DNA from: Candidatus Micrarchaeota archaeon
Lineage (GTDB): Archaea > Micrarchaeota > Micrarchaeia > Norongarragalinales > Norongarragalinaceae
Length of the DNA stretch: 64,000 nt
NCBI GenBank assembly: GCA_037444485.1
Contig: JBBIMI010000001.1
Span: forward strand, 15,526 to 79,525
Direction: 5' to 3'
In this document: piece after piece, positions 1 through 64,000 of the stretch
Position numbering within the stretch: the stretch's first letter is position 1
Layout: every line of letters begins with the position of its first letter
Position numbers and translations under genes: made by a program
The notes under the pieces: generated by a model
The model's database searches: none
The model's input: only the letters and a program-made list of their open reading frames with translations
What the model was told of the DNA's origin: nothing

Positions 1-3000
1 CAAATTCCGACAGCATTGCAAGTCGCGTGCGGCAACGGCGTGCTCACCAGCGCTCAATGCAGCGGCGGTTCAAGTGGAACTTGCGTTGGAACTTGCGCTT
101 ACGGACTAGAACAAGCGTACCCTGTTTACTACACCCTAACTACAGCAATCGATGGAGTCCAGTGTTCGACCGCGACTGCACGCATAATCGCGCCCATTCC
201 GACTACAGGCAACTTGCTTGTCCGCGTTACTGACTGTGATACAGGGGAACCACTGCAAAGCGCGCGCGTTTCCTTGAATACTCCGCCGCCAGTTTGTCAA
301 GCAACTTTCTGTGGTGACGGAACTTACAACGTTTTCACTAACTATACTACAATCCAATCAACCAACTTTTTCGTTATTACAGTAGAACGCGTGCCTGACG
401 GCGTTGACAACAGCACCAGCATTACTGTACGGGATTCAACGGGTGGTTTGATAATCGCGAATTACTCGATGGTTGTAGGCGACGCTTACACTATTCCAAA
501 CTCGCTTGCAGTTTCTTATGATGGGGTCGTAACGACGCAAGGTCAGTACGGGGCAAGGTTGACAGTAACCTCGTTAAGCGCGCCAGGCCCAGGCTGGCTT
601 GTTTATTATACCGACCAGTACGGTGAAGCGTTTGCAACTAACTTGAATCCAGGTGATTGGTTTGCTTGGGTGGCGCTGCAAGGGTACCAGTCTGCAAGTG
701 CGACAGCACCAGTCTACGCGGGCTTGACTACGACGCTCCCGATTTGTTTGACTCGCGCGCAGCCTGACTTTACTGCGCAAGTACTCAACGCGCCAACGTG
801 TCCTTACTCTACTGAGCCTACGCCGTACCAAATCAAGTTGACTAACAACTTGGGCGTTCAATTAACGCTTCTCGTAACTTACTCTAGTCCAGCAATTACC
901 GGCCCAAGCGTGGTCACGATTCCGCCTTACGGTTCCACGATTGTTGACTTGTTCGTCAATCCAACTCAAGGTTACGCTGGAGGAACGTTCGTGATGGTGA
1001 CTTTCACTCCACAAGAACCCCAAAACCCGCAGTCTACGCTTAGCCTCCAGTTGCCTGTTTGCTTGAGCGGAGGCCTAGACCTTGAAGCAGTAGTCGACTT
1101 CAAGACTGCTTTCGGTGGGGAACGCGTTTGCTACCCGCTTTTAGTCCGCAATACGGGTCTCGCGCGCGGAATCGTTGATTTAGTCGCTTCATTCAACTCA
1201 AGCGAAAATTTCGTCACCGAATTCATTCCGCAGTCTTTCTTCATCACCCCGCAAGAAATCAAGAACACTGAATTCTGCGTCACCACGCCGAAAAGCGCGA
1301 GCACTTCGCCTTCATTCTTGCTGCAGGCTTACAGCAGCATCAACAACGATAACGATTCAGTCACGCTTCAAGTTTACTCGCAAAACGCGTTCCACACGGA
1401 CTTTAGTGGGTGTCCTACGATAAACGCGACCACCACCGTTACCAACTACCCAATAACTATTTGGAATAACGCGCTCAGCAGCGATTACGAAATCGAGTTT
1501 ACTGAAAACGATTTGCTTGCAGTAACCGATCCAGTGATTTACGGTTTCGAGAAAGCTACTTCAAGGCAGATAAACATTCGCATGGACGCGTTCGGCCTCA
1601 ACGCAGGCGAGCATCGTTTCAACCTATTACTGAAGAAGGACGGCAACGTTGTCTTCCAACAACCACTTTGCTTTAACATAGCAGGCAGCAATTGGGTTTA
1701 CGCGCAATTAATGCCGTCTTCCCTACTAGTGCCTAAAATTGACGGCAAAACCACGTTGCTGAAAATAAAGAATCTTGGAACAGTGCGCAACGTTTACTCG
1801 ATAACCGCAGACTCTAACTTCACTTACGTTTTCATCACTCCAAACGAAGTCGCACTCAATCCAGGCGAAGAGACGAGCGTTGAAGTCCGCATCGCGCCTG
1901 CGTCAAGCGTTGCCAACGGCGAGTACGTCATTCCAATCAAGATTTTCGCGAGCACTCTTTCTAACGCCTCGCTTTACTCGGTCGCGTTCAACTGCGGCAA
2001 CGGAGAAACGAAGACGGTAACGTGTGGTTACGGCATTGGCTCGTGCCAAACTACTTGCAGTTATTCGACTGCAGGCAGTTTCCTCGCGAACGCGCTTATC
2101 GACGGGCAATCGTGTTCCACTCCAGTACGCGTCCTCGACTCTATTCAAAACAATTCGATTGTCTTAAGCGTTTTTCCGGACAACAACGCTCAAGGATTCG
2201 CCTCAAGCGTCAACATCAATTACTATAACTTAAGCGTGGACACGCAGCCACCCCAATTCGTTGGCAACGTGATTGTCAACGCTTCGAACGCCACCGCGTA
2301 CATCTTGTGGAGTACTGGCGAGCAGTCGAACGCGACCATCAAATTCGGCACTACGATTGACTTAAGCGCGAGCGCAAGCAACTCCACGTTCTCAACCTCG
2401 CACAATCAAACGCTTTCAAGCCTCACACCAAACACCCAGTACTACTTTACTGTCAGTGCATGCGATTCTGTAAGCAACTGTAATACTACGAACGTGATGA
2501 GTTTTACTACGACCGCGCTTGACACCCAGCAAAACAATTACTCTATCAACGTTTCTTCAACCACTTCCTCGAGCGGCACTTTAAGCATTACTGTCAACTG
2601 CGGCAACGGATTGACTGTCCCTGCAACCTCGTGTTACGGCACTACAGGTAGTTGCAGCGCAGCGTGTTATTACTCTACCGCAGGCACGTTCACGGTTACA
2701 GCAACAGCAAGCGGCGTGACTACAACGCCGACGGTTTACGACGCGCGCGTAATCGCAAGCAACCCGAACGACGTTTCATGCGCGTTAAGCGCGACGCAAA
2801 ACATTGTGCGCGGAAACGATGCCAGCATCACGATGAAGTATTACAACATTCCTGCTCCCTCGAGTGGTGGAAGCGGAAGCGGCTTACTCGAAACGCTTAA
2901 CCTTCTCGTGAGCGTAGTCAGCGGCGAACAGAGCGCGTTCGAGCCAACAGTATCGCCTGACTTCATCATAGTCGTACAACCAATTGAAGTTGTTCAAGGC

Positions 3001-3765
3001 ACTGTAACCCGCGTGCCAATAATTGTTAGGAACGACAATTACTACTCGCTTTCATCAGTCTTAGTTTACGTGAAAGACTTGCCAGGAGGCGTTTCAATGG
3101 ATTCGCTAACACCGTTCTCGCTCGCTTCAAAAGAAGAGAAAACAGTTTACGCGTACTTCAACGCGAAAAACGCTGTTCCTGGAAACTACCAGGTCGAGAT
3201 TCACGCCGATTCCGCGCTAGTCTCTGCGCAACCGAAAAGCGTTTCCTTTACGATAAAACCAGCTGCTGAAGCGCCGCTTAACTTCGGCGTGAGCGAGCCT
3301 TCGCTTGCTTTCACGAATGTTGGTGGCAAAGACGCGATTAACGCGAGTTTCTCGATTCAAAACAATGAAGCCACTGTAATACAGTACTCTGTTTTCGTCG
3401 AACTGCCGACTGGTTGGACTTACCAAATCGCGCCTTCAAGTGGAACACTTGAACCAAGCAAAAGCGCGAGTTTCAATGCATTGATTTTCCCGACCGGCTT
3501 CGACTCAAGCAAAGAGTACGATGCTAGTATAGTAATCCGCACCCCAGACAATAAAGTCAAGCGTCACGCATTCAAAATATCTGCATCCCGCTTCTCGCCT
3601 TTCAGCGGCTTGTTCATCGCGCTTTCAAGTGATTTTGGATTAGTAGTCCTGTTGCTAGCTGCGCTGGCAGTCGGAGTGGCCCTAGCAGTGTTTTCAAGCA
3701 GGAATTTAAAGCGCGCTAAAGAAGCGCGTTCAGAAGCCGGGGTTCCACCTGTAGTGACAGAGTAG
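1..3765 (+). CDS. Giant cell-surface protein, 5'-partial (frame open to the window edge). It has a Ser/Thr/Asn-rich extracellular region, three copies of a Cys-rich module (CGNG..T..CYG.GSC...CYYSTAGxF), and a C-terminal TM anchor followed by a basic tail.
   Basis: 1249-aa ORF with no stop before position 1 and no signal peptide in the window. Composition is typical of archaeal S-layer or adhesin proteins. The hydrophobic stretch LVVLLLAALAVGVALAVF is followed by RNLKRAKEAR at the C-terminus. Confidence 0.6.
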   Translation, partial: QIPTALQVACGNGVLTSAQCSGGSSGTCVGTCAYGLEQAYPVYYTLTTAIDGVQCSTATARIIAPIPTTGNLLVRVTDCDTGEPLQSARVSLNTPPPVCQATFCGDGTYNVFTNYTTIQSTNFFVITVERVPDGVDNSTSITVRDSTGGLIIANYSMVVGDAYTIPNSLAVSYDGVVTTQGQYGARLTVTSLSAPGPGWLVYYTDQYGEAFATNLNPGDWFAWVALQGYQSASATAPVYAGLTTTLPICLTRAQPDFTAQVLNAPTCPYSTEPTPYQIKLTNNLGVQLTLLVTYSSPAITGPSVVTIPPYGSTIVDLFVNPTQGYAGGTFVMVTFTPQEPQNPQSTLSLQLPVCLSGGLDLEAVVDFKTAFGGERVCYPLLVRNTGLARGIVDLVASFNSSENFVTEFIPQSFFITPQEIKNTEFCVTTPKSASTSPSFLLQAYSSINNDNDSVTLQVYSQNAFHTDFSGCPTINATTTVTNYPITIWNNALSSDYEIEFTENDLLAVTDPVIYGFEKATSRQINIRMDAFGLNAGEHRFNLLLKKDGNVVFQQPLCFNIAGSNWVYAQLMPSSLLVPKIDGKTTLLKIKNLGTVRNVYSITADSNFTYVFITPNEVALNPGEETSVEVRIAPASSVANGEYVIPIKIFASTLSNASLYSVAFNCGNGETKTVTCGYGIGSCQTTCSYSTAGSFLANALIDGQSCSTPVRVLDSIQNNSIVLSVFPDNNAQGFASSVNINYYNLSVDTQPPQFVGNVIVNASNATAYILWSTGEQSNATIKFGTTIDLSASASNSTFSTSHNQTLSSLTPNTQYYFTVSACDSVSNCNTTNVMSFTTTALDTQQNNYSINVSSTTSSSGTLSITVNCGNGLTVPATSCYGTTGSCSAACYYSTAGTFTVTATASGVTTTPTVYDARVIASNPNDVSCALSATQNIVRGNDASITMKYYNIPAPSSGGSGSGLLETLNLLVSVVSGEQSAFEPTVSPDFIIVVQPIEVVQGTVTRVPIIVRNDNYYSLSSVLVYVKDLPGGVSMDSLTPFSLASKEEKTVYAYFNAKNAVPGNYQVEIHADSALVSAQPKSVSFTIKPAAEAPLNFGVSEPSLAFTNVGGKDAINASFSIQNNEATVIQYSVFVELPTGWTYQIAPSSGTLEPSKSASFNALIFPTGFDSSKEYDASIVIRTPDNKVKRHAFKISASRFSPFSGLFIALSSDFGLVVLLLAALAVGVALAVFSSRNLKRAKEARSEAGVPPVVTE

Positions 3766-3870
3766 GCTTGAAAGCGAGTAAGCCGTACGCGGAGCCGGTG
3801 CATGCAGGCTAGTGCTGGCAAGCAAGCGCATGAAACCGTCAAACAAGAAACGAAGAGGGAACGTAAAAAA

Positions 3871-6630
3871 ATGGGTTTAGTTTCAAAAAACTTTGCGGTT
3901 TTCTTCGCAATCGCTTTCGCAGCGTTCGCCGTAAGCGTTTCAGCGAATTCGCTTGTCTTCGTTTCGCCGAGTTGGCAGCAAGGCTGCCAATGCGACCCGC
4001 AGACTTTCGTAGCGCGTTTAACTAACGACAACGCGGAAAGCGAGGTTTACGACCTCTTTATTTCAGGACTAGACCCGGATTACTTCAGCTATTTCGCGAC
4101 TCCCCGCGTTGAAGTGCAACCGCACTCGAGCAACGAAGTAATGGCTTTCATTACTCCGCGTTGTTACGCGGACGGGGGAAACTATTCGTTTTCAATCAAA
4201 GCAGTCGGCAGTAGGGGAAGCTCGCACTCGCTTTCCGGAATCACGCAAGTAGTGCAATGCCACTCGCTTCGATTAAGTGTAACGCCAGAGCAAAGCGTTT
4301 GCGGGGGCGACGAAGCGACTTTCTTAATCACGCTCAAAAACAACGGAATCTTTCAAGAAACAGGCAACATTACTACCGACTTGCCTGCAAGCATGCACTC
4401 GCTCGCTGACAAGAGCTTCAACTTGAAGCCAGGCGAAGAAAAACAATTCCGTTTGTACGTCCAGCCGCCTACGCGCATGCCCCCAACGCGTTTAGCTTTT
4501 AAAGTAGAAGCCACTTCACATAACGCTTTCCGCAGGGAATACGCTGCGCTCGTAGTCCGCGATTGCTCCGGCTTGCAAATCGTAGTTCCGCCAGTAATCT
4601 ACTTGCAACCCGGCGAACAAGCAGACACCCCAGTTTACTTGATTAACACTGGCGCGAGCGATGGTTTCAACTTACGAAAGGAATGCCCGCAGTGGACGAG
4701 CTTAAGCGACGCAAGCGTCACCCTCGCAGCCGGAGAAAACAAGACTACCACGCTGCGTTCAACCCCGCCAGCTGACGCGGTAAACAAAGAATTTGCGTGC
4801 GCTATTCGCGCGGATTCAAAAAAATTCGGCAAGCAATTCAGCGCTAACACGAAGCTAGTAGTCCAACAACTTTACTCTGCCAGCTTAAGCGCTAATGTTT
4901 CCGGCGACGAGGTGCGCGCCTGCAAAGGCGAAGGCGCGACGGTTCGCTTCACGCTCTCGAACACCGGCAAGCAAGCTGCCTTCACGCTTTCAGCAAGCGG
5001 CGTGCCAGGCGCTTTAAGCATGAACAGCGTTACAGTAAACGCGAACTCAACGCAATCATTCGATTATAACATAGATAGCGCTGCAGCCGCGATCGGGGCT
5101 TACACTCTAACCGTGCAAGCAAGCAACTCGTATTACTCGACGAGCAAATCCATTCGCGTTACAATAGAAGATTGCTTTAACAGCGGGTTGACCGCGAACA
5201 CGAATTCGCTTACGCTTTGCCCAACGCAGTCAAGCACCATCACGCTCACGATTTCAAACAAGGGAACCCGCGCCGACGAATTCACTCTCGCCGTCAGCGG
5301 CCAAGACGGCCTGCAAACGCGGTTAAGCAAAACAACGTTTTCGCTCGCCGGAAACGCGAGCGACCAAGCAACGCTTGAAATCACCGCGCCGTTAAACGCG
5401 CAAGCAAACACTTACGCAGTCACGCTCACGCTTGAAGACGGTTCAACTGCTACTCTGCCGATAAGCGTGCGCGTTCCAACGCAAAGCGAATGCCGCAGTA
5501 TCGAGTTGATTCCGCAAACATGGTACTTGAATTCCACGTTATGCCGCGGAGGCGTTATTGAAATCGAGGTTAAAAACAAGGGATTGTTTACTGAAACCCT
5601 CACGCTTTCCGCAGAAGGCGTTTCATGGGCTTACATCACGCCAAACAAGCTAACAATAAAACCGCAATCAAGCGCTAAAACGTACTTGTACGTTGCAGCC
5701 CCATTCTCAACACCGCCCGGAATATACTACATTACACTCAAAGCATTCAACGACTTCATTAACGAAAGCATTCGCTTAACCGCAGAAATCAAGGAATTAC
5801 CGCCTGAAGAGTACTACAAAAGCAAGGGCGTAAAACCAACAGACTACGCGATTACGTTAACCCCACCCCCGCAAATCAAGACCGAGACGAACGCAATCAA
5901 GCAAGTAAACTTTAAAATCAAGAACACGGGCGTCGGAGTAATTCACGACGCGCGAATCTTCGTGCAAAGCGACTTGCTCACAATCGCCAACCAAACACTC
6001 GAACCAATCGAAATCAAGCCCAGCGAAGAAAAAACAATAACGCTCGCGCTTCAAGCGAAAAAACAAGGAGAGCACGAAGCGCTAGTGCGCGCGGTTGCTC
6101 GCGAGACTTTCGCTGAAGCGAAAACGCGTTTGATTGCAGGCGTTCCCACGCTTTCAATACGAGAAACAGGCAAGCGCATGGTTAACGCGAGCGAGAACAG
6201 TAAAGTGTTTCAAGTTACTTTCAACGTCACGAACCTCGACGGAGAAACCATAGTAACGCCGCGCGGTGCGAACGCGGTCTTCACTCCAGAAACACTAACG
6301 CTCAAGCAAGGCGAAAGCGCGGTTTTCACTGCTAGCGTCAACACGCAGATTGAAGTCAACCAAACGTTCGGCTTCGAGTTCAAAACAAACCGCGGCGTTT
6401 ACTACGCTGAAACTCGAATTGAAAGCACTGGAATCCCGTCAACAGGCTTCGCTGGCGCGAGCCTAACAGGCTTGTTCGCAGGCGCGAACGCTACGATAAT
6501 CGGCTTCATAATCGCTCTCGCAGCAGGCCTAATAGTGGTTTACTTGCTGCTCAAGCACGACGCAATCAAAATAAAGCGTCAACCCGGCGCGCCGAAAACG
6601 AAAAGCAAAAAACCACCAATTGAAGAATAA
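3871..6630 (+). CDS. Large secreted, membrane-anchored surface protein with an N-terminal signal peptide, a beta-rich extracellular region and a C-terminal TM anchor plus basic tail.
   Basis: ATG at 3871 gives MGLVSKNFAVFFAIAFAAFAVSVSA, which is signal-peptide-like. The C-terminus IIGFIIALAAGLIVVYLLL is followed by KHDAIKIKRQPGAPKTKSKK. Domain-repeat-like segments resemble the upstream paralog. Confidence 0.6.
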   Translation: MGLVSKNFAVFFAIAFAAFAVSVSANSLVFVSPSWQQGCQCDPQTFVARLTNDNAESEVYDLFISGLDPDYFSYFATPRVEVQPHSSNEVMAFITPRCYADGGNYSFSIKAVGSRGSSHSLSGITQVVQCHSLRLSVTPEQSVCGGDEATFLITLKNNGIFQETGNITTDLPASMHSLADKSFNLKPGEEKQFRLYVQPPTRMPPTRLAFKVEATSHNAFRREYAALVVRDCSGLQIVVPPVIYLQPGEQADTPVYLINTGASDGFNLRKECPQWTSLSDASVTLAAGENKTTTLRSTPPADAVNKEFACAIRADSKKFGKQFSANTKLVVQQLYSASLSANVSGDEVRACKGEGATVRFTLSNTGKQAAFTLSASGVPGALSMNSVTVNANSTQSFDYNIDSAAAAIGAYTLTVQASNSYYSTSKSIRVTIEDCFNSGLTANTNSLTLCPTQSSTITLTISNKGTRADEFTLAVSGQDGLQTRLSKTTFSLAGNASDQATLEITAPLNAQANTYAVTLTLEDGSTATLPISVRVPTQSECRSIELIPQTWYLNSTLCRGGVIEIEVKNKGLFTETLTLSAEGVSWAYITPNKLTIKPQSSAKTYLYVAAPFSTPPGIYYITLKAFNDFINESIRLTAEIKELPPEEYYKSKGVKPTDYAITLTPPPQIKTETNAIKQVNFKIKNTGVGVIHDARIFVQSDLLTIANQTLEPIEIKPSEEKTITLALQAKKQGEHEALVRAVARETFAEAKTRLIAGVPTLSIRETGKRMVNASENSKVFQVTFNVTNLDGETIVTPRGANAVFTPETLTLKQGESAVFTASVNTQIEVNQTFGFEFKTNRGVYYAETRIESTGIPSTGFAGASLTGLFAGANATIIGFIIALAAGLIVVYLLLKHDAIKIKRQPGAPKTKSKKPPIEE

Positions 6631-6695
6631 GTTGATTACGGTTTATTACGGGTTTCCTCCTTGTTTTTATTTTTCGAAAGCCTAGTGGTTAAGAT

Positions 6696-7373
6696 GTGGT
6701 TAGCATGAACGTAAAACCAGTTCCCCTATTCCCAGGAGTTTACGAGATAGGCGGCACGCTCGCCACGCGCTCGCTCACGCCGAGCTTTAAAGTCCACGGC
6801 GAACGCTTGCATGAAATTGGTGGCGTCGAGTACCGCGAGTGGAATCCGCATCAAAGCAAGCTTGCAGCAGCAATCGCGCGCGGCTTGCGTGAACTCCCAA
6901 TTCACGAAGGCTCGCGAGTACTCTACCTTGGGGCTGCTCAAGGCGCGACCGCGAGCTTCGTCAGCGACATTGTTGGCGAAAAAGGCGTAGTGTACTGCGT
7001 TGAAATAGCCCCTCGGGCCGCCAGCGACTTGATTCGCGTGTGCGAGCAACGCGAAAACATGGTTCCCATTCTGGCTGACGCGCGCAAGCCCGGCGAGTAC
7101 GCTAACGAAATCAGGGGTTGGGTGGACGTGGTTTTCGAGGACGTGGCAGACCCACAGCAAGCGGAAATCCTGAAAACGAACGCCTGCTTTCTCAAGCGCG
7201 GCGGCGCAGCGTTGCTCGCAGTCAAGGCGCGCAGCGTGTCAAGCGTTGAAGAACCGAAACGCGTTTTCGAGAGAGTAAAACGCGAGCTCGCAAGCGTTTT
7301 CGAACTAGTTCAGGAAATAGACATTTCGCCCTTCGAGAAAGACCACGAAATGCTCGTTTTGAGAAAGAAATAA
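6696..7373 (+). CDS. flpA: Fibrillarin (rRNA/tRNA 2'-O-methyltransferase).
   Basis: Full-length match to archaeal fibrillarin: VYE.GG.LATRSL, EYREWNP..SKLAAAI, RVLYLGAAQGAT.SFVSDIV, KARSVSS. 225 aa. Confidence 0.9.
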   Translation: MVSMNVKPVPLFPGVYEIGGTLATRSLTPSFKVHGERLHEIGGVEYREWNPHQSKLAAAIARGLRELPIHEGSRVLYLGAAQGATASFVSDIVGEKGVVYCVEIAPRAASDLIRVCEQRENMVPILADARKPGEYANEIRGWVDVVFEDVADPQQAEILKTNACFLKRGGAALLAVKARSVSSVEEPKRVFERVKRELASVFELVQEIDISPFEKDHEMLVLRKK

Positions 7374-7394
7374 AGAAAAAGCTTTTCGCCAAAC

Positions 7395-8168
7395 TCAGAC
7401 AAAACGCTGAAGATGATTTTGTTTTATAAAACGCTGAAGATGATTTTGTTTTATGTATTCCGCCCTCTCTGCCGCCATATTTGAGGTAAGGTTTTCGAGT
7501 TGGCTTATGGCGCCTTTGATGGCTTCCCTTGCTCTTGAGTGAAGCTCCTTTTTTTCGCCGTAATAGTCGTGAAGCATGCCTGAAGCAATAGTTTTTAAGT
7601 CAATAAAATATTGTTTTTCTTCAATTTTTCCAGAAAACTTTAGGTTTAGAACGCGTTCCAAAAGGTCAAACATTTTTGGGTTTGCCGTCATCAAAGGAGT
7701 GGTTAAAGATTCAATTTCTTTTAGCGTTCTCCCGGCTTCAGTTAACTCTTCCACATGCGTTCCTTTCTCGGGGGAATATTTACTGGTTTTGAGTTCTATC
7801 CTGTGAAAACTCTCTTCTTTAGGGAAATATTTAGGTATTATTAGCTCCGAATCGAGATTGGCTCGGAGGAGTCCAAGCCCAGAATACAGGAGACGCAGGT
7901 TCGTTTCCTTCATCAAATTTTCGATTTTCTCATTTAGATTATGAACTTCTCTTACTTTATCATTTAAAATGCGTTGAAAGTAATTCAAGTGAATTCCGCC
8001 GCGGGTTTTAATCTCTTCACCTCCAATCACACCAACCTTAGGGACTTTAAAGACTCCGAACTCGCGAGACTTGATGAACGAGTTCAAAAATTTTTTTTGT
8101 TCTTTAGTCAAATTTGGTTTATTCGTGCCTTTATACAGCCGCCAATAGGGCAACGCCATTAAGTCCAC
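7395..8168 (-). CDS. Hypothetical protein. The C-terminus is encoded by a tandem 27-bp duplication (IKQNHLQRF twice).
   Basis: 257-aa ORF of coding-like composition with no recognisable motif. It is not a Nop5/NOP-domain protein despite the fibrillarin neighbour. Confidence 0.45.
   Translation of the reverse strand: MDLMALPYWRLYKGTNKPNLTKEQKKFLNSFIKSREFGVFKVPKVGVIGGEEIKTRGGIHLNYFQRILNDKVREVHNLNEKIENLMKETNLRLLYSGLGLLRANLDSELIIPKYFPKEESFHRIELKTSKYSPEKGTHVEELTEAGRTLKEIESLTTPLMTANPKMFDLLERVLNLKFSGKIEEKQYFIDLKTIASGMLHDYYGEKKELHSRAREAIKGAISQLENLTSNMAAERAEYIKQNHLQRFIKQNHLQRFV
7405..7458. repeat. Perfect tandem direct repeat (2 x about 27 bp, aaacgctgaagatgattttgtttta) in the convergent terminator zone between fibrillarin and the 7395..8168 gene.
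   Basis: Read directly from the sequence. Confidence 0.7.
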
Positions 8169-8448
8169 CTCCGCAGGAAGCCAAGGAAGCCGAATTACTT
8201 AAAACTATATTATTAGACAACTCCGCCAACACCGGAATTTAAGTCAAAAATTTAATCGAACTTATGGTGCTGTAAATCTCATAACTTACGGTCGTTACCA
8301 TCGGAGGACGCCATCGGGGATGACAGCGTGAAGAGTATGTTGAAGAAAAAAAGTTTAAACAAAAGTCTTTCATTAACCATTAACCAACCACCCCGCTTTC
8401 ACTCTTATTTTAAATGTGGTTAGAGCATTTACTGAAAATTAGCATTTG

Positions 8449-8464
8449 TAATATATATATATAT
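8449..8464 (+). promoter_or_regulatory. (AT)n TATA-box-like element about 27-40 nt upstream of the 5S rRNA 5' end.
   Basis: atatatatatatat sits immediately upstream of 5S. Archaeal TATA boxes are centred near -26. Confidence 0.4.
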
Positions 8465-8490
8465 CGGTTAGTGTGTATAATGTTATTCGG

Positions 8491-8607
8491 TTGGCGGCCA
8501 TAGGAGGGTGGAAACGCCCAGTCCCATTTCGAACCTGGAAGCTAAGCACCCTTACGACGTGGCGAGTACTGGAGTAATTCCGGGAAAGCCTGTTGCTGCC
8601 ACCACTC
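8491..8607 (+). rRNA. rrn5: 5S ribosomal RNA.
   Basis: ttggcggccatagg...gtcccatttcgaacc.ggaagctaagc...ggcgagtactg..gtaattccgggaa.gc..gctgccacc matches the archaeal 5S consensus, and the two ends pair. Exact ends are +/- 3 nt. Confidence 0.8.
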
Positions 8608-8671
8608 AAAATACTGGTTTCAATTAACCGAATTTTTTATCAATTTGTTAGGATTCGTAGTATTGGCGAGT

Positions 8672-9202
8672 TTAATGTCTGTATTTTCTGGCGAGTTCAA
8701 GTTCTTTTAGACGACGCTCGCAATTATTACGTAGATACCCAGCCATTTTACGATCTACGAGATCCAGTTGTTTTACAACTTTTTCAAAATTTGTCTTAAA
8801 CGGTTCTATTAACTTCTCATTATATAGATGCAAGTTATCGAGCAAGTCTAGCGCGTTGATTTTTGAATTTAGCAACCACTTTCTCTCAGAACCTAGTGTT
8901 TTTTTTTTGGAGGAGTGTTGCAGCACGTCAAAAAAAAACTTGAGTTGAGGCGTCAACGCCTTTGCCAGCAAATTGTTGGCCTCGTAACCGTGAGCTTTAG
9001 AAACATGTTCAAGCGCGTCTCTCATTTTTCGTTTGTTCGTATCAATCAATATCCAGACGTTGTGAAAATTTGTTTCATCTTTGTTTCCGTAATACTCTTC
9101 TTTAAGTAATTTATTTAAGCCGTTTAATTCTTTAAGGTCTTCAACTACACGGCGCAGTTTATCTTGTTCATGTTTCAGAAGTTTGAGTTCAAAATTTTTC
9201 AA
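8672..9202 (-). CDS. Hypothetical coiled-coil protein.
   Basis: 176-aa ORF, K/E/L-rich, with no recognisable motif. Confidence 0.4.
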   Translation of the reverse strand: MKNFELKLLKHEQDKLRRVVEDLKELNGLNKLLKEEYYGNKDETNFHNVWILIDTNKRKMRDALEHVSKAHGYEANNLLAKALTPQLKFFFDVLQHSSKKKTLGSERKWLLNSKINALDLLDNLHLYNEKLIEPFKTNFEKVVKQLDLVDRKMAGYLRNNCERRLKELELARKYRH

Positions 9203-9354
9203 AAATTTACTTGTCCTTTTGGAAGCTCTCCTAAAATTGCTTTGTATCGTTTTTATGCGCTATACTTGTAGAGAGATAAAGAAAGTTTAGGCAGGCTTAC
9301 CACTCTTGAAATGGTTTTAAACAAGTTAAAGCGTTTAAAATAAAACGCTTTGTT

Positions 9355-9732
9355 TTGCGTTCGCTTGCTTTAAATGCTTTAAAAAGTTTTAAAACCATTG
9401 TTTTTTTAATTAATTGGTTGGAGGGCTTGGGAGGGGGTTTTGGTTTCTTGAGCGAATTGGTTGCTTGGAGTGCTTACGCCGCGTTGATTCTAGTCTCGCT
9501 CGTCTTTTTTTGGAGCGTTGAAAAAAGTTTTGCGGACGCGGGCAAGCGCTTGGAGCTAGCGCGCCAACGCATCGAATTACAGAACGCGTTGTTGAAAGAC
9601 GCGAGGATAGAGTTGAATGAAATCCGTAAAACGCTTCCCGCGAAAGCGGGAATAAGAGAGATAGAAGAAAGACTTGAGAAAGCAACGCGTGTGATTCTCA
9701 ACGCGCAAGCAATTAAAGCCAAAAGCAAGTAA
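9355..9732 (+). CDS. Small membrane protein with one TM helix and a C-terminal coiled coil.
   Basis: TM helix WSAYAALILVSLVFFW is followed by heptad-like LELARQRIELQNALLKDARIELNEIRK. It is a paralog-like neighbour of the 9772 ORF. Confidence 0.4.
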   Translation: MRSLALNALKSFKTIVFLINWLEGLGGGFGFLSELVAWSAYAALILVSLVFFWSVEKSFADAGKRLELARQRIELQNALLKDARIELNEIRKTLPAKAGIREIEERLEKATRVILNAQAIKAKSK

Positions 9733-9771
9733 ATAAAACGGAAGGCAAGTAAGGGAGCGTGCGAAAAAAAA

Positions 9772-10047
9772 TTGGTTGAAGGGTTGAGCGCGACTACAAT
9801 CGCTTTGCTTGGATTCGCGTTGTTATTGTTTATCGTTTTAGTCAAGACTGTTTACAGGTTCAAGCGAGACTTGATTGAAAAAACAAGTGAAATAGAGGGA
9901 AAACTCGGCGAACTCGAAAAAGAAACAGCGCTTACAAAAAAAGTTTTGAGTGAAGTAAGGGATGACGTGCGGCAAAAGATTGATGTTGCTTACCTCGACA
10001 AACGCATTGAAGGACTAATTCAATTGTTTGAAAACAAGTCTTCTTGA
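9772..10047 (+). CDS. Small membrane protein with an N-terminal TM helix and a coiled coil.
   Basis: TM helix TTIALLGFALLLFIVLV is followed by EIEGKLGELEKETALTKKVLSEVRDDVRQKID. Same architecture as the upstream ORF. Confidence 0.4.
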   Translation: MVEGLSATTIALLGFALLLFIVLVKTVYRFKRDLIEKTSEIEGKLGELEKETALTKKVLSEVRDDVRQKIDVAYLDKRIEGLIQLFENKSS

Positions 10048-10110
10048 AAAAAACTAAAACAACTAAACAAACACTAAAACGAAAACAAACACTAAAACGA
10101 CTACTAGAAA

Positions 10111-11163
10111 TTAAAGCACCTTGAAGTCGACTGCCACTTCAACTTCTCCAGGAGCGCTTTCAACAACCACGCGCTTGCCTAAAACGCGTAGCTTCACGCC
10201 TTGTTTCTCGCTTTCTTTTCGCAGGTTTTCAAGCACGTGTTTGAATGGTTTTTCTCCGCGTTTGACGCGCGTGAAAGCGTAGTAGTGGATTACGCAGTTT
10301 TTCGCCGCGTTTTTGAGGGCTAGGGGAAGGAATTCGGACGCGTTTTTCGGTAGAGGCATTATTATTCTGTTGAATTGTTTCGGGAATTTTTTTAATGCGT
10401 CGCGGGCGTCGCCGTGAATTATAGTGACGTTAGTCGCGTTGTTTAAGCGCGCGTTTTCTTTGAGTAAGCGTGCAGCGTGCGGGTTTAATTCAACTGCAGT
10501 CACGCGCGTGGTCGGAACGCGTTTAGCGATAAGTATTGCGTATGGCCCGACGCCTGCGAAGAGTACTAGAACCCGCTCGCCTGGCAGTACTTGCGCTGCT
10601 ATTCGCGCGCGTTCCGTGCTTAAGCGTGGTGAGAAGTAGTCTTTCCGTAAGTTGACTTTATACAAGCAACCGTGTTCTTTGTGGGTTGTCGAGAATTTGT
10701 GTTTGCCTGCAGCCCAAGCGAGTTGCATTACGCGGTAAACGCCTTTCCGCCCGCTTTTTTTTGTTAGGACTGTTGCGACGCGGGGGTTTGATTCGCGTAA
10801 CGCGCGCGCGATTACGCGGGCCTTGCGCGAGAGTTCGCGCGGGATTTGAATTACTGCGATGTCGCCGATTAAGTCGAAGGAACGCGTTGCTTTCTCTAAT
10901 TCGTTTTCTGAAAGCTTGCCTGCAAGCAGTTCCTTCAACGGTTTTACTTTTCCTTCCTCGACAAAGTTTTTTTTGACGAACTTGACGGGCGCGCGCAGCG
11001 CGACGCGTTTGGAAACCGGAAAGTAAACGAATTCCGCGTCGCGCGCTGGCTTTAAATCGCGGGCTAGAGCTTGCGCTGCAATCAATTGTTTTTTCACGAG
11101 TTCGGCTGCTTGCTTGCGTACTTTCGCCGCCAAATTTTTTCGTTTTCTTTGGTTTAAAACCAT
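10111..11163 (-). CDS. trm5: tRNA (guanine37-N1)-methyltransferase Trm5 (Met-10+ family).
   Basis: LVLFAGVGPYAILIAKR...VTAVELNP.A..LL.EN..LN...NVTIIHGDARD...FNRIIMPLP. Start chosen at the internal ATG (MVLNQRK) at 11163. The longer 407-aa ORF has a low-complexity N-terminus. Confidence 0.8.
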   Translation of the reverse strand: MVLNQRKRKNLAAKVRKQAAELVKKQLIAAQALARDLKPARDAEFVYFPVSKRVALRAPVKFVKKNFVEEGKVKPLKELLAGKLSENELEKATRSFDLIGDIAVIQIPRELSRKARVIARALRESNPRVATVLTKKSGRKGVYRVMQLAWAAGKHKFSTTHKEHGCLYKVNLRKDYFSPRLSTERARIAAQVLPGERVLVLFAGVGPYAILIAKRVPTTRVTAVELNPHAARLLKENARLNNATNVTIIHGDARDALKKFPKQFNRIIMPLPKNASEFLPLALKNAAKNCVIHYYAFTRVKRGEKPFKHVLENLRKESEKQGVKLRVLGKRVVVESAPGEVEVAVDFKVL

Positions 11164-11201
11164 TAAAAGAATTAATAACGTTAACTGCTTTAAACAATTG
11201 C

Positions 11202-11870
11202 GTGAAGAGGAAGAGAGTGAAGAACAAGAGTGCGCCGGTCGCGGTAGTCTTGAAGCGCTTGCGTTGGAAGTATGGTGGAAGACAGGCTTACAGCGGGTCC
11301 GCGAAAACAGTTTTTGAGTGTTTGATTGGAACAATGCTTTCGCACCGCACTAGAGACGAGCGAACCGCTCTTGCAGCTGAAAAGCTTTTCAAGAAGTTTG
11401 GTTCACCGGAAAAACTTGCGAAAGCGCGGGTTGCCGAAATAACGCGTTTAATCAAGCCAGTTGGTTTTTACCGCGTGAAAGCGAAACGCGTGAAGCAAGT
11501 CGCGAGAATACTAGTCGAAAAACATGGTGGGCGAGTGCCTGACTCTATGACTGAATTGCTTGCGTTGCCTGGCGTTGGACGCAAGACTGCTGGCTGCGTG
11601 CTTGTTTACGCTTTCAATAAACCAGCGCTGCCAGTCGACAGTCACGTTGCGGTCATCGCTAGAAGGCTTGGGTGGACTAAACAAAAAAATCCCGACAAAG
11701 TTGAACGCGATTTGACTGCATTAATTTCAAAGAAAGATTGGGTTGACGTCAACAACCTGTTCGTCCTGCACGGCCAGCAAACTTGTTTGACTGTAAAACC
11801 GCGTTGCCCGCAATGCGTTTTGAATGATGTTTGCCCAAGCGCGACGAAATACTACCCGAAAGAGAGTTGA
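11202..11870 (+). CDS. nth: Endonuclease III (HhH-GPD DNA glycosylase with a [4Fe-4S] cluster).
   Basis: HhH motif LPGVGRKTAGCVL. C-terminal C-x6-C-x2-C-x5-C (CLTVKPRCPQCVLNDVC). Confidence 0.85.
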   Translation: MKRKRVKNKSAPVAVVLKRLRWKYGGRQAYSGSAKTVFECLIGTMLSHRTRDERTALAAEKLFKKFGSPEKLAKARVAEITRLIKPVGFYRVKAKRVKQVARILVEKHGGRVPDSMTELLALPGVGRKTAGCVLVYAFNKPALPVDSHVAVIARRLGWTKQKNPDKVERDLTALISKKDWVDVNNLFVLHGQQTCLTVKPRCPQCVLNDVCPSATKYYPKES

Positions 11871-11911
11871 TTTGGTTGGCGGACTGGATTCAAGAATACT
11901 TCATAAACCCC

Positions 11912-12715
11912 ATGGCTTTTCCAGACAAGTATCCGCCCTACAATCCAGTGAACACGCTTACGTTCGCTGTTCTCGGACTCCTCGCGGCTTTCCTTATTTA
12001 CAAGGGATTAAAGAAGTATGGTGTGAAAATAGATTCAGCTTTTTTTTACTCGATCCTGCCGTTCGTCGCGCTTGGAAGCATTCTGCGCGTCGCAGTAGAC
12101 GCGAACGCGTTGCCGCGCGCTGTAAGCGTTTTCGGCGAAACGTTTTACCCACTAATAACGCCAGCCGTGTACGTCATCACTTTCCTCGCGACTATCGCTT
12201 GCCTGTCAATCGCGCGAATTACTGCGAAAAAAAAAGACGAAAAATTTAATGCAATCACGCTGCGTTTGGGAACCGCGCTTGCAATCCTTGCTTTCCTGCT
12301 CTTAACACCCTTCATTTTCAAGCAATCGTTCGCCGAACGCTTGATGGTCATCGTGTTGCTCGCGCTCGCTTCACTCGCGTTCTTTCTCGCCTTGAGGCGG
12401 GCGCGCAAACTCGCAAGCGAAGGAGTAGAGAAAGCCACTGTTTTCGCGCAGTCGCTTGATGGAGCTGCAACGTTCGCTGGAGTCGGATTCTTTAATTACG
12501 GCGAGCAACACGTAGTCGGCAACTTCATTATTGACGCGTTAGGTGGACCGCCAGCGTTTTACGTAATCAAAACTCTTTTCGCGATTCTAGTCGTTGAAGT
12601 CCTGCGGCGCGAGAAGGTTGACGCGCAATTAAAAACCTACTTGCTGTTGTTAATAACGATTTTCGGCCTCGCGCCTGGCCTGCGCGACGCGCTGAGAATC
12701 TTTCTGGGAGTGTGA
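11912..12715 (+). CDS. Polytopic integral membrane protein, archaeal DUF63-like.
   Basis: About 7 predicted TM helices. ATG at 11912 (MAFPDKYPPYNP). The ORF can be extended to the TTG at 11831, which would overlap the nth 3' end. Confidence 0.55.
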   Translation: MAFPDKYPPYNPVNTLTFAVLGLLAAFLIYKGLKKYGVKIDSAFFYSILPFVALGSILRVAVDANALPRAVSVFGETFYPLITPAVYVITFLATIACLSIARITAKKKDEKFNAITLRLGTALAILAFLLLTPFIFKQSFAERLMVIVLLALASLAFFLALRRARKLASEGVEKATVFAQSLDGAATFAGVGFFNYGEQHVVGNFIIDALGGPPAFYVIKTLFAILVVEVLRREKVDAQLKTYLLLLITIFGLAPGLRDALRIFLGV

Positions 12716-12719
12716 TGAA

Positions 12720-13301
12720 TTGAGCGGAAAGGAAAACGATTTACTGAAGTTTTTGTACGAAGTCAACCAGGCGAAAATTATCAAGCACTGCGGTTACTGG
12801 GTTGCCAAAGTCAAGGACCCGGAGAGCGTTGCTGAACACAGTTACTCTGCGGCGGTAATCGCATTAATACTAGCAAAGCTCGAAAAGAAAAGCAATCCAG
12901 AAGATTATGCTGTCGCCGCCTTGTTTCACGACTTGCATGAAACTAGGTTGCTTGACAGGCACAAGATAAGCACCAGATACTTGAAAACCCCGCGCGAAGT
13001 AGAAGAACAAGTAAAGCGCGACCAAAGCACTCTACTCCCAAAATCAGTGAATAAAGAGCTTTACGACAAGTTTAAAAACCTAGATTACGCGATTCTTAAA
13101 GACGCTGATTACTTGGAAATGGCTTTGCAGGCGCGCGAATACTACGACACCGGCTATAAAGGCGCTTGGGACTGGATTATTCGAGTCGAAAAAGTACTGA
13201 AAACCAAAACCGCGCGTGCTTTACTAAAAAAAATCAAGACGACTGACTCCAACGTCTGGTGGCGCGGTTTGAAAGAAGACGTCAAAAACTTGAAGTATTA
13301 A
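12720..13301 (+). CDS. HD-domain phosphohydrolase, YfbR-like 5'-deoxynucleotidase family.
   Basis: ESVAEHS...AALFHDLHE motifs (H..H/HD). TTG start. Confidence 0.65.
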   Translation: MSGKENDLLKFLYEVNQAKIIKHCGYWVAKVKDPESVAEHSYSAAVIALILAKLEKKSNPEDYAVAALFHDLHETRLLDRHKISTRYLKTPREVEEQVKRDQSTLLPKSVNKELYDKFKNLDYAILKDADYLEMALQAREYYDTGYKGAWDWIIRVEKVLKTKTARALLKKIKTTDSNVWWRGLKEDVKNLKY

Positions 13302-13315
13302 CCAATTGATGATGA

Positions 13316-13834
13316 ATGAAGAAGAGGGTTTTGCTCGTAATCGCCCAACAAGGGTTTCAAGACTACGAGTACAACGAACCAAAAAAAATACTTGAAAACG
13401 CGGGCATTGAAACCAAGACAGCCAGCAAAACAACTAGCGAAGCCTTCGGCAAACTAGGCGCACGCGTCAAGCCAGACCTCGCGCTCGCGCGAGCCCACGC
13501 AAGCGACTACGACGCTATCATATTCGTCGGCGGGCCAGGCGCAGCAGCGTACTTCGACGACGAGCAAGCGCTAGCACTTGCGCACGATTTCGAGAAAGCT
13601 GGAAAAATAGTTGCAGCCATCTGCATCGCGCCAGTCATTCTCGCAAACGCAGGCATCCTGCGCGGAAAACACGCTACTGTCTGGCCAAGCGAAGGCGCGA
13701 ACCTGCGCGAGAAAGGCGCGAATTACGCGAATGAAGACGTAGTTCGAGACAAGCGAATCATCACAGCAAGCGGCCCGCAGGCAGCGCGAAAATTCGGTGA
13801 AACGATTTTGAAAGCGTTAAAGGAAAAAGCTTGA
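13316..13834 (+). CDS. DJ-1/PfpI family protein (class I glutamine amidotransferase-like).
   Basis: IIFVGGPGA, AAICIAPVILANAGIL nucleophile-elbow Cys, RIITASGPQAA. Confidence 0.8.
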   Translation: MKKRVLLVIAQQGFQDYEYNEPKKILENAGIETKTASKTTSEAFGKLGARVKPDLALARAHASDYDAIIFVGGPGAAAYFDDEQALALAHDFEKAGKIVAAICIAPVILANAGILRGKHATVWPSEGANLREKGANYANEDVVRDKRIITASGPQAARKFGETILKALKEKA

Positions 13835-13836
13835 AT

Positions 13837-14820
13837 TCACCGCAAGCGAATAAAACGGTTTACTTCAACCTTCCTGTCGCGGCACAGTAGTGCCACGCGC
13901 GACTCAGGCTGCTCGTCACACAATTCGAAACCAGTTTCCGCAGCCAACTCGCGCGAGAAATCCAGTATTTCAGCGTGCGTGGGCATGTGCGCTTGAGTCA
14001 AACGCAGCACTGAACCCCCAACATTCATGAATGCTTTCGGCTCCACAAACCACGGTTTCGCGCGCTCCACGAGCCGCGCATACTCACGCGCGTGACTAAA
14101 GTTCAGTTCCCGCACTAGCGTCAAACGCATTACGGTCCGCGTTTTCCTGCCAAGTTCAGGAAGCAACTCGAGAGTTTCACCCAATTTTTTCCACGCGTTC
14201 CCCTCGATTGGCGCGAGCGTGCGCTTGCAACTCGCCTCGTCGAAAGCGCACGTGGAAACATACAATTGCGTCGGCAACGCGCGTTCACCCTCCAAACGCT
14301 CAAGCATTTCGGGCCGCGTGCCGTTCGTAACCAGAAACGTCGTAAAACCACGCTTGCGGAATTCCTTAATCAATTCAGGCAATTCTTCGTACAACGTCGG
14401 CTCGCCATCCAAACTAATAGCCGCGTGCTTCGGGTCTTGAGCCTCAACCCAAAGTTTCTTGACCGTCTTCAAATTCCCGGGAAACCCATTCAACAACTTC
14501 CGCTGGCCAACAATCGCGCCCTCAATCAACCCACTCGGTTCGTCGACTCCACCAACCCACGCGGGTTTAAACAAGCGCGAATCCCGCCAGCAGAAAGCGC
14601 AGCGTTGAGTGCAGAAAGGCAACGCTGGCGTGAATTGCAAGCAGCGATGCGAGTGGATGCCGTAAAACTTTTGCTTGTAACAAGAGCCTTCCCCGCGCAA
14701 CGCTCGCTTCGTCCACAAACAAATTTTGACTGCGGAATGCTTTCGCTCGCCCACTAGAATGTACCCGGCTTTGCGAAGCCGCGATTGTTCCTCAACACTC
14801 AAAACGCTTTGAATTGACAT
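13837..14820 (-). CDS. taw1: tRNA 4-demethylwyosine synthase TYW1/Taw1 (radical SAM).
   Basis: CYKQKFYGIHSHRCLQ together with the CTQRCAFC radical-SAM cysteine triad. Start at ATG 14820 (MSIQSV). Confidence 0.8.
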   Translation of the reverse strand: MSIQSVLSVEEQSRLRKAGYILVGERKHSAVKICLWTKRALRGEGSCYKQKFYGIHSHRCLQFTPALPFCTQRCAFCWRDSRLFKPAWVGGVDEPSGLIEGAIVGQRKLLNGFPGNLKTVKKLWVEAQDPKHAAISLDGEPTLYEELPELIKEFRKRGFTTFLVTNGTRPEMLERLEGERALPTQLYVSTCAFDEASCKRTLAPIEGNAWKKLGETLELLPELGRKTRTVMRLTLVRELNFSHAREYARLVERAKPWFVEPKAFMNVGGSVLRLTQAHMPTHAEILDFSRELAAETGFELCDEQPESRVALLCRDRKVEVNRFIRLR

Positions 14821-14865
14821 GAAAAATATTTGGGGAAACAAGTATTTCAATTTTTTTTAACGCCT

Positions 14866-15330
14866 TCAACGCTTGAGCAAGTGCCGCACGCGCGGAAAAA
14901 TGAAGCCCGTGCGGTTACAGTAGTCTTCGAAAAGCGTGTTGAAGTGCTTCGCAAGCACTTTTTCTTCCTCCCACGCGCGCCAAACATGGCCTGGAATCGC
15001 GATTGCGAGCCAAGCCAGCAAGCCTGCAAACGACTCGAGAGCTATGTTTAAACCAAAAAGCGCGAGCAACGCGCCCGCGTAAATAGGGTGCCGCACGAAC
15101 GCGTAAGGACCACTCATCACTAAAACGTGATTGCTTTGAACGCGCGGCGCGAGGGAATACTGTCTTCCAAGCCATTGCTTAGACCAAAATATTACGAAGA
15201 CGCCTGCGAAAAACAGCGTCAAGCCGACAACGCTAACCAAACTCGTGCTCAAAGGCCTGGTTGCGAAAGCTACGGTAACTCCTACCACGAACACGTCTAG
15301 AATCCAAGGCAACGCGTGAATGAAACGCAT
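14866..15330 (-). CDS. Membrane methyltransferase of the isoprenylcysteine carboxyl methyltransferase / phospholipid methyltransferase family.
   Basis: LVMSGPYAFVRHPIYAGALL plus C-terminal EE..L...F motif. Multiple TM helices. Start is ambiguous: ATG at 15330 or 15396. Confidence 0.6.
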   Translation of the reverse strand: MRFIHALPWILDVFVVGVTVAFATRPLSTSLVSVVGLTLFFAGVFVIFWSKQWLGRQYSLAPRVQSNHVLVMSGPYAFVRHPIYAGALLALFGLNIALESFAGLLAWLAIAIPGHVWRAWEEEKVLAKHFNTLFEDYCNRTGFIFPRVRHLLKR

Positions 15331-15401
15331 AACCGAAAACCGTTTCCCGACGTTAAAGCGAAAAAAAGTTTTTAATTGAAAGCCGTTTAAAAACATTTTC
15401 T

Positions 15402-15974
15402 ATGAAACGAAAACCATTGCACGCGTTCGGAATAGCGTTAATCCTGCTGGCTTCATTGATCTTGTTTGGGTGCGCAGCGCAGCAGCCGCAGCAACAACCG
15501 CAAGCAACACAGCAGCCTACACTCCAACAAACCATTCAACCAACACTGTTTCTGACGCCAACGCCGGCTGCTTCACAAACATTGAAAGCAAGCGCGATTC
15601 CGCCGCCAACAACAAGCCCCACGCCAACAACAAGCCCCACGCCGACAGCAACGCGGCAAGTGTTGGCAGCAAGCATAACCGCGCCAGCTGAAGTTGAACC
15701 AAACAAAGAATATCCAGTAACGCTTTACATCGAATCCCAGATTCAAAACGCTTCCAGTTACGTGAACGAAGTAATACTGTTCGACAACAGCATGGAAACC
15801 TACAAGAAAACTTACAACAACGTCAACTACGTCCGCGCTCCGCGCTGGAGCTTGAACATCAAAATGATTTTCACCGTAGACACGATGCTTGAACTCCGCG
15901 TCAAGAAGACTACAGGCGAAACAGCTACTGCATTCAAAACAGTTTCAGTAAACGCGCCTCCACTGGAACGCTAG
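15402..15974 (+). CDS. Putative lipoprotein with a signal peptide, an LFGC lipobox-like cysteine and a Gln/Pro/Thr-rich linker.
   Basis: MKRKPLHAFGIALILLASLILFGCAAQQPQQQ, then TSPTPTTSPTPT tandem repeats, then a globular C-terminus. Confidence 0.5.
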   Translation: MKRKPLHAFGIALILLASLILFGCAAQQPQQQPQATQQPTLQQTIQPTLFLTPTPAASQTLKASAIPPPTTSPTPTTSPTPTATRQVLAASITAPAEVEPNKEYPVTLYIESQIQNASSYVNEVILFDNSMETYKKTYNNVNYVRAPRWSLNIKMIFTVDTMLELRVKKTTGETATAFKTVSVNAPPLER

Positions 15975-15997
15975 AACGCTAAACGACGAAAACGAAG

Positions 15998-16459
15998 TCA
16001 ACGCTTTTTCAAAACACGCAGCAATTCAGCCGCGTTGCTGGTGGAAACCACGAAATCCCGTCCACGCTTCAACTTCAAGCGAACTCCGCCGCCAAAACGC
16101 GTGCAGTACGCGGTGCTACCATCAAAACCCCACCTTATTCCTAAACCCCAGTAGTTCGGAAACTTGATTTCGCACGCGCTTGCATCAACGATTTCCTTTA
16201 AAGGAATCCTGCGCGCAAGCAGCCCGTAACGCGCTTCAAAAAACTCTCGCGTTACTCGAATACGCAAGCACCAAAAGTTTAACGACACTATAACCAGGAA
16301 AACGAGGATTGCTATAGGCAGCCAGTAAAACGCGTTGCCGATACGCTTTGCGCTTGGCGGAAGCAAAACCAACTGCATCGCGAGAACTAAAGCAGCTGTT
16401 AAGAAAATGAATGGCGCTGCATGAAAAAATTGTTTTTCCTCAAAAACGATTTTCTCCAA
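15998..16459 (-). CDS. Hypothetical membrane protein.
   Basis: 153-aa ORF with two TM helices. No assignable motif. Confidence 0.4.
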   Translation of the reverse strand: MEKIVFEEKQFFHAAPFIFLTAALVLAMQLVLLPPSAKRIGNAFYWLPIAILVFLVIVSLNFWCLRIRVTREFFEARYGLLARRIPLKEIVDASACEIKFPNYWGLGIRWGFDGSTAYCTRFGGGVRLKLKRGRDFVVSTSNAAELLRVLKKR

Positions 16460-17134
16460 AAAAAATCACCCTCAAAATTTAAAGCATCAAAAAAACAAAA
16501 TCTAAAGAATTTTAAGGATTAATGATTTAAAACCAAACGGCGTGAATAAAAAAACGTTTTCGCGTTACTAGCAGTAATCGCCGCAACAACTGTTCTAACT
16601 GCTTGCGTTCCCTTAAGCCCTGAAAACCGCGAAAAAAATTGGTAACGACGCTTGCAACGCCAGCCAAGTTTTCAAACCAGCCAAAAAAAAACCATCGCTT
16701 AAACCCTCGCCAATCAAACGCTTTACACGACCGCGAGAACGCGCCGAAAACGATTCCTGTTCGCGCGAGTGCTCCTGCGCGCTTAAAGCAACTGCGAGGC
16801 ACTGAAGCAACCGCGCATCAAGCGCGTCGCTCGGTTGCGCTGCAGCCGACTTCAAGCAATACATTACTTCAACGATTGCTTCAACGCCGAAATAATGCGT
16901 AAAGAATTCGGTTACACGACTCGAAAGCAGTTTAAATCCAGGATTATTGGAGTTTTACTAAGAGTTTTACTGCAATGGAAGATTAAAAAATATTCCAGCC
17001 AAAAATTCCAGTCAAAAATCAGTGCTTTTAAAAAGTAAGACCTACAACGCGGTAGTACTCCTCTTCAAACTTTTACGAGTTTGAGAGCAACTAGAAACCC
17101 CTGCAGAAATTAAAAATACTGAAATTAAAGAGAG

Positions 17135-17650
17135 GTGAAAAACAAAACGATTCTTGCAAAGCACGAAATCCTCGAGCGCATAGTGCGCGACAAGCTCGTC
17201 GAAGGATTCGTTGACTTGAAGCGCCAGCTTCAGCCGGCAAGCATGGACTTAACCCTAGAAAGCGTTCACGCGCTCGAAGAAAAAGGCGCGCTTGACTTCG
17301 ACAACACGCAGCGCGTAATTCCAAAAACCCGCGAGTTAAAGTTTAACGCGGACAATTGGCTCGACCTCGCGCCAGACACTTACAAAATCCGCTTCAAGGA
17401 AACAATTCGTTTGCCGGACGACTTGAGTGCAATAACCTTATCCCGTTCTTCACTCGCCCGCTGTGGCGCGTTAACGCACGCAGGCTGGTGGGACCCAGGC
17501 TACTGCGGACGCGGAGAAGCATTGCTTTCAGTCGGCGGTAAAGGCCTGCGCTTGAAGAAAAATGCGCGCGTGACGCAAGTTATTTTCTTAAAGTTGAACG
17601 ACAAAGCACGCGAATTATACTCAGGAATACATAATAAAGAAAACATTTAA
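17135..17650 (+). CDS. dcd: dCTP deaminase / dUTPase-fold family protein.
   Basis: QPASMDLTL motif and length typical of archaeal dCTP deaminase. Confidence 0.7.
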   Translation: MKNKTILAKHEILERIVRDKLVEGFVDLKRQLQPASMDLTLESVHALEEKGALDFDNTQRVIPKTRELKFNADNWLDLAPDTYKIRFKETIRLPDDLSAITLSRSSLARCGALTHAGWWDPGYCGRGEALLSVGGKGLRLKKNARVTQVIFLKLNDKARELYSGIHNKENI

Positions 17651-17664
17651 TGACGGTGTTTTAG

Positions 17665-18113
17665 TTGATTGGAAAACGCAAGCTTGAAACCGAATGCAAG
17701 CTTCAAAAAGTGCGTGATACAGTAAAAAAACTTGCAGCGATTTGGATTGATATTACCACATTGTTCAGTAGCAAAATACGCGAAAAAACTCGTGAAAGTC
17801 AAAGGTTTTGACGAGGAACTCGCAGAATTAGGCGGCTTGCTGCACGACATCAGCAGAATCAACTTTGAAACAAGAGAAAACCACGCGGGGTACAGGCATT
17901 CTAGACGCCGAGAAAATCCTTAAAGAACTGAATTACCCGCAAGAAGTAATCGATGAAGTCAAACACTGCATCGAATCGCACAACGAAAGCAAAAACAGTC
18001 GAGCCCAAGACTGCAATCGCAAAGATAGTCGCAAACGCGGATGCGATTACTCGCTTCGACGCTATTCCGATACTAATCCAACTCGGTTTGAAGCTAGAAC
18101 AACGATGTTACTA
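17665..18113 (+). pseudogene. HD(HDIG)-domain phosphohydrolase gene disrupted by three +1 frameshifts.
   Basis: One HD protein is split over frames 1, 2, 0 and 1. The pieces are N-terminus LIGKRKLETECKLQKVRDTVKKLA, then ILPHCSVAKYAKK..LGGLLHDISR, then AEKILKELNYPQEVIDEVKHCIESHN, then KTAIAKIVANADAITRFDAIP. The shifts fall at A7, G4 and A5 homopolymers. Confidence 0.5.
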
Positions 18114-18552
18114 AAGCAGTTGCATGGACTTAAAGCAAACTAAACTAAAACTACGACTTTAAAAGAAGAAGATGAAGAACTTAAGAAAAAAGAAAAAAAG
18201 AAAACAAAAAAAAGAATTAAAAAGAAAACAAAAAATAATCAGGGAATTACTAGGGAGAACTGGAAGAGCTTGAGGAAGAACAGGAAAAAACAATTAAAGA
18301 AAAAGAAACGTTGAACGCGCTAAGCGCGTACGAAGATGGTTTTAAAGTGGCTAGCGTTGACTTTCTGTTCGCAATCGACGACGTGATTATGGTAGTGGGC
18401 TTAATCCTGATTTTGTTTACTGGCGAACTAGTGTGGGGCGGACTGCTGTTCATCACTGGACTCGTCACACACTTATCAGGATTCTGAAACCAGCAGTTCA
18501 CTGGCATGGCGGCCTGCTCAAGTTTTTATTTCAGTCTACGCAATTTATTTGC

Positions 18553-19257
18553 ATGCTAGACTTTAATGCACTTATCGACAAGTACTTGTACCGCGAGCAC
18601 AAACCCAAACAAATAGGGCGTTACTACCCAAGCGAAGTCGGAAACTGTATCCGCAAAACATGGTTTTCGTATAAATACCCGCAAGAGTTCGACGTAAACA
18701 AGTTACGCGTCTTCGAAATGGGCAACATCTTGCACGAGTACGTAATCAAAGTCTTTAAAAGCGAAAAAACGCCTGAAGTAAAACTCTTAAAAACAGAATT
18801 CCCCTTCCAACTTCCAGTAGACGATTTTACTATCAGTGGACGCGTTGACGACTTGCTTCTGCTTACAATAGAAAACAAGGAACTCTTGGTTGAAGTAAAA
18901 TCAACTAGCAGCATCGGCTGGATGAATAAACCCCAACCCAACCACGTAATGCAACTGCAATTCTACATGCACGCGACTGGGGTGCACGACGGCGCGTTGT
19001 TGTACATCGAAAAAAACACGCTTCAAGCCAAAGTCTTTAACGTGCCTTTCACGCAGAACGCTGCAGACGAAGCTTACGCCCGCTTTAAAGCGTTGCACGC
19101 ATTCTTAAAGCACGATGAACTCCCGCCTGCGGAAGCCAAACTAGAGAAAGAAATCAACTGGTTCTGTAAGTACTGCGAGTACAAGCCAAAGTGTGACGCG
19201 GCCGGACTCGCGCAAACAGAACACGAGAAAGTCAAGCCGAGATGGACTAAAGCTTAA
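18553..19257 (+). CDS. cas4: Cas4-family PD-(D/E)XK exonuclease (RecB-like nuclease with a 4-Cys cluster), solo.
   Basis: N-terminal GNCIRK Cys, D...EVK and QLQFY nuclease motifs, and C-terminal C-x2-C-x5-C (FCKYCEYKPKC). No other cas genes or CRISPR repeats in the window. Confidence 0.65.
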   Translation: MLDFNALIDKYLYREHKPKQIGRYYPSEVGNCIRKTWFSYKYPQEFDVNKLRVFEMGNILHEYVIKVFKSEKTPEVKLLKTEFPFQLPVDDFTISGRVDDLLLLTIENKELLVEVKSTSSIGWMNKPQPNHVMQLQFYMHATGVHDGALLYIEKNTLQAKVFNVPFTQNAADEAYARFKALHAFLKHDELPPAEAKLEKEINWFCKYCEYKPKCDAAGLAQTEHEKVKPRWTKA

Positions 19258-19496
19258 AACCAATAACAACTACAACAAACCAACACAAACACAACTGGTT
19301 TCAATCAACTAAAACCAGCTGAAAACAAGGTAACGAGAAATAGAAATAGAATAACAGGCGCGAAACGTAGGCACGAAAAGGTGTTACCGAAACGCATACT
19401 TTGCATTACTTTGTAAAACAAATTACTTTGTAAAACAATTTTGAATCGCGTTGCTTGATTTATTTGGTATTAACTTGAATGCGTTTGACTCCACTA

Positions 19497-19994
19497 CTAT
19501 TTTTGCTGGTTTTGTTGGTTTTGACCTTGTTTTTGCTTGAATCTCCACGTGTTTACGAGTGAAGTCCACTCGCTGCCGACGTGCTTCAACGCTTCCCCAA
19601 ACCGGTTTGAAACAGAAAGCAGCATTTGATGCCGCTCGTCTTTAGTGCTTTGGCCGGACGGGTTTCGCCTGCTTCTGGCAAGCATTCCAACGCGCACGAG
19701 TTTGGGAATCACTAGATTTCGCAGCGTTGAGTTCGCAACCCCGTTTTCAAGCATCCACGCATTCAATTCCTGCCCTGAAACGCCTTCCCGCGTGCTTAAA
19801 AAATCTATGAGTTTCACCGCGATTTCGTATTGTTTTTTCTGTAGGTCTGGAGGGAATACTAGAGCTAGAACGTCTTTTGCTTCCCAACGCGCTTCCAAAC
19901 TCATTGGAAGATCATCGTAAACGAATTTCAACGCGGTTTTTGAAGGAATTCCTCTAGAGAAAGGTGTTTTCAACGATTCTGAAACGCGCTGCAT
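19497..19994 (-). CDS. Hypothetical protein.
   Basis: 165-aa ORF with no recognisable motif and a Q/N-rich C-terminal tail. Confidence 0.35.
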   Translation of the reverse strand: MQRVSESLKTPFSRGIPSKTALKFVYDDLPMSLEARWEAKDVLALVFPPDLQKKQYEIAVKLIDFLSTREGVSGQELNAWMLENGVANSTLRNLVIPKLVRVGMLARSRRNPSGQSTKDERHQMLLSVSNRFGEALKHVGSEWTSLVNTWRFKQKQGQNQQNQQK

Positions 19995-20656
19995 TTTTCA
20001 CCAATTCCTTGAACACTAAACACCATGATGGTGGGCGGCATGATAACGAAAAACAAGAAAACAATTCAAGTATTTAAATATTGTTATGGTATATAAAAAA
20101 TTGTGGAAGGCTGGTTTTCGCGTTTTTTTACCCTCTAAGAGCGCGAGAGGTTACTCAAGCCGCCCAAAAACACGCTACAATACCGTAACGATGTAACGTA
20201 GCGTTTATGCGGATGCACTAACTCGTTATCGTTATAGTGTATTTATTTCCTGTAAAACGATTAGTGGAAGTTAATACTAATTCAATATAATTCCAGTAAT
20301 CGCACGATTTTTGTTTTCCTGTTTTCGAAACAATCGAATTCAAAAGAATTCAAAACAATTCCAGAATTCTTGCAGGTGCGACTCCAAAAAATTGGTTTAG
20401 AGAAATGAATGCAATCGAATGCGCGCACGTGAACCGGCACAAGAATCAGCAGAACCAGCACGTGAACCAAATAACAACTGGCAGAAAAACAAGAGAGAAA
20501 ACACGAAAAAGAAAACACGAAAAAAGAAGAAATCGGAATCAAGAATTAAGAAAATTGAAGCCTAGCCCAAAACAAAAAACAAGAAAATAGAAAAACAAAA
20601 CAGAAAATAGAAAAACAAAAAACAAAAATTAGTTCATACCGCGATGAACTTATTCG

Positions 20657-20950
20657 TTACTCGATGTATTTTTGGTGTTTTAGCGAAAATAATCGCAATG
20701 GCTCGCTTTTTCGTGGTTTTATTTCAAGTAAAACGTTGGAAGTGCGCTTAGTTTTCGAAAAAGCAATTTTACGATTTTTTTTGAAGAAATCAAGAAGAAG
20801 ATGGAACGCTTCAGCGACGCTAGTCGCCTTTTCGTTATTCGCTTGAAGTTCGCCGGCCAAAGCATGGATTTTAGGAAAATCCTCTTCAAAAATTCGAATC
20901 AAACGTGTTTTTTTCTTTGCCTTTTGAGCCAATCCTCTTTTTTTCGCCAT
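20657..20950 (-). CDS. Small basic hypothetical protein, lone gene inside an AT-rich island.
   Basis: 97 aa with a K/R-rich N-terminus (MAKKRGLAQKAKKKTRL). Flanked by more than 600 bp of AT-rich non-coding DNA on each side. Confidence 0.4.
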   Translation of the reverse strand: MAKKRGLAQKAKKKTRLIRIFEEDFPKIHALAGELQANNEKATSVAEAFHLLLDFFKKNRKIAFSKTKRTSNVLLEIKPRKSEPLRLFSLKHQKYIE

Positions 20951-21662
20951 TCAAACCACCATTTATATATTTACAAGATTAACATTTTAAATAAAGTAGA
21001 TTTTGTTTATAAATTTATCTCTTATTAAGTGTTTTTTTATTTTATATTAATAAAATATAACTTTGTTGATGATGTAAATAAAATTTACAAAAATTAATGA
21101 ATAATGGGTTAGAGAGAGTTCTATTGCTTTTGTTGTGATCGTATGGTTTTGTGCGTGAGTAGTTTGCGTAGATTTTAAATTAAATAATTAAATTAAATAA
21201 TGTATTTTAGGGATTAAACTGCCTACTATGCAATTTTTCAAGTTGTTTTCCAAAAGTTTTTCAAAAAAATGCTTCGAATTGTGGCTATACCATAAATTAT
21301 GAATTTTAGAAAAAATTGTTGAAAAAATCGCTGATTTAAAAAATACGTAGCCGCATTCGTATTGCTGTGTTTGAAAACAAAAGTTTTATCCAACATTTTG
21401 CATTAAAAATAATTCGAATTGAGAAAACTGTGAGAAAACTAGCTAAACCCAGAAAATAAACCCAGAAAACTGCCTATTTTATTTTATTGTTATTTTGTTG
21501 TTTTTGTTGTTTTCGAGTTTAGGCAAAAGAATGCGTTCGAAATTCACTGAAATTAAATGAAAATAAATGAAAAATTAATGGAAGTTGGGTCGGCGAGCGT
21601 TTAAATGCAGTTCTGCACACTGTATTCCTCATGGTGTATTTTTCATGGAATTAGGTCTTTTC

Positions 21663-24428
21663 ATGGAATTAGGTCTGCGTCCAGAGGTAATGCGCCTCGT
21701 CAAAGCAAAAGGCTTCACCGAATGGACTGAAATTCAGGAAAAAGCGATTCCACTCGTGCTTGAAGGAAAAAATATTCTAGCAATAGCCCCAACTGGTTTT
21801 GGTAAAAGCGAAGTGGCTTTCTTAAGCATCTTGTCAAAAATCCTCGACGCACACGATGCAGGCGACAAACGCGGAATTAAAGCACTATACATTACTCCGT
21901 TGCGTGCTTTAAACCGGGATTTGATGGAACGCTTATTGTTTTGGACGCGCGTGCTCGGAATTTCGCTTGCTGTACGCCACGGCGACACTAGTGCGAGCGA
22001 GCGGGTAAAACAACGCGAGCAACCAGCAGAGCTTTTCATCACCACACCTGAAACTCTTCAATCAATGCTCGTAGCACCTAAACTCAAAGACGCGCTCTCC
22101 AACGTCAAGTTCGTAGTAATTGATGAAGTTCACGAACTCGTCGAAAGCAAGAGGGGTTTACAGCTCGAACTCGGACTTGAACGCTTGAGAGAAAAAGCAC
22201 CGAGTTTTCAGACGATTGGGTTAAGCGCGACTATAGGCGACGAAAAGGAAGCTGCGCGCTTCGTTGCACGCAACGCGATAGTCGTGAAATCTAGTGTTGA
22301 ACGCGGGTTGAAGGCAGGCGTCGAGTGCCCGGCGCAGCCGAAAACCGATGAGCTTGAAGAGTTGGGCGTAAGCAAGGAATCGCGGGCGAAACTCGAACGC
22401 GTTATGGATTTGATTGAAACACACTCGCGCACGCTATTGTTCGTAAATACGAGGTACGTCGCTGAATCACTTGGCAGCCTGTTGTTTGAAACGCGTTTGA
22501 AGGACGAGATTGCAGTCCACCACTCGTCGCTTTCGAGGGAAGCCAGGCTCGAGACGGAGAAAGAATTCAAGTCTTTCGGTGGAAAGCTGAAGACAATAAT
22601 ATGTACGAGCTCTCTCGAACTCGGCATCGATGTTGGAAGCATTGATTTAGTGATTCAATTCGTTTCCCCCAGGCAAGTGACGCGTTTTCTGCAACGCGTC
22701 GGGCGAAGCGGTCACAGCAAGCACTTGACACCCAAGGGTATTGTAATCGCTAACGACGCGCTCGACTGCTTCGAAAGCGCGGTCATCGTTTCCCGCGCGA
22801 AGAAAGGCTTGCTTGAACATCTTGAAATCCGTAAGAACGCGTTGGACGTCGTTGCACACCAGGCTGCTGGACTCGCGTTGGACTTCGAACAACTTACTGT
22901 CGATAAAGCTTTTTCGTTAATCAAACGCGCGCGTTCGTTCGAAACGCTTTCCATGCAGGAATTCATCGAAGTTTTAAAGCAGGCGAGCGACGCTGGAAAC
23001 ATTTCTTTCGACGGAACGCGTTTTTCAGCGAACAAGAAAACCAGGTTGTATTACTACGAAAACTTGTCGACGATCCGCGACGTGAGAAAGTACTTCGTGA
23101 AAGACGCGGACAAGCGTAAGAACGTCGGCGTTCTAGACGAAGACTTCGTTAACGAATACCTTTATCAGAATGCTACTTTCATCGCAAGCGGTAGAGCTTG
23201 GCGCGTACTAAGCATTTCAGACGATGAAGTAGTGGTTGAAGCAACTCGCGACTTTGGAGCCGCGATTCCGGATTGGGTTGGTGAAGAAATCCCGGTAACG
23301 CGCGAAGTCGCCGAACAAACAAGCGAACTCATCGCGGAACTAGGCAATGCGAAAGAAAGTGAAGAACTAGCGCAAGAACTTTCTTGTTCGCAAGACGCAT
23401 TGAAGAAAATGATTGAATTCGCGCGGGAACAAAAAAAATTCTTCGAATCAAAGGCCGGTGAGATAACAATTGAAACCAACAAAAACTTTGCAGTCGTGCA
23501 CTGTTTCGCTGGCACGAAAGCAAACGAAACTCTTTCCCGCGCGCTCGGCGCACTGCTTACCGCAAGCCTCGGCGCCAGCGTGCGAAGCAAAGCAAGCGCG
23601 TACGGCTTTCTCTTGGAATTCCCGAAAAACGTGGACGGTGAGAAACTCAAGCAAGCGCTGCAAGAATTGAGTGGACGCAGCCTGCGGGCTATTCTTGAAA
23701 ACGCGTTGCCGCACTCGACGCTCTTCCGCCACAAGTTCGTGGGCGTCGCGAAAGCGTTCGGAGTGCTGCGTAAGGACAGCGAGTTGGGCGGCTTCGGCGT
23801 GCGCCGGCTCGTTGAAGCGTTGTGGGGCACGCCGGTATTCAAGGAAGCGTTGGAAGAAACTTTCTTCGACAAACTAGACCTGCAGACAGCTGCCGAAGCT
23901 TTGGGACAAAAAATCTCGTTGATTCAAGGCCGTGGCGAGTGGTCGCCTCTTGCCAAGCAGTTCTTCAACTACGGTGCTTTCAGCGAATTGATGGTTCCAG
24001 CAGAGCCGAATTCTCAAGTAGTCCAAGCATTCAAGCAAGAACTCTTGGAAAAACGCGTCCGCTTGTTGTGCGCTTACTGCGGCAAGAAATTCGGGCGCAC
24101 GCTCAGCGACGACCGCGTGCTTGCGTGCCCGTACTGTAAATCAACGCAGTTGACTCTAGAGGAATACGGTGAAGTGCTCGAGAAGAAAAAAAGGAAACGA
24201 GAATTAAGCGAAGAAGAAAAACGCGGGTTGCGTGAAGCCAAACGCGTAGTTTCGCTAATCGCAGCGTACGGAAAACGCGCGTTGCTGGCGCTTGAAACGT
24301 TTGGCGTCGGACCCAAGAGCGCGTCGCGCGTTCTAGCGAGGCTTCATAAGACCGACGACGAGTTTTACGCGGACTTGCTGGAATCTCAAAAAAAGTTTAT
24401 TAAAACAAGGCGGTTCTGGCGGTTGTGA
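21663..24428 (+). CDS. lhr: Lhr-type superfamily-2 DEVH-box helicase with a C-terminal C4 zinc ribbon.
   Basis: Walker A APTGFGKS, DEVHEL, SATIGD, HHSSLSREARLETE..., QRVGRSGH. C-terminal CAYCGKK...CPYCKS. A tandem 18-bp duplication leaves the start ambiguous between ATG 21645 and 21663. Confidence 0.75.
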   Translation: MELGLRPEVMRLVKAKGFTEWTEIQEKAIPLVLEGKNILAIAPTGFGKSEVAFLSILSKILDAHDAGDKRGIKALYITPLRALNRDLMERLLFWTRVLGISLAVRHGDTSASERVKQREQPAELFITTPETLQSMLVAPKLKDALSNVKFVVIDEVHELVESKRGLQLELGLERLREKAPSFQTIGLSATIGDEKEAARFVARNAIVVKSSVERGLKAGVECPAQPKTDELEELGVSKESRAKLERVMDLIETHSRTLLFVNTRYVAESLGSLLFETRLKDEIAVHHSSLSREARLETEKEFKSFGGKLKTIICTSSLELGIDVGSIDLVIQFVSPRQVTRFLQRVGRSGHSKHLTPKGIVIANDALDCFESAVIVSRAKKGLLEHLEIRKNALDVVAHQAAGLALDFEQLTVDKAFSLIKRARSFETLSMQEFIEVLKQASDAGNISFDGTRFSANKKTRLYYYENLSTIRDVRKYFVKDADKRKNVGVLDEDFVNEYLYQNATFIASGRAWRVLSISDDEVVVEATRDFGAAIPDWVGEEIPVTREVAEQTSELIAELGNAKESEELAQELSCSQDALKKMIEFAREQKKFFESKAGEITIETNKNFAVVHCFAGTKANETLSRALGALLTASLGASVRSKASAYGFLLEFPKNVDGEKLKQALQELSGRSLRAILENALPHSTLFRHKFVGVAKAFGVLRKDSELGGFGVRRLVEALWGTPVFKEALEETFFDKLDLQTAAEALGQKISLIQGRGEWSPLAKQFFNYGAFSELMVPAEPNSQVVQAFKQELLEKRVRLLCAYCGKKFGRTLSDDRVLACPYCKSTQLTLEEYGEVLEKKKRKRELSEEEKRGLREAKRVVSLIAAYGKRALLALETFGVGPKSASRVLARLHKTDDEFYADLLESQKKFIKTRRFWRL

Positions 24429-24586
24429 TTCTTGCTGTTGTAACTGTTAACTGCAAGCTCCGAAATTCTTTTTCCGCTTTCGCTGGCGCGGCGGCTCGCA
24501 AGTTTCAACGAATTCGTAATTTTCTTCGCTCGGCGGCTCGCGTTCTTCCAACTTTTTCTTGCGCACTTCAACTATTTTCGGCTTCG

Positions 24587-25057
24587 TCAACCCACTACCC
24601 TCGGTTTTCTGGTGATTACTGTTTCATTCAACGCGTTCGGGTGCATCGCAAAATAATCAGCTGCTTCCTTGTTTAACGCGTCGTTCGGATTCGGTTTTTC
24701 GAGTAATTGCTTTAACGCTTTTACTAGGCTCACTAGCGTCGTGCCTTCACTCCACTCGTTTAAAAGCTGAATGCATACTTTTCCGTCTTCGCTGCGAATG
24801 TTCGGGTGAAAGATTGGAGTCAACCAAGTGACTTCGATTCCGCCAGCGTAAGGGTATTCGCGCTTCAAATCGATTTGAATAGAGTGCGACTCGCGTTTTT
24901 GTAGCGAGTCCCCGTTCTTAAACAAGCTGACGCCGCGCAAGCTTATTACGTAACTCGTCTTCGACTCGTTAACCTCAAAATTTTCTTTGCTGGCAACCAT
25001 TTGTTGAAACTCGCTTTCAAGCCTGCGTCTCCAAATCGCTTCAGGAAGCATTGGCAT
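24587..25057 (-). CDS. Ubiquitin-conjugating enzyme (E2, UBC fold)-like protein.
   Basis: FHPNIRSEDGKVCIQLLNEWSEGTTLVSLVKALKQLLEKPNPNDALNKEAADYF fits the E2 HPN motif, catalytic Cys and PNP..P.N.EAA signature. Confidence 0.75.
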   Translation of the reverse strand: MPMLPEAIWRRRLESEFQQMVASKENFEVNESKTSYVISLRGVSLFKNGDSLQKRESHSIQIDLKREYPYAGGIEVTWLTPIFHPNIRSEDGKVCIQLLNEWSEGTTLVSLVKALKQLLEKPNPNDALNKEAADYFAMHPNALNETVITRKPRVVG

Positions 25058-25095
25058 TACAGACTACCTCGAAAAAACAGTTGAATGATTTGACT

Positions 25096-25359
25096 TCAAC
25101 CGCCAGTCGGATCAGGCATCAACAGCAAACGACTCCCTTCCTTTAAACCAGCGTCTGCCACCGTAATTTCAGGATTCAAAACCTTATCATCAACAGTAGA
25201 TAAAACAAAACGGTCTTTTAATTGAAGGTTTTCAGCGAGCACTTCCAAAACAGAGCTGATTGTGAAGCCCGGCTCTACCGCAACAACTATTTCCTTCCCG
25301 CTCGTGGTATGCGTTACTGTAATGTTGAATTCTTTCGAAGGCGAACTTTCCGATTCCAT
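25096..25359 (-). CDS. Ubiquitin-like beta-grasp modifier ending in a free Gly-Gly.
   Basis: 87 aa. FNITVTHTTSGKEIVVAVEPGFTISSVLEVLAENLQL...LKEGSRLLLMPDPTGG* aligns in pattern with ubiquitin and terminates in GG-stop. Confidence 0.6.
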   Translation of the reverse strand: MESESSPSKEFNITVTHTTSGKEIVVAVEPGFTISSVLEVLAENLQLKDRFVLSTVDDKVLNPEITVADAGLKEGSRLLLMPDPTGG

Positions 25360-25459
25360 GCAAAAACCACCTCAATTAAAGCACGTTAGTTAAAGCAAAA
25401 GATATTTGAACACAATATAATAATAAGTGTTGCGGTGAACAAAAGAGGTTTTTAAACCC

Positions 25460-25936
25460 GTGAATGAAGAAAAGAAAAAACCAAAGACAATAAGTGAGAA
25501 AGACGCGGTTCAAGAAGCTGGCGTTAAAGAAACCGTTGAAGAAGAAAGCAAGGAAACCGCTGAATCTAAAAACGAAAACACTAAAGAGGCGGAAAAACAA
25601 CTAGTGGAAACAAGTGAAACGAGTAAAACAAGCGAAAAAGAAGAGAAGAAGCCTAGAGTGAAAGTCGTTGTAGAACCAGTTTTCGGCGAACGCGGAACAA
25701 AACCCGTCATAACCGTCACTAGCGAGAAACCGCGTTTAGTGCGTGAAGTAGAAGAACAAGCTGCTCGAGACGTTCTGCCAACACAATCTCCGCCGGGCAC
25801 GCCGTTAGAAGCGCGGAAACCCTTGACGCGTGAAGAAGTAGTTGAGAAAGCGAAACAGGTTTGGGAAGAGAACAAGCGGAAAAAAAGTGAAGGTAAGTTC
25901 TTCAACCGCTTAAAACGCGCGTTGAAACTCGGTTAA
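25460..25936 (+). CDS. Highly charged (E/K-rich), probably disordered protein upstream of the JAMM gene.
   Basis: 158-aa ORF. Low-complexity KETAESKNENTKEAEKQ is followed by a short conserved-looking PVFGERGTKPVITV segment. Confidence 0.35.
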   Translation: MNEEKKKPKTISEKDAVQEAGVKETVEEESKETAESKNENTKEAEKQLVETSETSKTSEKEEKKPRVKVVVEPVFGERGTKPVITVTSEKPRLVREVEEQAARDVLPTQSPPGTPLEARKPLTREEVVEKAKQVWEENKRKKSEGKFFNRLKRALKLG

Positions 25937-25955
25937 AGTTGTTTAAAGCGGTGAA

Positions 25956-26417
25956 TTGATGTTCGAGGTTTACGTTCACGAGAAAGTCTTAAAGAAAGCT
26001 GAAAAACACTGCGCACGCGAAGCAGAGAGAGGACTAGAAGCGATGGGTTTGCTTTTGGGAAACGCGTTCACGCACAAGGGCCGTGAGTACGTTGTAGTCG
26101 AAGACTATTCCACTGGCGAGAATGAAGCAACAAGCGTTTCGGTGCGCTTTACGAAGAAAGCGTTTTCTAAACTCGCGAAAGACTTCGAGGAAGGTGGACG
26201 CATAATCGTTGGTTGGAGCCACGCACACCCGTCTTACGGTTGCTTCCTCTCAGCAACAGACTTGAAGACTCAAAACAATTACTTTAACGAAGATTTCCAC
26301 GTCGCGCTCGTCATAGACCCAACGCACAAAACGTCGAACGGTTTTGAAAAAAAGTTTTTCAAACTCTGCGCTGAAGGCTACCGCGAAGCTTCCTACGCGG
26401 TAATCAAAGAAAAGTGA
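25956..26417 (+). CDS. JAMM/MPN+ metalloprotease (Rpn11-like isopeptidase).
   Basis: EAMGLLLG ... VGWSHAHPSYGCFLSATD gives the E-x(n)-H-x-H-x7-S-x2-D JAMM motif. Confidence 0.8.
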   Translation: MMFEVYVHEKVLKKAEKHCAREAERGLEAMGLLLGNAFTHKGREYVVVEDYSTGENEATSVSVRFTKKAFSKLAKDFEEGGRIIVGWSHAHPSYGCFLSATDLKTQNNYFNEDFHVALVIDPTHKTSNGFEKKFFKLCAEGYREASYAVIKEK

Positions 26418-27427
26418 AAAAAATGCTTGGACAAAGCGAGACGCAGGAAAAAAACGCGAACGCACCCGCTGCTGCTGGCGCGTCAGCCGCAACTCCAGCG
26501 GCGAAGACGACAGTAAAGACAATGGTGGAGACGCGCAGAAAGAAAGCAGTCGTAAAGAAAACCGCGATTAAGATAACTAAGTTTGATAAAGCGCTCGCGC
26601 AACAAATAATTTTAGGCGAAACTAACCTAAAGAAAATCCAGGAAAAAATGCGTGTCGACGAAAAACAATTTTTTGAACGCGTGAAGAAACTAGGCGACGC
26701 TGGTTACATTGTTATTAATGAATCAAGGGAAGCCTGGTTTGGAATAAAAGGCTTTGAAGCCTTCGCCAACCAATTCAAGAAACTTGCGTCTACGCCGACG
26801 CCGAAATCCCGCGCGCGACTGGAAGAAACGCCCTCCGCGGCGCAAGCACCGCAAGCGCAGCAGACGCCAGCGCAGCAAGCGCAGCAGACGCAACAAACGC
26901 AGTCTCCCTTCACACAGCCCACGGTTCCGCCTGCGTTAGACCCTAGGCAAACTTTTCTTGCTGAAGCGACTGCAAAAGAAAAAGATGAGGTCAACGTCGA
27001 CTTGAGCGAATTGCTTAAAAAAGGTGCTCCTAAACCAAGCGACTCGATTTTCGTAAAACGCCAAAACGAAAAATCTTCTAGAGTGCTCTCTCGCGCGTTT
27101 GAAACAATTAAAACCAAGGATCCTGCAAAAGTCTCGACTGCAGGAGAATTAATTGAAGCGATTAAGAAAAGTAAGCCGAGCAGAGAGGCGTTGATGGTTG
27201 ACGGCGGCGAGGCTTGCGAATTGTGTAAAGCAAATTTTAAACTCGCTGTTGCAGGAGACGGCAACCCAAAGTACGGCCACTGCTTCTGCGGAGCAGCCTA
27301 CCATAAAGACTGTTACGAGTCCCTCGCAGGCAACAGCGGAAAATGCGTGCGCTGCGGCAAGAAACTCAAACTCGAGTTAAGCAAACAAAGCGAAGAAGCG
27401 GTTAAAGAAATAAAGGAATTATTCTGA
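26414..27427 (+). CDS. C4HC3 RING-like (treble-clef) zinc-finger protein and candidate E3. It has an N-terminal alpha-helical domain and a Q/A/P-rich linker.
   Basis: C-terminal C-x2-C-x17-H-C-x-C-x4-H-x2-C-x10-C-x2-C (CELCKANF...GHCFCGAAYHKDCYESLAGNSGKCVRCGK). The start overlaps the JAMM stop (GTG 26414 or ATG 26423). Confidence 0.55.
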   Translation: MKKMLGQSETQEKNANAPAAAGASAATPAAKTTVKTMVETRRKKAVVKKTAIKITKFDKALAQQIILGETNLKKIQEKMRVDEKQFFERVKKLGDAGYIVINESREAWFGIKGFEAFANQFKKLASTPTPKSRARLEETPSAAQAPQAQQTPAQQAQQTQQTQSPFTQPTVPPALDPRQTFLAEATAKEKDEVNVDLSELLKKGAPKPSDSIFVKRQNEKSSRVLSRAFETIKTKDPAKVSTAGELIEAIKKSKPSREALMVDGGEACELCKANFKLAVAGDGNPKYGHCFCGAAYHKDCYESLAGNSGKCVRCGKKLKLELSKQSEEAVKEIKELF

Positions 27428-27465
27428 GAAAGCGTGAAGTACCCTAAAATACTGGGTTCCGACTT

Positions 27466-28227
27466 TCAATGCACTGGGCAACTAACGCGTTTCGGAACTT
27501 CAAACAACCGTGCAGTCGACTTCAAACCGTCCAGAAAGAGGAACTTGCCTGCAAGCGTTTTCTCGCCGAAAGAATCACTGTGCACGAGCTTCAAAAACTC
27601 GTTCACTTGAATTCCTGCAACAACGCTCGTCGTCGTCGGAAGCGCCGGATTCTTTGGGTTAATCCAATCAACTAACTCTCCCACACAATTGTACTTTTGC
27701 CACAAAAGCTTGTAATCGCTTTTACTCAACCCGCACTCGAGACACGAAGAAGGAGCGCGCACTACTTGCACTTTCCCGAAAAACCCGGTTGTTCCCCCGT
27801 CAATCAAAGGAATCTTGCTGTAACACTGGGCGTTCAAATGCAGTCTCGCACCCAAGTTGTCGAGACAACCGAAAGCGTAATCGAAATTTTCGTAAAAATC
27901 TTCAGGAAGTTCTTCAATCTTCTCAGTGAAAACGCGTACCTCGGCAGTCGGATTGATTCTTGCAGCTTCGCGTTTTACCACATCAACCTTCGGCAAGCCC
28001 ACGTCTCCCTCGCTAAAGAAAACACAGCGATTCAAGTTCGCTTTCACAATCGAATCGAAGTCTACAAGCGAAATGTTTTTTACGCCGAGTTGAAGCAAGA
28101 GCTTGACGACTTCATTTCCAAGCGCGCCAGCGCCGACTACAAGCACGCGCGCCTCCGCGACTTCAGTCTGCCTCCAACCCTTCACGCGCTTTTGCCTATC
28201 GTGAACGTCCTCATCAATCGCAACCAT
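27466..28227 (-). CDS. E1-like ubiquitin/Ubl-activating enzyme (ThiF/MoeB/UBA family) with a zinc site.
   Basis: VLVVGAGALGNEV Rossmann motif, GCLDNLGARLHLNAQC catalytic segment, CLECG...CPVH zinc ligands. Confidence 0.75.
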   Translation of the reverse strand: MVAIDEDVHDRQKRVKGWRQTEVAEARVLVVGAGALGNEVVKLLLQLGVKNISLVDFDSIVKANLNRCVFFSEGDVGLPKVDVVKREAARINPTAEVRVFTEKIEELPEDFYENFDYAFGCLDNLGARLHLNAQCYSKIPLIDGGTTGFFGKVQVVRAPSSCLECGLSKSDYKLLWQKYNCVGELVDWINPKNPALPTTTSVVAGIQVNEFLKLVHSDSFGEKTLAGKFLFLDGLKSTARLFEVPKRVSCPVH

Positions 28228-28278
28228 AATGCTATTTTTAACAATCGTTCTTTAAAACAATATTAGGGAAACAAAAAA

Positions 28279-29070
28279 ATGCCTTTGATTCTCTACACTA
28301 CGGAAGACATTGCGGGAACGAACGCCGCGCGCATTCTGAAAGAAAATTATGGCTTTAAACAAACTGAAGACTTGCAGATTAAAGACAAGACCTTCAAAAC
28401 CTGGTATGACCATGAAATCCAACTGATCGAACTAAATACGCGCCTGGCGTTCGACAGCAACTGGCTCAATGATTACTTCGCGAGCGACTTGCTCGTGTTT
28501 GCTTCCCGCCACTGCAGTGAAACAAGTAAACCCTGCCTTACCACGCACACTACTGGCGATTGGGCCAGCGGCGAATTGAGTGCAACCAGCGCGTTCGCCG
28601 TAAAAACCGCTTTCTTGTTCTTCAAACAAAACCCGCTTGAAGGATTTAGCGTTTCACTGGAAGCAACCCACCACCAGCCTTGGAATTTAACCACCCCCTC
28701 ACTCTTCATTGAAGTTGGAAGCAGCGAAAACGAGTGGCGCGACGAAAGAGCTTGCGCGCTCTTAGCAGAATGCGTTATTGAAACAGCGAAAAACTATTCG
28801 AATGCGAGCGGAAAAAGCGCGTTAGGGTTCGGCGCCGGCCACTATGCGCCAACGTTCAACGAACTCGAAGCAAGCGATTACAGTTTTTCATTCATTGCTC
28901 CAAAACACTCACTCGACTTCGTAACAACTAATTTAATCAAGCAAGCAGTTGCAAAAACGCGTGAAGGCGTTGAAGTAGCAGCAATCGATTGGAAGGGCTG
29001 CAGCGGCGAGCAACGCAAGAAAGTGATTCAAGCTTGCGAAGAAATCAGCTTGCCTTGGGAGAAGGTTTAA
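28279..29070 (+). CDS. dtdA: Archaeal-type D-aminoacyl-tRNA deacylase (DtdA)-like protein.
   Basis: SRHCSE...TTHTTGDW...EATHHQP segments resemble the archaeal tRNA_deacylase family. This call is from memory and uncertain. Confidence 0.45.
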   Translation: MPLILYTTEDIAGTNAARILKENYGFKQTEDLQIKDKTFKTWYDHEIQLIELNTRLAFDSNWLNDYFASDLLVFASRHCSETSKPCLTTHTTGDWASGELSATSAFAVKTAFLFFKQNPLEGFSVSLEATHHQPWNLTTPSLFIEVGSSENEWRDERACALLAECVIETAKNYSNASGKSALGFGAGHYAPTFNELEASDYSFSFIAPKHSLDFVTTNLIKQAVAKTREGVEVAAIDWKGCSGEQRKKVIQACEEISLPWEKV

Positions 29071-29122
29071 TTAGACAACGCGTTTTAAACATTTTAAATA
29101 ATTTGCAACCAAAACTGATTGC

Positions 29123-29686
29123 ATGGACGAGTATAAAGACAAACACAAAGGCGCGCAGCGACTCTATGTTTGCGACGAGCGTGGAAACACTAGCGGCGAG
29201 ATCGTAGAACGATGGAAAGCCCACACTACGCCTGGAGTCAAACACTTGGCTTTCGGAATTCTTGTTTTAAACGAAAAAAACGAGATAGTCTTACACAAGC
29301 GGCCAGCGCGCAAAGTCGGCGGCGGGGTTCTGGACATTCCCGTCAGCCACATTCTTGAAGGCGAAACTAGAGAACAAGCCATGAACCGTTGCTTGAAAGA
29401 AGAATACGGCATAACCGCAAAACGCTTCGAGCATTACCCCGGCTTTTCGTATTATGAAGAGTATCCTGACGGAACTTGCGAAAACGAGTACTGCTTGATA
29501 AGCGTGATAAGACACGAAGGCAAGTTTAAACCCAACCCGGAGGAAGTTGAAGGCGAACTAAAAGTTTTTCCAGCAAGTAAAGTCGTCAAAGAAATAAGAA
29601 AACATCCGCGGAAATACTCTATTTGGTTTAGGAAAGCGATAGAATTGTTAGCCAACGACGAGCGCGGCAGAAAACATTTGGTTTAA
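29123..29686 (+). CDS. idi: Isopentenyl-diphosphate delta-isomerase type 1 (Nudix family).
   Basis: HLAFGILVLNEKNEIVLHKRPARK..G.LDIPVSHILEGETREQAMNRCLKEEYGI...GTCENEYCLISV parallels E. coli Idi (HLAFS.WLFN...GHP..GE..A..RR...ELG...ENEVCPVF). Confidence 0.6.
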   Translation: MDEYKDKHKGAQRLYVCDERGNTSGEIVERWKAHTTPGVKHLAFGILVLNEKNEIVLHKRPARKVGGGVLDIPVSHILEGETREQAMNRCLKEEYGITAKRFEHYPGFSYYEEYPDGTCENEYCLISVIRHEGKFKPNPEEVEGELKVFPASKVVKEIRKHPRKYSIWFRKAIELLANDERGRKHLV

Positions 29687-29718
29687 AACATTTGGTTTAA
29701 ACTTATTGAGTGATAAAC

Positions 29719-30966
29719 TTATCGATTGAAAATAATCTCCATGCTTTCCGGCTCCAAGCGCACGCCTTCATTACTCACACCCAAATTAAGGACTTCAATC
29801 TTTTTTTCCTTATAACCGCGCCAGAATTCGCGCACTTTTTCCGCAGACTCTTCGCTTAAGCATATCGCGGCTATCGAGTCGCCGCCGCCAGCGCCTGGAA
29901 GCTTGGCGACGAAAGCGCCGTGCTTAAGCGATTCGTTGACGAGTTTGCTTAGTGTCGGGGGCTCTATTGGGGCGCCGCTTTTTTCGCCTAGTTCGCGCGT
30001 TAATTCGCGCCCGCGTTCGAATTCTTGTTTGAAGCGCGTGAATAACTCGAGTTCGCTTGATGGTTTTTGTGGTTTCTGTGTGGTTTTCTTTGATTCGGCG
30101 AGCGTGAGGGTTTTGGCGTAAAGCGAAGGGTTTTGTTTCGCGAGCGCATTGATTTTTTCGAGTAAAGCTATTGCTTTCGCGTTTGCTTCGTTGAGTTCCC
30201 GCATTAAATTCGCGTACTCTTGCGGGTTTGTTGTTTTCCACGCGTTTATTTTTTTAACCATTTCGCTGGTTGAAGCGCTTTCGCCGGCAATGTTTCCGAC
30301 TACTGCGGTGAAGGAGGGCGGCATTGCGAGTGGTTTTGAAGAGTAATCCCAAGCGCTCTCTAGAGCTTCCAGAAAGTCTTTCTTCTTTAAGATGCTTGGG
30401 CTGTAACGCGAGTAAACGTGTCCGCCGTAAGTTGCGGCGGCAACGTCGAAACCGCTGCCTATCTTGCCTTGCGCCACGCAGTGAACCAACTGCGCTGTTT
30501 TGTGCAGTAATTCTTTTTCTTTTAACGCGTCGATTCCGTGAAGCGCGAGTACCGCGGCTGTCGAGGCTACTGTGACTGCTGCTGAAGCGCCGAGTCCGGC
30601 TTTAGTAGCGCCTAGTCCGAATGCTGGGTCGCTGAACGTGGTTAATTCTATTCCGTTGAAAGAAATGTTTTTGCGGATAAAGTAATTGAAGCAAGTTTCG
30701 ACGGCGCCCCGCATGAATTTTGTGGCTGAATCTTGTTCTGGGGTTAACGGGTTTTTGAAAACCAGTTTGTTTAACTCGAATGCTGCTTCAGCGAACGCGT
30801 TGAATTGCGGGGCGTTTAACACGACCTTGTTTTCGTCAAGCTTTCGCGCGCGCACGAAAACGCGTTTGTTTACTCCGGTAACGAAGGAAACATTTGGTTT
30901 TTCGAGAACCGAATACCCGCCAATCCAAAGTATTTTCCCGGGCGCTGACGCAATGCAAGAATTCAT
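29719..30966 (-). CDS. Phosphomevalonate kinase (GHMP kinase, ERG8-like).
   Basis: SAPGKILWIGGYSVLE N-terminal signature of PMK. GHMP motif GLGASAAVTVA. Confidence 0.7.
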   Translation of the reverse strand: MNSCIASAPGKILWIGGYSVLEKPNVSFVTGVNKRVFVRARKLDENKVVLNAPQFNAFAEAAFELNKLVFKNPLTPEQDSATKFMRGAVETCFNYFIRKNISFNGIELTTFSDPAFGLGATKAGLGASAAVTVASTAAVLALHGIDALKEKELLHKTAQLVHCVAQGKIGSGFDVAAATYGGHVYSRYSPSILKKKDFLEALESAWDYSSKPLAMPPSFTAVVGNIAGESASTSEMVKKINAWKTTNPQEYANLMRELNEANAKAIALLEKINALAKQNPSLYAKTLTLAESKKTTQKPQKPSSELELFTRFKQEFERGRELTRELGEKSGAPIEPPTLSKLVNESLKHGAFVAKLPGAGGGDSIAAICLSEESAEKVREFWRGYKEKKIEVLNLGVSNEGVRLEPESMEIIFNR

Positions 30967-30970
30967 TTCA

Positions 30971-31738
30971 CTACCTTCTCAAGACTTCCTTCAACACTTG
31001 TTTAGCGTTTTCAAGAATAAAATCAGCTTGTTTTGCGAGTTCTTCACGCTTGCTGTTTCCAGTTAAAACGCCTATTGTTTTCACTCCAGCTCGTTTTCCA
31101 GCAATTATTCCTGCAAGCGAATCCTCTACGAGAACAACTTCTTGAGGGAAAACGCCTAGTTTTTTTAACGCGTAGTTTATCATTGACGGGCTTGGTTTTT
31201 CCTTTAAACGTTTTTCCTTCAAACCAGCGTCTTCAGTAACCAGCAAATCAACTTTAAAACCGAATTTCTTAATTAACGATGAAGCAAACAGTTTGTTGGC
31301 GTTCGTGATTATCACGGTTTTAAAGCCTTTATTACGCAGTTGTTTCAACAAACTCGCGGAACCCTGAATTTTTTTCGCGAGGTTCAAGAGTCTTCCAGGA
31401 TTCCTGCGAATTCTAGAGTACTCGCGGACAGCGACTTCACTTTCAACAAGTTCAGCTTTAGAAAGATTGTTTACCGCCTTGCGTAGTTTTACGCGTGTCG
31501 CTTGAAGACGCGCTCCGCTTCCCGCTTTCTTAATGCCTAACTTGTTTAAAGCGATGAGCGCTTTAAAAAAATCTTGTTTTTTATGAAACTCTGGAAGAGA
31601 GCGAATCGCGTAAACGTCGCGCACTCGAAAACACGGTTTTACGCCGGCGTGCGCTAAGGCTTTCTCTACAACCTTTTCTTGAAACCTACCGTAATCCACT
31701 AGCACTCCTTCGAGGTCGAAAAAAACGGCGCGAATCAA
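30971..31738 (-). CDS. HAD-superfamily hydrolase.
   Basis: VFFDLEGVLVD motif I and ITNANK/GVKTIG..TGN later HAD motifs. Sits between the MDD and PMK genes on the same strand. Confidence 0.65.
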   Translation of the reverse strand: MIRAVFFDLEGVLVDYGRFQEKVVEKALAHAGVKPCFRVRDVYAIRSLPEFHKKQDFFKALIALNKLGIKKAGSGARLQATRVKLRKAVNNLSKAELVESEVAVREYSRIRRNPGRLLNLAKKIQGSASLLKQLRNKGFKTVIITNANKLFASSLIKKFGFKVDLLVTEDAGLKEKRLKEKPSPSMINYALKKLGVFPQEVVLVEDSLAGIIAGKRAGVKTIGVLTGNSKREELAKQADFILENAKQVLKEVLRR

Positions 31739-31754
31739 ACGCAGACACCAACCT

Positions 31755-32828
31755 TTATTTCACGATTATTCTGCCGCTTGCCTCATCATACCAGTGTTCG
31801 CGAATGTTGCCGCTTGAGTCAAGCAAGTGTTCGTTAACGTACTTCGGCCCAAAACCAACTTTGCAAACCAGTATTTTCTGAACGCCTTCAACTTCAGCCA
31901 AAACTTTTTTTACTTCATCAACGTGTTTTTCAACAGTAAAAACGTGAGCGTTGGGGCCAGCGTCGAAAGTGTAACCAGCCTTTATTTCGCCCGCAGCGTT
32001 GTTAAAGTCTATTATTGAAGCCATTATTTGTTTTGAAACGTCGTTCAAATACGTTATTGGCGGCCACGTGTCGAGCATTACCGCGTGCATGTTGCTTGAT
32101 TCACGCATAGTCGCTTCGAGAAGCGTCGGCAAGTCTTTGCGTAGAATCGCGTTGCGCACGGTTTCAAGAGTCTTCGGCAAGTCTCGAAGCCGCTTTTGAT
32201 AAAGACTGCTTGTCGCCACCGTCTGCTTCATTCCAGCGCGAGAAGAAATTTTTTTCTTTCCTTGCTCTACGATTGCAATCACGTTACGCAACTCCAGCCA
32301 ATGCGACGGCGGCGCGATTTGAATTGCTAACGAATCGCTGCCGTCGCTCTTGACTCCGCGTTTCCACTCGACGAAACCGCCGAGAACACTGCGGCAAGCG
32401 CTGCCTGAACCCAAGCGCGCGAGAATAGATAATTCGCTTGAAGACAAGTTGAGGCCGGCTGCTTTGGAAGCAGCGCAAGCAAGCGCAGCCAAGCCGGCAG
32501 CGCTTGACGCGAAGCCAGCCGCGGTCGGAAAACAATTGAGTGAAACTATTCTTGCTTTTGCGTTTATTCCGGCTTTTTCTCGAATGACGTTCAATTGTTG
32601 CATGCGTTCAGCTGTTTCCTTGTCGTTCAAGTCAAGCTTTCTTCCATTCAACCAAACTTCGTCTTCCGCGAATTTTTCTGAAAACATGACGGTCGTACGC
32701 GTTTTCAGCGTTTCATCCATAGTCACAGAAATGCTTCCTTCCTGCGGCAGAATCAGTTTTTCGTCGCGTTTCCCCCAGTATTTTACTAACGCGATGTTTG
32801 CAGTTGCTTCAACAGTTGAAATACTCAT
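31755..32828 (-). CDS. mvd: Diphosphomevalonate decarboxylase.
   Basis: ANIALVKYWGKRDE signature. GHMP GFASSAAGLAALA. Confidence 0.8.
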   Translation of the reverse strand: MSISTVEATANIALVKYWGKRDEKLILPQEGSISVTMDETLKTRTTVMFSEKFAEDEVWLNGRKLDLNDKETAERMQQLNVIREKAGINAKARIVSLNCFPTAAGFASSAAGLAALACAASKAAGLNLSSSELSILARLGSGSACRSVLGGFVEWKRGVKSDGSDSLAIQIAPPSHWLELRNVIAIVEQGKKKISSRAGMKQTVATSSLYQKRLRDLPKTLETVRNAILRKDLPTLLEATMRESSNMHAVMLDTWPPITYLNDVSKQIMASIIDFNNAAGEIKAGYTFDAGPNAHVFTVEKHVDEVKKVLAEVEGVQKILVCKVGFGPKYVNEHLLDSSGNIREHWYDEASGRIIVK

Positions 32829-33726
32829 TTAATCCCCCCTCGCTGCGTTTCAAGAGTTCTTTAACGTAATTGATTGAGTCAAACAGTATTCTGCGCTCGC
32901 ACGCATTTAATCGTTTATCTTCAGCGAAAAGCTTTAAATCGCGTTCGAAAAAACGCTTGAATTTTTTAACTGCTTGTTTTTCTGGAATGCGTTTCTTTCC
33001 ACAATCGTAAAAAAAGTTTAACACTGCTAATGCGCCGACACGTTTCAACCAACTGCGGACAAGCGGGTTTTCAACCCCGGCCTCCCGCTGCAAAACACGC
33101 ACGTACTCGGAAACAAAGCTTAAAGAATCGCGCGCTTCAGGAAAAACTTGCAACAACAACCGGCCAGCAGAACTTTTCAAAAACGTTTTCGACTTACGCA
33201 AGCGTTTTTTGTAGTAAGAGATTATTGTTGCAGCGTTGAGAGGCGCGCCGCTCTCGCCGAGATACAAGTTTCTTCGAAAAACAATGTGTTCCGCAAACTG
33301 GTCTAGTTTGTCAGCTGCCTTCAATGCTCGCCCTACAAGGGAAGAAACACGTTTCACTCTCCGAAAACCATTCGGGGAAAGCCCAAACGAATGCGAAGCG
33401 ATAGCGTCACAAACCAATTTCACTTCTTCAACCGAAAAACCGTATTTCGGCAGTATGCTTGCAGCCGCTTGCGCGGAAGCGACTTCATGCTCGTCCGCTA
33501 AACCCATCTTTTTTAAAAGGTTTTCAGGAATCCGCAGCCAATCGTGAAACAAGCCGGCTATAAATCCAAGTTCCTGCTCACGCAGCGAACCACCGCCTTT
33601 TTTTACGAGCTCGCGAGTCAAAAGCGCTACGGGCAGGATGTGCTCGCGCCAAGAGTGAACCTTCGAATGCAATCCCTTCCGCGTTCTCTCCTCGTAATGC
33701 TTTTCAGCAAAACTAGTCAATTTCAT
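32809..33726 (-). CDS. HD-domain-like hypothetical protein.
   Basis: HSWREHILPVALLTREL ... GLFHDWLRIPE ... D. 305-aa ORF. The 3' end overlaps the mvd start by about 20 nt. Confidence 0.4.
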   Translation of the reverse strand: MKLTSFAEKHYEERTRKGLHSKVHSWREHILPVALLTRELVKKGGGSLREQELGFIAGLFHDWLRIPENLLKKMGLADEHEVASAQAAASILPKYGFSVEEVKLVCDAIASHSFGLSPNGFRRVKRVSSLVGRALKAADKLDQFAEHIVFRRNLYLGESGAPLNAATIISYYKKRLRKSKTFLKSSAGRLLLQVFPEARDSLSFVSEYVRVLQREAGVENPLVRSWLKRVGALAVLNFFYDCGKKRIPEKQAVKKFKRFFERDLKLFAEDKRLNACERRILFDSINYVKELLKRSEGGLNEYFNC

Positions 33727-33789
33727 TCTTGGAATACCGTTTTAGATTACTTTTAGATTACTGCGTTTACTGCGAATATCGCCGTATTT

Positions 33790-34935
33790 CTATAGGCGGT
33801 TCACTATTTTCTCGAACTCTTCGCGGGCTTTACGCTTTGATTCAGCTTCAATTTCAGAAACCCACTTGCCCGCGTATTCGCCTGAAGGCTTGGCGTAAAC
33901 GTCAGGGTGCGCGTAATGCAAGACGAGTTGAGCTGCTTGATTCGCTTTTTCCTTGCTTATTGAAGAAATCATTTTTTTAGAATCTTTAGGAATGTTTTCC
34001 TTAATTTTTTCAGAAAACTCTTCCAATCCAGGGTAGCCGTGATTCAACCCAAATTCTAGGAGTTCGTCCTCTGATTCGAAGTTGAAGTGTTTTATCAAGC
34101 TGTAGTAAACGTCTTCCTCCATTTTTCGCATTCTGTTAACTTCACTCACCAATTCTGGCGGGTAGTCTGAAGCAGTTTTCTTTGCTCTAATCCTCAGCAG
34201 CGACTCCAGCAGGAAAGCGAGTTTTTTAGTATCAGCGACAGTGAATTTTCTTTCCTCTCGCATACCCAAAAGTTTTTCGACGAAAGGCTTCATTTCTAGA
34301 TCGGTATCGTGTCTTTTTCCAGCTACGAATTCCGCTCGTCTTTTCACTACTGTAGCGCCGAGTCCTTCAGGCCCCTTGTCACCCCAAGTCAAGCCAAGCA
34401 ATACTATTTTCTCTAACAAGGGCTTGTTCTCGTCCTCTAATTTTTCTCTTATTTTTTCTAACGACAACTCGTTGTCTTGAATGGCTTTCGTAATTGCATT
34501 GAATTCAGAATCGGTTAAGAACGTCAACCCAGTTTCATCCTCCTTGATTTTTCCTTCACGAATTTGCTTCAACCACGCGCTCCTGCGCTTTTCAAGCAGT
34601 CTTACAGTCTTGAAACCGTCAGACTGACTTAATGCAGACAATCCGGTTTTTCCAGTTTCTCCCGCTCGCCTTATTAAATCGTGAACAATCGCGGCAATTC
34701 CAGCCAAGTTCGCTAAAGCCTTTACGGAATCAGAATTCAAGCGTTGCTTGCGCGCGTTTTCTTCAGCGACCCGCATTGCTTCTAAAGCAGCTGGATAAAC
34801 GTGGTCCCGCGCGTGAGCGGGCTCTCGCCCGCCGCTCTTTTCAAGAGTATCGTAGGCTTTGTTGAAGTACGAAAAAACTTTTTTTAAAGCCTTGGTTGTC
34901 CGTTTTCTCGCTTCACTCGGGTTTTCAAACACCAT
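33790..34935 (-). CDS. Hypothetical protein with a possible HD-like metal site.
   Basis: 381-aa ORF. AHARDHVYPAALEAM...AIVHDLIRR. Confidence 0.4.
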   Translation of the reverse strand: MVFENPSEARKRTTKALKKVFSYFNKAYDTLEKSGGREPAHARDHVYPAALEAMRVAEENARKQRLNSDSVKALANLAGIAAIVHDLIRRAGETGKTGLSALSQSDGFKTVRLLEKRRSAWLKQIREGKIKEDETGLTFLTDSEFNAITKAIQDNELSLEKIREKLEDENKPLLEKIVLLGLTWGDKGPEGLGATVVKRRAEFVAGKRHDTDLEMKPFVEKLLGMREERKFTVADTKKLAFLLESLLRIRAKKTASDYPPELVSEVNRMRKMEEDVYYSLIKHFNFESEDELLEFGLNHGYPGLEEFSEKIKENIPKDSKKMISSISKEKANQAAQLVLHYAHPDVYAKPSGEYAGKWVSEIEAESKRKAREEFEKIVNRL

Positions 34936-35149
34936 GAATTAAATTTGAGTAAACTGATTTTATAAACGTTTACGCAATAAACGTTTGCGTATTGGCTCGC
35001 ATACAGATTATTGTTTTAAACAATTTTTTCAAGAAACAGGAAACAATTTTTTTCAACAATTTTTTTTCAATAAATATTTTTTCAACAAACAAAGAACAAT
35101 TATTTTTAAAACAAGAATAATTATTTTCAACAAGTAGTGGGAAAAACGA

Positions 35150-36232
35150 ATGGCGAACAATTTCGTAAAAATAATTGCGAGCGCGCCGAACAAAATTCAT
35201 GTTGCTGGCGAGCACAGCGTCGTTTACGGTGGAATAGCTTTAATCGCTCCAGTTGAAGTGGATGAAAAACGCAACGTTGTGGAATTAATCGCTGAACCCG
35301 GCCAGCCTCAGCTAGAGTTTATAGGAAAAGGTTACGGAAAAACCGGGAGGGCAGTACTGCATGCTGACGGGACGATGAACGGGGACAACGAATGGAAGCC
35401 GATGCTTGAAGTAGCGCAACACGTTTTAGAAGACTGCGAAAAAAACTTGAAAGACTTGAATACTAGTATAACCGCTGAACGGTTTTTCAGTGGTGCGCCG
35501 AAAGGAACAGGCAATTCAGCTTCAATTCCAGCAGCATTCGCTTCCGCGTTATACGCGTTTTTGGGAAAAAAACCAAGCAAGCAAGAACTTTACGATGCGG
35601 CTTTCATTGCGGACAACGCGTGGCATGGCGGAAAGTCAAGCGGTGGAGACGTGCAAGCAGTAATTTCGAACCATCCACAAAAATTCTGGAGAGAATTCAC
35701 TCGAAAAGGCGTAAAACCACGTTACCAAGACTTTAGTGGAACGCTTCCGAAAAACACTGTTTTAGTGTTAATAGATTCTTTCAGGGGTGTTGGAGAGAAA
35801 TCCACTACGGCGCTCCAAATCGAGAAATTCGCTGCAGCTAACGGAATAACTAGAAAACCTTTCGAATTAACTGAACAGGAAAGAAAAAAAATATGTAAGC
35901 CTTACGATGAAGTCATCGAAAAAATAGAAAGCGAAATGCGTTTTGACGGAAACCCTGAAAAACTCGGGGCATACTTCAACGAAAACCACGAGTTACTGAA
36001 AAAATCAAATGTTTCAAGTCCAGACATTGAAGAAGCTATTTCAGTAAGCAAGCGAAACGGCGCTCTAGGAGCGAAACTAATCGGCGCCGGAGGCGTTGGG
36101 GGGGCAGTCATAGCCCTCTGCATGCGAGAAAAAACGCGTTTAATAACGAATGCGCTTGCGGAAAAAAAATTTAATAGTTGGACGGTCAAATTCGCTGAAA
36201 AAGGAGCTTGCGTGGATTCGATGCAAAAATGA
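35150..36232 (+). CDS. mvk: Mevalonate kinase.
   Basis: SAPNKIHVAGEHSVVYGG N-terminal GHMP signature. GTGNSASIPAAFASALY. C-terminal GAKLIGAGGVGGAVIAL. Confidence 0.8.
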   Translation: MANNFVKIIASAPNKIHVAGEHSVVYGGIALIAPVEVDEKRNVVELIAEPGQPQLEFIGKGYGKTGRAVLHADGTMNGDNEWKPMLEVAQHVLEDCEKNLKDLNTSITAERFFSGAPKGTGNSASIPAAFASALYAFLGKKPSKQELYDAAFIADNAWHGGKSSGGDVQAVISNHPQKFWREFTRKGVKPRYQDFSGTLPKNTVLVLIDSFRGVGEKSTTALQIEKFAAANGITRKPFELTEQERKKICKPYDEVIEKIESEMRFDGNPEKLGAYFNENHELLKKSNVSSPDIEEAISVSKRNGALGAKLIGAGGVGGAVIALCMREKTRLITNALAEKKFNSWTVKFAEKGACVDSMQK

Positions 36233-36280
36233 TATTTTGGATGGAGTCAAGTGATGGGCTCGTATTAAAATAATAGTAAT

Positions 36281-36989
36281 ATGAAAATGAAAACTTTTGT
36301 TATAGGCGTTGACGAAGCGGGCAGATTGCAATAACTCAAGTTATTGCAAGCCAAAAGGACCCGTCATCGGCCCACTAGTAGTCTGCGCTTTCGCCGCGCC
36401 AGAGTCTTCGCTTTCTTCACTCAAGAGCGCGGGTGTCAAGGATTCTAAGTTGCTGACGCCTGAAAAGCGCGAGGCGCTCGCGCGCGAGTTGCGCGCGTTT
36501 CCGCACGCCCTCGCCGTCGTCACCGCGCGGGAAATTACTGAGGAAATGGCGCGCAAGGTTTCATTGAATGAAGTGGAAGCGCGCTTCATGGCTAGCGTGA
36601 TTCAAGCAGTCGTAGAGAAAGTTGGTTTCGAGAACGTGGCGCGAATCATGGTTGATTCTCCTGACCCGACTACAGTAAAGTTTAAAGCGCGGTTGCGCAA
36701 GTATTACGACGCTGATTCGAAAGTTCATTGCGAACACAAGGCGGACTTGCGTTATACTGAAGTAGGCGCTGCTTCAATTCTAGCGAAAGTCTTGCGCGAC
36801 GCTGAAGTCGCTAAAATCAAGGAGTTGTTCGGTGAAGACTTTGGAACAGGGTATAGTCACGATGCGGCGACGATCGCATTCCTGAAAAAACACTTGCGTG
36901 ACCCGCGGCTCACGGAATTCGTGCGGTGGAAGTGGAGCACCGCAAAAAAATTGAGGGTCACGCAGTTAGAGTTAAACAAATTCCTATAA
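36281..36989 (+). CDS. rnhB: Ribonuclease HII, with its reading frame interrupted by a 31-nt insertion (36326..36356).
   Basis: Exon-like part 1 encodes MKMKTFVIGVDEAGR (36281..36325). Part 2 from 36357 encodes GPVIGPLVV...DSKLL... Together they give the canonical GxDEAGRGPVIGPLV RNase HII N-terminus. Unspliced, the frame hits TAA at 36332. Confidence 0.7.
36326..36356 (+). other. 31-nt intervening sequence inside rnhB, containing a perfect 10-bp inverted repeat (ttgcaataac-tcaa-gttattgcaa) plus gccaaaa.
   Basis: Read directly. Its precise excision (31 = 3n+1) restores the frame and the conserved motif. Confidence 0.7.
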
Positions 36990-37044
36990 ACTTTAGGATT
37001 CTGTAACTTTAGAATTAAGTGAGTATAAATTTAAGATTAAGCAG

Positions 37045-37761
37045 TTAAGCTGGAATGCTTTCAGCGCTTGCCGTGGTCTGCTCGCCAGTTGGTTCACCTT
37101 CTTCCGCGCCTTCCTTCACGCTGGCAGCAGCTTCCGCGTTCTCCACGCTTTCCGCACTTTCTAGCTGCTGGGCTTCTGTAATGTCGAATTCTTCGTACAA
37201 CTCGCTCTTGTAAACCTCGACGCGGCGCAGCGGCATGAATTTCTTGAGCTTGCCGTAAAGCTCTGTTCCCGCCTTGCCCCAAAGCACTTCTTGAATGAAT
37301 TTACCGAATTCCTGTCTCGCGGCTTTCTTCTTCAACTCGCTCGCCAACGCGTTGCGTAAAAGCCGTTTTTGCGTTTCGCTGCAAGGAACGTTCGTGACTA
37401 TGAGGACTTTGACCGTAAAATCGATTCCGTCACTCGATTTTACTGGCAGGATTACGCGCAACGCTTCCCTGCGCCTGCGCACTAGAGTGCTCAAGTACTC
37501 GCGCGCGATCTCGTGGCCAATGAATTTCGTGAATGCGGTGCGTCCCTTGATTTCGCTGACGCGCAAGCGAATGTTTACGTAAACGTGACTCAAGTCATGA
37601 GTCACTTCACGCAATGGAAGCGTGATTACGCGGTTCATTAAGTGTTGCTCGTCGCTGGCAGGCACTCGCGCGACTTCCACTTCACCCAAGAATTTTGGTG
37701 CAATAATCGCGTACCAAGATTTGGTGCGCCAAGTGTCAACCGGTTTTTTGGTTACAACCAA
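37045..37761 (-). CDS. rps3ae: 30S ribosomal protein S3Ae (eS1).
   Basis: KSWYAIIAPKFLGE...EVTHDLSHVYVNIRLRV...GKFIQEVLWGKAGTELYGKLKKFMP. Confidence 0.85.
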   Translation of the reverse strand: MVVTKKPVDTWRTKSWYAIIAPKFLGEVEVARVPASDEQHLMNRVITLPLREVTHDLSHVYVNIRLRVSEIKGRTAFTKFIGHEIAREYLSTLVRRRREALRVILPVKSSDGIDFTVKVLIVTNVPCSETQKRLLRNALASELKKKAARQEFGKFIQEVLWGKAGTELYGKLKKFMPLRRVEVYKSELYEEFDITEAQQLESAESVENAEAAASVKEGAEEGEPTGEQTTASAESIPA

Positions 37762-37780
37762 ATAAAAACACCTTCAACCT

Positions 37781-38233
37781 TCACTTGACTAATAGAGCTG
37801 CTTCCTCTGGAACGTAACTCCAGTCAGCTGGAATCTTTTTGCCGCGGTAATAACGCACAAGCCGCCTGATTTTTGACTCGACGTGCGCGAGCTTCACCTT
37901 ATTCTGCACGTCGCGCGGGTTTTGCTTCAAGTGCTTACGCAAGCCAACCGCGGCGCGAATCAAGTCCATCAAGTCGCTAGGGTACTTCGGCCCAAGGTTT
38001 TTTTCCTTCAAAAAAGCGCTGATGCTTTGTCCTAAAACAAGCTTCGCGTTCGGCACACCGTACTGGTCGCGCAACACTACTCCAATTCTCGCTTCAGTCT
38101 CGCCCTCGCGCGCAAGTTTTTCAATAACTGTTTCCACTTCTTTTTTTGAAGCCCGAATCCAGCCTACACTCCGCTTGCCGACTGGCTTGTGTGAGCTCGA
38201 CTTTCCCTTCTTCCGCGTATGCAACCTAGCCAA
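37781..38233 (-). CDS. rps15: 30S ribosomal protein S15 (uS15 / S13e).
   Basis: MARLHTRKKGKSSS..P....P.W...S..EVE..I.KLAREG...IGV.LRDQ.G.P and C-terminal KIRRLVRYYR. Confidence 0.85.
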   Translation of the reverse strand: MARLHTRKKGKSSSHKPVGKRSVGWIRASKKEVETVIEKLAREGETEARIGVVLRDQYGVPNAKLVLGQSISAFLKEKNLGPKYPSDLMDLIRAAVGLRKHLKQNPRDVQNKVKLAHVESKIRRLVRYYRGKKIPADWSYVPEEAALLVK

Positions 38234-38350
38234 ATAAACAACTCCTTAAACAAAGAATCGAATTTGTTTTCAAAAGAAAAGAATTCGACGTTTTCCACTT
38301 CACTAAAAATTTTGCGGGAACGACTATAAAAACCTTTTATTCGAAACCTT

Positions 38351-40729
38351 TTATTCGAACACTTTCACAGAAAACTCTTTCTCGCTGCGCTTTACTTCGA
38401 CAACCCTTGCCTTCGCAATAACCTTGATTTCGTCAACAACGTCAGCCAACAAACGCGCTTCCTCTATTCCGACGCCGACTTCAACGCACTCTACAGGTGC
38501 ATTCAACGCGAGTCCCTTCGCTGCCTTGAACTTGCGCGTTTCACTCAACACTAAATGCATCAAGTCCACTGTTTTTTTAACGCTCGCGTCGCAAACTCGT
38601 TTCGGTTCAGGCCACCCCTGTACATGCAGACTCTCGCCGCGCTTTGCGAACAACTGCGAATAAATTTCTTCAGTAGTGTAAGGTGCGAAAGGCGCGAGCA
38701 GCTTGAGAGTAGTTTCAAGAACTTCACGTAATGCGTGCTGTGCGCCGCGTTTTGACTCTGCGTCAGCGCCGTAAATCCTGTGCTTGACGTCTTCCAAGTA
38801 GTAATCGCAGAACGAGTGCCAAAAGAACGACTGCACTGCAGTAATCGCGGCATAGTAATCGAATTCCTCCATTGCTTTAGTCGCGATGCGAATAGTCTCG
38901 CTTAACTCGCCGAGAATCCACTTGTCAACGATGCTTTCTTTCGCTTTCGCACTCGCGTCAAAGCCTTCTAGAGCCTTTTCCACGAATTTGGAGGCGTTCC
39001 ATAACTTCGTCAAAAAAGATTGCGCGAAATCAATGTCCTTCCAACTAAACACGACGTCTTTTCCAGTGCGTCCACTTAAGGCAGTCCACTGGCGTAACGC
39101 ATCAACGCTAGCGCGTTTTATTACGTCCTTCGCTTCAACGTAATTGCCGAGCGACTTACTCATTTTCTTGCCGTCAACACCTAAAACCATTCCATTCACG
39201 AGCACTGTCCCGAAAGCAGGTTTGCCTGTAAGCGCCAAGCAACGGTAAATAGTGTAAAACGCCCAAGTGCGAATAATGTCGGTTCCCTGCGGCCGAAGCG
39301 AAACCGGAAAAAAACGCTTGAACTTCTCCTCGTCACGCGTCCAGCCTGAAATCACGAGCGGGGTGACGCTCGAGTCAACCCAACCGTCGCAAACGCTTTC
39401 CTCGCCGGCAAGCGAACCGCCGCAAGAACACTTCGCGCGAGGCGGCGCGTCAACAGTCGGGTCTACCGGCAACGCGTTTTCTTTTTGCGCAAATACTTTG
39501 CCGCATTTTACGCAATACCAAAAAGGAATCGGAATGCCGAAAGCCCTCTGGCGCGAAATGCACCAATCCCATTCGAGTGCGTCAACCCAATCCAGCAATA
39601 ACTGCCGCGAGTGTTCGGGAATCCAACGCATTTCCCCGCTCGCTTTTTTTACTTCTTGTTTGAAGTTGGATAACTTGGCAAACCACTGCGTGGACTCGAT
39701 GAACTCGACTGCGTGCTTGCAGCGGTCGTGAATCTTTACAGTCTGCTTTAAAGCCTCTGTTTTTTTCAACAAACCTTTTTCTGCAAGCTTGCCAACGATT
39801 TTCTCGCGCGCTTGAACAACAGTCAATCCGTCTAGCTCGCCTGCGTTCGCGAGTTCACCCCGCTCGTTCATCGCCTTTATTATAGGCAGCTTGTGACGGT
39901 AAGCCCAGACAACGTCAGTCTTGTCTCCGAAAGTGCACACCATCACGGCGCCTGTTCCGAAATTCGGGTCCACGTCAGAATCCGCCAAGATTTTTACAGT
40001 TTTTCCAAACAAAGGCGTAGTCAACGTTTTTCCAACGAATTGCTTGAAACGCTCGTCGCCGGGGTTGACGAGAACCGCAACGCAAGCGTGCAGCAATTCT
40101 GGGCGCGTGGTCGCGATCTGGAACGCTTTTCCATCGACAGTCTTGAAGTCGATAAAGTAAAGCACTGAATCCCGCTCTATTTCCTCAGTCTCCGCCTTCG
40201 CAATCGCGCTTGCGCACTTCGTACACCACAAGACCGGGTGCCTAGCGCGGTAAACCAGTTTTTTTTCGAACATCTTTAATAAAGAGTATTGAACTAGTTT
40301 CTTGTACTCGGCGCTCGTCGTGAAGTACTCTGACCGCCAGTCGATGCTGAAACCCATCAACTTCATCTGCGGCCGAATTGAAGCGATGTTAGCGTTCGTC
40401 CACTCTAGACACTTTTCGCGAAACTCTTTCTTCGGCAAACGCCCGTACTTCGCTTCAACCTTCACTTCAGTAGGAAAACCGTGGCAATCCCAACCCTGCG
40501 GAAAGAAAACATTGAAGCCCCGCATGCGCTTGAAGCGCGCTGCGAAATCGATGTAACACCAGTTTAACACGCTGCCTGTATGGAACTCGCCGGTTGGGAA
40601 AGGCGGGGGAGTGTCTATCACGAAAACAGGTTTTTTCGAATCAAAGTAATCGAACTCGTGAATCTTTTTTTCCTCCCAAACCTTCAACCATTTTTCTTGA
40701 ATTTTTTCGTGAACGAGTTTATCAAGCAC
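38351..40729 (-). CDS. valS: Class I aminoacyl-tRNA synthetase, most consistent with valyl-tRNA synthetase.
   Basis: IDTPPPFPTGEFHTGSV ... RFKRMRGFNVFFPQGWDCHGFPTE and KKMSKSLGN (KMSKS). The 792-aa length fits archaeal ValRS and is too short for IleRS. The HIGH motif reads HTGS. Confidence 0.55.
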   Translation of the reverse strand: MLDKLVHEKIQEKWLKVWEEKKIHEFDYFDSKKPVFVIDTPPPFPTGEFHTGSVLNWCYIDFAARFKRMRGFNVFFPQGWDCHGFPTEVKVEAKYGRLPKKEFREKCLEWTNANIASIRPQMKLMGFSIDWRSEYFTTSAEYKKLVQYSLLKMFEKKLVYRARHPVLWCTKCASAIAKAETEEIERDSVLYFIDFKTVDGKAFQIATTRPELLHACVAVLVNPGDERFKQFVGKTLTTPLFGKTVKILADSDVDPNFGTGAVMVCTFGDKTDVVWAYRHKLPIIKAMNERGELANAGELDGLTVVQAREKIVGKLAEKGLLKKTEALKQTVKIHDRCKHAVEFIESTQWFAKLSNFKQEVKKASGEMRWIPEHSRQLLLDWVDALEWDWCISRQRAFGIPIPFWYCVKCGKVFAQKENALPVDPTVDAPPRAKCSCGGSLAGEESVCDGWVDSSVTPLVISGWTRDEEKFKRFFPVSLRPQGTDIIRTWAFYTIYRCLALTGKPAFGTVLVNGMVLGVDGKKMSKSLGNYVEAKDVIKRASVDALRQWTALSGRTGKDVVFSWKDIDFAQSFLTKLWNASKFVEKALEGFDASAKAKESIVDKWILGELSETIRIATKAMEEFDYYAAITAVQSFFWHSFCDYYLEDVKHRIYGADAESKRGAQHALREVLETTLKLLAPFAPYTTEEIYSQLFAKRGESLHVQGWPEPKRVCDASVKKTVDLMHLVLSETRKFKAAKGLALNAPVECVEVGVGIEEARLLADVVDEIKVIAKARVVEVKRSEKEFSVKVFE

Positions 40730-40820
40730 TTCAATCCACTCGAACGCTCCGAGAAAAAAACAAAAAACGGCGACTAGAAAACGCAGAAATGGGAGAACTG
40801 CTGCGTGGTTGACGTTTTTC

Positions 40821-40991
40821 CTACTTCTTTTTGAAGCGCGCGGTCCACTTCAAGCGCGACGGATTGCGTTTCAACGCCGCGTTCTTCTCGCACTTTCTTG
40901 AACAGTAACGCACTGCAGACCCGTCTTTCTTGAACAACGTGACTCCGAAACCTGCTTGAATCTCTTTCCCGCAAAAACTACATGACGCCAT
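40821..40991 (-). CDS. rpl24e: 50S ribosomal protein L24e (56 aa, below the ORF-track length cutoff).
   Basis: The translation MASCSFCGKEIQAGFGVTLFKKDGSAVRYCSRKCEKNAALKRNPSRLKWTARFKKK matches L24e's C-x2-C...C-x3-C zinc ribbon and KR.P..L.WT motif. Confidence 0.8.
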   Translation of the reverse strand: MASCSFCGKEIQAGFGVTLFKKDGSAVRYCSRKCEKNAALKRNPSRLKWTARFKKK

Positions 40992-41090
40992 TAACCTTTC
41001 AACCTTTTCCGTTCTTCAACCCTTTCCGCTCGCTAGCTCCAGCTTGCTAACTCTATTCGCTAGCGCTCACTAGCTCCAGTTTGCAGTCCT

Positions 41091-41450
41091 TCATTTTTTT
41101 TCTTGCTTTTTCTGCTTCAACGGACGCGCTTCCCGCTCCGTCTCTAACAACATCAACACGTCTCCCTTTTTTACAGGTCCTTTAAGGTTCCTGCGAATAA
41201 CGCGGCCCTTGTCGCGGCCTTCAAGCACTTTAACCATCACTTGCTTGACTTCACCGAAAACGCCTGTCCTGCCAATGATTTCGACGACTTGCGCCGGAAA
41301 ACCTTCAAACGCGCCGGCTGCAGCCTGTTGCGCTTGACGTGGTTCGAATGTTTTCTTACCCTCGTTTTTCGAAGCACGCTCTAAAGCTTCCTTCTCCGCT
41401 TTTTTCTCGATGCTCTTTATTTTAGTCTTGCCGCCCAACTGCAAAACCAC
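41091..41450 (-). CDS. rps28e: 30S ribosomal protein S28e, with an unusually long N-terminal extension.
   Basis: [59 protein letters not shown] is the S28e core. It is preceded by about 50 extra residues. Confidence 0.75.
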
Positions 41451-41552
41451 CTAAATCCAAAAAATTTTCAAAAAGATTTTCAAAAAAAACGATAAAACGA
41501 TAAAACGAACGATAAAAATTATTCCTAAAAAATTTTCCTAAAAAACAAAAAA

Positions 41553-42056
41553 TTAAGCTACTTCTTTTTCTTCAACTTTTTCTTCCTTAACTTTTTCTTC
41601 TTTCGCTTTCTTCGCTGCTGGCTTCACTGTTTTTTTCGCTTCCTTTTTTTCCGCGCCAGCAGCGCCTGCGCTTGCGCTTGCAGTAGCTTCTTTCGGTAGT
41701 TCTGAAATTATTTCCTTGACTAGCGCTTCAGCGTTGCCTAGCTTCGTGATAGCGATTGCAGCTGTTGGAACGCTTAAGCCAGCCGCCTTGCCGAGGCTCG
41801 CTTTCTCGGGAGTGAAAGCGTAAGGCACGCGTTTCTCGACGCAAAGCATCGGCAAGTGCATGACTATTTCCTCCGGGTCGACGTCTTCAGCGATTACGAC
41901 GAACTTCGCGTCCCCGCGTTCTATTGCCTTCGTAGCTTCGTTAGTGCCTTTGCGCACTTTACCAGTGTTTCTCGCTTCCTCTACAGCCTCGAGAATCTTG
42001 TTTTTCAAGCTCGCTGGAGTCTGAAAATTTACGTAAGACTTTGCCATTCTCATCAC
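41553..42056 (-). CDS. rpl7ae: 50S ribosomal protein L7Ae (also the C/D and H/ACA sRNP kink-turn binder), with a K/A/E-rich C-terminal tail.
   Basis: [44 protein letters not shown]...LGKAAG. A 45-aa low-complexity tail follows, not typical of L7Ae. Confidence 0.85.
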
Positions 42057-42203
42057 CTCGACGCATTGAAAACGCGTTCACTGATTCGAAGCAAAACCGA
42101 ATACGAAAAAAAGTAGTTTTGCGACAAGATTTTTGTGTGAGAACCAATTTAAATACGTTTTGCATTAATAGAAAAAAAATAAGATGAGAAAACGGAAAAG
42201 AAG

Positions 42204-43250
42204 ATGAAAAAAAATAAAAAAAATTTTCTGTTCGGGGGGAGTGCATTTAAGTTGAAAAAAAAGTTTTCGGTTTTAATCGTTTTCTCGATTGCTGGAATAA
42301 TCTTGTTTGGCTGCGTTTCGCAACCGCAAGCACCTGCTAGTGCTGGCGCTGCAAACGAACGACTAGAAGCAAGCGTTGCAAAAATCGAGAATAGAATCAG
42401 TGCTTTAGAAAGCCGGTTGTCGATGCTCGAAAACGCTTTCGCTAAAAAATTGCTTGAACTCGGCGTTCCTCTGCGTTTTTACTATGACTCGAGCTGCGCG
42501 TTCTGCGCGAATGCTGATTACGTTAGCATGGCTGCTGGCTTGATAGACAGGCTTAAAGACCAAGGAATCCAGCTTGAAATCATTGACGTGAAAGGAAACT
42601 TCACGCAGCCCAACGCCCTTGGACTCAAACGCTTGCCTGCGTTTTACGCACCTGCATTCGCGCTTGCGAAAAGCAAGGAGTTAAGCGAGTTTTTCAAGAC
42701 TCTTGAAGAAAACCGTTTTACGATAATCAACGCGGTGAACGGCTTGGCTGCGTTGACTAACGACGCAAGCGAACTCGTTGGCGGCGATTGCAACCTCGGC
42801 GATGGAAAAGTGCGGTTACGCGAATTCTATTCAGAAACATGCGCGTTTTGCGTGCGCATGAACTACGCTAACGGCACAGAATACAATCCGAAAAACAATC
42901 CGCGTTACGCTAGCGTTTCCAGCGAAGCGGTTGAAGAAGTCAACAAGGCGCTTGGAGATAAAATAATTTACGAAAAATTCTGTATTCTACTGCATACCGC
43001 GCCGGACAACCTGCGACTCATCGGCGTAAACAAAAGCGATGACGAACTTTGCGCCGCGAAGTACTCGCGCGAGGAACTCGATAAAGCGAATTCGCTTGCA
43101 AGCGATTACGCAATTCAAAGCGCGCCGTTCTTCGTGGTAGACTGCAAGTACGTCTTCAACGCTGTGACTGCAGACAAACTCAAGAAAAACATTTGCGCGG
43201 TACGCCCCGACATCTGCAGCAGCGTCAACAACACGAATTCGAGTAGTTGA
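42204..43250 (+). CDS. Secreted putative lipoprotein with tandem thioredoxin-like (DsbA-like) CxxC domains.
   Basis: Signal plus lipobox FSIAGIILFGCVSQPQ. Two CAFC motifs (YYDSSCAFCANAD; YSETCAFCVRMNY), each followed by a segment with DsbA-like spacing. Confidence 0.45.
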   Translation: MKKNKKNFLFGGSAFKLKKKFSVLIVFSIAGIILFGCVSQPQAPASAGAANERLEASVAKIENRISALESRLSMLENAFAKKLLELGVPLRFYYDSSCAFCANADYVSMAAGLIDRLKDQGIQLEIIDVKGNFTQPNALGLKRLPAFYAPAFALAKSKELSEFFKTLEENRFTIINAVNGLAALTNDASELVGGDCNLGDGKVRLREFYSETCAFCVRMNYANGTEYNPKNNPRYASVSSEAVEEVNKALGDKIIYEKFCILLHTAPDNLRLIGVNKSDDELCAAKYSREELDKANSLASDYAIQSAPFFVVDCKYVFNAVTADKLKKNICAVRPDICSSVNNTNSSS

Positions 43251-43261
43251 GAGTTAACCGC

Positions 43262-44563
43262 TTAAAAGTTAACCCTCAATTCGGCAAGCAATTCACGCGC
43301 TCGGTCCACGCTTATTTTTTTCTCTTCAACCATCTTCCGCGCTATAACGTCAATCAACTCGCCTTTAGCGCCCGCCAAAACCGCGATGTTCTTCGCGTGC
43401 AGTTTCATGTGCCCCGCTTGAATTCCTTCGGTAGCAAGCGCGCGAAGCGCAGCGAAATTTTGAGCCAAGCCCACCGCTGCCATAACCTCGCCTAATTCGC
43501 GTGCAGTCTTCACGCCGAGAAGCTTTACGCAAACGCGCGCCACCGGATGCGTTTTCGTCGCGCCGCCGACTAAGCCGAGCGCGACAGGCAGAGTTATTTC
43601 TCCGATTAAGTCCCCTTTCTCGTTCTTGTAGTACTTCGTCAAAGGCGAGTATTTGCCTGAAAGCGCTGCGAAAGCGTGCGCGCCTGCCTCGAGCGCGCGC
43701 CAATCGTTTCCAGTGGCAATCGCTACAGCGTCAACGCCATTCATTATTCCCTTGTTGTGCGTGCAAGCGCGGTATTCGTCGCTTGCCGCGAACGCGTAAG
43801 CGTCGAGAATGCGTTCGATTGTTTCCTCTCCGCCGCAAACTCCTTCGACAGCGAGCTCGCTTTTAGGAAAAACAGCTTTAGCGTGAGCAGTGCGGTTGAC
43901 TGCGAGGTTTGAAATGATGCGCAAGCGCGCGCTCGCTCTAGTAAGCTCTTCCAATTTAGGGGCAAGCGCTTCACTCATCGTGTTCACCGTATTCGCGCCC
44001 ATCGCGTCCCGCACGTCGACAAGCAAGTGCACTGCAAGCATTTTGCCGCGCGGCGAATCGACGACGCGCGATTCAATCCCTCGCGCGCCTCCACCGTGTT
44101 CTACAAGAGTTTTGTCTAGAGTGTTGACGAAAGCAATCAGTTTTTGTTCCTGTTCTTTAATAATCTTGATTGCGTTAGCCCAATCGTTTTCATTAAAACG
44201 CGGATTAACGAGCTGAATCTGTCCAATCATCACGGGCTCAGTCGAAGTAGTAGTGAAACCGCTTGCAGCCCGCGCGATTTTCGCGGCTTTGCTTGCAGCA
44301 GCGACCACGCTTGGTTCTTCGATTGCGAAAGGAATAAAGTAATCTCGGCCGTTGATTTTAAAGTTTGTAGCGATTCCGATCGGCAGTTGCGTTGTTCCAA
44401 CAACGTTTTCAATCATTCTATTCGCTGTTTCCGCGCCCAGCCCACCGTAATGGCTTAAAATCGTCGCTTCTTCTTGAGTTAACCCAGCAAAGTTTCGCAC
44501 GAATTCGAGGCGTTCGGCAGCGGAAAGCTTGTAAAACTCTTTCACTTCAGAAGATTTTTCCAT
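43262..44563 (-). CDS. hmgA: 3-hydroxy-3-methylglutaryl-CoA reductase.
   Basis: ENVVGTTQLPIGIATNFKINGRDYFIPFAIEEPSVVAAASKAAK, DAMGANTVNTM, GTVGG-type segments. Confidence 0.85.
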   Translation of the reverse strand: MEKSSEVKEFYKLSAAERLEFVRNFAGLTQEEATILSHYGGLGAETANRMIENVVGTTQLPIGIATNFKINGRDYFIPFAIEEPSVVAAASKAAKIARAASGFTTTSTEPVMIGQIQLVNPRFNENDWANAIKIIKEQEQKLIAFVNTLDKTLVEHGGGARGIESRVVDSPRGKMLAVHLLVDVRDAMGANTVNTMSEALAPKLEELTRASARLRIISNLAVNRTAHAKAVFPKSELAVEGVCGGEETIERILDAYAFAASDEYRACTHNKGIMNGVDAVAIATGNDWRALEAGAHAFAALSGKYSPLTKYYKNEKGDLIGEITLPVALGLVGGATKTHPVARVCVKLLGVKTARELGEVMAAVGLAQNFAALRALATEGIQAGHMKLHAKNIAVLAGAKGELIDVIARKMVEEKKISVDRARELLAELRVNF

Positions 44564-44749
44564 GACCCCACCAAAAAAAATTATTTCTCCAACGAATTAA
44601 AAACCCCTCTAAAACCCTTCTCTGCTTCGGCAATCAACGATTTTCCTAGAGTTTAGAACGATTTAAAAAAAACAACTCGCAATAAAAAACTGGTAAAAAC
44701 TAGTTGACTGATTAACGAAACGCTTAACAATCGCTCGAGGTAGTCGCGA

Positions 44750-45796
44750 GTGACTGCTGGAATAATTGGTTACGGGACCGCAATACCGCGCTTGCGCATA
44801 AAGCCAAGCGAAATAGCGCGAGTGTGGGGTAAAGACGGCGAACGCGTAAGCGCGAGCTTGAACGTCAAAGAAAAAGCAGTCGCAGCCTTCGACGAAGATT
44901 CTTGCACTCTCGCTGTTGAAGCAGCGAGGGAAGCGCTTGAAACAGCGCGAATCAAGCCAACGCAAATTGGAGCCGTCTTCGTTGGAAGTGAAAGCAAACC
45001 GTACGCAGTCAAGCCAACTGCAACCATAGTCGCTGAAGCAATAGAAGCGACACCCAACCTCACTGCAGCCGACTTCGAATTCGCTTGCAAAGCAGGCACT
45101 ACTGGAATTCAAGCACTCATGGGAATGACTGAAAGCGGAATCATTGATTACGGGATTGCAATAGGTTCAGACACTGCTCAAGGCAGGCCTGCAGACGCTC
45201 TCGAGTACACCGCAGGCAGCGGTGCAGGCGCTTTCATAATCGGAAAACAAGACCCTATTGCGACAATCGACGCTACCTTCTCGTTCACTACAGACACTCC
45301 GGATTTTTGGCGCAGGCAACACGCGGAATTCCCGCGCCACGCAGGCCGTTTTACTGGCAAGCCAGCCTTCTTCAAACACGTGGTAAGCGCGGCTCAAGGA
45401 CTCATGAAAAAAACAGGTTTGACTGCAGAAGATTTCAATTACGTGGTCTTCCATCAGCCCAACGGCAAATTCCCGTTGGAAGCAGGCAAGATTCTCGGCT
45501 TCGAAAAACAAAAACTCGAACAAGGACTAATAACGCCTTACATTGGCAACACTTACAGCGGAGCTTCAATGATTGGGCTCGCAAGCGTCTTAGACGCCGC
45601 CAAGCCCGGCGACAAGATTCTAGTAGTCTCTTACGGCAGCGGCGCAGGCAGCGATGCGTTTGCTATCACCGTCACTGAAGCAATAAAGCAATCCGGCCGC
45701 AGGCCGAAGAAAAGTGTTTTCGAAAAAATCCGCGACAAGGAATACGTTGACTACGCACTCTACGCAAAACACAGAAAGAAAATCAAGAGCTTGTGA
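44750..45796 (+). CDS. Hydroxymethylglutaryl-CoA synthase (archaeal type).
   Basis: MTAGIIGYGTAIPRLRIK N-terminus, catalytic FEFACKAGT, HQPNGKF, YIGNTYSGAS. Confidence 0.8.
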   Translation: MTAGIIGYGTAIPRLRIKPSEIARVWGKDGERVSASLNVKEKAVAAFDEDSCTLAVEAAREALETARIKPTQIGAVFVGSESKPYAVKPTATIVAEAIEATPNLTAADFEFACKAGTTGIQALMGMTESGIIDYGIAIGSDTAQGRPADALEYTAGSGAGAFIIGKQDPIATIDATFSFTTDTPDFWRRQHAEFPRHAGRFTGKPAFFKHVVSAAQGLMKKTGLTAEDFNYVVFHQPNGKFPLEAGKILGFEKQKLEQGLITPYIGNTYSGASMIGLASVLDAAKPGDKILVVSYGSGAGSDAFAITVTEAIKQSGRRPKKSVFEKIRDKEYVDYALYAKHRKKIKSL

Positions 45797-45863
45797 GGAG
45801 ATTAAATTGGGGTTGAGTGAAAGAAAAAAAATTTTCTTTATTTATTTAGGCTATTTACTGTTT

Positions 45864-46163
45864 ATGCTGAACTCCAGCGTGGCTGTAGCAAACCAGGAAA
45901 ACCCGTTTAGAGAAATAACAATGATTTCAATGCTCGTTGCGCCGATTGCTTTCATAATCTGGTTGATTTACAAGATTGTGAATCCAGCTGACTCTCGAGC
46001 GCTTACAGTAATCAAAGGCAGCTTAATCTGGAGTTTAACAATCTTTTTAGGTTCCTCGCTTTACAACATTACTGTTTGGAAACCACGATTCCCAATAACA
46101 CCAGACTACGTTTACCGAGTTGATTCAATGGGCTTTAATCACATTTCCAGCAAGCGCTTTTAG
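45864..46163 (+). CDS. Small hypothetical membrane protein.
   Basis: ORF with 2-3 TM helices between the HMGCS and thiolase genes. Start ambiguous: TTG 45807 or ATG 45864. Confidence 0.3.
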   Translation: MLNSSVAVANQENPFREITMISMLVAPIAFIIWLIYKIVNPADSRALTVIKGSLIWSLTIFLGSSLYNITVWKPRFPITPDYVYRVDSMGFNHISSKRF

Positions 46164-46222
46164 CCGCGCTTGAAATCAAAATACTTAAAGCCAGTAAACA
46201 AGTTAAAAACAAAAAAAAGAAA

Positions 46223-47395
46223 GTGAAACTCATGCGCAAGGTTTCAGTAATAGGGGCTGCTTACACAAAGTTCGGCGAACACTGGGAAAAAAGCTTTAGA
46301 GAACTCGCCGTCGAGGCGGGCGTAAAAGCACTGCAAGACGCGCACATGGAAGGCAAAGACATTCAAGCGCTTTACGGCGCCAGCATGGCCAGCGGCACGT
46401 TTATCGGACAAGAACACGTTGGCGCGCTCTTAGCAGACCAAATGGGTTTAAACCCGATTCCAGCAATACGTTGTGAAGCTGCCTGCGCCAGCGGCGGCGT
46501 TGCGTTCAGGCAAGCTTACCTCGCGGTTGCAAGCGGTGCTTACGACATCGTCGCAGTCGGAGGCGTCGAGAAAATGACTGACGTCAGCGTCGAAGAAGCC
46601 GCAACTGCGCTTGGAGGCGCGGGCGATCAAGAATGGGAATTGTTTTACGGCGCTACTTTTCCAGCGATTTACGCGTTAATGGCGCAAAAATACTTGCACG
46701 ATTTTAATGCGAAAGAAGAAGAATTCGCTGCAGTAGCAGTCAAAAACCACTACAACGGCGCGAGAAACCCGCTAGCACAATACCAGAAAGAAATCACTAT
46801 CGAAGACGTCATGAACTCGGGCTACATCGCCACACCACTCAAACTACTCGACTGTTCACCAATCACTGACGGCGCTGCCGCAGTCATCCTTTGCGCTTCA
46901 GAACACGCAAAGAAATACACCGACCAACCAATCGAAATAATCGCGAGCGCGCAAGCCAGCGACACGCTCGCGCTTGCAAGCAGGCACTGCCTCACAGAAC
47001 TCCATGCTACTAAAGTAGCCGCGAGAGAAGCATTCAAGCAAGCCCGCCTCACGCCAAAAGACATTGACGCAGCCGAAGTACACGATTGCTTCACGTCCGC
47101 GGAAGTGATGGCGATCGAAGACTTAGGATTCTTCGAGAAAGGCAAAGGCGCGAAAGCAACTAGCGACGGCGCGACTGCATTAAACGCAGAAATCTCAGTC
47201 AACACCAGCGGCGGCTTGAAAAGCTGCGGCCACCCAGTTGCCGCAACCGGCATCAAGCAAGTATGCGAAATCGTGGAACAACTCCGCGGCGGCGCGAAAG
47301 AAAGACAAGTAAGCGGCGCGGAAATAGGCTTGACTCACAACGTTGGGGGCAGTGGCGCGACTGCGGTTGTCCACATATTCAAGAGAGGGGATTAA
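46223..47395 (+). CDS. Acetyl-CoA C-acetyltransferase (thiolase), archaeal HMGCS partner.
   Basis: Thiolase fold: active-site Cys region IRCEAACASGGVAFRQAY. C-terminal GHPVAATGIKQVCEI and NVGGSGAT. Confidence 0.85.
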   Translation: MKLMRKVSVIGAAYTKFGEHWEKSFRELAVEAGVKALQDAHMEGKDIQALYGASMASGTFIGQEHVGALLADQMGLNPIPAIRCEAACASGGVAFRQAYLAVASGAYDIVAVGGVEKMTDVSVEEAATALGGAGDQEWELFYGATFPAIYALMAQKYLHDFNAKEEEFAAVAVKNHYNGARNPLAQYQKEITIEDVMNSGYIATPLKLLDCSPITDGAAAVILCASEHAKKYTDQPIEIIASAQASDTLALASRHCLTELHATKVAAREAFKQARLTPKDIDAAEVHDCFTSAEVMAIEDLGFFEKGKGAKATSDGATALNAEISVNTSGGLKSCGHPVAATGIKQVCEIVEQLRGGAKERQVSGAEIGLTHNVGGSGATAVVHIFKRGD

Positions 47396-47414
47396 AATTA
47401 GGCATGCTTTACCG

Positions 47415-47798
47415 TTGATTTGGCGCAGGATTCCAGAACGCTACAACCTACTCGGCTCAACATGCCAAAACTGCGGCGTTTCTTACTATCCTGAACGCAA
47501 GATCTGTCCCAAATGCAGACGCCACGGAAAACTCGTTAAACAAAAAATGCCTCGTGAAGGCAAGATCGTCAGTTACACTCAAGTGCATGCTGCTCCAAAA
47601 GGCTTCGAGCACGAAACGCCTTACTGGCTGGCAATCGTAGAACTCGACAACGGCGCCAAACTAATGGCGCAAATCGTGGACTCGCCGAAAGAAAAAATCG
47701 TTGAAGGCGCGCGCGTGCAAGCCTGCTTCCGCAAAATATTTGAAGATAACGAAGAAGGCGCGATCGCTTACGGATACAAGTTTAAAGTCGTTTACTAA
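47415..47798 (+). CDS. DUF35 protein (Zn-ribbon plus OB-fold scaffold of the thiolase/HMGCS complex).
   Basis: CQNCGVSYYPERKICPKC zinc ribbon followed by an OB-fold-like segment. Conserved gene order after thiolase. Probable TTG start at 47415. Confidence 0.65.
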   Translation: MIWRRIPERYNLLGSTCQNCGVSYYPERKICPKCRRHGKLVKQKMPREGKIVSYTQVHAAPKGFEHETPYWLAIVELDNGAKLMAQIVDSPKEKIVEGARVQACFRKIFEDNEEGAIAYGYKFKVVY

Positions 47799-47832
47799 GC
47801 TTATTTTTAAATCCGTGGGAGAATAGAAAATT

Positions 47833-48606
47833 ATGAATGGCAAGGAAAAACGGCCAATCCTACTTGAGCTTGATGCGGTGCACCCTTGCTGGTGTATCGA
47901 GTCTATCAACAAGGTTGAAGGCGCGCAAATAAGCTTAGTCTCTCCTCTTGTTTCTGAAAAAGACGTTTCCTGCGGTTATTATGAATTAAACGCGCCGAAC
48001 GTCGACTTGTTTATTGACACGTTGAAAAAACATCCTTGGGTTAAAGAAATCCTTGTAATCGAGAAAACAAAAAACCATGCTTTCGCGCTGATAAGGTCGC
48101 AGCATGATAAGCTAATGATAGAAACAATGGTTAAAACCGGCGCTCTGCCGCTAGAGCCTACGCTCACGAAAAGCGGTTTCGACACCGTAGCGTTAATCGT
48201 GCCAGACGACAAGACGCTTCGCGTGCTGGCCAGCGCATTGAAAGAGAATTTCGAGTACAAAATTCGGTTTAAAAAATATTTAGTGAAAGAAAAAAAAGTT
48301 GGTGGAGAAAGATTTGGCGGTACAGGATTGTTTTCGTCAACCGACTTCTTGAAATTGAAGCTTGCAACAGAAAGCCTCTCACCAAAACAACGCGAGGCTG
48401 TTATGCTGGCTTCAGAAAAAGGCTATTGGGCAACTCCAAAACGCGTTGATCTAGAAGAACTCGCACGCCTTGCTGGCATAAATAAAGCGACATTCAGCGA
48501 ACACTTGCGTAAAGCTGAAATAAAACTACTTCCGATCATTGCAGACTTGCTGAAAAAACTCGTCTTTAAAAATCCACCAGCCAGCGCTGGCGCAAGACCA
48601 ATATAG
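47833..48606 (+). CDS. Transcriptional regulator with a C-terminal HTH_10 (bacterio-opsin activator-type) helix-turn-helix.
   Basis: LSPKQREAVMLASEKGYWATPKRVDLEELARLAGINKATFSEHLRKAE. Confidence 0.55.
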   Translation: MNGKEKRPILLELDAVHPCWCIESINKVEGAQISLVSPLVSEKDVSCGYYELNAPNVDLFIDTLKKHPWVKEILVIEKTKNHAFALIRSQHDKLMIETMVKTGALPLEPTLTKSGFDTVALIVPDDKTLRVLASALKENFEYKIRFKKYLVKEKKVGGERFGGTGLFSSTDFLKLKLATESLSPKQREAVMLASEKGYWATPKRVDLEELARLAGINKATFSEHLRKAEIKLLPIIADLLKKLVFKNPPASAGARPI

Positions 48607-48628
48607 GGCCACACACACTAATTTAGTT

Positions 48629-50176
48629 ATGGAAGCAAGTCAACCAAAGCACTTCAGCGACGGCGACGAGTGGATGCTAGCTGAAGCCTTTCCAGGCATC
48701 GATTTTTTCTTTAGTCAAATTTTCTTGCATGCATTCGTCAACGACTTAGAAAACAGTGTTGGACGTAATTATTCGAAGGTTCTTGCAGTGTTCGATGGAA
48801 GCAAGGGATACCACATAGCTTTTTATTACGGCAAGCACGATTGTCTAGAGTTCACGCGGCACGTGCTCAACAAAATTGTTGCGGTCCCTTCATTCGGCGA
48901 TGAAATAAACGCTAAAATCCGCCGCTACTCCGACGAGCTCGTGCAGCACGCTGCCAGCATCGCAAATCAAAACTTAGCATCTAAAACCAACGCTGAACTG
49001 TGGGAAATATTAAAAGAACACGTCGAACGGCACACGAAGCTCTACGAGTGGGGCTGGCTGTCAAACGCTACTGACATGTTCTACCCCGAATACACGGATT
49101 ACTTGAAGAATTACTTGCGCTCGAAAACAAACTCAGAAGAGCAAATTAACCAGTTGCTCGTGGCACTCACTGCACCTGAAGAAAAAAGCGAGGAAGCCAA
49201 ACAACAAGAAGAATTCCTGCGCCTAGCCGCGCGGTTGTGGGAAGACAACTACCACCGCGAGCTGATAGCGAAAGCAAGCGAAAGCGAAATAATCGCTAGG
49301 TTAAAACCGTGGGCTAAGCAAGCGCTAGAGGAATTCCACGCGAAGTACGGCGTAATCGGCGCGCTCTACGTAGGCGAGCCTTTCACGCTTGAACACTACG
49401 CATTAGAATTAAAACACTTATTTGCGAAAGGAGTCAGCCCACGCGAAGAGCTTGCCGCGCTCGATTCAGCGCTTGAAAAACGTGCGTTGGAAAAGCAAAG
49501 GCTATTGCACGAGCTTGAAGTGGATGAAAAGCACACGCGCTTGTTCGCAGTTTACGCTGGCTTCATGCTCACTAAATTTTACCGGCGCTACGCGCAAATC
49601 AGAGCGCTTTACGCGATGCGGAGTGTATTAAAGGAAATTGCCCGTCGTTTTGGAATCACGTTGAAACAAGCGCGTTTTATGTTAACGCCAGAATACAAGC
49701 AACTACTCACGCAAGGTGGCTTTAACTTGATGCAATTGCGTGAGCGCGAGAAATTCTGCGTTCTTTACTCCGAGAAAGACTTCGACAAAATCTTTGTAGG
49801 TAAAGAAGCGCGAAAGCTTGCCCCCAGCGCTGAGGAAAAACACGACGCCGAAGTGAAAGAACTGCGGGGGCAATGCGCTCGCGTAGGCAGCGCGCGGGGG
49901 CGCGTTAAAATAATTTTGAGTACAGCCGACTTGCCTAAAATGAGGCAAGGTGACGTGCTTGTTGCAATCGCAACGAATCCTGATGTTGTGCCAGCAATGA
50001 AGAAAGCAAGCGCGATTGTAACTGAACAAGGTGGCGTGACTTGCCATGCGGCGATTGTTTCCCGCGAACTAGGAATTCCTTGTGTAATTGGAACGAAGGT
50101 TGCGACGAAAGTTTTAAAAGATGGTGATTTTGTGGAAGTAGACGCAACGAAGGGCATTGTAAGAAAAGTTGCTTAG
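48629..50176 (+). CDS. Protein with a C-terminal PEP-utilising-enzyme mobile (swivel phospho-His) domain and an N-terminal region of about 400 aa of unknown function.
   Basis: C-terminal VTEQGGVTCHAAIVSRELGIPCVIGT matches the GG.TSHAAI.ARE.GIP.V.G signature of PEP synthase / PPDK mobile domains. Confidence 0.55.
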   Translation: MEASQPKHFSDGDEWMLAEAFPGIDFFFSQIFLHAFVNDLENSVGRNYSKVLAVFDGSKGYHIAFYYGKHDCLEFTRHVLNKIVAVPSFGDEINAKIRRYSDELVQHAASIANQNLASKTNAELWEILKEHVERHTKLYEWGWLSNATDMFYPEYTDYLKNYLRSKTNSEEQINQLLVALTAPEEKSEEAKQQEEFLRLAARLWEDNYHRELIAKASESEIIARLKPWAKQALEEFHAKYGVIGALYVGEPFTLEHYALELKHLFAKGVSPREELAALDSALEKRALEKQRLLHELEVDEKHTRLFAVYAGFMLTKFYRRYAQIRALYAMRSVLKEIARRFGITLKQARFMLTPEYKQLLTQGGFNLMQLREREKFCVLYSEKDFDKIFVGKEARKLAPSAEEKHDAEVKELRGQCARVGSARGRVKIILSTADLPKMRQGDVLVAIATNPDVVPAMKKASAIVTEQGGVTCHAAIVSRELGIPCVIGTKVATKVLKDGDFVEVDATKGIVRKVA

Positions 50177-50222
50177 AGCTTCTTTTCTTTTGATACATGG
50201 TAGAAGCAAATTGCAGTAAAGC

Positions 50223-51365
50223 CTATTTGAATTCAGTTAAGCGCTTTTGTCTTAAAATCCTGCTTTTGGCAAGATAGGCTTCAAGCGGATTCTTCAAACG
50301 CTTTTCTAATTCACTCAAAGCCTCTTTCAAAAAAGAAAACTTTAAGGATTTTCCTTTGAACGCGCGGCGAACGTTTTCCCTAACCTGCCAAACCCCGAGA
50401 GGAATCGCGTAGCCTTCACCAATTTCTCGAAAAACAACGACTCGCGCCTGCAACCGCATTTTATGTAAAGCTTCAACAACTGCAAAGCGTCCAGCATAAT
50501 AGCCGCCGCCTTCGCTTTCAGCATAATCGCTTCTTCCCTCGAAAGGCTCGTACTCGTGCGCGATTCCCAGCGCGCTCGCTGCTTCAGGCGAAAACCAAGC
50601 CTCGAATTGCTCGAACTCCCACTTGCCTGGCACTAACAAAATTTCGAAGTGATTGTAAAGAAACTCGCTCGAATAAATGCGGACCTCACTCAATTCAGGA
50701 AAACCACGCACTTCACTCAAAAAAAAGTCTGCAAGCATCTTGTCGGTGGCAGTAATCCCCCACTTTGTTGGAACAAGTTTTTTCTCTCTCCCAAGAATCC
50801 CGGCTGAAAGCAACTTTTGTACGTAATAAAAATCGAGTCCAGCACTCACGAGTTCTGGAAGCGCCTCGCGAACCAACAACTGGTCTTCAACAATCGAATC
50901 AATTTTCTTTGGAATGCTTGGGTTTCCTGCAATCCGCAGCGACTCGACCTCACCAGCAGGCCCCATCGGCTGAACCCACTGCGAGAAAGTTACTTCTCCC
51001 CGCAGCGGCTTCTCGAATTCAACCTCCAAATCAACTGGTTTAGTCGAAAGCACTACATCCTGGATTTCGGTGAAAAAACGCTCAGGACGTTTAACGTTCT
51101 GCCTATTCGCTCCACGAGCCAACGAAGAACGAAACTCGACGAGTTCAGAATAAGGCCTGCCGAACCACTTGCCAGGCGAATCACATAATTCGGCGTCTAC
51201 TTCGTCATCAAAACCCACTAACGGGCCTGCTGAGACATTGGGGTAATTGTTGTGACCAACAAAAACGTTCGGCGGGCTGGGCCCAAAAACGCTTTTCACG
51301 CTCTTAAAAGGCAACGGGTAAAGTAGCTTTAACTCTTCAACCCGCTCTCTAGAAGAAAAAACCAT
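50223..51365 (-). CDS. Conserved hypothetical protein (possibly an archaeal Nre-like repair-associated family; uncertain).
   Basis: Long ORF of coding composition. ATG at 51365 chosen over the upstream hydrophobic extension. Confidence 0.35.
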   Translation of the reverse strand: MVFSSRERVEELKLLYPLPFKSVKSVFGPSPPNVFVGHNNYPNVSAGPLVGFDDEVDAELCDSPGKWFGRPYSELVEFRSSLARGANRQNVKRPERFFTEIQDVVLSTKPVDLEVEFEKPLRGEVTFSQWVQPMGPAGEVESLRIAGNPSIPKKIDSIVEDQLLVREALPELVSAGLDFYYVQKLLSAGILGREKKLVPTKWGITATDKMLADFFLSEVRGFPELSEVRIYSSEFLYNHFEILLVPGKWEFEQFEAWFSPEAASALGIAHEYEPFEGRSDYAESEGGGYYAGRFAVVEALHKMRLQARVVVFREIGEGYAIPLGVWQVRENVRRAFKGKSLKFSFLKEALSELEKRLKNPLEAYLAKSRILRQKRLTEFK

Positions 51366-51668
51366 TTTTACCGCTAAAGTAGTGAGAAAACCTAGTTTAA
51401 AAAAGCATTCAAACCCTCCTGCCAGTGAAAACACCAGAATGCCCCTAATAGATATCACATAAATATCTTTCAAATACCTCTTACAACTCATTAAAGAACT
51501 AGAATTGTATTATAAAAGGCTTTTAGGAGACTTTTAATCTACCTCTTTATGTAACTATTTGTTTTAACTATTTGTCACTTACACCGCGTAAACGGCACCG
51601 AAAGGTTTAAATATGGCTTTTGCGTTGTTTGTAGACTGCTTTGAGGCAGACTGGCTTGAAAACAGGGT

Positions 51669-52862
51669 TTGTGGGGGTGTGAAGTGACTGAAGTTTTTGA
51701 AGCAAAAGAAAAGCTCTTGAAAGAATTAGGGTGGTCTGAAAACCCGTTCGTCAAAGACCTGCGTACGAGTGATAAGGAGAGCTTTCTCAAATATTACAGG
51801 CCATTCGAAGCCGCTACAATACTTCAAAAAATGGCTTTCGATTCTAAAGCCTGCCTATTGCTCGGGCCCAAGGGAGTTGGAAAAACGTCTGCATTATACT
51901 ATGTTTTATACTCCCTGCCTGTAGAAGAGTTCGACGTAGTTTTTTTGAAGGAACCGCCGCAGAATTTGATGGGATTAGCTGGCGAACTAGGATATCCAAC
52001 AAGGGGTGGTTTCGTAGAATCTATTTTAAGTGTTTTCGGCCGAACGCGTGAAAAAACTGTTTCCCGCGCCGAGTTAATAGATTGGTTAAAAAAACGAGGC
52101 AAGAAACTGGCGCTTTTCGTTGACGAAGCGCATTTGGAAAAGAACCCGGAAATGTTCATGGAATTCAAGTACCTGCTCGACGACGTGCCAAACCTGCGCA
52201 TGATTATTTGCGCTCTAGGCAAGGAAGGATTTCCGGACTCGCTGATTCAACTTATAGGCGAGAATAACGTGTTCCAGCGAAAGGGATTCGATGAAAAGGA
52301 AATGATTGAAATCATTAGTCATCGCATTTCCGCAGTTGGGGGAACAGGCTTGAAGCCTTTTCCAGAAGCTTTTTTGAAGGAAGTCTTCAGCGACCGCAAC
52401 CTTCTCTCACCACGCTACGTGTTCGACGAGCTTAACGCGTTTCTCGCGAGCCTCGCACTCGGTAAAAGCAAGTGGAAAGGCGCTGTAGAATACGCGAACG
52501 ACCCAATCGTGCAAGCAGCCATCGCGCGTTCGCTGGAGGAAGAACGCGAAGCCAAAATAACTACTAGTCACGCTGATTGGTGGGTGCTCTTGACTCCGTC
52601 TCAGAAAACAGTGTTGGAAACGTTGTTGAAGGCTGGAGGTAAGGGCTTGACTCTAAGCGACATTCGTGCTCAGACTAAGCTCAGCGAGAATACTGCCTTC
52701 AATGCACTCTACCAACTCCGCGGTGACGATGAAGCTGAGAAGAAAAGAAAACCGGAAGTGCCGTTCCCGCTAGTACGGGTGCAAACTCGCCTGGTGGGCG
52801 GCAAGAAAAAAAACGTTTACGCGGTCGACGAGAAAATTAAAAACTTGTTTACAATGAGTTGA
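51669..52862 (+). CDS. AAA+ ATPase with a C-terminal winged-helix domain (Orc1/Cdc6-like or archaeal ATPase family).
   Basis: Walker A LLGPKGVGKTS, Walker B LFVDEAHL, and a C-terminal wHTH-like segment LSDIRAQTKLSENTAFNALYQL. Confidence 0.5.
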   Translation: MWGCEVTEVFEAKEKLLKELGWSENPFVKDLRTSDKESFLKYYRPFEAATILQKMAFDSKACLLLGPKGVGKTSALYYVLYSLPVEEFDVVFLKEPPQNLMGLAGELGYPTRGGFVESILSVFGRTREKTVSRAELIDWLKKRGKKLALFVDEAHLEKNPEMFMEFKYLLDDVPNLRMIICALGKEGFPDSLIQLIGENNVFQRKGFDEKEMIEIISHRISAVGGTGLKPFPEAFLKEVFSDRNLLSPRYVFDELNAFLASLALGKSKWKGAVEYANDPIVQAAIARSLEEEREAKITTSHADWWVLLTPSQKTVLETLLKAGGKGLTLSDIRAQTKLSENTAFNALYQLRGDDEAEKKRKPEVPFPLVRVQTRLVGGKKKNVYAVDEKIKNLFTMS

Positions 52863-53113
52863 CGTTTAAACATTCAAGCTTGCATTCTTGGTTTTGGATT
52901 CTAGGAGGTGGAAAAATGGATTACGGCGAAAAAACTATTGCTGAAGTCTTTAGAGAACTCGCTGCAAGCAACGCTGCCTTCAAATTCGCTGCTCGAGGCG
53001 ACAACGTTAAAGTAAGCGTGGACGGACTGCATTCCGCATTAGTTCGCCGCATTAGTGTCCGTTATTAGGCGTTTGTTATAGTTGTTTGTTATAGTTGGTG
53101 GGGGTGAAGTTGA

Positions 53114-53350
53114 TTGACTTCAAAAGTGTTTTCGTTGTACGACGCTGACAAACTCTTGCGTCAAGCAGGCGCGGAACGCGTGGACGAGAAAGCGAGCAAG
53201 AAGCTTTGCGAGTTGCTTGAAGATTCTGGAAAAGAAATCATGCTTAAAGCGCGCGTGTACGCGCGGCACGCCGGTAGAAAAGAAATCACTAAAAACGACG
53301 TTTTCCTTGCTGCTGGAATGCTGCAAGAAGTTTTAACAACGCGGGTTTGA
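53114..53350 (+). CDS. Archaeal histone (HMf family histone fold).
   Basis: LLRQAGAERVDEKASKKLCELLEDSGKEIMLKARVYARHAGRKEITKNDVFLAAGM parallels HMfB ([53 protein letters not shown]). TTG start. Confidence 0.8.
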   Translation: MTSKVFSLYDADKLLRQAGAERVDEKASKKLCELLEDSGKEIMLKARVYARHAGRKEITKNDVFLAAGMLQEVLTTRV

Positions 53351-53606
53351 TGGCGCGAGTTTTTGTTGGTTTGTTTTTTGTTGGACGTGATTTTGCTGGT
53401 TTAAGCGGTTCAGGGTGGGTTGAATCTAATTCTGTTGAACCGCTTGCTTTCAGGCAAAAAAAAGCCTTTTGAGCGGGCGTTTCTGTCCGCTCCTCATTCT
53501 TTTCACCTCTAAAAACTTGTTTACAAGCACAAACAAAAAGGTATAAATATAGTATTGCATAGTATTGACGTTTGTTGTGCTCTTGAATTGTTTTTGGGTG
53601 TTTTGA

Positions 53607-53762
53607 GTGGTTGAAGTGCTTATAGTTAAACTGCCTGATGGCACGAAGGCTGCGTTGAAGAAGGTGGCGCAGGACGGCGGGTACATGCACTTGAGTGATT
53701 TGGTGCGTGACTGGATTCGGCAGGGTTTGATGGCTGCAAAAAGTAAAGGATTAAACAGGTAA
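53607..53762 (+). CDS. Small ribbon-helix-helix-like protein (51 aa; GTG start), preceded by a BRE/TATA-like aaaaaggtataaatat.
   Basis: VKLPDGTKAALKKVAQDGGYMHLSDLVRDWIRQGL resembles beta-strand-helix-helix (CopG/Arc-like) proteins. Confidence 0.3.
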   Translation: MVEVLIVKLPDGTKAALKKVAQDGGYMHLSDLVRDWIRQGLMAAKSKGLNR

Positions 53763-53957
53763 AACAAACAAGACTGAAGGCGCGAGCGTTACGCGCTCGC
53801 GCAGTCTCTCGAGTATTTCGCCGACTTTTCTAGCGAGTATTAGAGCTTGTTTTTGCATGCGGTGATGCTGCAGAAAATAAAAAAATTTTTTTTCGCTTAT
53901 AGTTTTTTCGTTTTATTGTTTTAGTTCGTTTTATTGTTTTTTTAGTGAAAACTCGGC

Positions 53958-55361
53958 TTAAACGCGGTATTCTTTGCCGAGGCTCGGTACGAAGACTTCG
54001 ATTTGCTTTTTTTGTGATGTAGCCCATTCTTCGATTGCTTCAGCGAGCTCGAAGGGTTTTGTTGCTTCGCCGTGTATGACGAACACTTTCTTCAAGCCTT
54101 GAGTGCTTTTAACGAAAGCCATTAATTCGTTGAAATCGCTGTGCGCGCTGATTGGCGCTTGAACGACTTCGAGATTCATCTGAAAAACCTCGTCGTCGAA
54201 CTTTAATTCTTTCGCGCCGTCCAACAACTCGCGTCCGCGAGTGCCTTTTGCTTGGTAGCCGACGAAGATAATCTTGTTCTTCGGGTCTGCACCCAAGTGT
54301 TTTAAGTACGTGAGTACGGGTCCGCCGTTAAGCATCCCGCTTGTCGTGACTATGATGGCTTTGTCTTGCGCTAGCACGTCGCTGCGGTCTCTCGTTTCCG
54401 GATAGTAATAGAACTTGCTTTTGAACGGGTCATCTTCGCTTGTAAGGATTCGGTGTTGGACTTCGCGTTTTAAGTAAATCGCGTTATGCCTGTAAATGCG
54501 GAGGACTTTCTTGATCATGCCGTCTATGTAGATTGGTGCTTCTGGAATCGCGCCTGAACGCATGAAGTTTTCGAGCGCGAACAAGATTTCTTGTCCGCGT
54601 CCGATTCCGAATGTCGGTATTATTACTTTTCCGCCTTTCTTGAAGGTTTCCTTAATGCTTTCAGAGAGAATGCGGCCGGATTCCTTGAGTGAAGGGTGCT
54701 TGTCTGCTTTGCTGCCGTAAGTGCTTTCTATGATAAGCGCGTCGGCTGTCAGATTCGGTTTAGCGCCTTCAAGCAATCGGGTGGCGCGCAAGTTCAAGTC
54801 TCCAGTGTAAAGCAGTTTCTTGCCGTTCGCGCGGATTTCAATCATCGCGCTGCCTAGAATGTGGCCAGCGTCGTGAAACGCGATTTCGTAACCTTTAGAC
54901 AGTTGATGCTGGCGGCGGCGTTCGCGGCCGGCCTCGTTTTGCTGTTGTTGTGCTCGCGTTGAAGCAGGCCGTCCGTCGGCTTCAACTATCTCTGTGTTCA
55001 CCAAAAGCATTTTTACGTCCTCCTGCCTGTAAGGTGAAGCGTGTTGGTTGATGCGTAAGTAATCCGCTAGAAGAACTTGAATCAAATCCCGCGTTGGCTT
55101 CGTCAAAAACGTTTTGCCGCGAAAACCAGCTTCGTATAACGCGGGAAGAAAGCCACTGTGGTCTAAGTGCGCGTGCGTCAACGCGACTGCGTCAAGCGAA
55201 CGCATTTGCTTTTCTTCGAGCAGCGGGTGTTCTTCTTCGTCTTCCTCGAGCTTAATGCCGCAGTCGAGCAGAACGCGTTTCGTTCTTGAACTGTTCTGGG
55301 TTTCGACTAGGATGCTGGAGCGTCCGATTTCTCGGGCTCCGCCTAAAAAGTATAATTTCAA
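53958..55361 (-). CDS. Metallo-beta-lactamase / beta-CASP ribonuclease (aCPSF2 / RNase J-like).
   Basis: MKLYFLGGAREIGRSS, HAHLDHSG, and beta-CASP C-terminal motifs. Contains a Q/R-rich insert (RAQQQQNEAGRERRRQHQ). Confidence 0.7.
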   Translation of the reverse strand: MKLYFLGGAREIGRSSILVETQNSSRTKRVLLDCGIKLEEDEEEHPLLEEKQMRSLDAVALTHAHLDHSGFLPALYEAGFRGKTFLTKPTRDLIQVLLADYLRINQHASPYRQEDVKMLLVNTEIVEADGRPASTRAQQQQNEAGRERRRQHQLSKGYEIAFHDAGHILGSAMIEIRANGKKLLYTGDLNLRATRLLEGAKPNLTADALIIESTYGSKADKHPSLKESGRILSESIKETFKKGGKVIIPTFGIGRGQEILFALENFMRSGAIPEAPIYIDGMIKKVLRIYRHNAIYLKREVQHRILTSEDDPFKSKFYYYPETRDRSDVLAQDKAIIVTTSGMLNGGPVLTYLKHLGADPKNKIIFVGYQAKGTRGRELLDGAKELKFDDEVFQMNLEVVQAPISAHSDFNELMAFVKSTQGLKKVFVIHGEATKPFELAEAIEEWATSQKKQIEVFVPSLGKEYRV

Positions 55362-55683
55362 CTATTAAAACACTTTTTCAAATTTTAAACTCTTGAATTG
55401 CTTGCTCGGTTTTTCGCTTGCTCAGTTTTCGTCCGTCTCCGGCGGAAACAAGCTCTTTTCCGCAAAGAAGCTTGTTTTCGCAACTAGGAGACTAATCGAA
55501 AAAAGAATTGCAAGTATTACGTGTCGATAGGAGTATATAAACCAACCCCAGTTCGCCGATTAACGGTGCAGTTCTTTTTTTCGCGTTTGACCGCGCGCGA
55601 CGCGCGTTTAGCGTTCACCGAGTTTTTTATTCCAGCGTAGTCATAATACTAAGGGAGTTGTTGCATACTAACAGGGTTATTGC

Positions 55684-56436
55684 ATGATGGCGATGGGTTT
55701 AGACGACCTAAAGAATTTCTTGAAGTCTAAAAAAAGCGTGGGAAAGACTAAGCGGAAGCACGCTGCAGAGATGGGGGAGAGTATCGGAGAAAAGCTTTCT
55801 TCGTTAGAGGAAGAGATTTCTGTTTGCAAGACGCGGGAACTGCTTTACAGAAAGATTCTAGAACGCTATTCTGAAATGATCGGGTTAAGCGAGGAAAAAA
55901 CTATTCCTGAATTGAAGGCGCTTGTAAACGCGGGGGACGCGAACGTTTTAGAAGTGAAGCAAAAAATTTTAGGAGAATTGCAAACGCTGCGGGGCCCAGA
56001 GTTTTCTTACGCGTTTGAAAAAGATTTTCTCGACTACGCGGGAAAGGCGTTCGAATTCGTTTCTTCGCTTCGCGAGGTTCACGCGAACTTGAGTTTTTCC
56101 TACTGGCTTTCACCGAAAGAAATTTTAGAGTTAGGGGCTGCCGACGCTTTCGACAAAGCGATTTTCTTGTGCTCGCTTCTCAAAGCCGGTGGTTGCGGCA
56201 ACGCGCGCGTGCGAGTTTTCGAGCTCGAGGGGGGTTTGAAGCACGCAGTAGTCGTTTTCGAATTCGCTAACATGTTTTACGTTTTCGATTCTTCGCGGCG
56301 CGAGCCGAACGCGAGGCTTTCGGCGCCGACTGCGGACGAAGCGTTGAAAGAATTTTGCTGCGACGGAAAGAAAGTGACGCGCTCGCTTTACGAGTTCAAC
56401 GACTCTGAATACAATGAGTTTGGTGAGGAAGAATAA
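55684..56436 (+). CDS. Hypothetical protein, possibly transglutaminase-like (Cys-His-Asp) fold.
   Basis: AIFLCSLLKAGGCGNARV...GLKHAVVVFEF...VFDSS has the spacing of a papain/transglutaminase-like triad. Weak call. Confidence 0.3.
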   Translation: MMAMGLDDLKNFLKSKKSVGKTKRKHAAEMGESIGEKLSSLEEEISVCKTRELLYRKILERYSEMIGLSEEKTIPELKALVNAGDANVLEVKQKILGELQTLRGPEFSYAFEKDFLDYAGKAFEFVSSLREVHANLSFSYWLSPKEILELGAADAFDKAIFLCSLLKAGGCGNARVRVFELEGGLKHAVVVFEFANMFYVFDSSRREPNARLSAPTADEALKEFCCDGKKVTRSLYEFNDSEYNEFGEEE

Positions 56437-56476
56437 GCGAACCACAGGCAGGAGGCGTCCAAAGTTTTCGGTGTTT

Positions 56477-56683
56477 TCAGAGTTTCTTGAGTTTAGCTAA
56501 AAACTTTTTGTGAATTCGCACAGTATCGCGCAAGTGCTGCGCGAACGAACGCTTTTTCGAAAGCAGTTGCTTGTGAATCTTCAACTCGTCGCGCGCGTGC
56601 TCTCGCCAGGCGTCCGCAAAATTGTGGAGTTTCCTGGCTAGCGCGCGTTTTCGGTTTTCAGATTTCTTGCTTTTTCCAACCAT
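56477..56683 (-). CDS. Small basic hypothetical protein.
   Basis: 68-aa K/R-rich ORF. Confidence 0.25.
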   Translation of the reverse strand: MVGKSKKSENRKRALARKLHNFADAWREHARDELKIHKQLLSKKRSFAQHLRDTVRIHKKFLAKLKKL

Positions 56684-56797
56684 TTTCGTACCACATTGCG
56701 AATGAATCCTGAGAGTATGAAGAAAGGCACGGGTTTAAATATTTCGTTTCGCAAAAAAAATTCCTTGAAGGTTTGAAGAAGCTAGTTTTCTGGAGAG

Positions 56798-57016
56798 TTG
56801 AATTTTTCTAGAGGGTTGAATTTTTTGGGCGTTGACATCAACAGCAAGTGTTTTTACTGTGCGGGCTGCGTTTCAGTCTGCCCCACGCTCGCGTTGACGC
56901 TTGAAGAAAACAAGATTGTCTGCGATTTTTCGAAATGCACCGACTGCGGAATTTGCATTAAAGCGTGTCCGGTTAAAGCGATTTCCTTCCACTCAAGCAA
57001 AAAGAAACAAGGTTGA
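56798..57016 (+). CDS. 2x[4Fe-4S] ferredoxin (partner of geranylgeranyl reductase).
   Basis: CFYCAGCVSVCP and CTDCGICIKACP motifs. Immediately upstream of GGR. Confidence 0.7.
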   Translation: MNFSRGLNFLGVDINSKCFYCAGCVSVCPTLALTLEENKIVCDFSKCTDCGICIKACPVKAISFHSSKKKQG

Positions 57017-57053
57017 ATAAGAACAAGTTGAATAAGAACAAGTTGAATAAGGA

Positions 57054-58232
57054 TTGAAAAAAGATTATGACGCGGTTGTAGTCGGGGCTGGACCTGCAGG
57101 CAGCGTATTCGCGCGCACAGCTGCGGCGAAAGGACTAGATGTCCTAGTCGTAGACAAGAAAAAAGACTTGGGGACTCCAGTGCGTTGCGGCGAGGGACTC
57201 GACGCTAAATACTTTCGCGAGTTCGACTTGCCGCTAGTTCCAGGCGCACAACCATTTGAAATAAACGGGGCTGCCTTGTACGGCCCAAAGCGGCAGAAAA
57301 TCGTCTTACGCACCGCGATGACAAAGGGCTTCGTGCTCGAACGAAAGATTTTCGACAAGCACTTAGCGATTCAAGCGATTAGGAAAGGCGCGCACTTCCT
57401 ACCGAAAACCCTTGCAACAGGACTAATCAAAGAAGAGGGAAAAATTGCGGGCGTTAAAGCCATTCATGACGGCGTCGAACTCGAATTCCATGCATCCCTC
57501 ATAGTCTCAGCAGAAGGCATGGAAGCGAAAATAGCGCGCGAAGCCGGCTTTCCCGCGCTTGCGACGCTTTACGATACTGACACTTGTTACGAATACGAAA
57601 TGGCGAACGTCGAATGCGAAGACCTTATCGAAATTTATTTCGGCAACGAAATCGCGCCAAGAGGGTACGTATGGGTTTTTCCAAAGGGTAAAGACGTTGC
57701 GAACGTAGGCATCGGCGTGGGGGCGGCGACCGGCGCGAATCCGAAAGAACTTCTCGACCGTTTCATTGCAAGTGAAACGCGTTTCAAGTCAGCAGAGCCC
57801 ATTGAAGTAAAGGGAGGCTTAATCAGCGTGGGCGCGCCGATTCGCGAGTTCGTGAAAGACAATTTTATGGTAATCGGCACTGCAGCACACCAAGTAGACC
57901 CTATTCACGGCGGCGGCATCGGCCTCGCGGTCGAAGCCGGGTTCATCGCCGGCAACGTCGCCGCGGAAGCGGTTGAACAAAAAAATTTTTCGAAGAATTT
58001 TCTAGCGAAATACGAGCGCGAGTGGCGCGAGAGGGAAGGCGCGAAACTCGAAAAACGCTTGAAACTGCGTCACGTCATTGAAAAACTGAACGACGATGAC
58101 TTGAACCACATTTTTAATGAGGTGAATGAAGCTGATGTGGATGCGTTGCTGCGGGGCGAGTACAAGAGCGTAGTCGCAAAGGTTTTGTTGAAGCGCCCAA
58201 GCATGCTGAAAATTGTTTCCGCGCTCGCGTGA
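57054..58232 (+). CDS. Geranylgeranyl reductase (digeranylgeranylglycerophospholipid reductase; FAD-dependent).
   Basis: YDAVVVGAGPAGS FAD-binding fold, RCGEGL, and C-terminal GDAA/G.G motifs typical of GGR. Confidence 0.85.
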   Translation: MKKDYDAVVVGAGPAGSVFARTAAAKGLDVLVVDKKKDLGTPVRCGEGLDAKYFREFDLPLVPGAQPFEINGAALYGPKRQKIVLRTAMTKGFVLERKIFDKHLAIQAIRKGAHFLPKTLATGLIKEEGKIAGVKAIHDGVELEFHASLIVSAEGMEAKIAREAGFPALATLYDTDTCYEYEMANVECEDLIEIYFGNEIAPRGYVWVFPKGKDVANVGIGVGAATGANPKELLDRFIASETRFKSAEPIEVKGGLISVGAPIREFVKDNFMVIGTAAHQVDPIHGGGIGLAVEAGFIAGNVAAEAVEQKNFSKNFLAKYEREWREREGAKLEKRLKLRHVIEKLNDDDLNHIFNEVNEADVDALLRGEYKSVVAKVLLKRPSMLKIVSALA

Positions 58233-58368
58233 AACGCGGGGGGAGGGGTACAAGTTTAAAAATTTTGTTTTCTTTAAACAATTGGTTTGTTTGCAGTCAT
58301 TTGCTTTGATTCGCTTTGATTCCACGTTTGTTTTCGTGATTTTTGTTTTTGATGGAGGTAATAGTGTT

Positions 58369-58551
58369 TTGAAGTTGAAGTTAGACCAGTTAACTAATTA
58401 CGAGAAGGCGCGGCTTGTAGGCGCTAGGGCGTTGCAGCTTGCGATGGGCGCGCCGCCACTCGTGAAAGTGCCTGAAGGCGTCGTAGACGCGATCGTGGTA
58501 GCGCGCTTGGAATTCGAGAAAAACGTGATTCCGCTTCAAATAATTCGTTAA
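58369..58551 (+). CDS. rpoK: DNA-directed RNA polymerase subunit K (Rpo6 / omega-like).
   Basis: LTNYEKARLVGARALQLAMGAPPLVKVPEG...DAIVVARLEFEKNVIPL. TTG start at 58369 or 58375. Confidence 0.65.
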   Translation: MKLKLDQLTNYEKARLVGARALQLAMGAPPLVKVPEGVVDAIVVARLEFEKNVIPLQIIR

Positions 58552-58584
58552 CACGAGCGGAACGCTTGACGAACTTTAAAGAAA

Positions 58585-59808
58585 TTACTCGTAGCGGAGT
58601 GCATCCACGGGCTTTAGCGAAGCTGCTCGCCGCGCGGGTAAAACACCTGAAATCGCGCCTACCAAGAAAGAGAATGCAAGCGAGAAACCGATTAGTTCTG
58701 GCGTTATCGATGCTTTCAGGAACGATTCGCCTGCTTGCGCCGCGACTTCCTGCGCGCCTAAAGCCAAGACTAAGCCGAAGGAAACGCCTAGAATGCCACC
58801 CAGCAAGCCAAGCATTCCGGACTCTGTTAAGAAAAGCAGTAAGACATGCGAGTTTCTGGCGCCTATCGCCTTCATTACACCTATTTCCTTTGTTCTTTCG
58901 AGTACACCAGTGTACATCGTGTTCATTATTCCGATTCCGCCGACGAGCAGGGAAATTGCCGCAATGCCTATTACCGTCGCTTGGACGGCGCCCAGAATCG
59001 CACTGAAGGAAGCTGCGAGTTGTTCAGGGGTTTGCACTGAAAAATCTTCTTCTCCTTCTTTTTGGTGTCTTGAAGCACGCAGTTTCTTAAATATTTTTTC
59101 GCCCACTTGTTCCGCTGAAACGCCGGCTTGCATTTGAACGATTATCATGGAAACTAGTTTTTGTTCGTTAAACATTTCTCGCGCGGTTTCTATTGGAATA
59201 TAGATTTGACTATCGTCGTGCCTGCTGCCGACCGACTTCAATACGCCGACCACTCGAAAATCTTTGCCGTTCAACTTGATTTTGTCGCCGGGCCTAATTT
59301 TTTTCTTGAAAAACCCGTTTGCGAGGTAACTGCCGACTACCGCTGCGTACTTGTCACTGGTTTTAAAGTCCCTGCCTGCAGAGAGTTTGAAGCCCATCGC
59401 GTCTTTAAGCATGTCTTGCGTTTTGCCTAATGGAATGCTTACGAGGAACGTGTTTTTAGACTCGCCTGAAAATTCCATCGTAACGCTTTTAACCAATACT
59501 TCGCCTGCAAGGCTTACTCCAGCAATTTTTTTGATGTCGTTCACGTCGTCTGTGGTGAGTGGATGCGCGGATAACTCACTTGCGAAAGGCGAGGAAAACA
59601 TGCCGCCTGCAGAACCCATCACGATTATCTTGTCGGCACCCAGTTTTTGAAACTCTGCAGAAATCACGTTGTTCAAGCCGCTGCTTAACGATACGAGCGC
59701 CACTACGGCGGCGATGCCTATAAAGACGCCTATTACAGTAAGTAAGCTCCGCAATCGCCGGTGCGATAAGTTTCTTGAAGCGAGGTAAATATAGTTTACC
59801 AACCGCAA
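58585..59808 (-). CDS. ABC transporter permease, FtsX/MacB-like.
   Basis: N-terminal TM, large extracytoplasmic domain, and C-terminal three-TM FtsX domain (LLVGGIGIMNTM.., GA....V...FL.E). Confidence 0.8.
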   Translation of the reverse strand: MRLVNYIYLASRNLSHRRLRSLLTVIGVFIGIAAVVALVSLSSGLNNVISAEFQKLGADKIIVMGSAGGMFSSPFASELSAHPLTTDDVNDIKKIAGVSLAGEVLVKSVTMEFSGESKNTFLVSIPLGKTQDMLKDAMGFKLSAGRDFKTSDKYAAVVGSYLANGFFKKKIRPGDKIKLNGKDFRVVGVLKSVGSRHDDSQIYIPIETAREMFNEQKLVSMIIVQMQAGVSAEQVGEKIFKKLRASRHQKEGEEDFSVQTPEQLAASFSAILGAVQATVIGIAAISLLVGGIGIMNTMYTGVLERTKEIGVMKAIGARNSHVLLLFLTESGMLGLLGGILGVSFGLVLALGAQEVAAQAGESFLKASITPELIGFSLAFSFLVGAISGVLPARRAASLKPVDALRYE

Positions 59809-59932
59809 TCGCCTCGAGTTTGCTTCACGAAGTATTGTTTTTACTAATTCCAGGTTTTCAGGTTTTGTGGTGTTTCGCTGTTAGTTTTGTTGTGTTTTGC
59901 GCCGCATTCTGAAATTTTTGTAAATGGGTGGT

Positions 59933-61183
59933 TCAAACGCGTTTTCTGTGTGAAAACCATTTGAACAAGCGCCAAAGCACGTAGAATGCTATCAACGCGA
60001 TGACTGCGATTAGGACGGTATTTAAACCGCCTTTCTTTTCCAAATCCATTCGCGTTATTTCTTCTTCGGAATATAAGCGGAGGGAAACTTCCCGATATTC
60101 TTTATAGTTCTTGTTGTTCGCATCTTTGAAAGATATTTCCAGCGGAAGTTTGATTTGGCTTCCAGTGTTTGGCGAAACATAGAGAGAGTACTGTACTGTT
60201 TGATAATCACCGGAATCCAGTCCGCCGACGTAAACGTTTGCTGCTGAAAGCGTTTGAAACCCTGCGTTCGGTAGAAGGCGGACGGAGAGGAACTTCGCGT
60301 CAGAAAGGCCTTTATTCACTATTTTAATCACGATGTTTCCTGGTTGGCTTGTACGTAGGATTTCCGTAGATTCTAGTTCTATGAATATTTCTGGTTTGGC
60401 GTTGACTAGGAAAGCGATTGAATCATCGCGAGAGTAATTGTTTCCAGCGTCATCTACATACGAGAGCGAGAGCGTGGTTTTATAGAGTTTTGCCGCAGCA
60501 TCTGAAGCAGCCATCACGTTGAATTCAAGGGTTTTTTCTTCACCTGCATCCAAGTACTGTAGTCGTTGTTCGCTTCCGCTTTTTATGAACGCTAACGGAA
60601 TGGTTGGGGAGGATAAGTCTATTTTCAGCGCCACATCACGGACTGTCGAACTGGCTTGGTTTTTGATGTGCACTTTGACTATTGCTTCTTTACCAGGTTC
60701 TATTTCAAATGGTTCTGTTTCTATCTTCGTAACGCTTACGACTATGTCTTTCGGTTTCACTGTAATCGATAACTTGGTTGAAAGCCAGTCGCCTGGCTTT
60801 GAACGACATTTGAAGCTGATTTCATTGACGCCGAAAACCGCTTTTGAGTCAACGCGTAGTTTATACTTCAACACGACGCTTTGGCCTACTAACAACTGGC
60901 CCACGTAACGCGTCGCACTCTCGTTCGCGTCTAAAGAGAATGGAAAAACTGGTTCGAGCGCGCACTCCACGTTGTCGCTGGTTGCCGCGCTGTTCAAGAC
61001 ACTCACCCACAAGTCGATGTACTGCCCTGGTTCTGCTGGGTAAGGCTCGTATTTTAAAGCGGACAAGGAAAGCGTTCCACCAAGCAGCGGCGTTGCCGCT
61101 GCAGTAAAGCCAGCTAGAGCTAGAAAAGAGGCGAAAAACAAAACAATTATGCTTAATTTCGTTAATTCATTCATTTCAACCAA
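59933..61183 (-). CDS. Secreted, membrane-anchored beta-sandwich-rich protein, likely an accessory component of the flanking MacB-type ABC system.
   Basis: N-terminal signal/TM SIIVLFFASFLALAGF and C-terminal TM VLIAVIALIAFYVLW plus KWFSHRKRV. Lies between the permease and ATPase genes. Confidence 0.5.
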   Translation of the reverse strand: MVEMNELTKLSIIVLFFASFLALAGFTAAATPLLGGTLSLSALKYEPYPAEPGQYIDLWVSVLNSAATSDNVECALEPVFPFSLDANESATRYVGQLLVGQSVVLKYKLRVDSKAVFGVNEISFKCRSKPGDWLSTKLSITVKPKDIVVSVTKIETEPFEIEPGKEAIVKVHIKNQASSTVRDVALKIDLSSPTIPLAFIKSGSEQRLQYLDAGEEKTLEFNVMAASDAAAKLYKTTLSLSYVDDAGNNYSRDDSIAFLVNAKPEIFIELESTEILRTSQPGNIVIKIVNKGLSDAKFLSVRLLPNAGFQTLSAANVYVGGLDSGDYQTVQYSLYVSPNTGSQIKLPLEISFKDANNKNYKEYREVSLRLYSEEEITRMDLEKKGGLNTVLIAVIALIAFYVLWRLFKWFSHRKRV

Positions 61184-61235
61184 TTACCTGTTAGGTTTTT
61201 ATTTTCTTGAGTTGTTTCATTGTTTCACGTTGTTT

Positions 61236-61916
61236 TCACGAATGCTGCAGCATGCCGTCTCTCAAGTGCAGCGTGCGGTGCGCGATTTTCGCGTATTCAG
61301 TTTCGTGCGTCACCAATACTATTGTTTTATTTTCAGTTTCGTGGAGCTCCTCCAGTAAAGACATTATTTCCGCGCCCGCGCGCGAGTCTAAGTTTCCGGT
61401 TGGCTCATCCGCCAAGATCGTGTCTGGGTTTACTACGAGTGCGCGTGCTACTGCAACGCGTTGTTGTTCGCCTCCACTTAGTTCGTACGGCTTGTGATTC
61501 AGCCGCGCGCCTAAACCCATTTTTTCAAGCATTTTTCGCGCTCGAGTTTTCCGCTCTTTTTCTGGAACTTCTTGAAAAACGAGCGGCATTTCAACGTTTT
61601 CCTGCGCAGAAAGCGAGTGAATAAGGTTAAAGTTTTGGAAAACGAACCCGATTCTACGCCCCCTTATTTCAGCCAAATCGCTTTCGTTCAGTAAAGAAAT
61701 GTCTTGGCCGTCCAACAATATTCTTCCATGCGTTGGCAAGTCCAGGCAACCGATCAAGTGCATTAAAGTCGATTTTCCGGAGCCGCTTGGACCGACTATC
61801 GAAACGAATTCGTTTTCCGCGATTTTCAGGCTGACTCCGCGCAATGCAGGCACTTCAATCGCGCCCATTCTATAAATTTTTTTGACGTTTTGGAGTTCGA
61901 TTACCGTTCGTTTCAA
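61236..61916 (-). CDS. ABC transporter ATP-binding protein (MacB/LolD-like).
   Basis: GPSGSGKSTL, LSGGEQQRVAVARAL, ILADEPTGNLD, H-loop. Probable TTG start at 61916. The ORF extends to ATG 61979 with a hydrophobic leader. Confidence 0.85.
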   Translation of the reverse strand: MKRTVIELQNVKKIYRMGAIEVPALRGVSLKIAENEFVSIVGPSGSGKSTLMHLIGCLDLPTHGRILLDGQDISLLNESDLAEIRGRRIGFVFQNFNLIHSLSAQENVEMPLVFQEVPEKERKTRARKMLEKMGLGARLNHKPYELSGGEQQRVAVARALVVNPDTILADEPTGNLDSRAGAEIMSLLEELHETENKTIVLVTHETEYAKIAHRTLHLRDGMLQHS

Positions 61917-62030
61917 AGCACACCAACTCGATAGCGGAGAGCTAAAGAGAAAGATAAAGAAAAAGAGTTCTGAAAACATTAATTATTAATTGCAGATATA
62001 TTTAAGTCTTGGTTTTGAAGTTGGTTTCGA

Positions 62031-63185
62031 ATGAGTAAAGCGTTTCAAGCAACGCAAACAATGAGTAATTTAGACTTGTTTTACTTACTGCGGGAATTGA
62101 GGGTGTTGGAAGGCGCGCGGCTTTCGAAAGCGTACGGATTCGCGCCTAACGCGCCAAACGTTTTCCGCTTTAAGTTTAAGGCTTCTGGCGGCGAGTTAAA
62201 CCTGCACGTCGACTTGAGTGTCGGGATGTGGTTGACGAAGTACTTGAGGGAACCGCCGAGACAGCCTGACGCTTTTGTAACGAAATTGCGGAAGGATTTG
62301 GAGAACGCCCCGCTTTCTGAAGTAAAGCAATTAAATTTCGACCGAGTAGTTTCACTCGTTTTTTCTACTAAAGTTGGGGAACGCGTCTTGATTGTGGAAT
62401 TCGTCGGCAACGGCAACCTCTTATTGCTCGATGAAAACAAAAAAATAATTCAAGCACGCGAAAACCGTAATTACGTTGTTCGGAAGCTGCGTGCGGGCGC
62501 AAGGTACGTGCTTCCCTCGTCGGAAAAGAAAAACCCGAGCGAGCTTAATGAAAGCGACCTGCGTGGATTGCGCGGGGGCGTGGTTTCCGCATTGTTCAAA
62601 AAAGTGAATTTGTCGCCTTTTTACTTGGAGGAAGCCTGCGCGCGGGCTGGAATCGAGTTCTGTGAGAAAATCGAGGAACTTGAAGCAGAGAAACGAAAGG
62701 CGCTTGCCGACGCGTGCAGGAAATTGCTTGCAGAGAATTCCACGCCAAGAGTTTACGTTGTTGGCGGTCGGGCAGCCGCATTCGCACCCTTCGAATTAAA
62801 GAAATTAAGAAACGCGGCGAATAAAGAATTCGAGAGTTTTTCTAGAGCGTTGGATGCTTATTATGCGGAACTCGTTGGAGAGAGAGGCTCGCGCGAGGAG
62901 AAGGCGGAAACGCGTTTCGAAAAAGAATTAAGCGAGTTGCGCGCATTGCTTTCAAGGCAGGAGCTGTCAGCAAGCGCGTTAGACAATGAGGCTAGAGAAA
63001 AAAAGCTTTCTGGGGATTGGATTTGCGCCAATTCAGGTTTAGTCGAACGCGTTATCGAAGAAGCTCGCGCGCTTAAGAGCGGCGTCGATTCTAGGGAAGT
63101 TGAGCGCCGGATTGCGGCGTTGAGTGGAAAAATCAAAAAAACATCTATTGCTGGCGCTGAATTGATTATTGAAACTGGCGAGTAA
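62031..63185 (+). CDS. NFACT-N domain protein (archaeal Tae2/NEMF/RqcH/FbpA homolog) with a coiled coil. No NFACT-R domain is apparent.
   Basis: N-terminal FYLLRELRVLEGARLSKAY...LHVDLS....LTK....P.QP..F..KLRK.L.....EVKQLNFDRVVSLVF matches the NFACT-N pattern. Confidence 0.45.
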   Translation: MSKAFQATQTMSNLDLFYLLRELRVLEGARLSKAYGFAPNAPNVFRFKFKASGGELNLHVDLSVGMWLTKYLREPPRQPDAFVTKLRKDLENAPLSEVKQLNFDRVVSLVFSTKVGERVLIVEFVGNGNLLLLDENKKIIQARENRNYVVRKLRAGARYVLPSSEKKNPSELNESDLRGLRGGVVSALFKKVNLSPFYLEEACARAGIEFCEKIEELEAEKRKALADACRKLLAENSTPRVYVVGGRAAAFAPFELKKLRNAANKEFESFSRALDAYYAELVGERGSREEKAETRFEKELSELRALLSRQELSASALDNEAREKKLSGDWICANSGLVERVIEEARALKSGVDSREVERRIAALSGKIKKTSIAGAELIIETGE

Positions 63186-63232
63186 GGACGCGCAACACGA
63201 AACAAGAGCGGTAAGAATAAGAGTAGTAAGTG

Positions 63233-63502
63233 TTACTGCGGCGGATTAGTGAGGCTGCGGCGGTCTACAACCATTACGTCTTTAACGTCTAATACCGCGC
63301 TGTACGGAATCGTAACCAAATCAGTGCCTTCGTGTTTCGCGCGGGCGGCCAGGCTGGATTCCGGATTCGGTTCTAGCAAAACGCTTTCGAGTTTTCCAGT
63401 CAATTCATTCAAATACAAGTCTACGATGCGGCCTATTTCTTCCCCATCAGAAGTGATTATTCTTTTTCCAGCCAGTTGTTTGGCGATAGCGTACCTAACC
63501 AT
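63233..63502 (-). CDS. PRC-barrel domain protein.
   Basis: GKRIITSDGEEIGRIVDLYLNELTGKLESVLLEP fits the PRC-barrel pattern. Confidence 0.65.
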   Translation of the reverse strand: MVRYAIAKQLAGKRIITSDGEEIGRIVDLYLNELTGKLESVLLEPNPESSLAARAKHEGTDLVTIPYSAVLDVKDVMVVDRRSLTNPPQ

Positions 63503-63710
63503 TTCTTGTTTTCACCTGCAATAGCGAAAAACAGTTTTTAAAAGTTATCGAATTTCGAGTTGAAGTTATTTGTTTCACGCTATTTAAATATTTTTGTTTA
63601 AGAGTGTTAAGCTTTAAGGGCTTTAAGGAGAGCGAAACGCAAGTATTAATAACACCGTGTTTTTATATTGTTGGTTTTTCATTTGAACCAGACGATGCTG
63701 GAAAAACAAG

Positions 63711-63977
63711 GTGGTTTTCTTGAAGATAAAGGAAGAAGTGCTTAAAGTCATTGATGCTTTGAAAAAACAAGGCTTCAACCCAGTAGATGCTGTTTTCGAG
63801 GGCGCGCTTGGTGTGAAGGAGGACACCACCCTCGCTTTCATGGACAAGCTTAACGACGCTCAAATGGTTTCCGGCGTTATTAGAGTAATTTACACTGTTG
63901 ACGGGGAGAATGTTCGTTTCGTCGAGATTCCAGTCGGGCAAGGCGGCGGAGCCGAGGCTGCAAGCGCCGAAAAATAA
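63711..63977 (+). CDS. Small hypothetical protein.
   Basis: 88-aa ORF of coding composition with no recognisable motif. Confidence 0.3.
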   Translation: MVFLKIKEEVLKVIDALKKQGFNPVDAVFEGALGVKEDTTLAFMDKLNDAQMVSGVIRVIYTVDGENVRFVEIPVGQGGGAEAASAEK

Positions 63978-64000
63978 AATAATTAATGAATGAAAGCAAA

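Follow-up and report, generated by a model that had tools for sequence, protein, structure and literature searches.

Genes and arrangement of the cluster

The cluster described here consists of six open reading frames within a window (the whole stretch of DNA analysed) of 64,000 nucleotides from a Micrarchaeota (DPANN) archaeon of the order Norongarragalinales, a lineage that the original prediction had not recognised. All six were confirmed in position and strand as originally predicted, and five of the translated products agree exactly with genes called on a public NCBI contig of 114 kb. Only the JAMM gene departs from this: its mechanical ORF begins at TTG 25956, a version absent from the collection, and ATG 25959, which follows a GGTGA by five bases, is probably the true start.

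24587..25057, minus strand: E2 ubiquitin-conjugating enzyme homolog, 156 aa (UQ_con, HPN at 84-86, Cys95)
25096..25359, minus strand: Ubl modifier, 87 aa (beta-grasp model, C-terminal PDPTGG)
25360..25459, no strand: divergent intergenic region, 100 bp, AT-rich, read from the sequence
25460..25936, plus strand: 158-aa K/E-rich protein of low complexity, heading the JAMM-RING unit
25959..26417, plus strand: JAMM/MPN+ metalloprotease, 152 aa from the ATG (JAB; E28, H89, H91, S99 and D102 in ORF numbering)
26414..27427, plus strand: candidate E3, 337 aa, winged helix plus C4HC3 zinc finger
26561-26791, plus strand: winged helix of the candidate E3, residues ~50-126 (AF2, Foldseek)
residues 196-206 of the candidate E3, plus strand: linker helix DLxELLKKGxP, conserved within a variable linker
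27206-27373, plus strand: C4HC3 cross-brace zinc finger of the candidate E3, residues 265-320, then a helix
27466..28227, minus strand: minimal E1 of 253 aa, consisting solely of the ThiF/UBA adenylation domain (ThiF, conserved Cys/His)

The genes form three transcription units. The E2 gene lies downstream of the Ubl gene on the minus strand with a gap of 38 bp; the K/E-rich, JAMM and RING-candidate genes follow one another on the plus strand, and the start of the last overlaps the JAMM stop (GTGA), and the two are translationally coupled; the E1 gene, on the minus strand, is convergent with the RING-candidate gene. Bidirectional promoters are presumed in the region separating the Ubl-E2 unit from the K/E-rich-JAMM-RING unit. 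The original prediction had regarded this layout, with a large RING protein and an extra protein, as peculiar to one copy. The three units stand, but they are not special to this locus, since gene order and strands are the same in 32 of the 32 Micrarchaeota species loci that hold all five genes, and the large protein and the extra protein both belong to the conserved Micrarchaeota arrangement. The same arrangement was found in dozens of public genomes, in which some E2s are already automatically annotated as such, and the clusters are flanked by Lhr and DTD2, a housekeeping position that is fixed across the phylum. This conservation of motifs and synteny is far beyond chance. We found no description of a Micrarchaeota ubiquitin-type cluster in the literature searched, where, as had been claimed, archaeal cassettes are limited to Aigarchaeota and Asgard, with sporadic bacteria in addition.

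The extra protein had also been called acidic, which proved incorrect: its overall pI is 8.9, with a mixed charge made up of an N-terminal half of pI 4.9 and a C-terminal half of pI 10.1. It had no match in Pfam, NCBIfam or PADLOC. Its C-terminal module, (E)QA[AS]RD[IV]xP ... KKxxGFFxK[LI]KxxLGF, is conserved, and an ORF with these motifs precedes the JAMM gene in most Micrarchaeota loci. The K/E-rich protein is a sixth conserved component of the cluster.

Identity of the E2, Ubl, JAMM protease and E1

Four of the components have solid identities, and the UBC, beta-grasp and E1 folds on which the original prediction depended were all recovered. In a profile search the E2 matched Pfam UQ_con with an E value of 1.3e-19 (70.6 bits, cutoff 27). 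None of the 28 homologs varies at H84-P85-N86 or C95, and Cys95 aligns to Cys85 of UBE2D2 and also to the catalytic Cys of Ubc1, in agreement with the UBC fold, HPN motif and catalytic Cys proposed for this protein. Every sequence match in the PDB was a eukaryotic E2, the top one being Ubc1 (7.7e-12). An N-terminal helix (LPExIWRRRLESE) and a C-terminal tail (KPRVV) are also conserved.

The Ubl is encoded in its mature form, with PDPTGG directly before the stop. This C-terminus is invariant, and because some homologs carry C-terminal propeptides, proteolytic maturation of the Ubl is implied. The protein passed the Rad60-SLD cutoff narrowly (24.3 bits against 23.8) and fell below that of the Pfam ubiquitin family (17.1 bits against 25.4). 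Its AF2 model (pLDDT 82.9) has the topology beta-beta-alpha-beta-beta, and the best Foldseek matches were NEDD8, SUMO, ISG15, ubiquitin and Caldiarchaeum ubiquitin (TM 0.75-0.88), so the model is of ubiquitin type, as expected for the predicted beta-grasp protein ending in GG. The Ubl gene is the most conserved of the cluster (median identity 72%); ubiquitin is likewise the most conserved in eukaryotes.

The JAMM protein, correctly predicted as an isopeptidase family member, scored 47.6 bits against Pfam JAB (cutoff 22.5), and its top PDB match was the Rpn11-like protein of Caldiarchaeum (6fjv, 1.1e-12), followed by CSN5 and Rpn11. The catalytic motif is intact, with all five residues listed above invariant in 38 orthologs.

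The E1 matched Pfam ThiF with 174.5 bits (cutoff 28.1). It has the motifs GxGxxG (32-37) and NLNR (64-67) and a zinc site, C162/C165/C250/H253, and from the sequence Cys181, in a short crossover loop, is the candidate catalytic Cys. Across 34 orthologs these Cys and His residues vary little or not at all, which supports the predicted E1 of ThiF/UBA type with its Cys and zinc ligands. Orthologs are mostly 244-304 aa across the phylum, the exceptions being a 99-aa fragment and a 356-aa ORF. The cluster had been described as a eukaryote-like toolkit; this goes too far for the E1, which at 253 aa lacks the UFD and the Cys domain. Eukaryotic and Caldiarchaeum E1s have both, as do most E1s of the Asgard type. 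Because the UFD recruits the E2 in canonical systems, transfer from E1 to E2 would need another interface.

An E1 of MoeB/ThiF size and architecture, with a CxxC zinc site, might instead form with the Ubl mainly a sulfur-carrier pair similar to MoaD, ThiS, SAMP or Urm1, involved in tRNA thiolation or cofactor synthesis, with conjugation secondary or absent. Archaeal SAMP/UbaA systems serve both roles (discussed in PMC5654768), and a JGI source gives the name "molybdopterin converting factor small subunit" to some Ubl homologs. We nevertheless consider this improbable. The PDB ranking of the E1 was headed by the active adenylation domain of UBA1 (6.4e-29), then SAE2, UBA3, MoeB (4.5e-19) and ThiF (2.4e-17). 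The Ubl fold is that of ubiquitin, NEDD8 and SUMO and not of ThiS or MoaD (ThiS E 0.15), the NCBIfam equivalogs MoeB, ThiF, UbaA and SAMP1 were far under their cutoffs, and a rhodanese domain is absent. Moreover, the genes are syntenic with an E2 with an intact site and an Rpn11-like isopeptidase, neither of which is used in sulfur transfer.

The component list (Ubl, E1, E2, JAB) is also equal to that of bacterial anti-virus defence modules of the Bil or CBASS Cap2-Cap3 type. Horizontal acquisition of such a module would agree with the related E2s found in Solirubrobacterales bacteria and with weak PADLOC matches, in which the JAMM protein hits JAB/BilC and the E1 hits E1-E2/BilD models. It is very unlikely, however, given that PADLOC matches were absent for the E2 and the Ubl as well as the K/E-rich protein, and that the E1 scored 49 bits against defence models and 104 bits against UBA1. 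The phylum-wide position between Lhr and DTD2 also speaks against it, as does the absence at the cluster of both mobile-element genes and compositional anomaly.

The 337-aa winged-helix protein

The remaining protein had been predicted to carry a C4HC3 RING-like finger. The eight ligands (C268, C271, C290, C292, H297, C300, C311 and C314) are indeed invariant in 41 sequences, and the pattern fits 111 of 113 homologs, but membership of the RING family was not secured. The single sequence gave only faint Pfam matches (Prok-RING_1 E 0.37, PHD_2 0.52, zf-RING_2 0.98). Among members of the finger family, 39/40 matched Prok-RING_1 and 38/40 zf-RING_2, all below cutoff, and none of the RING-family matches reached the curated Pfam cutoffs. 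The family profile placed only RING E3s on top in the PDB (gp78, E 0.013), and against 1.84 billion proteins it found its own family and no link to other families. The AF2 model is of low confidence across the finger region. The RING assignment is thus not statistically secure from these sequence comparisons, and the claim that the cluster covers every step hinges on the putative E3.

The winged helix, which the original prediction had not noticed, was in contrast modelled with confidence (pLDDT 95-98), and its Foldseek matches are wHTH domains of DtxR, MntR, MarR and AspA. It is preceded by a basic N-terminal arm (pI 10.6), and in one source a homolog is labelled an Lrp-family regulator. Perhaps, then, the 337-aa protein binds DNA and regulates transcription, either of the cluster or of genes outside it, and the cascade runs on E1 and E2 only. 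The failure of the finger at every RING threshold is consistent with this, and an E3 may be dispensable, because the homologous Thermoplasmata operons have no such finger nearby. We regard this explanation as unlikely, if far from negligible. The finger is a full eight-ligand cross-brace and not a four-ligand ribbon, and RING E3s and Prok-RING_1 consistently lead its matches below threshold. Between ligands 1 and 2, where a hydrophobic residue is the E2 contact point of RINGs, it has a near-invariant L270. The gene is coupled to JAMM translation and stays in the cluster in 37/37 loci, and a Prok-RING_1 protein lies at the equivalent place in a homologous bacterial operon.

Proposed tagging pathway and relation to known systems

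These results suggest, with a probability of about three in four, that the cluster constitutes, in this Micrarchaeota archaeon, a ubiquitin-type system for protein tagging that is chromosomal and inherited vertically. For it we infer the following steps. The Ubl would be produced with a free Gly-Gly end, which a homodimeric minimal E1 would adenylate with ATP and then bind as a thioester on Cys181, the Cys3His zinc site holding the crossover loop. The Ubl would be handed to Cys95 of the E2 and discharged to target lysines, probably aided by the 337-aa protein. In the latter, the C4HC3 finger may provide RING-type E3 activity, while the basic arm and winged helix may direct it to its targets, possibly DNA or proteins bound to DNA. 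The Rpn11/CSN5-like JAMM protease would remove the tag, and in relatives with a C-terminally extended Ubl would also mature the precursor. The K/E-rich protein may be an adaptor or a substrate.

The E1 would work like UBA5 of the UFM1 pathway, a homodimeric adenylation-only E1 with a crossover-loop Cys and without a UFD. UBA5 was among its PDB matches, though weaker (4e-11) than UBA1 (6e-29), SAE2 and UBA3. The E2 has a canonical HPN, whereas UFC1, the partner of UBA5, is not known to have one. For the 337-aa protein, a possible lead is Nse1 of the Smc5/6 complex, in which a C4HC3 RING-like domain (Pfam zf-RING-like, PF08746) comes after winged helices. The architectures resemble each other and zf-RING-like gave weak matches in 24/40 finger-family members (best E 0.0023), but the 337-aa protein has one winged helix and a long disordered linker, and the sequence relationship is non-significant.

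In bacteria, Ub-E1-E2-JAB operons that include prokaryotic RING fingers (Pfam Prok-RING_1) are of the "Cluster III" type (PMC5654768). In a Solirubrobacteraceae operon, the E1, E2 and JAMM are homologous to those of Micrarchaeota, at 33-39% identity. The operon also has a C4HC3 finger that shares the core CG[AS]xxHxxC with the best Pfam match; hhalign of the two finger families was non-significant (1.2% probability). Unlike in Micrarchaeota, the E1 has 402 aa, the Ubl ends in AGA, an FHA protein is present, and the RING and JAMM proteins have hydrophobic, apparently transmembrane stretches.

A simpler E1-Ubl-E2-JAMM operon of Thermoplasmata/Methanomassiliicoccales, present at about 30 loci and with no description found in the literature searched, clearly belongs to the same system family. 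It shares with Micrarchaeota a short E1 (~250 aa, ending CPxH), an E2 in which both WLTPIFHPN and the PRVV tail occur, an Rpn11-like JAMM and a Ubl whose end, IPDPEGG, corresponds to MPDPTGG in the present cluster. It differs in being a single collinear operon, with neither a C4HC3 finger within 5 kb nor the K/E-rich protein.

Asgard systems likewise combine an HPN-Cys E2, a ubiquitin-type Ubl and an E1, and the E2 of Sigynarchaeum (39% identity) is among the nearest relatives of our E2 outside Micrarchaeota. They differ in cluster composition and synteny and from the minimal Micrarchaeota E1, and they are often ESCRT-linked, whereas no ESCRT genes neighbour the cluster in those parts of the window that were checked.

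A system of Ub, E1, E2, small RING finger and Rpn11 was reportedly described in Caldiarchaeum subterraneum (Aigarchaeota) by Nunoura in 2011. It has been reconstituted (PMC5654768) and the structure of its Rpn11 solved (PMC6043591). Its five functional classes would be common to the Micrarchaeota cluster, the E3 class here being putative. CsRpn11 is the best solved relative of the JAMM protein, the Ubl model superposes on CsUb, and pro-CsUb, like some Micrarchaeota Ubls, carries a C-terminal propeptide. The E2s share 31% full-length identity and an N-terminal LPExxWxRRL helix. The Caldiarchaeum E1, on the other hand, has a crossover insertion of ~60 aa and a ubiquitin-like domain at its C-terminus, both missing in Micrarchaeota, where the small RING protein is replaced by the 337-aa winged-helix partner with its C4HC3 ligand pattern, the one operon plus Rpn11 by three transcription units, and the K/E-rich protein is an extra. 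Finally, Caldiarchaeum belongs to TACK and the present host to DPANN, so that the cluster puts eukaryote-style tagging machinery outside the lineages in which it is usually discussed (Aigarchaeota and Asgard); this lineage and the winged helix of the RING-candidate protein are its most interesting points.

Gene layout and surroundings of the cluster

An ORF scan placed six genes in the cluster, and for every ORF named in the original prediction the coordinates agreed exactly with those of the scan.

Genes of the cluster from the ORF scan (window positions, strand, product)
24587-25057, minus strand: E2, 156 aa
25096-25359, minus strand: ubiquitin-like protein (Ubl), 87 aa
25460-25936, plus strand: K/E-rich protein, 158 aa
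25956-26417, plus strand: JAMM protein
26414-27427, plus strand: zinc-finger protein (candidate RING-type E3), 337 aa
27466-28227, minus strand: E1, 253 aa

Translations of five of the six genes are identical to the gene calls of a 114-kb public NCBI contig, the exception being the JAMM ORF, for which the ATG at 25959, with GGTGA five bases ahead of it, is the likely start codon judging from the sequence. The gap between Ubl and E2 is 38 bp, and the stop codon of the JAMM gene overlaps the GTG start of the finger gene within the tetranucleotide GTGA. From the strands, the gaps and this overlap we therefore predict three transcription units, namely Ubl-E2, a divergent unit with the K/E-rich, JAMM and finger genes, and a convergent E1.

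No compositional anomaly was found over the cluster, and outside it the window carries the usual content of an archaeal core chromosome, including fibrillarin, Trm5/TYW genes, the Lhr helicase, DTD2, a mevalonate-pathway cluster, a class I tRNA synthetase, Nre, a beta-CASP nuclease and 5S rRNA. The flanks of the cluster encode an Lhr-type DNA helicase and the archaeal D-aminoacyl-tRNA deacylase DTD2 (21585-24428 and 28279-29070), and a NUDIX protein adjoins it (29123-29686). The interval 29719-47395 is rich in genes of the mevalonate pathway, which encode two GHMP kinases, an MVD-like decarboxylase, HMG-CoA reductase, thiolase and an ACP_syn_III_C-type condensing enzyme. The 5S rRNA gene stands alone (8490-8604, 79.3 bits), and no tRNA genes were found across the whole 64 kb. 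Positions 19995-21585 are AT-rich and gene-poor, with a GC content of about 0.35 against about 0.47 elsewhere and with A-rich tandem repeats; the sole plausible ORF there (20657-20950) encodes a small basic protein of 97 aa, and the stretch may be an extended intergenic region, an origin or what remains of an element. At 16-6630 there are two adjacent very large ORFs (1249 and 942 aa), the sole matches of which are to Ig-like/CARDB/FixG_C-type domains. These may be surface proteins, and perhaps they might have a role in DPANN cell attachment.

The E2, Ubl, JAMM and E1 proteins

The E2 scored 70.6 bits against the Pfam UQ_con profile (cutoff 27), and a sequence search of the PDB returned 237 matches, all of them eukaryotic E2s, with yeast Ubc1 as the best (7.7e-12). 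H84-P85-N86, C95, W102 and P122-N123-P124 are invariant among 28 homologs, and C95 aligned with the catalytic cysteine of Ubc1 and of UBE2D2 (C85; 35% identity over 75 residues). The UBC fold, HPN motif and catalytic cysteine read earlier from the sequence are thus confirmed, with C95 at the canonical catalytic position. Comparison with the Caldiarchaeum E2, approximate because the supplement of PMC5654768 provided its sequence only as machine-read text, gave 31% identity over 148 residues and, with the same reservation, an N-terminal LPExxWxRRL helix common to both proteins.

The Ubl just passed the cutoff of the Pfam Rad60-SLD profile (24.3 bits versus 23.8) and fell below that of Pfam ubiquitin (PF00240; 17.1 bits versus 25.4). 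An alignment-based AF2 model was confident (pLDDT 82.9) and had a beta-beta-alpha-beta-beta topology, and Foldseek found 725 PDB matches to it at E<=1e-3, the top ones including NEDD8, SUMO, ISG15, ubiquitin and Caldiarchaeum ubiquitin (TM 0.75-0.88). Identity to ubiquitin and NEDD8 is 28-31%, and ubiquitin K11 aligned with K22 of the Ubl. The model and the Foldseek matches bear out the beta-grasp protein ending in GG that had been proposed, the fold being of the ubiquitin type and the sequence ending in PDPTGG followed by the stop codon. This C-terminus is invariant in 43 homologs, most of which stop exactly at the GG. Several are extended by 1-70 residues past it, and because some homologs carry such extensions, proteolytic maturation of the Ubl is implied. 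Maturation of this kind has been shown for the Caldiarchaeum pro-ubiquitin (PMC5654768). Extensions of 20-70 residues were seen in the Micrarchaeota Ubl homologs P0302 (151 aa), P0319, P0321, P0349 and P0353, and in P0302 the length of the extension would suffice for a fused domain or a partner protein. The Ubl has the highest median cross-species identity in the cluster (72%), followed by the E1 (59%), the E2 (53%), the JAMM protein (47%) and the finger protein (32%).

The JAMM protein scored 47.6 bits against the JAB profile (cutoff 22.5), and its best solved relative is a Caldiarchaeum Rpn11-like protein (6fjv, 1.1e-12), with CSN5 and Rpn11 next. The metal site E...HxH...S..D (E28, H89, H91, S99 and D102, numbered in the TTG-start ORF) is invariant in 38 orthologs, and the identification of this gene as a JAMM/MPN+ isopeptidase, of an Rpn11/CSN5-like kind, was correct.

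The E1 scored 174.5 bits against the ThiF profile and, among solved structures, ranked eukaryotic UBA1 (6.4e-29), SAE2 and UBA3 above MoeB (4.5e-19) and ThiF (2.4e-17). It aligned to the active adenylation domain of UBA1 and consists of an adenylation domain only: the alignment jumps from UBA1 residue ~564 to ~850, so that a 37-residue loop stands in place of the Cys domain (residues ~565-849), and the protein ends at residue 253, directly after a zinc ligand, with no C-terminal ubiquitin-fold domain (UFD). The Caldiarchaeum E1 (CSub1476), in contrast, has both an insertion of ~60 residues and, at its C-terminus, a ubiquitin-like domain, again an approximate comparison with a machine-read sequence. 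Ortholog lengths across the phylum are mostly 244-304 aa, the outliers being one 99-aa fragment and one 356-aa ORF. A Cys3His zinc site (C162/C165 and C250/H253) is conserved, and all 34 orthologs have C181, which lies in the crossover loop; by analogy with crossover-loop E1s such as UBA5, C181 is presumably the thioester cysteine. The ThiF/UBA adenylation fold, conserved cysteine and zinc ligands expected of this gene were therefore all found, although "eukaryote-like" is an overstatement for an E1 that lacks the Cys domain and the UFD.

An E1 and a Ubl could also act mainly as a sulfur-carrier pair, in the manner of SAMP and UbaA. This is unlikely: the Ubl has a ubiquitin-type fold, its E-value with SAMP1 was 0.12, the E1 fell far below the cutoffs of all three NCBIfam equivalogs searched, MoeB, ThiF and UbaA (for UbaA 87 bits versus 450), and both an E2 and a JAMM protein are present.

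The finger protein and the K/E-rich protein

Homologs of the finger protein number 113; every one with a name comes from Micrarchaeota, and no Pfam domain is recorded for any of them. A feature absent from the original prediction is a winged helix (wHTH) at residues ~50-126, modelled confidently by AF2 (pLDDT 95-98), which resembles the DNA-binding domains of DtxR/MntR/MarR/AspA in Foldseek and has a basic arm (pI 10.6) on its N-terminal side. Foldseek with the model of the full protein returned wHTH matches only. Alternatively, the protein would be a transcription factor and conjugation would proceed independently of an E3; we consider this plausible, though the less likely reading, at around the level of one chance against three.

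The C-terminal finger has eight invariant ligands (C268, C271, C290, C292, H297, C300, C311 and C314), and the C4HC3 cross-brace pattern C-x2-C-x(10-25)-C-x-C-x4-H-x2-C-x(6-16)-C-x2-C fits 111 of the 113 homologs. A profile of the finger domain searched against the PDB had only RING E3s at the top (gp78/AMFR at 0.013, Pirh2, RNF24, Cwc24 and EL5), none of them significant. In a per-member Pfam scan of 40 members, sub-threshold matches were obtained to Prok-RING_1 in 39 (best E 1.8e-4) and to zf-RING_2 in 38 (best 4.9e-5), and no member rose above any curated RING cutoff. An hhalign comparison with the RINGs of the bacterial operons was in register at a probability of 1.2%, which is not significant, and a search of 1.84 billion representatives found 72 members of the family at E<=1e-10, the next match coming only at 2.4e-5. 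The AF2 model over residues 265-320 is poor (pLDDT 47-72), with a helix starting at H297/C300, the position of the central helix in RINGs. Given the ligand pattern, the sub-threshold matches, the poor finger model and a search that recovered the family alone, membership of the RING family is consistent with these results but unproven. What had been called a C4HC3 RING-like finger does have the eight ligands in cross-brace spacing; a significant match to a RING family is absent, and the E3 assignment was overstated.

Between the two domains the linker is variable except for a helix motif, DLxELLKKGxP (residues 196-206, 26999-27031), with D196 and P206 nearly invariant, and this peptide may serve to dock the E2 or the Ubl.

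The K/E-rich protein had no family match in Pfam, NCBIfam or PADLOC. It had been described as acidic and disordered, but its overall pI is 8.9, with an acidic N-terminal half and a basic C-terminal half. Although tblastn recovered it at 7 loci only, an ORF with the C-terminal motifs (E)QA[AS]RD[IV]xP and KKxxGFFxK[LI]KxxLGF lies upstream of the JAMM gene in most Micrarchaeota loci, and the K/E-rich protein is a sixth conserved component of the cluster.

Distribution, proposed cascade and related systems

All of the 122 E2 homologs with a source name are labelled Candidatus Micrarchaeota, Micrarchaeia or Norongarragalinales, and the named finger-protein and Ubl homologs are likewise from Micrarchaeota only. 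NCBI taxonomy places Norongarragalinales in the class Micrarchaeia and the kingdom Nanobdellati (DPANN). Because of these labels, and because the window is ordinary core chromosome, the host is neither Aigarchaeota nor Asgard. When the E2 alignment was used to scan a single genome from each GTDB species, 244 loci were confirmed. The 42 best are from Micrarchaeota; next in rank were Sigynarchaeum (Asgard), a Bathyarchaeota (locus L044, an uninformative solo E2 gene), many Thermoplasmata/Methanomassiliicoccales and some Solirubrobacterales bacteria. All five genes were found in 32 of the 42 Micrarchaeota loci, and most of the other ten end at contig edges. Every one of the 32 has the gene order and relative strands of the window (E1 plus, finger minus, JAMM minus, Ubl plus, E2 plus), so the three transcription units were rightly described earlier but are not an unusual arrangement of one copy. 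The cluster is usually flanked by DTD2 and Lhr (found by tblastn in 26 and 20 of the 42 loci), which reflects either a functional link or mere low genome rearrangement. A defence module of the Bil/CBASS type is unlikely, as PADLOC gave no match for the E2, the Ubl or the K/E-rich protein and the synteny is that of a fixed housekeeping locus, not of a variable island.

The best-supported interpretation of these sequences is a working cascade of Ubl conjugation and deconjugation. The minimal E1 would load the Ubl, presumably as a thioester on C181, and pass it to the canonical E2; the wHTH-C4HC3 protein would be the probable E3, and the Rpn11-like JAMM protein would act as both eraser and maturase. 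As an overall interpretation the original prediction of a complete ubiquitin toolkit was largely right, with overstatement in the E3 and in the character of the E1, and with the lineage and the winged helix missed. More tentatively, at a probability of roughly 0.3, Micrarchaeota, and with them DPANN, may have a vertically inherited, E2/E3-dependent ubiquitylation in which a winged-helix ligase tethered to DNA or chromatin would tag DNA-bound proteins, and in which an E1 with neither UFD nor Cys domain would transfer the Ubl to an E2 of eukaryotic type by way of an interface other than the UFD.

Micrarchaeota genomes are roughly 1 Mb in size, and the retention of the system in genomes so small suggests an important cellular role. 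The literature found places the origin of eukaryotic ubiquitylation in Aigarchaeota and Asgard and regards further prokaryotic cases as sporadic or of bacterial type. That archaeal distribution is widened by the cluster seen here, which is syntenic throughout a phylum of genome-reduced DPANN and consists of Ubl, E1, E2 and JAMM genes plus a candidate E3, and by a related Thermoplasmata operon, and if the tentative reading is true E2-based tagging would be old and widespread in Archaea and not a TACK/Asgard innovation. These two systems also offer new outgroups for E1, E2 and Rpn11 phylogenies. A system this small (253-aa E1, 156-aa E2, 87-aa Ubl) raises the question of how a canonical E2 is recognised when the E1 has no UFD, and is of interest both for understanding how ubiquitin signalling evolved and as a minimal system for experiments. 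The winged-helix-plus-C4HC3 family was previously undescribed and may be a DNA-directed ligase.

The Thermoplasmata operon, collinear E1-Ubl-E2-JAMM, is clearly of the same family as the Micrarchaeota genes, with a Ubl of 79 aa ending in IPDPEGG, an E2 with a PRVV tail and a short E1 ending in CPxH. It was seen in a Methanomassiliicoccaceae genome (L055:6900-9172) and at ~30 further loci of the scan (among L045-L080); the C4HC3 finger was not found within 5 kb of the Thermoplasmata loci. A bacterial version was seen in a Solirubrobacteraceae bacterium (L065:4420-10152) and at L071, L076 and L078. Its Ubl ends in AGA, an E2 is present, and its JAMM ORF has a hydrophobic, transmembrane-looking C-terminal stretch. 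Also present in the Solirubrobacteraceae loci are an E1 of 402 aa, an FHA protein and a C4HC3 protein of the Prok-RING_1 type (28.4 bits, cutoff 29.1) that has a hydrophobic stretch too. The bacterial and Micrarchaeota fingers have in common a CG[AS]xxHxxC core, although hhalign between the families was not significant.

Eukaryote-like Ub/E1/E2/RING/Rpn11 cassettes have been described for Aigarchaeota and Asgard, as the original prediction held, and certain bacteria have related operons (PMC5654768, PMC6043591, PMC4571572). In the text of the papers searched we found no description of such a system for Micrarchaeota, DPANN or Methanomassiliicoccales, though genomes of this kind may already be included among the species listed for Clusters I-III in PMC5654768. 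Automatic annotation has already labelled some database entries "ubiquitin-conjugating enzyme E2". The E1s of Clusters I and II carry a C-terminal UBL, whereas those of the bacterial-like Cluster III do not (PMC5654768). The Micrarchaeota system has a mixture of traits: its short E1 is like that of Cluster III, its E2, JAMM protein and Ubl have a clear affinity to the Caldiarchaeum and eukaryotic proteins, and its large wHTH-finger protein is novel.

Follow-up and report, generated by a model that had tools for sequence, protein, structure and literature searches.

The locus described here raises the question of whether the ubiquitin-like modifier (Ubl) that it encodes is made with its C-terminal diglycine already free and, if so, what this leaves to the JAMM metalloprotease encoded nearby. 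The window, that is, the whole stretch of 64,000 nucleotides of Candidatus Micrarchaeota DNA that was analyzed in this work, contains the Ubl gene together with the partner genes listed in Table 1. From sequence, predicted structures and analogy with characterized systems, we consider it likely that this Ubl is the modifier of a eukaryote-like ubiquitylation cassette that is complete and lies on the chromosome of a Micrarchaeota (DPANN) archaeon.

Table 1. Genes of the putative ubiquitylation cassette and two of its neighbors in the window, with the median identity to the window protein.
Feature	Position in the window	Strand	Length	Characteristics	Median identity
UBC-type E2	24587..25057	minus	156 aa	H84-P85-N86, predicted catalytic Cys95	53%
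Ubl modifier	25096..25359	minus	87 aa	ends LLLMPDPTGG, then TGA; predicted beta-grasp core, residues 10-82	71%
K/E-rich low-complexity protein	25460..25936	plus	158 aa	directly 5' of the JAMM gene	
Rpn11-like JAMM/MPN+ metalloprotease	25956..26417 (ATG 25959)	plus	152-153 aa	E28, H89, H91, S99, D102	47%
Putative E3, C4HC3 RING-like	26414..27427	plus	337 aa	C-terminal finger after low-complexity linker	32%
Minimal E1	27466..28227	minus	253 aa	single ThiF adenylation domain, residues 19-252	59%
Lhr					48%
DTD2					40%

The Ubl gene is read on the minus strand from an ATG at 25359-25357, which has a GAGGTG Shine-Dalgarno-like box 8 nt upstream, to a TGA at 25098-25096 that directly follows the last glycine codon (25099-25101). 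Its translation starts with MESESSPSKEFNITV and runs to LLLMPDPTGG, the whole product being MESESSPSKEFNITVTHTTSGKEIVVAVEPGFTISSVLEVLAENLQLKDRFVLSTVDDKVLNPEITVADAGLKEGSRLLLMPDPTGG. A different start omitting the N-terminal extension was considered and rejected, since no in-frame ATG, GTG or TTG is available before the conserved EFNITV core and the ATG has its Shine-Dalgarno-like box, and an ORF of 55 aa on the plus strand (25222..25389) that overlaps the Ubl gene was regarded as spurious and without support. The exact protein and its DNA were found on a 114-kb NCBI contig and in the independent Logan assembly of SRR11582170, with an identical 3' region. Among 58 orthologous loci of GTDB species genomes, all from Micrarchaeota, 48 have the stop directly behind GG, encoded by TGA in 29, by TAA in 14 (L049 counted in) and by TAG in 5 cases, and the Gly codons of the diglycine vary synonymously among the loci; at the level of protein clusters, GG is the C-terminal end in 90 of 120. 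The E2, E1, JAMM and Lhr genes of the window also terminate with TGA and there is thus no sign of recoding; upon read-through of the TGA of the Ubl gene, the next in-frame stop would be reached 12 codons on. Because the second assembly is identical and 48 of the 58 loci stop at GG with the use of all three stop codons, the stop is genuine, and recoding is excluded, as is the sequencing error that the first-pass annotation had named as an event that could overturn its reading. Its central claim, that the Ubl is encoded mature with a free C-terminal Gly-Gly, is borne out, and the ready-made end is the norm in this lineage.

The Ubl was predicted to have a ubiquitin-type fold. The AF2 model, based on an alignment of 55 sequences, has a pLDDT of 83 and shows the order beta-beta-alpha-beta-beta, and its best Foldseek matches in the PDB were ubiquitin, NEDD8, SUMO and TINCR (probability 1.00, TM 0.74-0.88). 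Identity to ubiquitin and NEDD8 was 27-31% in the Foldseek structural alignments, whereas the Caldiarchaeum ubiquitin CsUb (6fno_D), which was also among the matches, is only 18% identical. Alignment to human ubiquitin with hhalign, a comparison suggested at first pass, gave a probability of 84% and 29% identity, with GG aligned to GG and hence coinciding C-termini, so that the predicted model, Foldseek and hhalign agree on a beta-grasp fold of the ubiquitin type. The Pfam score for 'ubiquitin' (PF00240) was 17.1, compared to a gathering score of 25.4, and that for Rad60-SLD (PF11976) was marginal, at 24.3 versus 23.8. Several positions of ubiquitin have a counterpart in this protein: K22 corresponds to ubiquitin K11 and is Lys in 98% of the family, K59 corresponds to K48 (Lys in 88%), R50 corresponds to R42 and is invariant, and V52 corresponds to I44 (Val in 98%, Ile in the rest), while the invariant K48 has no counterpart among the ubiquitin lysines. 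The tail PDPTGG, invariant in all 121 aligned family sequences, is proline-rich and acidic, in contrast to the basic LRLRGG of eukaryotic ubiquitin. The model thus points to a ubiquitin-type modifier with predicted conjugation to lysines.

In 5.8 billion proteins, searched by word index, 121 Ubl homologs were found with E-values of 1e-25 to 1e-44, well beyond what chance would give, and the named homologs among them are all assigned to Micrarchaeota, Micrarchaeia or Norongarragalinales. When 1.84 billion cluster representatives were scanned in full with a HMMER profile, about 8 single-domain or truncated relatives were added (about 9 with P0116), down to an E-value of about 1e-14, and the matches below these were mostly long multi-repeat proteins, one of which, P0127, was found on reading its sequence to consist of tandem ubiquitin-like repeats. 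Judged from the homolog search and the profile scan, the family appears to be tight and isolated, with ubiquitin-type repeats as its next relatives.

The window protein is about 7 residues longer at its N terminus than the family consensus, which starts with M-x-EFNITV. N-terminal extensions of at least 5 residues were found in about 9% of the homologs, and about 90% lack one altogether. In the window protein and the three relatives nearest to it there are 7-9 additional residues that differ in sequence, as illustrated by the N-termini MESESSPSK, MDSVNPNST and MESASTSAN, and residues 1-10 have a pLDDT of 60 in the model, with a net charge of -1 for the extension. The extension is therefore real and present in a few close relatives, but its initial description as an unusual acidic extension was overstated, as it is variable, barely charged and unconserved; it is probably disordered, and homolog alignment, model and net charge gave no sign of a function.

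What the free diglycine means for the role of the JAMM protease can be judged from the Caldiarchaeum system. CsUb is an 87-aa precursor with a 9-residue propeptide, CGEPIRRAA, which blocks E1 activation until it is cut by CsRpn11, whereas CsUb-GG truncated by a stop codon is directly E1-competent, without Rpn11 (PMC5654768, PMC6043591). The window Ubl gene ends at GG, and the contrast with Caldiarchaeum drawn at first pass therefore stands; given the precedent of truncated CsUb-GG, no C-terminal processing should be needed here before E1 adenylation, as had also been proposed. A precursor of the Rpn11-dependent type is found neither in the window nor in 48 of the 58 loci but in the other 10. 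Of the orthologs, about 17-25% carry a tail of 1-71 aa after GG, the counts being 10 among the 58 genomes and 30 among the 120 clusters; examples are S, T, N, KR, LF, AK and NGF, and P0003, a near relative of the window Ubl, terminates with GG-LF. For most tailed Ubls the nearest sequence is an untailed one that is 80-96% identical over the core and nearer than any tailed one, and tails have therefore originated many times. A few tails are shared by a clade, namely KR and a conserved tail of 27-28 residues starting with HSSL, which in P0116 is 27 aa long. A simple read-through of the 3' spacer present in an untailed relative was considered as the source of the tails, but on comparison of L052 with L053 the downstream DNA is not collinear, and this origin found no support.

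The JAMM gene, which is transcribed divergently at a distance of about 600 nt from the start of the Ubl gene, was found in every locus with enough flank, irrespective of whether the Ubl is tailed or untailed, and its catalytic residues are kept. Given that the JAMM is maintained intact with both types of Ubl, the family most likely performs both trimming and deconjugation, as do CsRpn11, which cleaves precursors and conjugates alike (PMC5654768, PMC6043591), and BilC, which pre-processes the Ubl and cleaves conjugates (PMC10557695). By the same analogy, the family very probably retains peptide-bond trimming, which would explain why the loss of the stop behind GG is frequently tolerated. The window Ubl has no precursor tail, and the JAMM is therefore left with post-conjugation cleavage; from the substrates available, we infer that its role in this organism is deconjugation and recycling, with target conjugates, chains and E1/E2 auto-adducts as possible substrates. 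The first-pass annotation was thus right in placing a JAMM gene with intact catalytic residues close to the Ubl gene, and its proposal that this enzyme acts only in deconjugation holds insofar as there is no maturation substrate here. It reflects the supply of substrates, however, rather than the capacity of the enzyme, and the tailed orthologs keep the same intact JAMM.

The partner genes have a eukaryotic-type affinity. In best-match comparisons with PDB sequences, the E2 was closest to eukaryotic E2s, the JAMM to 6fjv, the Rpn11-like protein of Caldiarchaeum (1e-12), with CSN5 and Rpn11 next, and the E1 to the adenylation domains of Uba1, UBA2 and UBA3 (6e-29), ahead of MoeB (4.5e-19) and ThiF. 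The predicted catalytic residues of these three proteins are conserved over 45-55 orthologs. The E2, which matches Pfam UQ_con with 70.6 bits (cutoff 27), has its HPN motif and Cys at least 90% conserved in 54 orthologs (FHPNI...GKVCI); its gene, which is preceded by a separate GAGGT ribosome-binding site, begins 38 nt 3' of the Ubl stop and is probably co-transcribed with the Ubl gene. The JAMM matches Pfam JAB with 47.6 bits (cutoff 22.5), and in 55 orthologs HxH, S99 and D102 are at least 90% conserved, with E28 also conserved. The E1, which matches Pfam ThiF with 174.5 bits and whose gene is convergent with that of the RING-like protein, contains the nucleotide loop GAGALGNE and the motifs DRQKR, NLNR and CLDN, a putative Zn site formed by C162, C165, C250 and H253, and the conserved Cys181 as the candidate thioester Cys in the crossover loop. 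This Cys lies 16 residues past CxxC, where ThiF and MoeB have their reactive Cys. The protein aligns end to end with MoeB and ThiF of 249-251 aa, and neither a Cys domain nor a UFD was detected in its 253 aa by Pfam or in the PDB sequence alignments.

The finger of the 337-aa protein is predicted to be formed by C268, C271, C290, C292, H297, C300, C311 and C314, spaced as C-x2-C-x18-C-x-C-x4-H-x2-C-x10-C-x2-C, a pattern present in 111 of 113 homologs. Its C-x-C-x4-H spacing presumably fits neither the RINGv consensus (x7) nor PHD exactly. The AF2 model of the protein has a pLDDT of 71, and its Foldseek matches are almost all RING E3 domains (RNF165, RNF13, RNF4 and HRD1), with probabilities of up to 0.99, yet with E-values of at least 0.06. 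Prok-RING_1 and zf-RING_2 match in 29-30 of 30 members (Prok-RING_1 in 30 of 30), in all cases below the Pfam threshold. Both Prok-RING_1 (PF14446) and RINGv/C4HC3 fingers have been reported in archaeal ubiquitin toolkits (PMC4327156), and the window finger appears to have the eight-ligand cross-brace pattern of these fingers, its top structural hits being RING domains that bind E2s, though its matches remain below the gathering scores. With moderate confidence, sequence and model together suggest a RING-like protein and putative E3. Its N-terminal domain (approximately residues 50-125) may be a winged helix; one sub-threshold MarR/TrmB match was obtained among 10 homologs. The remaining gene encodes the K/E-rich protein. 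The JAMM was detected in 54 loci, and 47 of these contain a positional homolog of this gene on the same strand. The homologs have a conserved RD[IV]xP motif and, at the C terminus, a basic/hydrophobic motif, and no match to Pfam or NCBIfam was obtained. This protein is likely to be a sixth component of the cluster, possibly an accessory component or a substrate.

The cluster is embedded in a housekeeping environment that comprises DTD2, the Lhr helicase, mevalonate-pathway genes and dCTP deaminase. The gene order DTD2(-) E1(+) RING(-) JAMM(-) Ubl(+) E2(+) Lhr(-) was found without exception in those of the 58 loci, all from Micrarchaeota, whose flanks are long enough to be informative. As seen from the median identities in Table 1, the Ubl is the most constrained gene in this neighborhood, which recalls eukaryotic ubiquitin.

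Clear similarities and differences emerge on comparison with characterized systems. Like the clusters of Caldiarchaeum and Asgard archaea, that of the window combines a Ub-GG, a ThiF-type E1, a UBC E2, a RING-type protein and an Rpn11-like JAMM (PMC5654768, PMC6043591, PMC3082918). The gene set of these clusters is therefore present, with the RING moderately supported, but not their multidomain E1: the cluster I/II E1s possess a Cys domain and, in most cases, a Ubl/UFD domain at the C terminus (PMC5654768), and the window E1 has neither. Further differences are that the RING protein of the Caldiarchaeum operon is the small srfp, whereas the candidate E3 of the window has an additional N-terminal domain and C4HC3 ligands, that the window cluster has the sixth conserved, K/E-rich gene, and that its host belongs to the DPANN archaea.

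The Haloferax modifiers SAMP1/2/3 also end in GG as translated and are served by UbaA, a MoeB-sized E1 without a Cys domain; the desampylase HvJAMM1 is involved in conjugate removal and not in modifier maturation, and sampylation requires neither E2 nor E3. This SAMP/HvJAMM1 system was reportedly described by Humbard in 2010 and Hepowit in 2012. With its ready-made GG and its minimal E1, the window cluster resembles this system, from which it differs in its invariably linked UBC E2 and RING-like genes, and the window Ubl is nearer to ubiquitin in fold and sequence than to the MoaD-like SAMPs. Membership in the SAMP system was rejected in view of these linked genes and of the NCBIfam scores, which were 87 bits versus 450 for SAMP-E1/UbaA and 23 versus 130 for the desampylase. 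Among eukaryotic Ubls, URM1, ATG12 and FAT10 are made mature, whereas Ub, NEDD8 and SUMO are made as precursors (PMC11354881). A ready-made C-terminus like that of the window Ubl is thus an established option, although Ub and NEDD8, its nearest relatives in sequence, are always precursors.

Three other explanations of the locus need to be weighed against a eukaryote-like ubiquitylation cassette. That the stop behind the diglycine arose by a mistake in sequencing or assembly or is recoded, so that the true product is tailed and requires JAMM cleavage, could draw on the tailed orthologs described above and on the mere 12 residues that TGA read-through would add; the chances of this are next to nil, as the second assembly is identical at the stop, 47 other genomes stop at GG with all three stop codons and TGA terminates other conserved genes of the window, by which this explanation is effectively refuted. 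The Ubl might, alternatively, be a sulfur carrier of the MoaD/ThiS type that serves a ThiF-like enzyme in cofactor synthesis or tRNA thiolation, for which a free GG is normal. The E1 has indeed the size of MoeB/ThiF, with the same Zn motif and the same crossover-loop Cys, and the JGI auto-annotation of some Ubl homologs reads 'molybdopterin converting factor small subunit'; moreover, dual-function Ubls exist, such as SAMP2 and Urm1. However, structure and profile of the Ubl match ubiquitin, NEDD8 and SUMO and not MoaD or ThiS, and the E1 scores far under all NCBIfam cutoffs for MoeB, ThiF and UbaA, its Uba1 match being better than that to MoeB. Furthermore, the Ubl is universally linked to a UBC E2 with HPN and Cys, a RING-like protein and an Rpn11-like JAMM, none of which is required for sulfur transfer, and neither MoaE nor ThiG is found in its neighborhood. 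Being unsupported by fold, profile and neighbors, a pure sulfur carrier is highly improbable, but the Ubl may have a second role of this kind.

It is also very unlikely that the cluster serves in antiviral conjugation, with the JAMM as a regulator, in the manner of the bacterial Bil or CBASS-Cap2/Cap3 systems. BilABCD combines Ubl, E1, E2 and JAB in one operon (PMC10557695), and the window cluster has the same composition, with weak PADLOC matches of the JAMM to JAB/BilC models (1.5e-7 to 1e-4) and of the E1 to E1-E2/BilD. Membership was nevertheless rejected: the hits to BilC (1.3e-4) and BilD (4.8e-6) are weak and fall short of the PADLOC models, and the BilA and BilB models match neither the Ubl nor the E2. 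In addition, Bil systems have no RING and many BilA proteins need processing. The window cluster is chromosomal and phylum-wide, with an identical order in the fixed housekeeping setting of DTD2, Lhr and mevalonate genes, whereas defense islands are mobile and typically patchy. Its Ubl is unusually conserved rather than fast-evolving, and the best matches of E2, E1 and JAMM are eukaryotic and Caldiarchaeum proteins.

A eukaryote-like ubiquitylation cassette therefore remains the best explanation. It is based directly on the genes present, the fold, the catalytic motifs, their conservation and the stop at GG, and from these we infer the biochemical steps. The Ubl, already ending with Gly-Gly upon translation, could be adenylated as made by the 253-aa ThiF-type E1 and would then probably pass as a thioester from Cys181 of the E1 to Cys95 of the E2. 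Its attachment to lysines would be aided by the C4HC3 RING-like protein, and the Rpn11-like JAMM would reverse the modification; the same enzyme would trim the tails in those lineages whose Ubl gene has gained one. It is possible, and proposed here with considerable reserve, that Micrarchaeota, which are placed outside the Asgard and TACK archaea from which ubiquitin systems are known, carry an as yet undescribed, vertically conserved and chromosomal eukaryote-like cascade in which a ready-made ubiquitin is loaded by a minimal E1, without Cys domain or UFD, onto a UBC E2, with a RING-type E3 and an Rpn11-like DUB. If so, the Ubl, constrained like its eukaryotic counterpart and with lysines at the positions of K11 and K48, would be expected to have numerous binding partners and perhaps to signal through chains, and from the repeated gain and loss of tails it would follow that the DUB buffers shifts of the stop codon.

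The mature GG end in itself is a modest variation on known archaeal ubiquitin systems, and SAMPs, URM1 and ATG12 are likewise ready-made. More interesting is that a minimal ubiquitin cassette of eukaryote-like type occurs throughout a phylum of DPANN archaea. No description of a ubiquitin system in Micrarchaeota or DPANN was found in the searchable literature, which is itself incomplete; ubiquitin is unmentioned in the Micrarchaeota genomics literature that was examined, and the archaeal entries in the survey by Grau-Bové are restricted to Aigarchaeota, Crenarchaeota and Euryarchaeota. The cassette proteins are small and look soluble, and their context can be tested directly in vitro. Furthermore, the co-occurrence of tailed and untailed modifiers with the same protease is a natural experiment that separates the maturation and deconjugation functions of Rpn11-like enzymes, and the pairing of a minimal E1 with a canonical-looking UBC E2 poses the question of how E2s were charged before the multidomain E1 evolved. 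The cassette adds a DPANN lineage of small, reduced genomes to the known range of eukaryote-like ubiquitylation, and its distribution bears on the question of whether archaeal ubiquitin systems are ancestral or were spread by transfer.

A 158-residue ORF is encoded between the ubiquitin-like modifier (Ubl) and the JAMM protease gene. Among the 54 Micrarchaeota loci where a JAMM gene was detected, 47 carry a positional homolog of this ORF on the same strand. An RD[IV]xP motif is common to these homologs, as is a C-terminal motif of basic and hydrophobic character, ...FFxKLKxxLG[LF]x; the ORF had no family match in Pfam or NCBIfam. It is possibly a sixth component of the cassette, or else one of its substrates.

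Conservation also emerges past the Gly-Gly of the Ubl in one clade, formed by the database homologs P0088, P0116, and P0120, which share the N-terminus MGYNISVTHSTSGKEIVLEVEE. Their tails extend for 27 to 28 residues and are conserved (HSSL[VM]xLxPxxxxNxxxxL...), and this extension may be a functional propeptide; tails outside this clade are short and look random. As for the activating enzyme, the minimal E1 has a UBC E2 as its constant partner, despite lacking both a Cys domain and a UFD.

Features of the cassette and its surroundings (window coordinates)
Feature	Position	Strand	Remarks
Minimal E1	27466..28227	-	253 aa; MoeB/ThiF-sized
N-terminal part of RING-like protein	26414..26800	+	conserved domain, ~75 residues; FD..L......G....VD...F..R...L
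K/E-rich ORF	25460..25936	+	158 aa; low complexity
Mevalonate-pathway block	29123..32828		Nudix protein, GHMP kinase, HAD hydrolase, diphosphomevalonate decarboxylase-like protein
Cas4-like nuclease	18433..19257		PD-(D/E)XK
dCTP deaminase	17135..17650		
Short ORFs only	20000..21585		no family matches
Example short ORF	20657..20950		97 aa
5S rRNA gene	8490..8604	+	Rfam, 79 bits

The mevalonate-pathway block adjoins the cassette, and the region of short ORFs, some 1.5 kb long, lies upstream of the Lhr gene. The 5S rRNA gene stands alone, and no tRNA genes were detected across the whole 64 kb window.

In the RING-like protein, a putative E3, the conserved N-terminal domain is followed by a Gln/Pro/Ala-rich linker. 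One of 10 homologs gave a sub-threshold MarR_2/TrmB match in this domain, one JGI annotation gives "Lrp family", and the domain may be a winged helix. The Lhr helicase is a conserved neighbour of the cassette, and a winged helix, if confirmed, would hint at a nucleic-acid-associated E3.

Follow-up and report, generated by a model that had tools for sequence, protein, structure and literature searches.

Whether the large protein encoded directly behind a JAMM protease gene in a Micrarchaeota genome is the ubiquitin ligase of its own gene cluster is the question raised by this locus. Within the 64,000-nucleotide stretch of DNA analysed (the window), the original prediction described a JAMM isopeptidase gene coupled to a multi-domain putative E3 with a C-terminal RING-like domain. 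Based on gene neighbourhood, family alignments and structural models, we propose that this 337-residue protein acts as the RING-type E3 of a ubiquitin cassette that is eukaryote-like and conserved across the Micrarchaeota, a reading to which we assign a probability of about 0.6.

The conserved cassette and the JAMM-RING gene pair

The open reading frame for the proposed ligase (26414..27427, plus strand) is a real, conserved gene. A total of 113 homologous clusters were detected at E<=5e-18, all from Micrarchaeota/Norongarragalinales, and a search of 1.84 billion proteins gave 72 representatives at E<1e-10, followed by a sharp gap; the RING was always C-terminal among these family representatives. 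The clusters are annotated as 'hypothetical', without a Pfam domain. Translation yields 337 residues from GTG at 26414 or 334 residues from ATG at 26423. The tetranucleotide GTGA holds both the GTG and the JAMM stop codon (TGA, ending at 26417) and the ATG lies 5 nt past that stop, both reading frames being placed just as first described. Since the closest homologues (P0003 and P0005) start at the position of the ATG, the start is ambiguous, both options abutting the JAMM gene.

The gene is part of a cassette with the order E2(-), Ubl(-), disordered protein(+), JAMM(+), RING(+) and E1(-) in 48 Micrarchaeota genomes. The RING gene lies between the Ubl-E2 pair and a convergent E1 gene, which closes the cassette; of 48 related loci, 43 had E1 downstream of the RING gene, 41 of them with E1 on the opposite strand. 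The UBC-type E2 (24587..25057, minus strand, 156 aa, HPN...C active site) scored above the Pfam gathering score for UQ_con (1.3e-19), and its closest solved relatives are the eukaryotic Ubc1, Rad6 and UBE2N. The HPN..C signature is present in all related loci, where many of the E2s are named ubiquitin-conjugating enzyme or ubiquitin ligase in public annotation, and the E2 of the window is the presumed partner of the RING. The ubiquitin-like modifier (25096..25359, minus strand, 87 aa; weak Rad60-SLD/ubiquitin matches in Pfam) ends in ...PDPTGG with the stop codon directly after, and such a mature GG end was observed in 35 of 43 loci. The plus-strand operon opens with a K/E-rich disordered protein of 158 aa (25460..25936) without family match but with a conserved, basic and amphipathic C-terminal tail. 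Among 44 related loci that were compared, most have a counterpart in the same slot, with the motifs 'KPR(I/V)V', 'EQA(S/A)RD(I/V)LP' and 'GFFxKLKxxLGF' in common. The E1-like ThiF/MoeB adenylyltransferase (27466..28227, minus strand; Pfam ThiF 2.6e-51) has only 253 residues, too few to accommodate a ubiquitin-fold domain at the C-terminus. The conserved block of the cassette in the 48 genomes contains no second E3 candidate.

The protease itself (25956..26417, plus strand, 153 aa) is a JAMM/MPN+ enzyme of the Rpn11/CSN5 type, its identity being upheld by a Pfam JAB match of 1.7e-12 and by the catalytic E28 and HxH-x7-S-x2-D motif ('GWSHAHPSYGCFLSATD'), read as intact. Among solved structures, the protease is closest to the Caldiarchaeum Rpn11-like protein (6fjv, 1.1e-12), CSN5 and Rpn11, and it is probably the deconjugating enzyme of the cassette. 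The site of the cassette is fixed and syntenic in 48 species, with Lhr and D-aminoacyl-tRNA deacylase as neighbours. A functional tie to the adjacent Lhr helicase was considered, but the proximity was taken as synteny and nothing more, since DTD and a Nudix gene show the same degree of synteny across the 48 genomes.

The distance from the JAMM stop to the RING start was between -11 and +17 nt in 40 of 46 loci, with a median of +1; the remaining six showed gaps of 38-83 nt or a 50-nt overlap. With abutment in this many independent loci, and with 113 homologous clusters, the JAMM/RING arrangement is beyond chance. Of the co-translation originally claimed, co-expression is supported by the conserved abutment, and translational coupling is the mechanism that we infer from it. 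The same arrangement might instead reflect compaction of a small DPANN genome, the RING gene initiating independently and no JAMM-RING partnership existing. The ambiguous start (GTG overlap or ATG at +5) agrees with compaction, as do the six exceptional loci and the sequence upstream of the GTG or ATG, in which we read no strong Shine-Dalgarno element. Compaction as the sole cause is unlikely, however, since order, orientation and abutment were retained in those 40 loci despite only 26-40% identity among family members, whereas intergenic gaps elsewhere in the cassette vary widely. In addition, a purine-rich stretch (AGGAAG/GAGAAG/AAAGAAAAG) closes many JAMM genes just before the RING start.

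The C-terminal zinc domain

The cysteine pattern noted from the sequence was recovered exactly, as C268-x2-C271-x17-H289-C290-x-C292-x4-H297-x2-C300-x10-C311-x2-C314, within residues 266-318 (27209..27367, plus strand). H289 is not conserved, since 8 of 113 homologues carry Y or N at this position, and it is therefore not counted as a ligand. This leaves a C4HC3 set, the type first named: C268, C271, C290, C292, H297, C300, C311 and C314. These eight zinc ligands form four pairs, invariant or nearly so among the 113 homologues.

Since the full-length AlphaFold model gave a poor zinc domain (pLDDT 42-73), the domain was modelled alone from 55 sequences, with moderate confidence. The predicted structure has the three-dimensional fold of the RING/U-box group, and two fold searches with this model returned only RING/U-box domains of the E2-binding ligase type. 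The eight-ligand domain is predicted from this model to adopt the RING cross-brace fold, in agreement with the RING-like assignment made at the outset. The alternatives of a zinc ribbon or a FYVE/C1 domain were rejected, because the fold searches gave only RING/U-box domains and RING families dominate the Pfam matches of individual members.

At the sequence level, no family member reached the gathering score of a RING family in Pfam. The best scores of the 337-aa protein were 18.2 bits for Prok-RING_1 (cut-off, 29.1) and 12.8 bits for zf-RING_2 (cut-off, 27.3). Sub-threshold matches were found to Prok-RING_1 in 54 of 55 members, with a best E-value of 2e-4, and to zf-RING_2 in 50 of 55. The canonical spacing C3-x-H4-x2-(C/H)5-x2-C6 is replaced by C290-x-C292-x4-H297-x2-C300 (C-x-C-x4-H), and in the alignment with AMFR, Ala294 takes the place of His4. 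By its sequence, this RING is a new variant missed by public annotation.

The positions equivalent to E2 contacts, as set by ligand register and not from a complex, are hydrophobic in nearly all members, with L or I at C1+2 (113 of 113), L, I, V or M at C6+4 (110 of 113) and V, I, A or L at C7+1 (112 of 113); the support for a putative E2 interface comes from this conservation. A basic residue (K or R) follows at C8+2 in 112 of 113 members, and C8+1, the usual position of the linchpin Arg, is an invariant Gly.

Two other C4HC3 folds were compared. The consensus of PHD fingers is C4HC3 with C3-x2-4-C4 and an aromatic residue ahead of C7, while RING-variant domains of the MARCH type (RINGv/RING-CH) are C4HC3 with C-x-C-x7-H. 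A PHD finger was rejected on three grounds: the spacing here is C3-x1-C4, a conserved aromatic residue is missing two residues before C311, and no PHD was among the top fold matches. The RINGv/RING-CH type was rejected because C-x-C is present but is separated from the His by four residues, not seven; the sole MARCH-type RING in the fold lists was 2d8s (Foldseek rank 31, prob 0.35). On a related reading, the protein would be a non-catalytic scaffold or reader, its C4HC3 domain serving as a PHD or treble-clef reader of peptides or Ubl that brings the JAMM or conjugates to a location and leaves the E2 unstimulated. The ligand set and the four residues before the His do look PHD-like when read from the sequence, a few members gave weak PHD_2 and PHDvar_NSD matches, and tight pairing with the JAMM would suit a protease adaptor. 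We regard a scaffold or reader role as very improbable.

The winged helix, the linker and the proposed mode of action

The protein consists of five parts: a basic stretch, a winged helix-turn-helix, a variable linker with a motif, the C4HC3 zinc domain and a C-terminal helix. The N-terminal domain had been described as helical. The domain does exist but is not merely helical; AlphaFold, Foldseek and profile comparison indicate a winged helix-turn-helix of the Lrp/AsnC/MarR/DtxR type at residues about 50-126 (26561..26791, plus strand), as in archaeal DNA-binding regulators. The pLDDT was 95-98 across residues 51-120, and the top 50 Foldseek matches in PDB were almost all DNA-binding winged-helix regulators, DtxR, MntR, MarR and AspA among them, with a best probability of 1.0. 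A profile of the domain against PDB sequences detected Pyrococcus Lrp/AsnC-type regulators including PH0140 (E=0.002), and matches to TrmB, MarR_2 and HTH_24 were scattered among family members. In the family alignment, the recognition helix opens with conserved acidic residues (consensus V-D-x-x-E-F), atypical for DNA-contacting positions. Directly before the winged helix is a Lys/Arg-rich stretch ('ETRRKKAVVKKTAIK', residues about 40-54, 26531..26575, plus strand), which varies in sequence but keeps its basic character in the family alignment and might serve as a nucleic-acid-binding arm.

The Q/A/P-rich spacer was found as predicted, at residues about 127-195 (26792..26998, plus strand); it is predicted to be disordered (pLDDT below 50), and homologues differ in both its length and its sequence. 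In the linker region, the motif D196-L-S-E-L-L-K-K-G-A-P206 (26999..27031, plus strand; consensus D-L-x-E-L-L-x-K-G-x-P) has a nearly invariant D196 and an AlphaFold helix at 197-204, and is a candidate partner-binding motif. The protein closes with a conserved predicted helix ('SEEAVKEIKELF', 27377..27424, plus strand; pLDDT low, 53-59) of the consensus 'SEEAVKxIKxxF', its final F being nearly invariant (at least 90%).

The presence of a regulator-type domain leads to the alternative that the protein acts chiefly in transcription, as a factor regulating its own cassette or a wider set of genes, with the zinc domain used for dimerisation, sensing or Ubl binding instead of E2 activation. In that case E1 and E2 would suffice for ubiquitylation, in line with the self-modification of Caldiarchaeum E1 and E2 without E3 (PMC5654768). 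The Lrp/AsnC/MarR type is used by archaeal regulators, a homologue is labelled 'DNA-binding Lrp family transcriptional regulator' in one source, and the zinc domain stays below every RING family threshold. Such a role is opposed by the fold searches and by the hydrophobic residues at E2-contact-equivalent positions, which are kept by at least 110 of the 113 members. The likeness to Lrp/AsnC and MarR/DtxR regulators lies in the fold and sequence profile of the N-terminal domain; the C-terminal RAM domain of Lrp/AsnC-type regulators, for effector binding or oligomerisation, is absent and is replaced by the disordered linker and the RING, and the effector-binding/dimerisation domains of the MarR and DtxR families are absent as well. 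Palindromes surround a TATA-like element in the divergent promoter of some related loci, but they are not commoner than in shuffled sequence: repeats with 7-nt arms were detected in 33 of 44 loci against 26.5 of 44 after shuffling, which is not significant. A search for inverted repeats or an operator in the divergent Ubl/operon promoter of the window gave none. The 'GCGAAAGnATATTAATnCCTTTCGC'-like palindromes of some loci may be symmetric BRE-TATA-BRE elements of a bidirectional promoter. Altogether, a role mainly in transcription appears unlikely.

For the RING-type E3 there is a precedent, because the Caldiarchaeum RING protein is required in vitro for E1/E2-dependent ubiquitylation (PMC5654768). 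Counting against a targeted RING-type E3 are the sub-threshold RING scores, the unusual ligand spacing, the Gly at C8+1, the low to moderate confidence of the zinc-domain models, the acidic start of the recognition helix and the lack of an operator-like repeat in the promoter region of the window. The wHTH-RING protein is probably a ligase choosing targets, and the most likely reading of the sequence and the models is a cassette E3 that is directed by its winged helix and expressed together with its deubiquitylase. In the proposed mechanism, E1 would activate the Ubl, already mature with its GG end, and transfer it to the active-site Cys of the UBC-type E2. Docking of the E2~Ubl conjugate by the RING would involve L270 (C1+2), L304 (C6+4) and V312 (C7+1), with K316 or R313 as the basic residue that helps to close the conjugate so that the Ubl can be discharged onto a lysine. 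The basic stretch and winged helix would anchor the ligase on DNA, or on another nucleic acid or partner, leading to modification of proteins bound nearby or of the ligase itself, with the reach set by the long flexible linker. The D-L-x-E-L-L-x-K-G-x-P helix probably binds another cassette component. The Rpn11/CSN5-like JAMM would reverse the modification rather than mature the Ubl; translated, on this model, from the same message directly upstream, it would be made together with the ligase.

A further extension, which we offer as a tentative and rather improbable idea, is that the cassette forms a nucleic-acid- or chromatin-anchored ligase/deubiquitylase module that writes and erases a Ubl mark on DNA-bound proteins. 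If true, location-directed ubiquitin signalling would occur outside the Asgard-eukaryote line, in a DPANN archaeon, and, in minimal form, the combination of winged helix, RING and JAMM would be functionally analogous to cullin(WHB)-RING ligases plus the COP9 signalosome, or to Nse1. Possible targets among DNA-bound proteins would be histones, Alba and factors of transcription or repair, for example the Lhr helicase encoded nearby.

The complete Ubl/E1/UBC-E2/RING/JAMM cassette is strongly conserved across a DPANN phylum with very small genomes, which argues that the system is important to these cells. The placement of an E3 and a deubiquitylase in one putative translational unit is also of interest for the evolution of writer/eraser pairs.

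Comparison with known systems

Prokaryotic RING fingers linked to Ubl/E1/E2/JAB neighbourhoods were reportedly described by Burroughs, Iyer and Aravind in 2011, and Prok-RING_1 (PF14446) presumably represents this group. Of the Pfam families, Prok-RING_1 is the one to which the largest number of members show a match (54 of 55), and its defining gene neighbourhood is of the type seen in Micrarchaeota; the scores all fall short of the gathering cut-off, however, and the Micrarchaeota family forms its own isolated cluster among the 1.84 billion representatives. In the literature search, neither a Micrarchaeota ubiquitin system nor a wHTH-RING archaeal E3 was found, while a description in that 2011 survey of prokaryotic RINGs by Burroughs et al. 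is possible. The best matches by both sequence profile and structure were eukaryotic RING-H2 ligases (AMFR/gp78, EL5, RNF4, RNF165 and the Listerin RING), which share with the Micrarchaeota domain the hydrophobic character of the E2-contact positions as well as a basic residue close to the final pair of ligands. In contrast to RING-H2, ligands 3 and 4 are arranged as C-x-C and shifted by two residues, with Ala294 at the place of His4 and Gly at C8+1.

Nse1 of the SMC5/6 complex also has winged helices followed by a C4HC3 RING-like domain. The Micrarchaeota protein differs in that a single winged helix stands in place of a tandem pair and leads into a long disordered linker, and in having a ubiquitin cassette, not an SMC complex, as its partner; the likeness is an analogy only. 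The CBASS Cap2/Cap3 and Bil anti-phage systems match the E1-like protein and the JAB protease at superfamily level (PADLOC), whereas the E2, Ubl, RING and disordered protein had no match in the PADLOC scan of the cassette. An anti-phage function was rejected, because only these generic JAB/E1 matches were obtained and the locus is syntenic in 48 genomes; the fixed synteny suggests a housekeeping system, not a mobile defence island.

Biochemistry of eukaryote-like ubiquitylation in archaea is confined to the Caldiarchaeum operon, the systems being discussed mainly for Aigarchaeota and Asgard (PMC5654768, PMC6043591, PMC11354881); the host here is a DPANN archaeon. The same five clustered parts, Ubl, E1-like protein, UBC-type E2, RING and Rpn11-like JAMM, occur in Caldiarchaeum (PMC5654768; Fuchs et al. 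2018, PMC6043591), whose Rpn11-like protein is the best solved relative of the Micrarchaeota JAMM. The Micrarchaeota E2, as read from its sequence, also keeps 'PY' in the loop-4 region, like PY67/68 shown to matter in Caldiarchaeum (PMC5654768). The differences concern both gene arrangement and protein architecture. The Caldiarchaeum JAMM is transcribed divergently beside the operon and CsUb carries a 9-residue propeptide (PMC5654768), whereas in the Micrarchaeota locus the JAMM gene lies directly upstream of the E3 gene on the same strand and abuts it, the Ubl is encoded in its mature form (GG-stop), and the E1 is short. As an E3 with its own targeting domain, the protein would provide a rare, directly testable handle on archaeal ubiquitin substrates, valuable since it is not known which proteins the Caldiarchaeum system modifies under physiological conditions (PMC5654768). 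The claim that a multi-domain E3 is unusual holds in this comparison: the Caldiarchaeum E3 is a 'small RING finger protein' (srfp) of the RING-H2 type (PMC5654768), and in contrast to the small single-domain srfp of Caldiarchaeum and Asgard, the putative Micrarchaeota E3 has 337 residues with three conserved modules including the winged helix-turn-helix, a long linker and a C4HC3 RING with C-x-C-x4-H.

Family bounds and domain anatomy of the wHTH-RING protein

The gene at 26414..27427 (+) is real and conserved, and its product is the founder of a bounded family. In a search covering 5.8 billion proteins, 113 homologous clusters were obtained at E<=5e-18, most of them spanning about 85% of the query, and every taxon-named cluster belonged to Candidatus Micrarchaeota, Micrarchaeia or Norongarragalinales. 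All were labelled 'hypothetical' except for one, which JGI names an 'Lrp family regulator', and a precomputed Pfam domain was absent from all 113. A search of 1.84 billion representatives with a C-terminal-domain profile detected 72 proteins at E<1e-10, followed by a sharp drop to E>1e-5, indicating that the zinc domain is confined to this architecture and to the Micrarchaeota lineage. Leaving aside a few short fragment-like entries (70-98 aa), these proteins were about 150-420 aa long and carried the zinc domain at their very C-terminal end.

Based on an alignment of 46 full-length members and an AlphaFold model, five modules were defined: a variable, acidic or low-complexity N-tail leading into a Lys/Arg-rich stretch; a compact domain spanning residues about 50-126 (pLDDT 95-98); a predicted disordered linker that varies in length and composition; a conserved short predicted helix within this linker, D196-L-x-E-L-L-x-K-G-x-P (26999..27031, +); and the zinc domain, after which comes a conserved helix 'SEEAVKxIKxxF' (27377..27424, +) with a nearly invariant Phe at or beside the C-terminus. 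Standing amid otherwise unconserved sequence, the linker helix looks like a docking motif for some partner. A C-terminal aromatic residue touches the ubiquitin of the partner's E2~Ub in RING ligases that dimerise, for example RNF4 and BIRC7, and RNF4 dimers occur among the fold matches of the zinc domain.

The compact domain, originally predicted as helical, is a winged helix-turn-helix (wHTH) of the transcription-factor type. Its top Foldseek matches were almost all DNA-binding regulators (MtsR, DtxR, MntR, MarR, IclR and the centromere-binding AspA), the family profile aligned with Pyrococcus Lrp/AsnC-type regulators at E=0.002 with the conserved F-D...G...R-x-x-x-L positions in register, and single members matched TrmB, MarR_2, HTH_24 and related Pfam families. 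The same matches would suit a transcription regulator with a zinc domain that is no E3, a reading we consider unlikely beside the RING matches and conserved E2-contact positions of that domain.

The zinc domain and its predicted E2 contacts

The predicted cysteine/histidine pattern was found exactly as written in the 337-aa ORF: C268-x2-C271-x17-H289-C290-x-C292-x4-H297-x2-C300-x10-C311-x2-C314. Among the 113 homologues the ligand series reads C, C, C, C, H, C, C, C, with C290 replaced by His in a single member; H289 is not a zinc ligand, because Tyr or Asn takes its place in eight of the 113. The spacing C-x-C-x4-H departs from the RING-H2/HC pattern C-x-H-x2-C/H. It also fits neither the RINGv consensus (C-x-C-x7-H) nor that of PHD (C-x2-4-C-x4-5-H), and both identities were rejected.

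In per-member Pfam scans, Prok-RING_1 was matched by 54 of 55 member domains (best 2e-4) and zf-RING_2 by 50 (best 6e-5), far more than any PHD family, while the curated cut-off of these or any other Pfam RING family was passed by none of the 55. Against all solved-structure sequences, the family profile retrieved almost only RING domains, AMFR/gp78 being the best at 0.013, followed by Pirh2, RNF24, EL5 and CWC24 and one weak PHD-like entry. In the AMFR alignment, C292 pairs with ligand 3 of the RING and Ala294 with the His4 of RING-H2, which accounts for the two-residue shift of the ligands. These independent tests point to a RING rather than to the non-RING zinc ribbon that had been considered, a conclusion that depends on a predicted model of moderate confidence. 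No Pfam RING threshold was passed and the PHD and RINGv spacings do not fit; within the RING superfamily, the domain is best placed in a new subfamily.

The E2-contact positions of canonical RINGs were assigned in the 113 homologues by ligand register, C1 to C8. L270 (C1+2) is L/I in 113/113, L304 (C6+4) L/I/V/M in 110/113, V312 (C7+1) V/I/A/L in 112/113, R313 (C7+2) R in 103/113 and K316 (C8+2) K/R in 112/113, and the usual linchpin position, G315 (C8+1), is G in 113/113. The E2 encoded at 24587..25057 (-) is by sequence a canonical UBC (UQ_con 1.3e-19), with HPN...C kept in every related locus and eukaryotic proteins, Ubc1, Rad6 and UBE2N, as its best solved relatives. Its loop-4 region carries a 'PY' resembling PY67/68 of the Caldiarchaeum E2, which is required for the E3-dependent reaction (PMC5654768). 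Conserved candidate contact positions and a canonical UBC would fit an E2-RING pair. We consider it very improbable that the protein is instead a non-catalytic reader or scaffold.

The JAMM-RING gene pair and its neighbours

The ORF at 25956..26417 (+; 153 aa) encodes a JAMM/MPN+ protease: it matches Pfam JAB (1.7e-12), keeps the catalytic Glu and the HxH-x7-S-x2-D motif intact, and among solved structures is closest to the Caldiarchaeum Rpn11-like protein, CSN5 and Rpn11. The raw sequence confirms that its stop overlaps the start region of the RING ORF: the four bases GTGA at 26414-26417 contain the GTG start as well as the TGA stop, and an alternative ATG lies downstream at 26423. A same-strand JAMM gene stands immediately 5' of the RING gene in every locus with upstream sequence in a 48-locus set. 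The nearest in-frame RING start lies -11..+17 nt from the JAMM stop in 40/46 loci (median +1) and overlaps it in 20. In contrast, the Ubl-to-JAMM interval ranges from 320 to >5000 nt among related loci, and the abutment is thus a conserved trait of the pair. Of the predicted co-translation, co-expression is supported by this conservation, and we infer translational coupling from it. Genome compaction by itself could also bring two genes together, and is an unlikely explanation of so constant a junction beside so variable an interval. Many JAMM genes close with a purine-rich run right before the RING start (AGGAAGAAA and GAGAAGAAG in related loci; AAAGAAAAG within 26390..26417 of the window), which could serve as an embedded ribosome-binding site.

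The other predicted neighbours, a UBC-type E2, a GG-ending Ubl and a ThiF-type E1, were all present. The Ubl (25096..25359, -; 87 aa) ends ...PDPTGG directly before the stop codon, as Ubls do with GG-stop in 35/43 related loci, a few others having 1-2 residues beyond GG. The modifier is thus already mature, and JAMM should be dispensable for maturation in most lineages; a role as deconjugase is more likely. The Caldiarchaeum ubiquitin, in contrast, is made with a 9-residue propeptide that Rpn11 cuts off (PMC5654768). The E1 (27466..28227, -; 253 aa; ThiF 2.6e-51) is a bare ThiF/MoeB fold, too short for the C-terminal ubiquitin-fold domain that presents E2, and by length and domain content, not phylogeny, recalls the 'cluster III' E1s lacking a C-terminal Ubl domain (PMC5654768).

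The JAMM/RING operon begins with a gene (25460..25936, +) for a K/E-rich, probably disordered protein for which no family match was found. It has a positional counterpart (82-440 aa) in most of 44 loci examined from the related set L001-L047. These proteins have the motifs 'KPR(I/V)V' and 'EQA(S/A)RD(I/V)LP' in common, as well as a C-terminal tail that is basic and amphipathic, reading GKFFNRLKRALKLG in the window and KKKGFLQKLFGG in locus L013. We take this tail to resemble a MinD-type membrane-targeting helix, and the protein may be a sixth, membrane-associated component of the cassette or its substrate.

A survey of one genome from each species gave 48 loci, all in Micrarchaeota, and tblastn with the window proteins showed a near-uniform order among them: Lhr helicase (+), E2 (-), Ubl (-), the low-complexity protein (+; not in all), JAMM (+), wHTH-RING (+), E1 (-) and D-aminoacyl-tRNA deacylase (+). 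The syntenic block, 21585..29686 in the window, is shared across many species (loci L002-L046), and the closest relatives add a Nudix/IPP-isomerase-like gene. The cassette thus belongs to the stable backbone of the chromosome and not to an island. PADLOC gave JAB and E1 matches at superfamily level only; this result and the fixed synteny both speak against a mobile defence system. In several loci (L034, L012, L043, L042, L038, L023, L024 and L027), the divergent Ubl/operon promoter carries a palindrome, GCGAAAG-n-ATATTAAT-n-CTTTCGC, around a TATA-like element, which might represent either an operator or a bidirectional promoter with a symmetric BRE-TATA-BRE layout; the window has no inverted repeat there, and divergent promoters overall showed no inverted-repeat enrichment over shuffles. 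Elsewhere in the window, a stand-alone 5S rRNA gene (8490..8604, +; 79 bits) is the sole Rfam family at gathering thresholds over 64 kb, and a gene run at 29719..33726 (-), by eye presumably of mevalonate-pathway type (GHMP-kinase-like, diphosphomevalonate-decarboxylase-like), would suit an archaeal host.

Proposed mechanism and comparison with known systems

We put the probability that the wHTH-RING protein is the RING-type E3 of the cassette at about 0.6. Acting as an E3, it would receive mature Ubl activated by E1 and loaded onto E2, with E2~Ubl docked and activated by the C-terminal RING. The basic arm and winged helix would position the ligase on DNA or another partner, leading to modification of nearby proteins or of the ligase itself; the flexible linker with its conserved helix would recruit another component, and the mark would be reversed by the co-translated JAMM.

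Eukaryotic Nse1 combines winged helices with a C4HC3 RING, and Nse1 RINGs occur among the fold matches of the zinc domain. The architecture recalls Nse1 and, together with JAMM, more loosely cullin-WHB/Rbx1 with CSN5, both by analogy and not by demonstrated homology.

In the literature searched, which excludes the 2011 prokaryotic-RING survey, neither a Micrarchaeota ubiquitin system nor an archaeal wHTH-RING E3 is described, and a 2024 review names no archaeal ubiquitin systems beyond those of Caldiarchaeum and Asgard. The E2 is named 'ubiquitin-conjugating enzyme E2' in many Micrarchaeota MAGs, so that the system is visible in databases; the E3, unlike the E2, is annotated as such nowhere.

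Among characterised systems, the Caldiarchaeum/Asgard operon comes closest (PMC5654768, PMC6043591). Its parts list is identical, its RING-H2 protein being small and its Rpn11 transcribed divergently. The present cassette differs in its host, a DPANN phylum, in its already mature Ubl and short E1, in joining JAMM and the candidate E3 in one unit, and in a multi-domain candidate with a predicted wHTH and a C4HC3 variant of the RING in place of the small RING-H2 protein. Such a targeting domain would open the substrates of an archaeal ubiquitin system to experiment.
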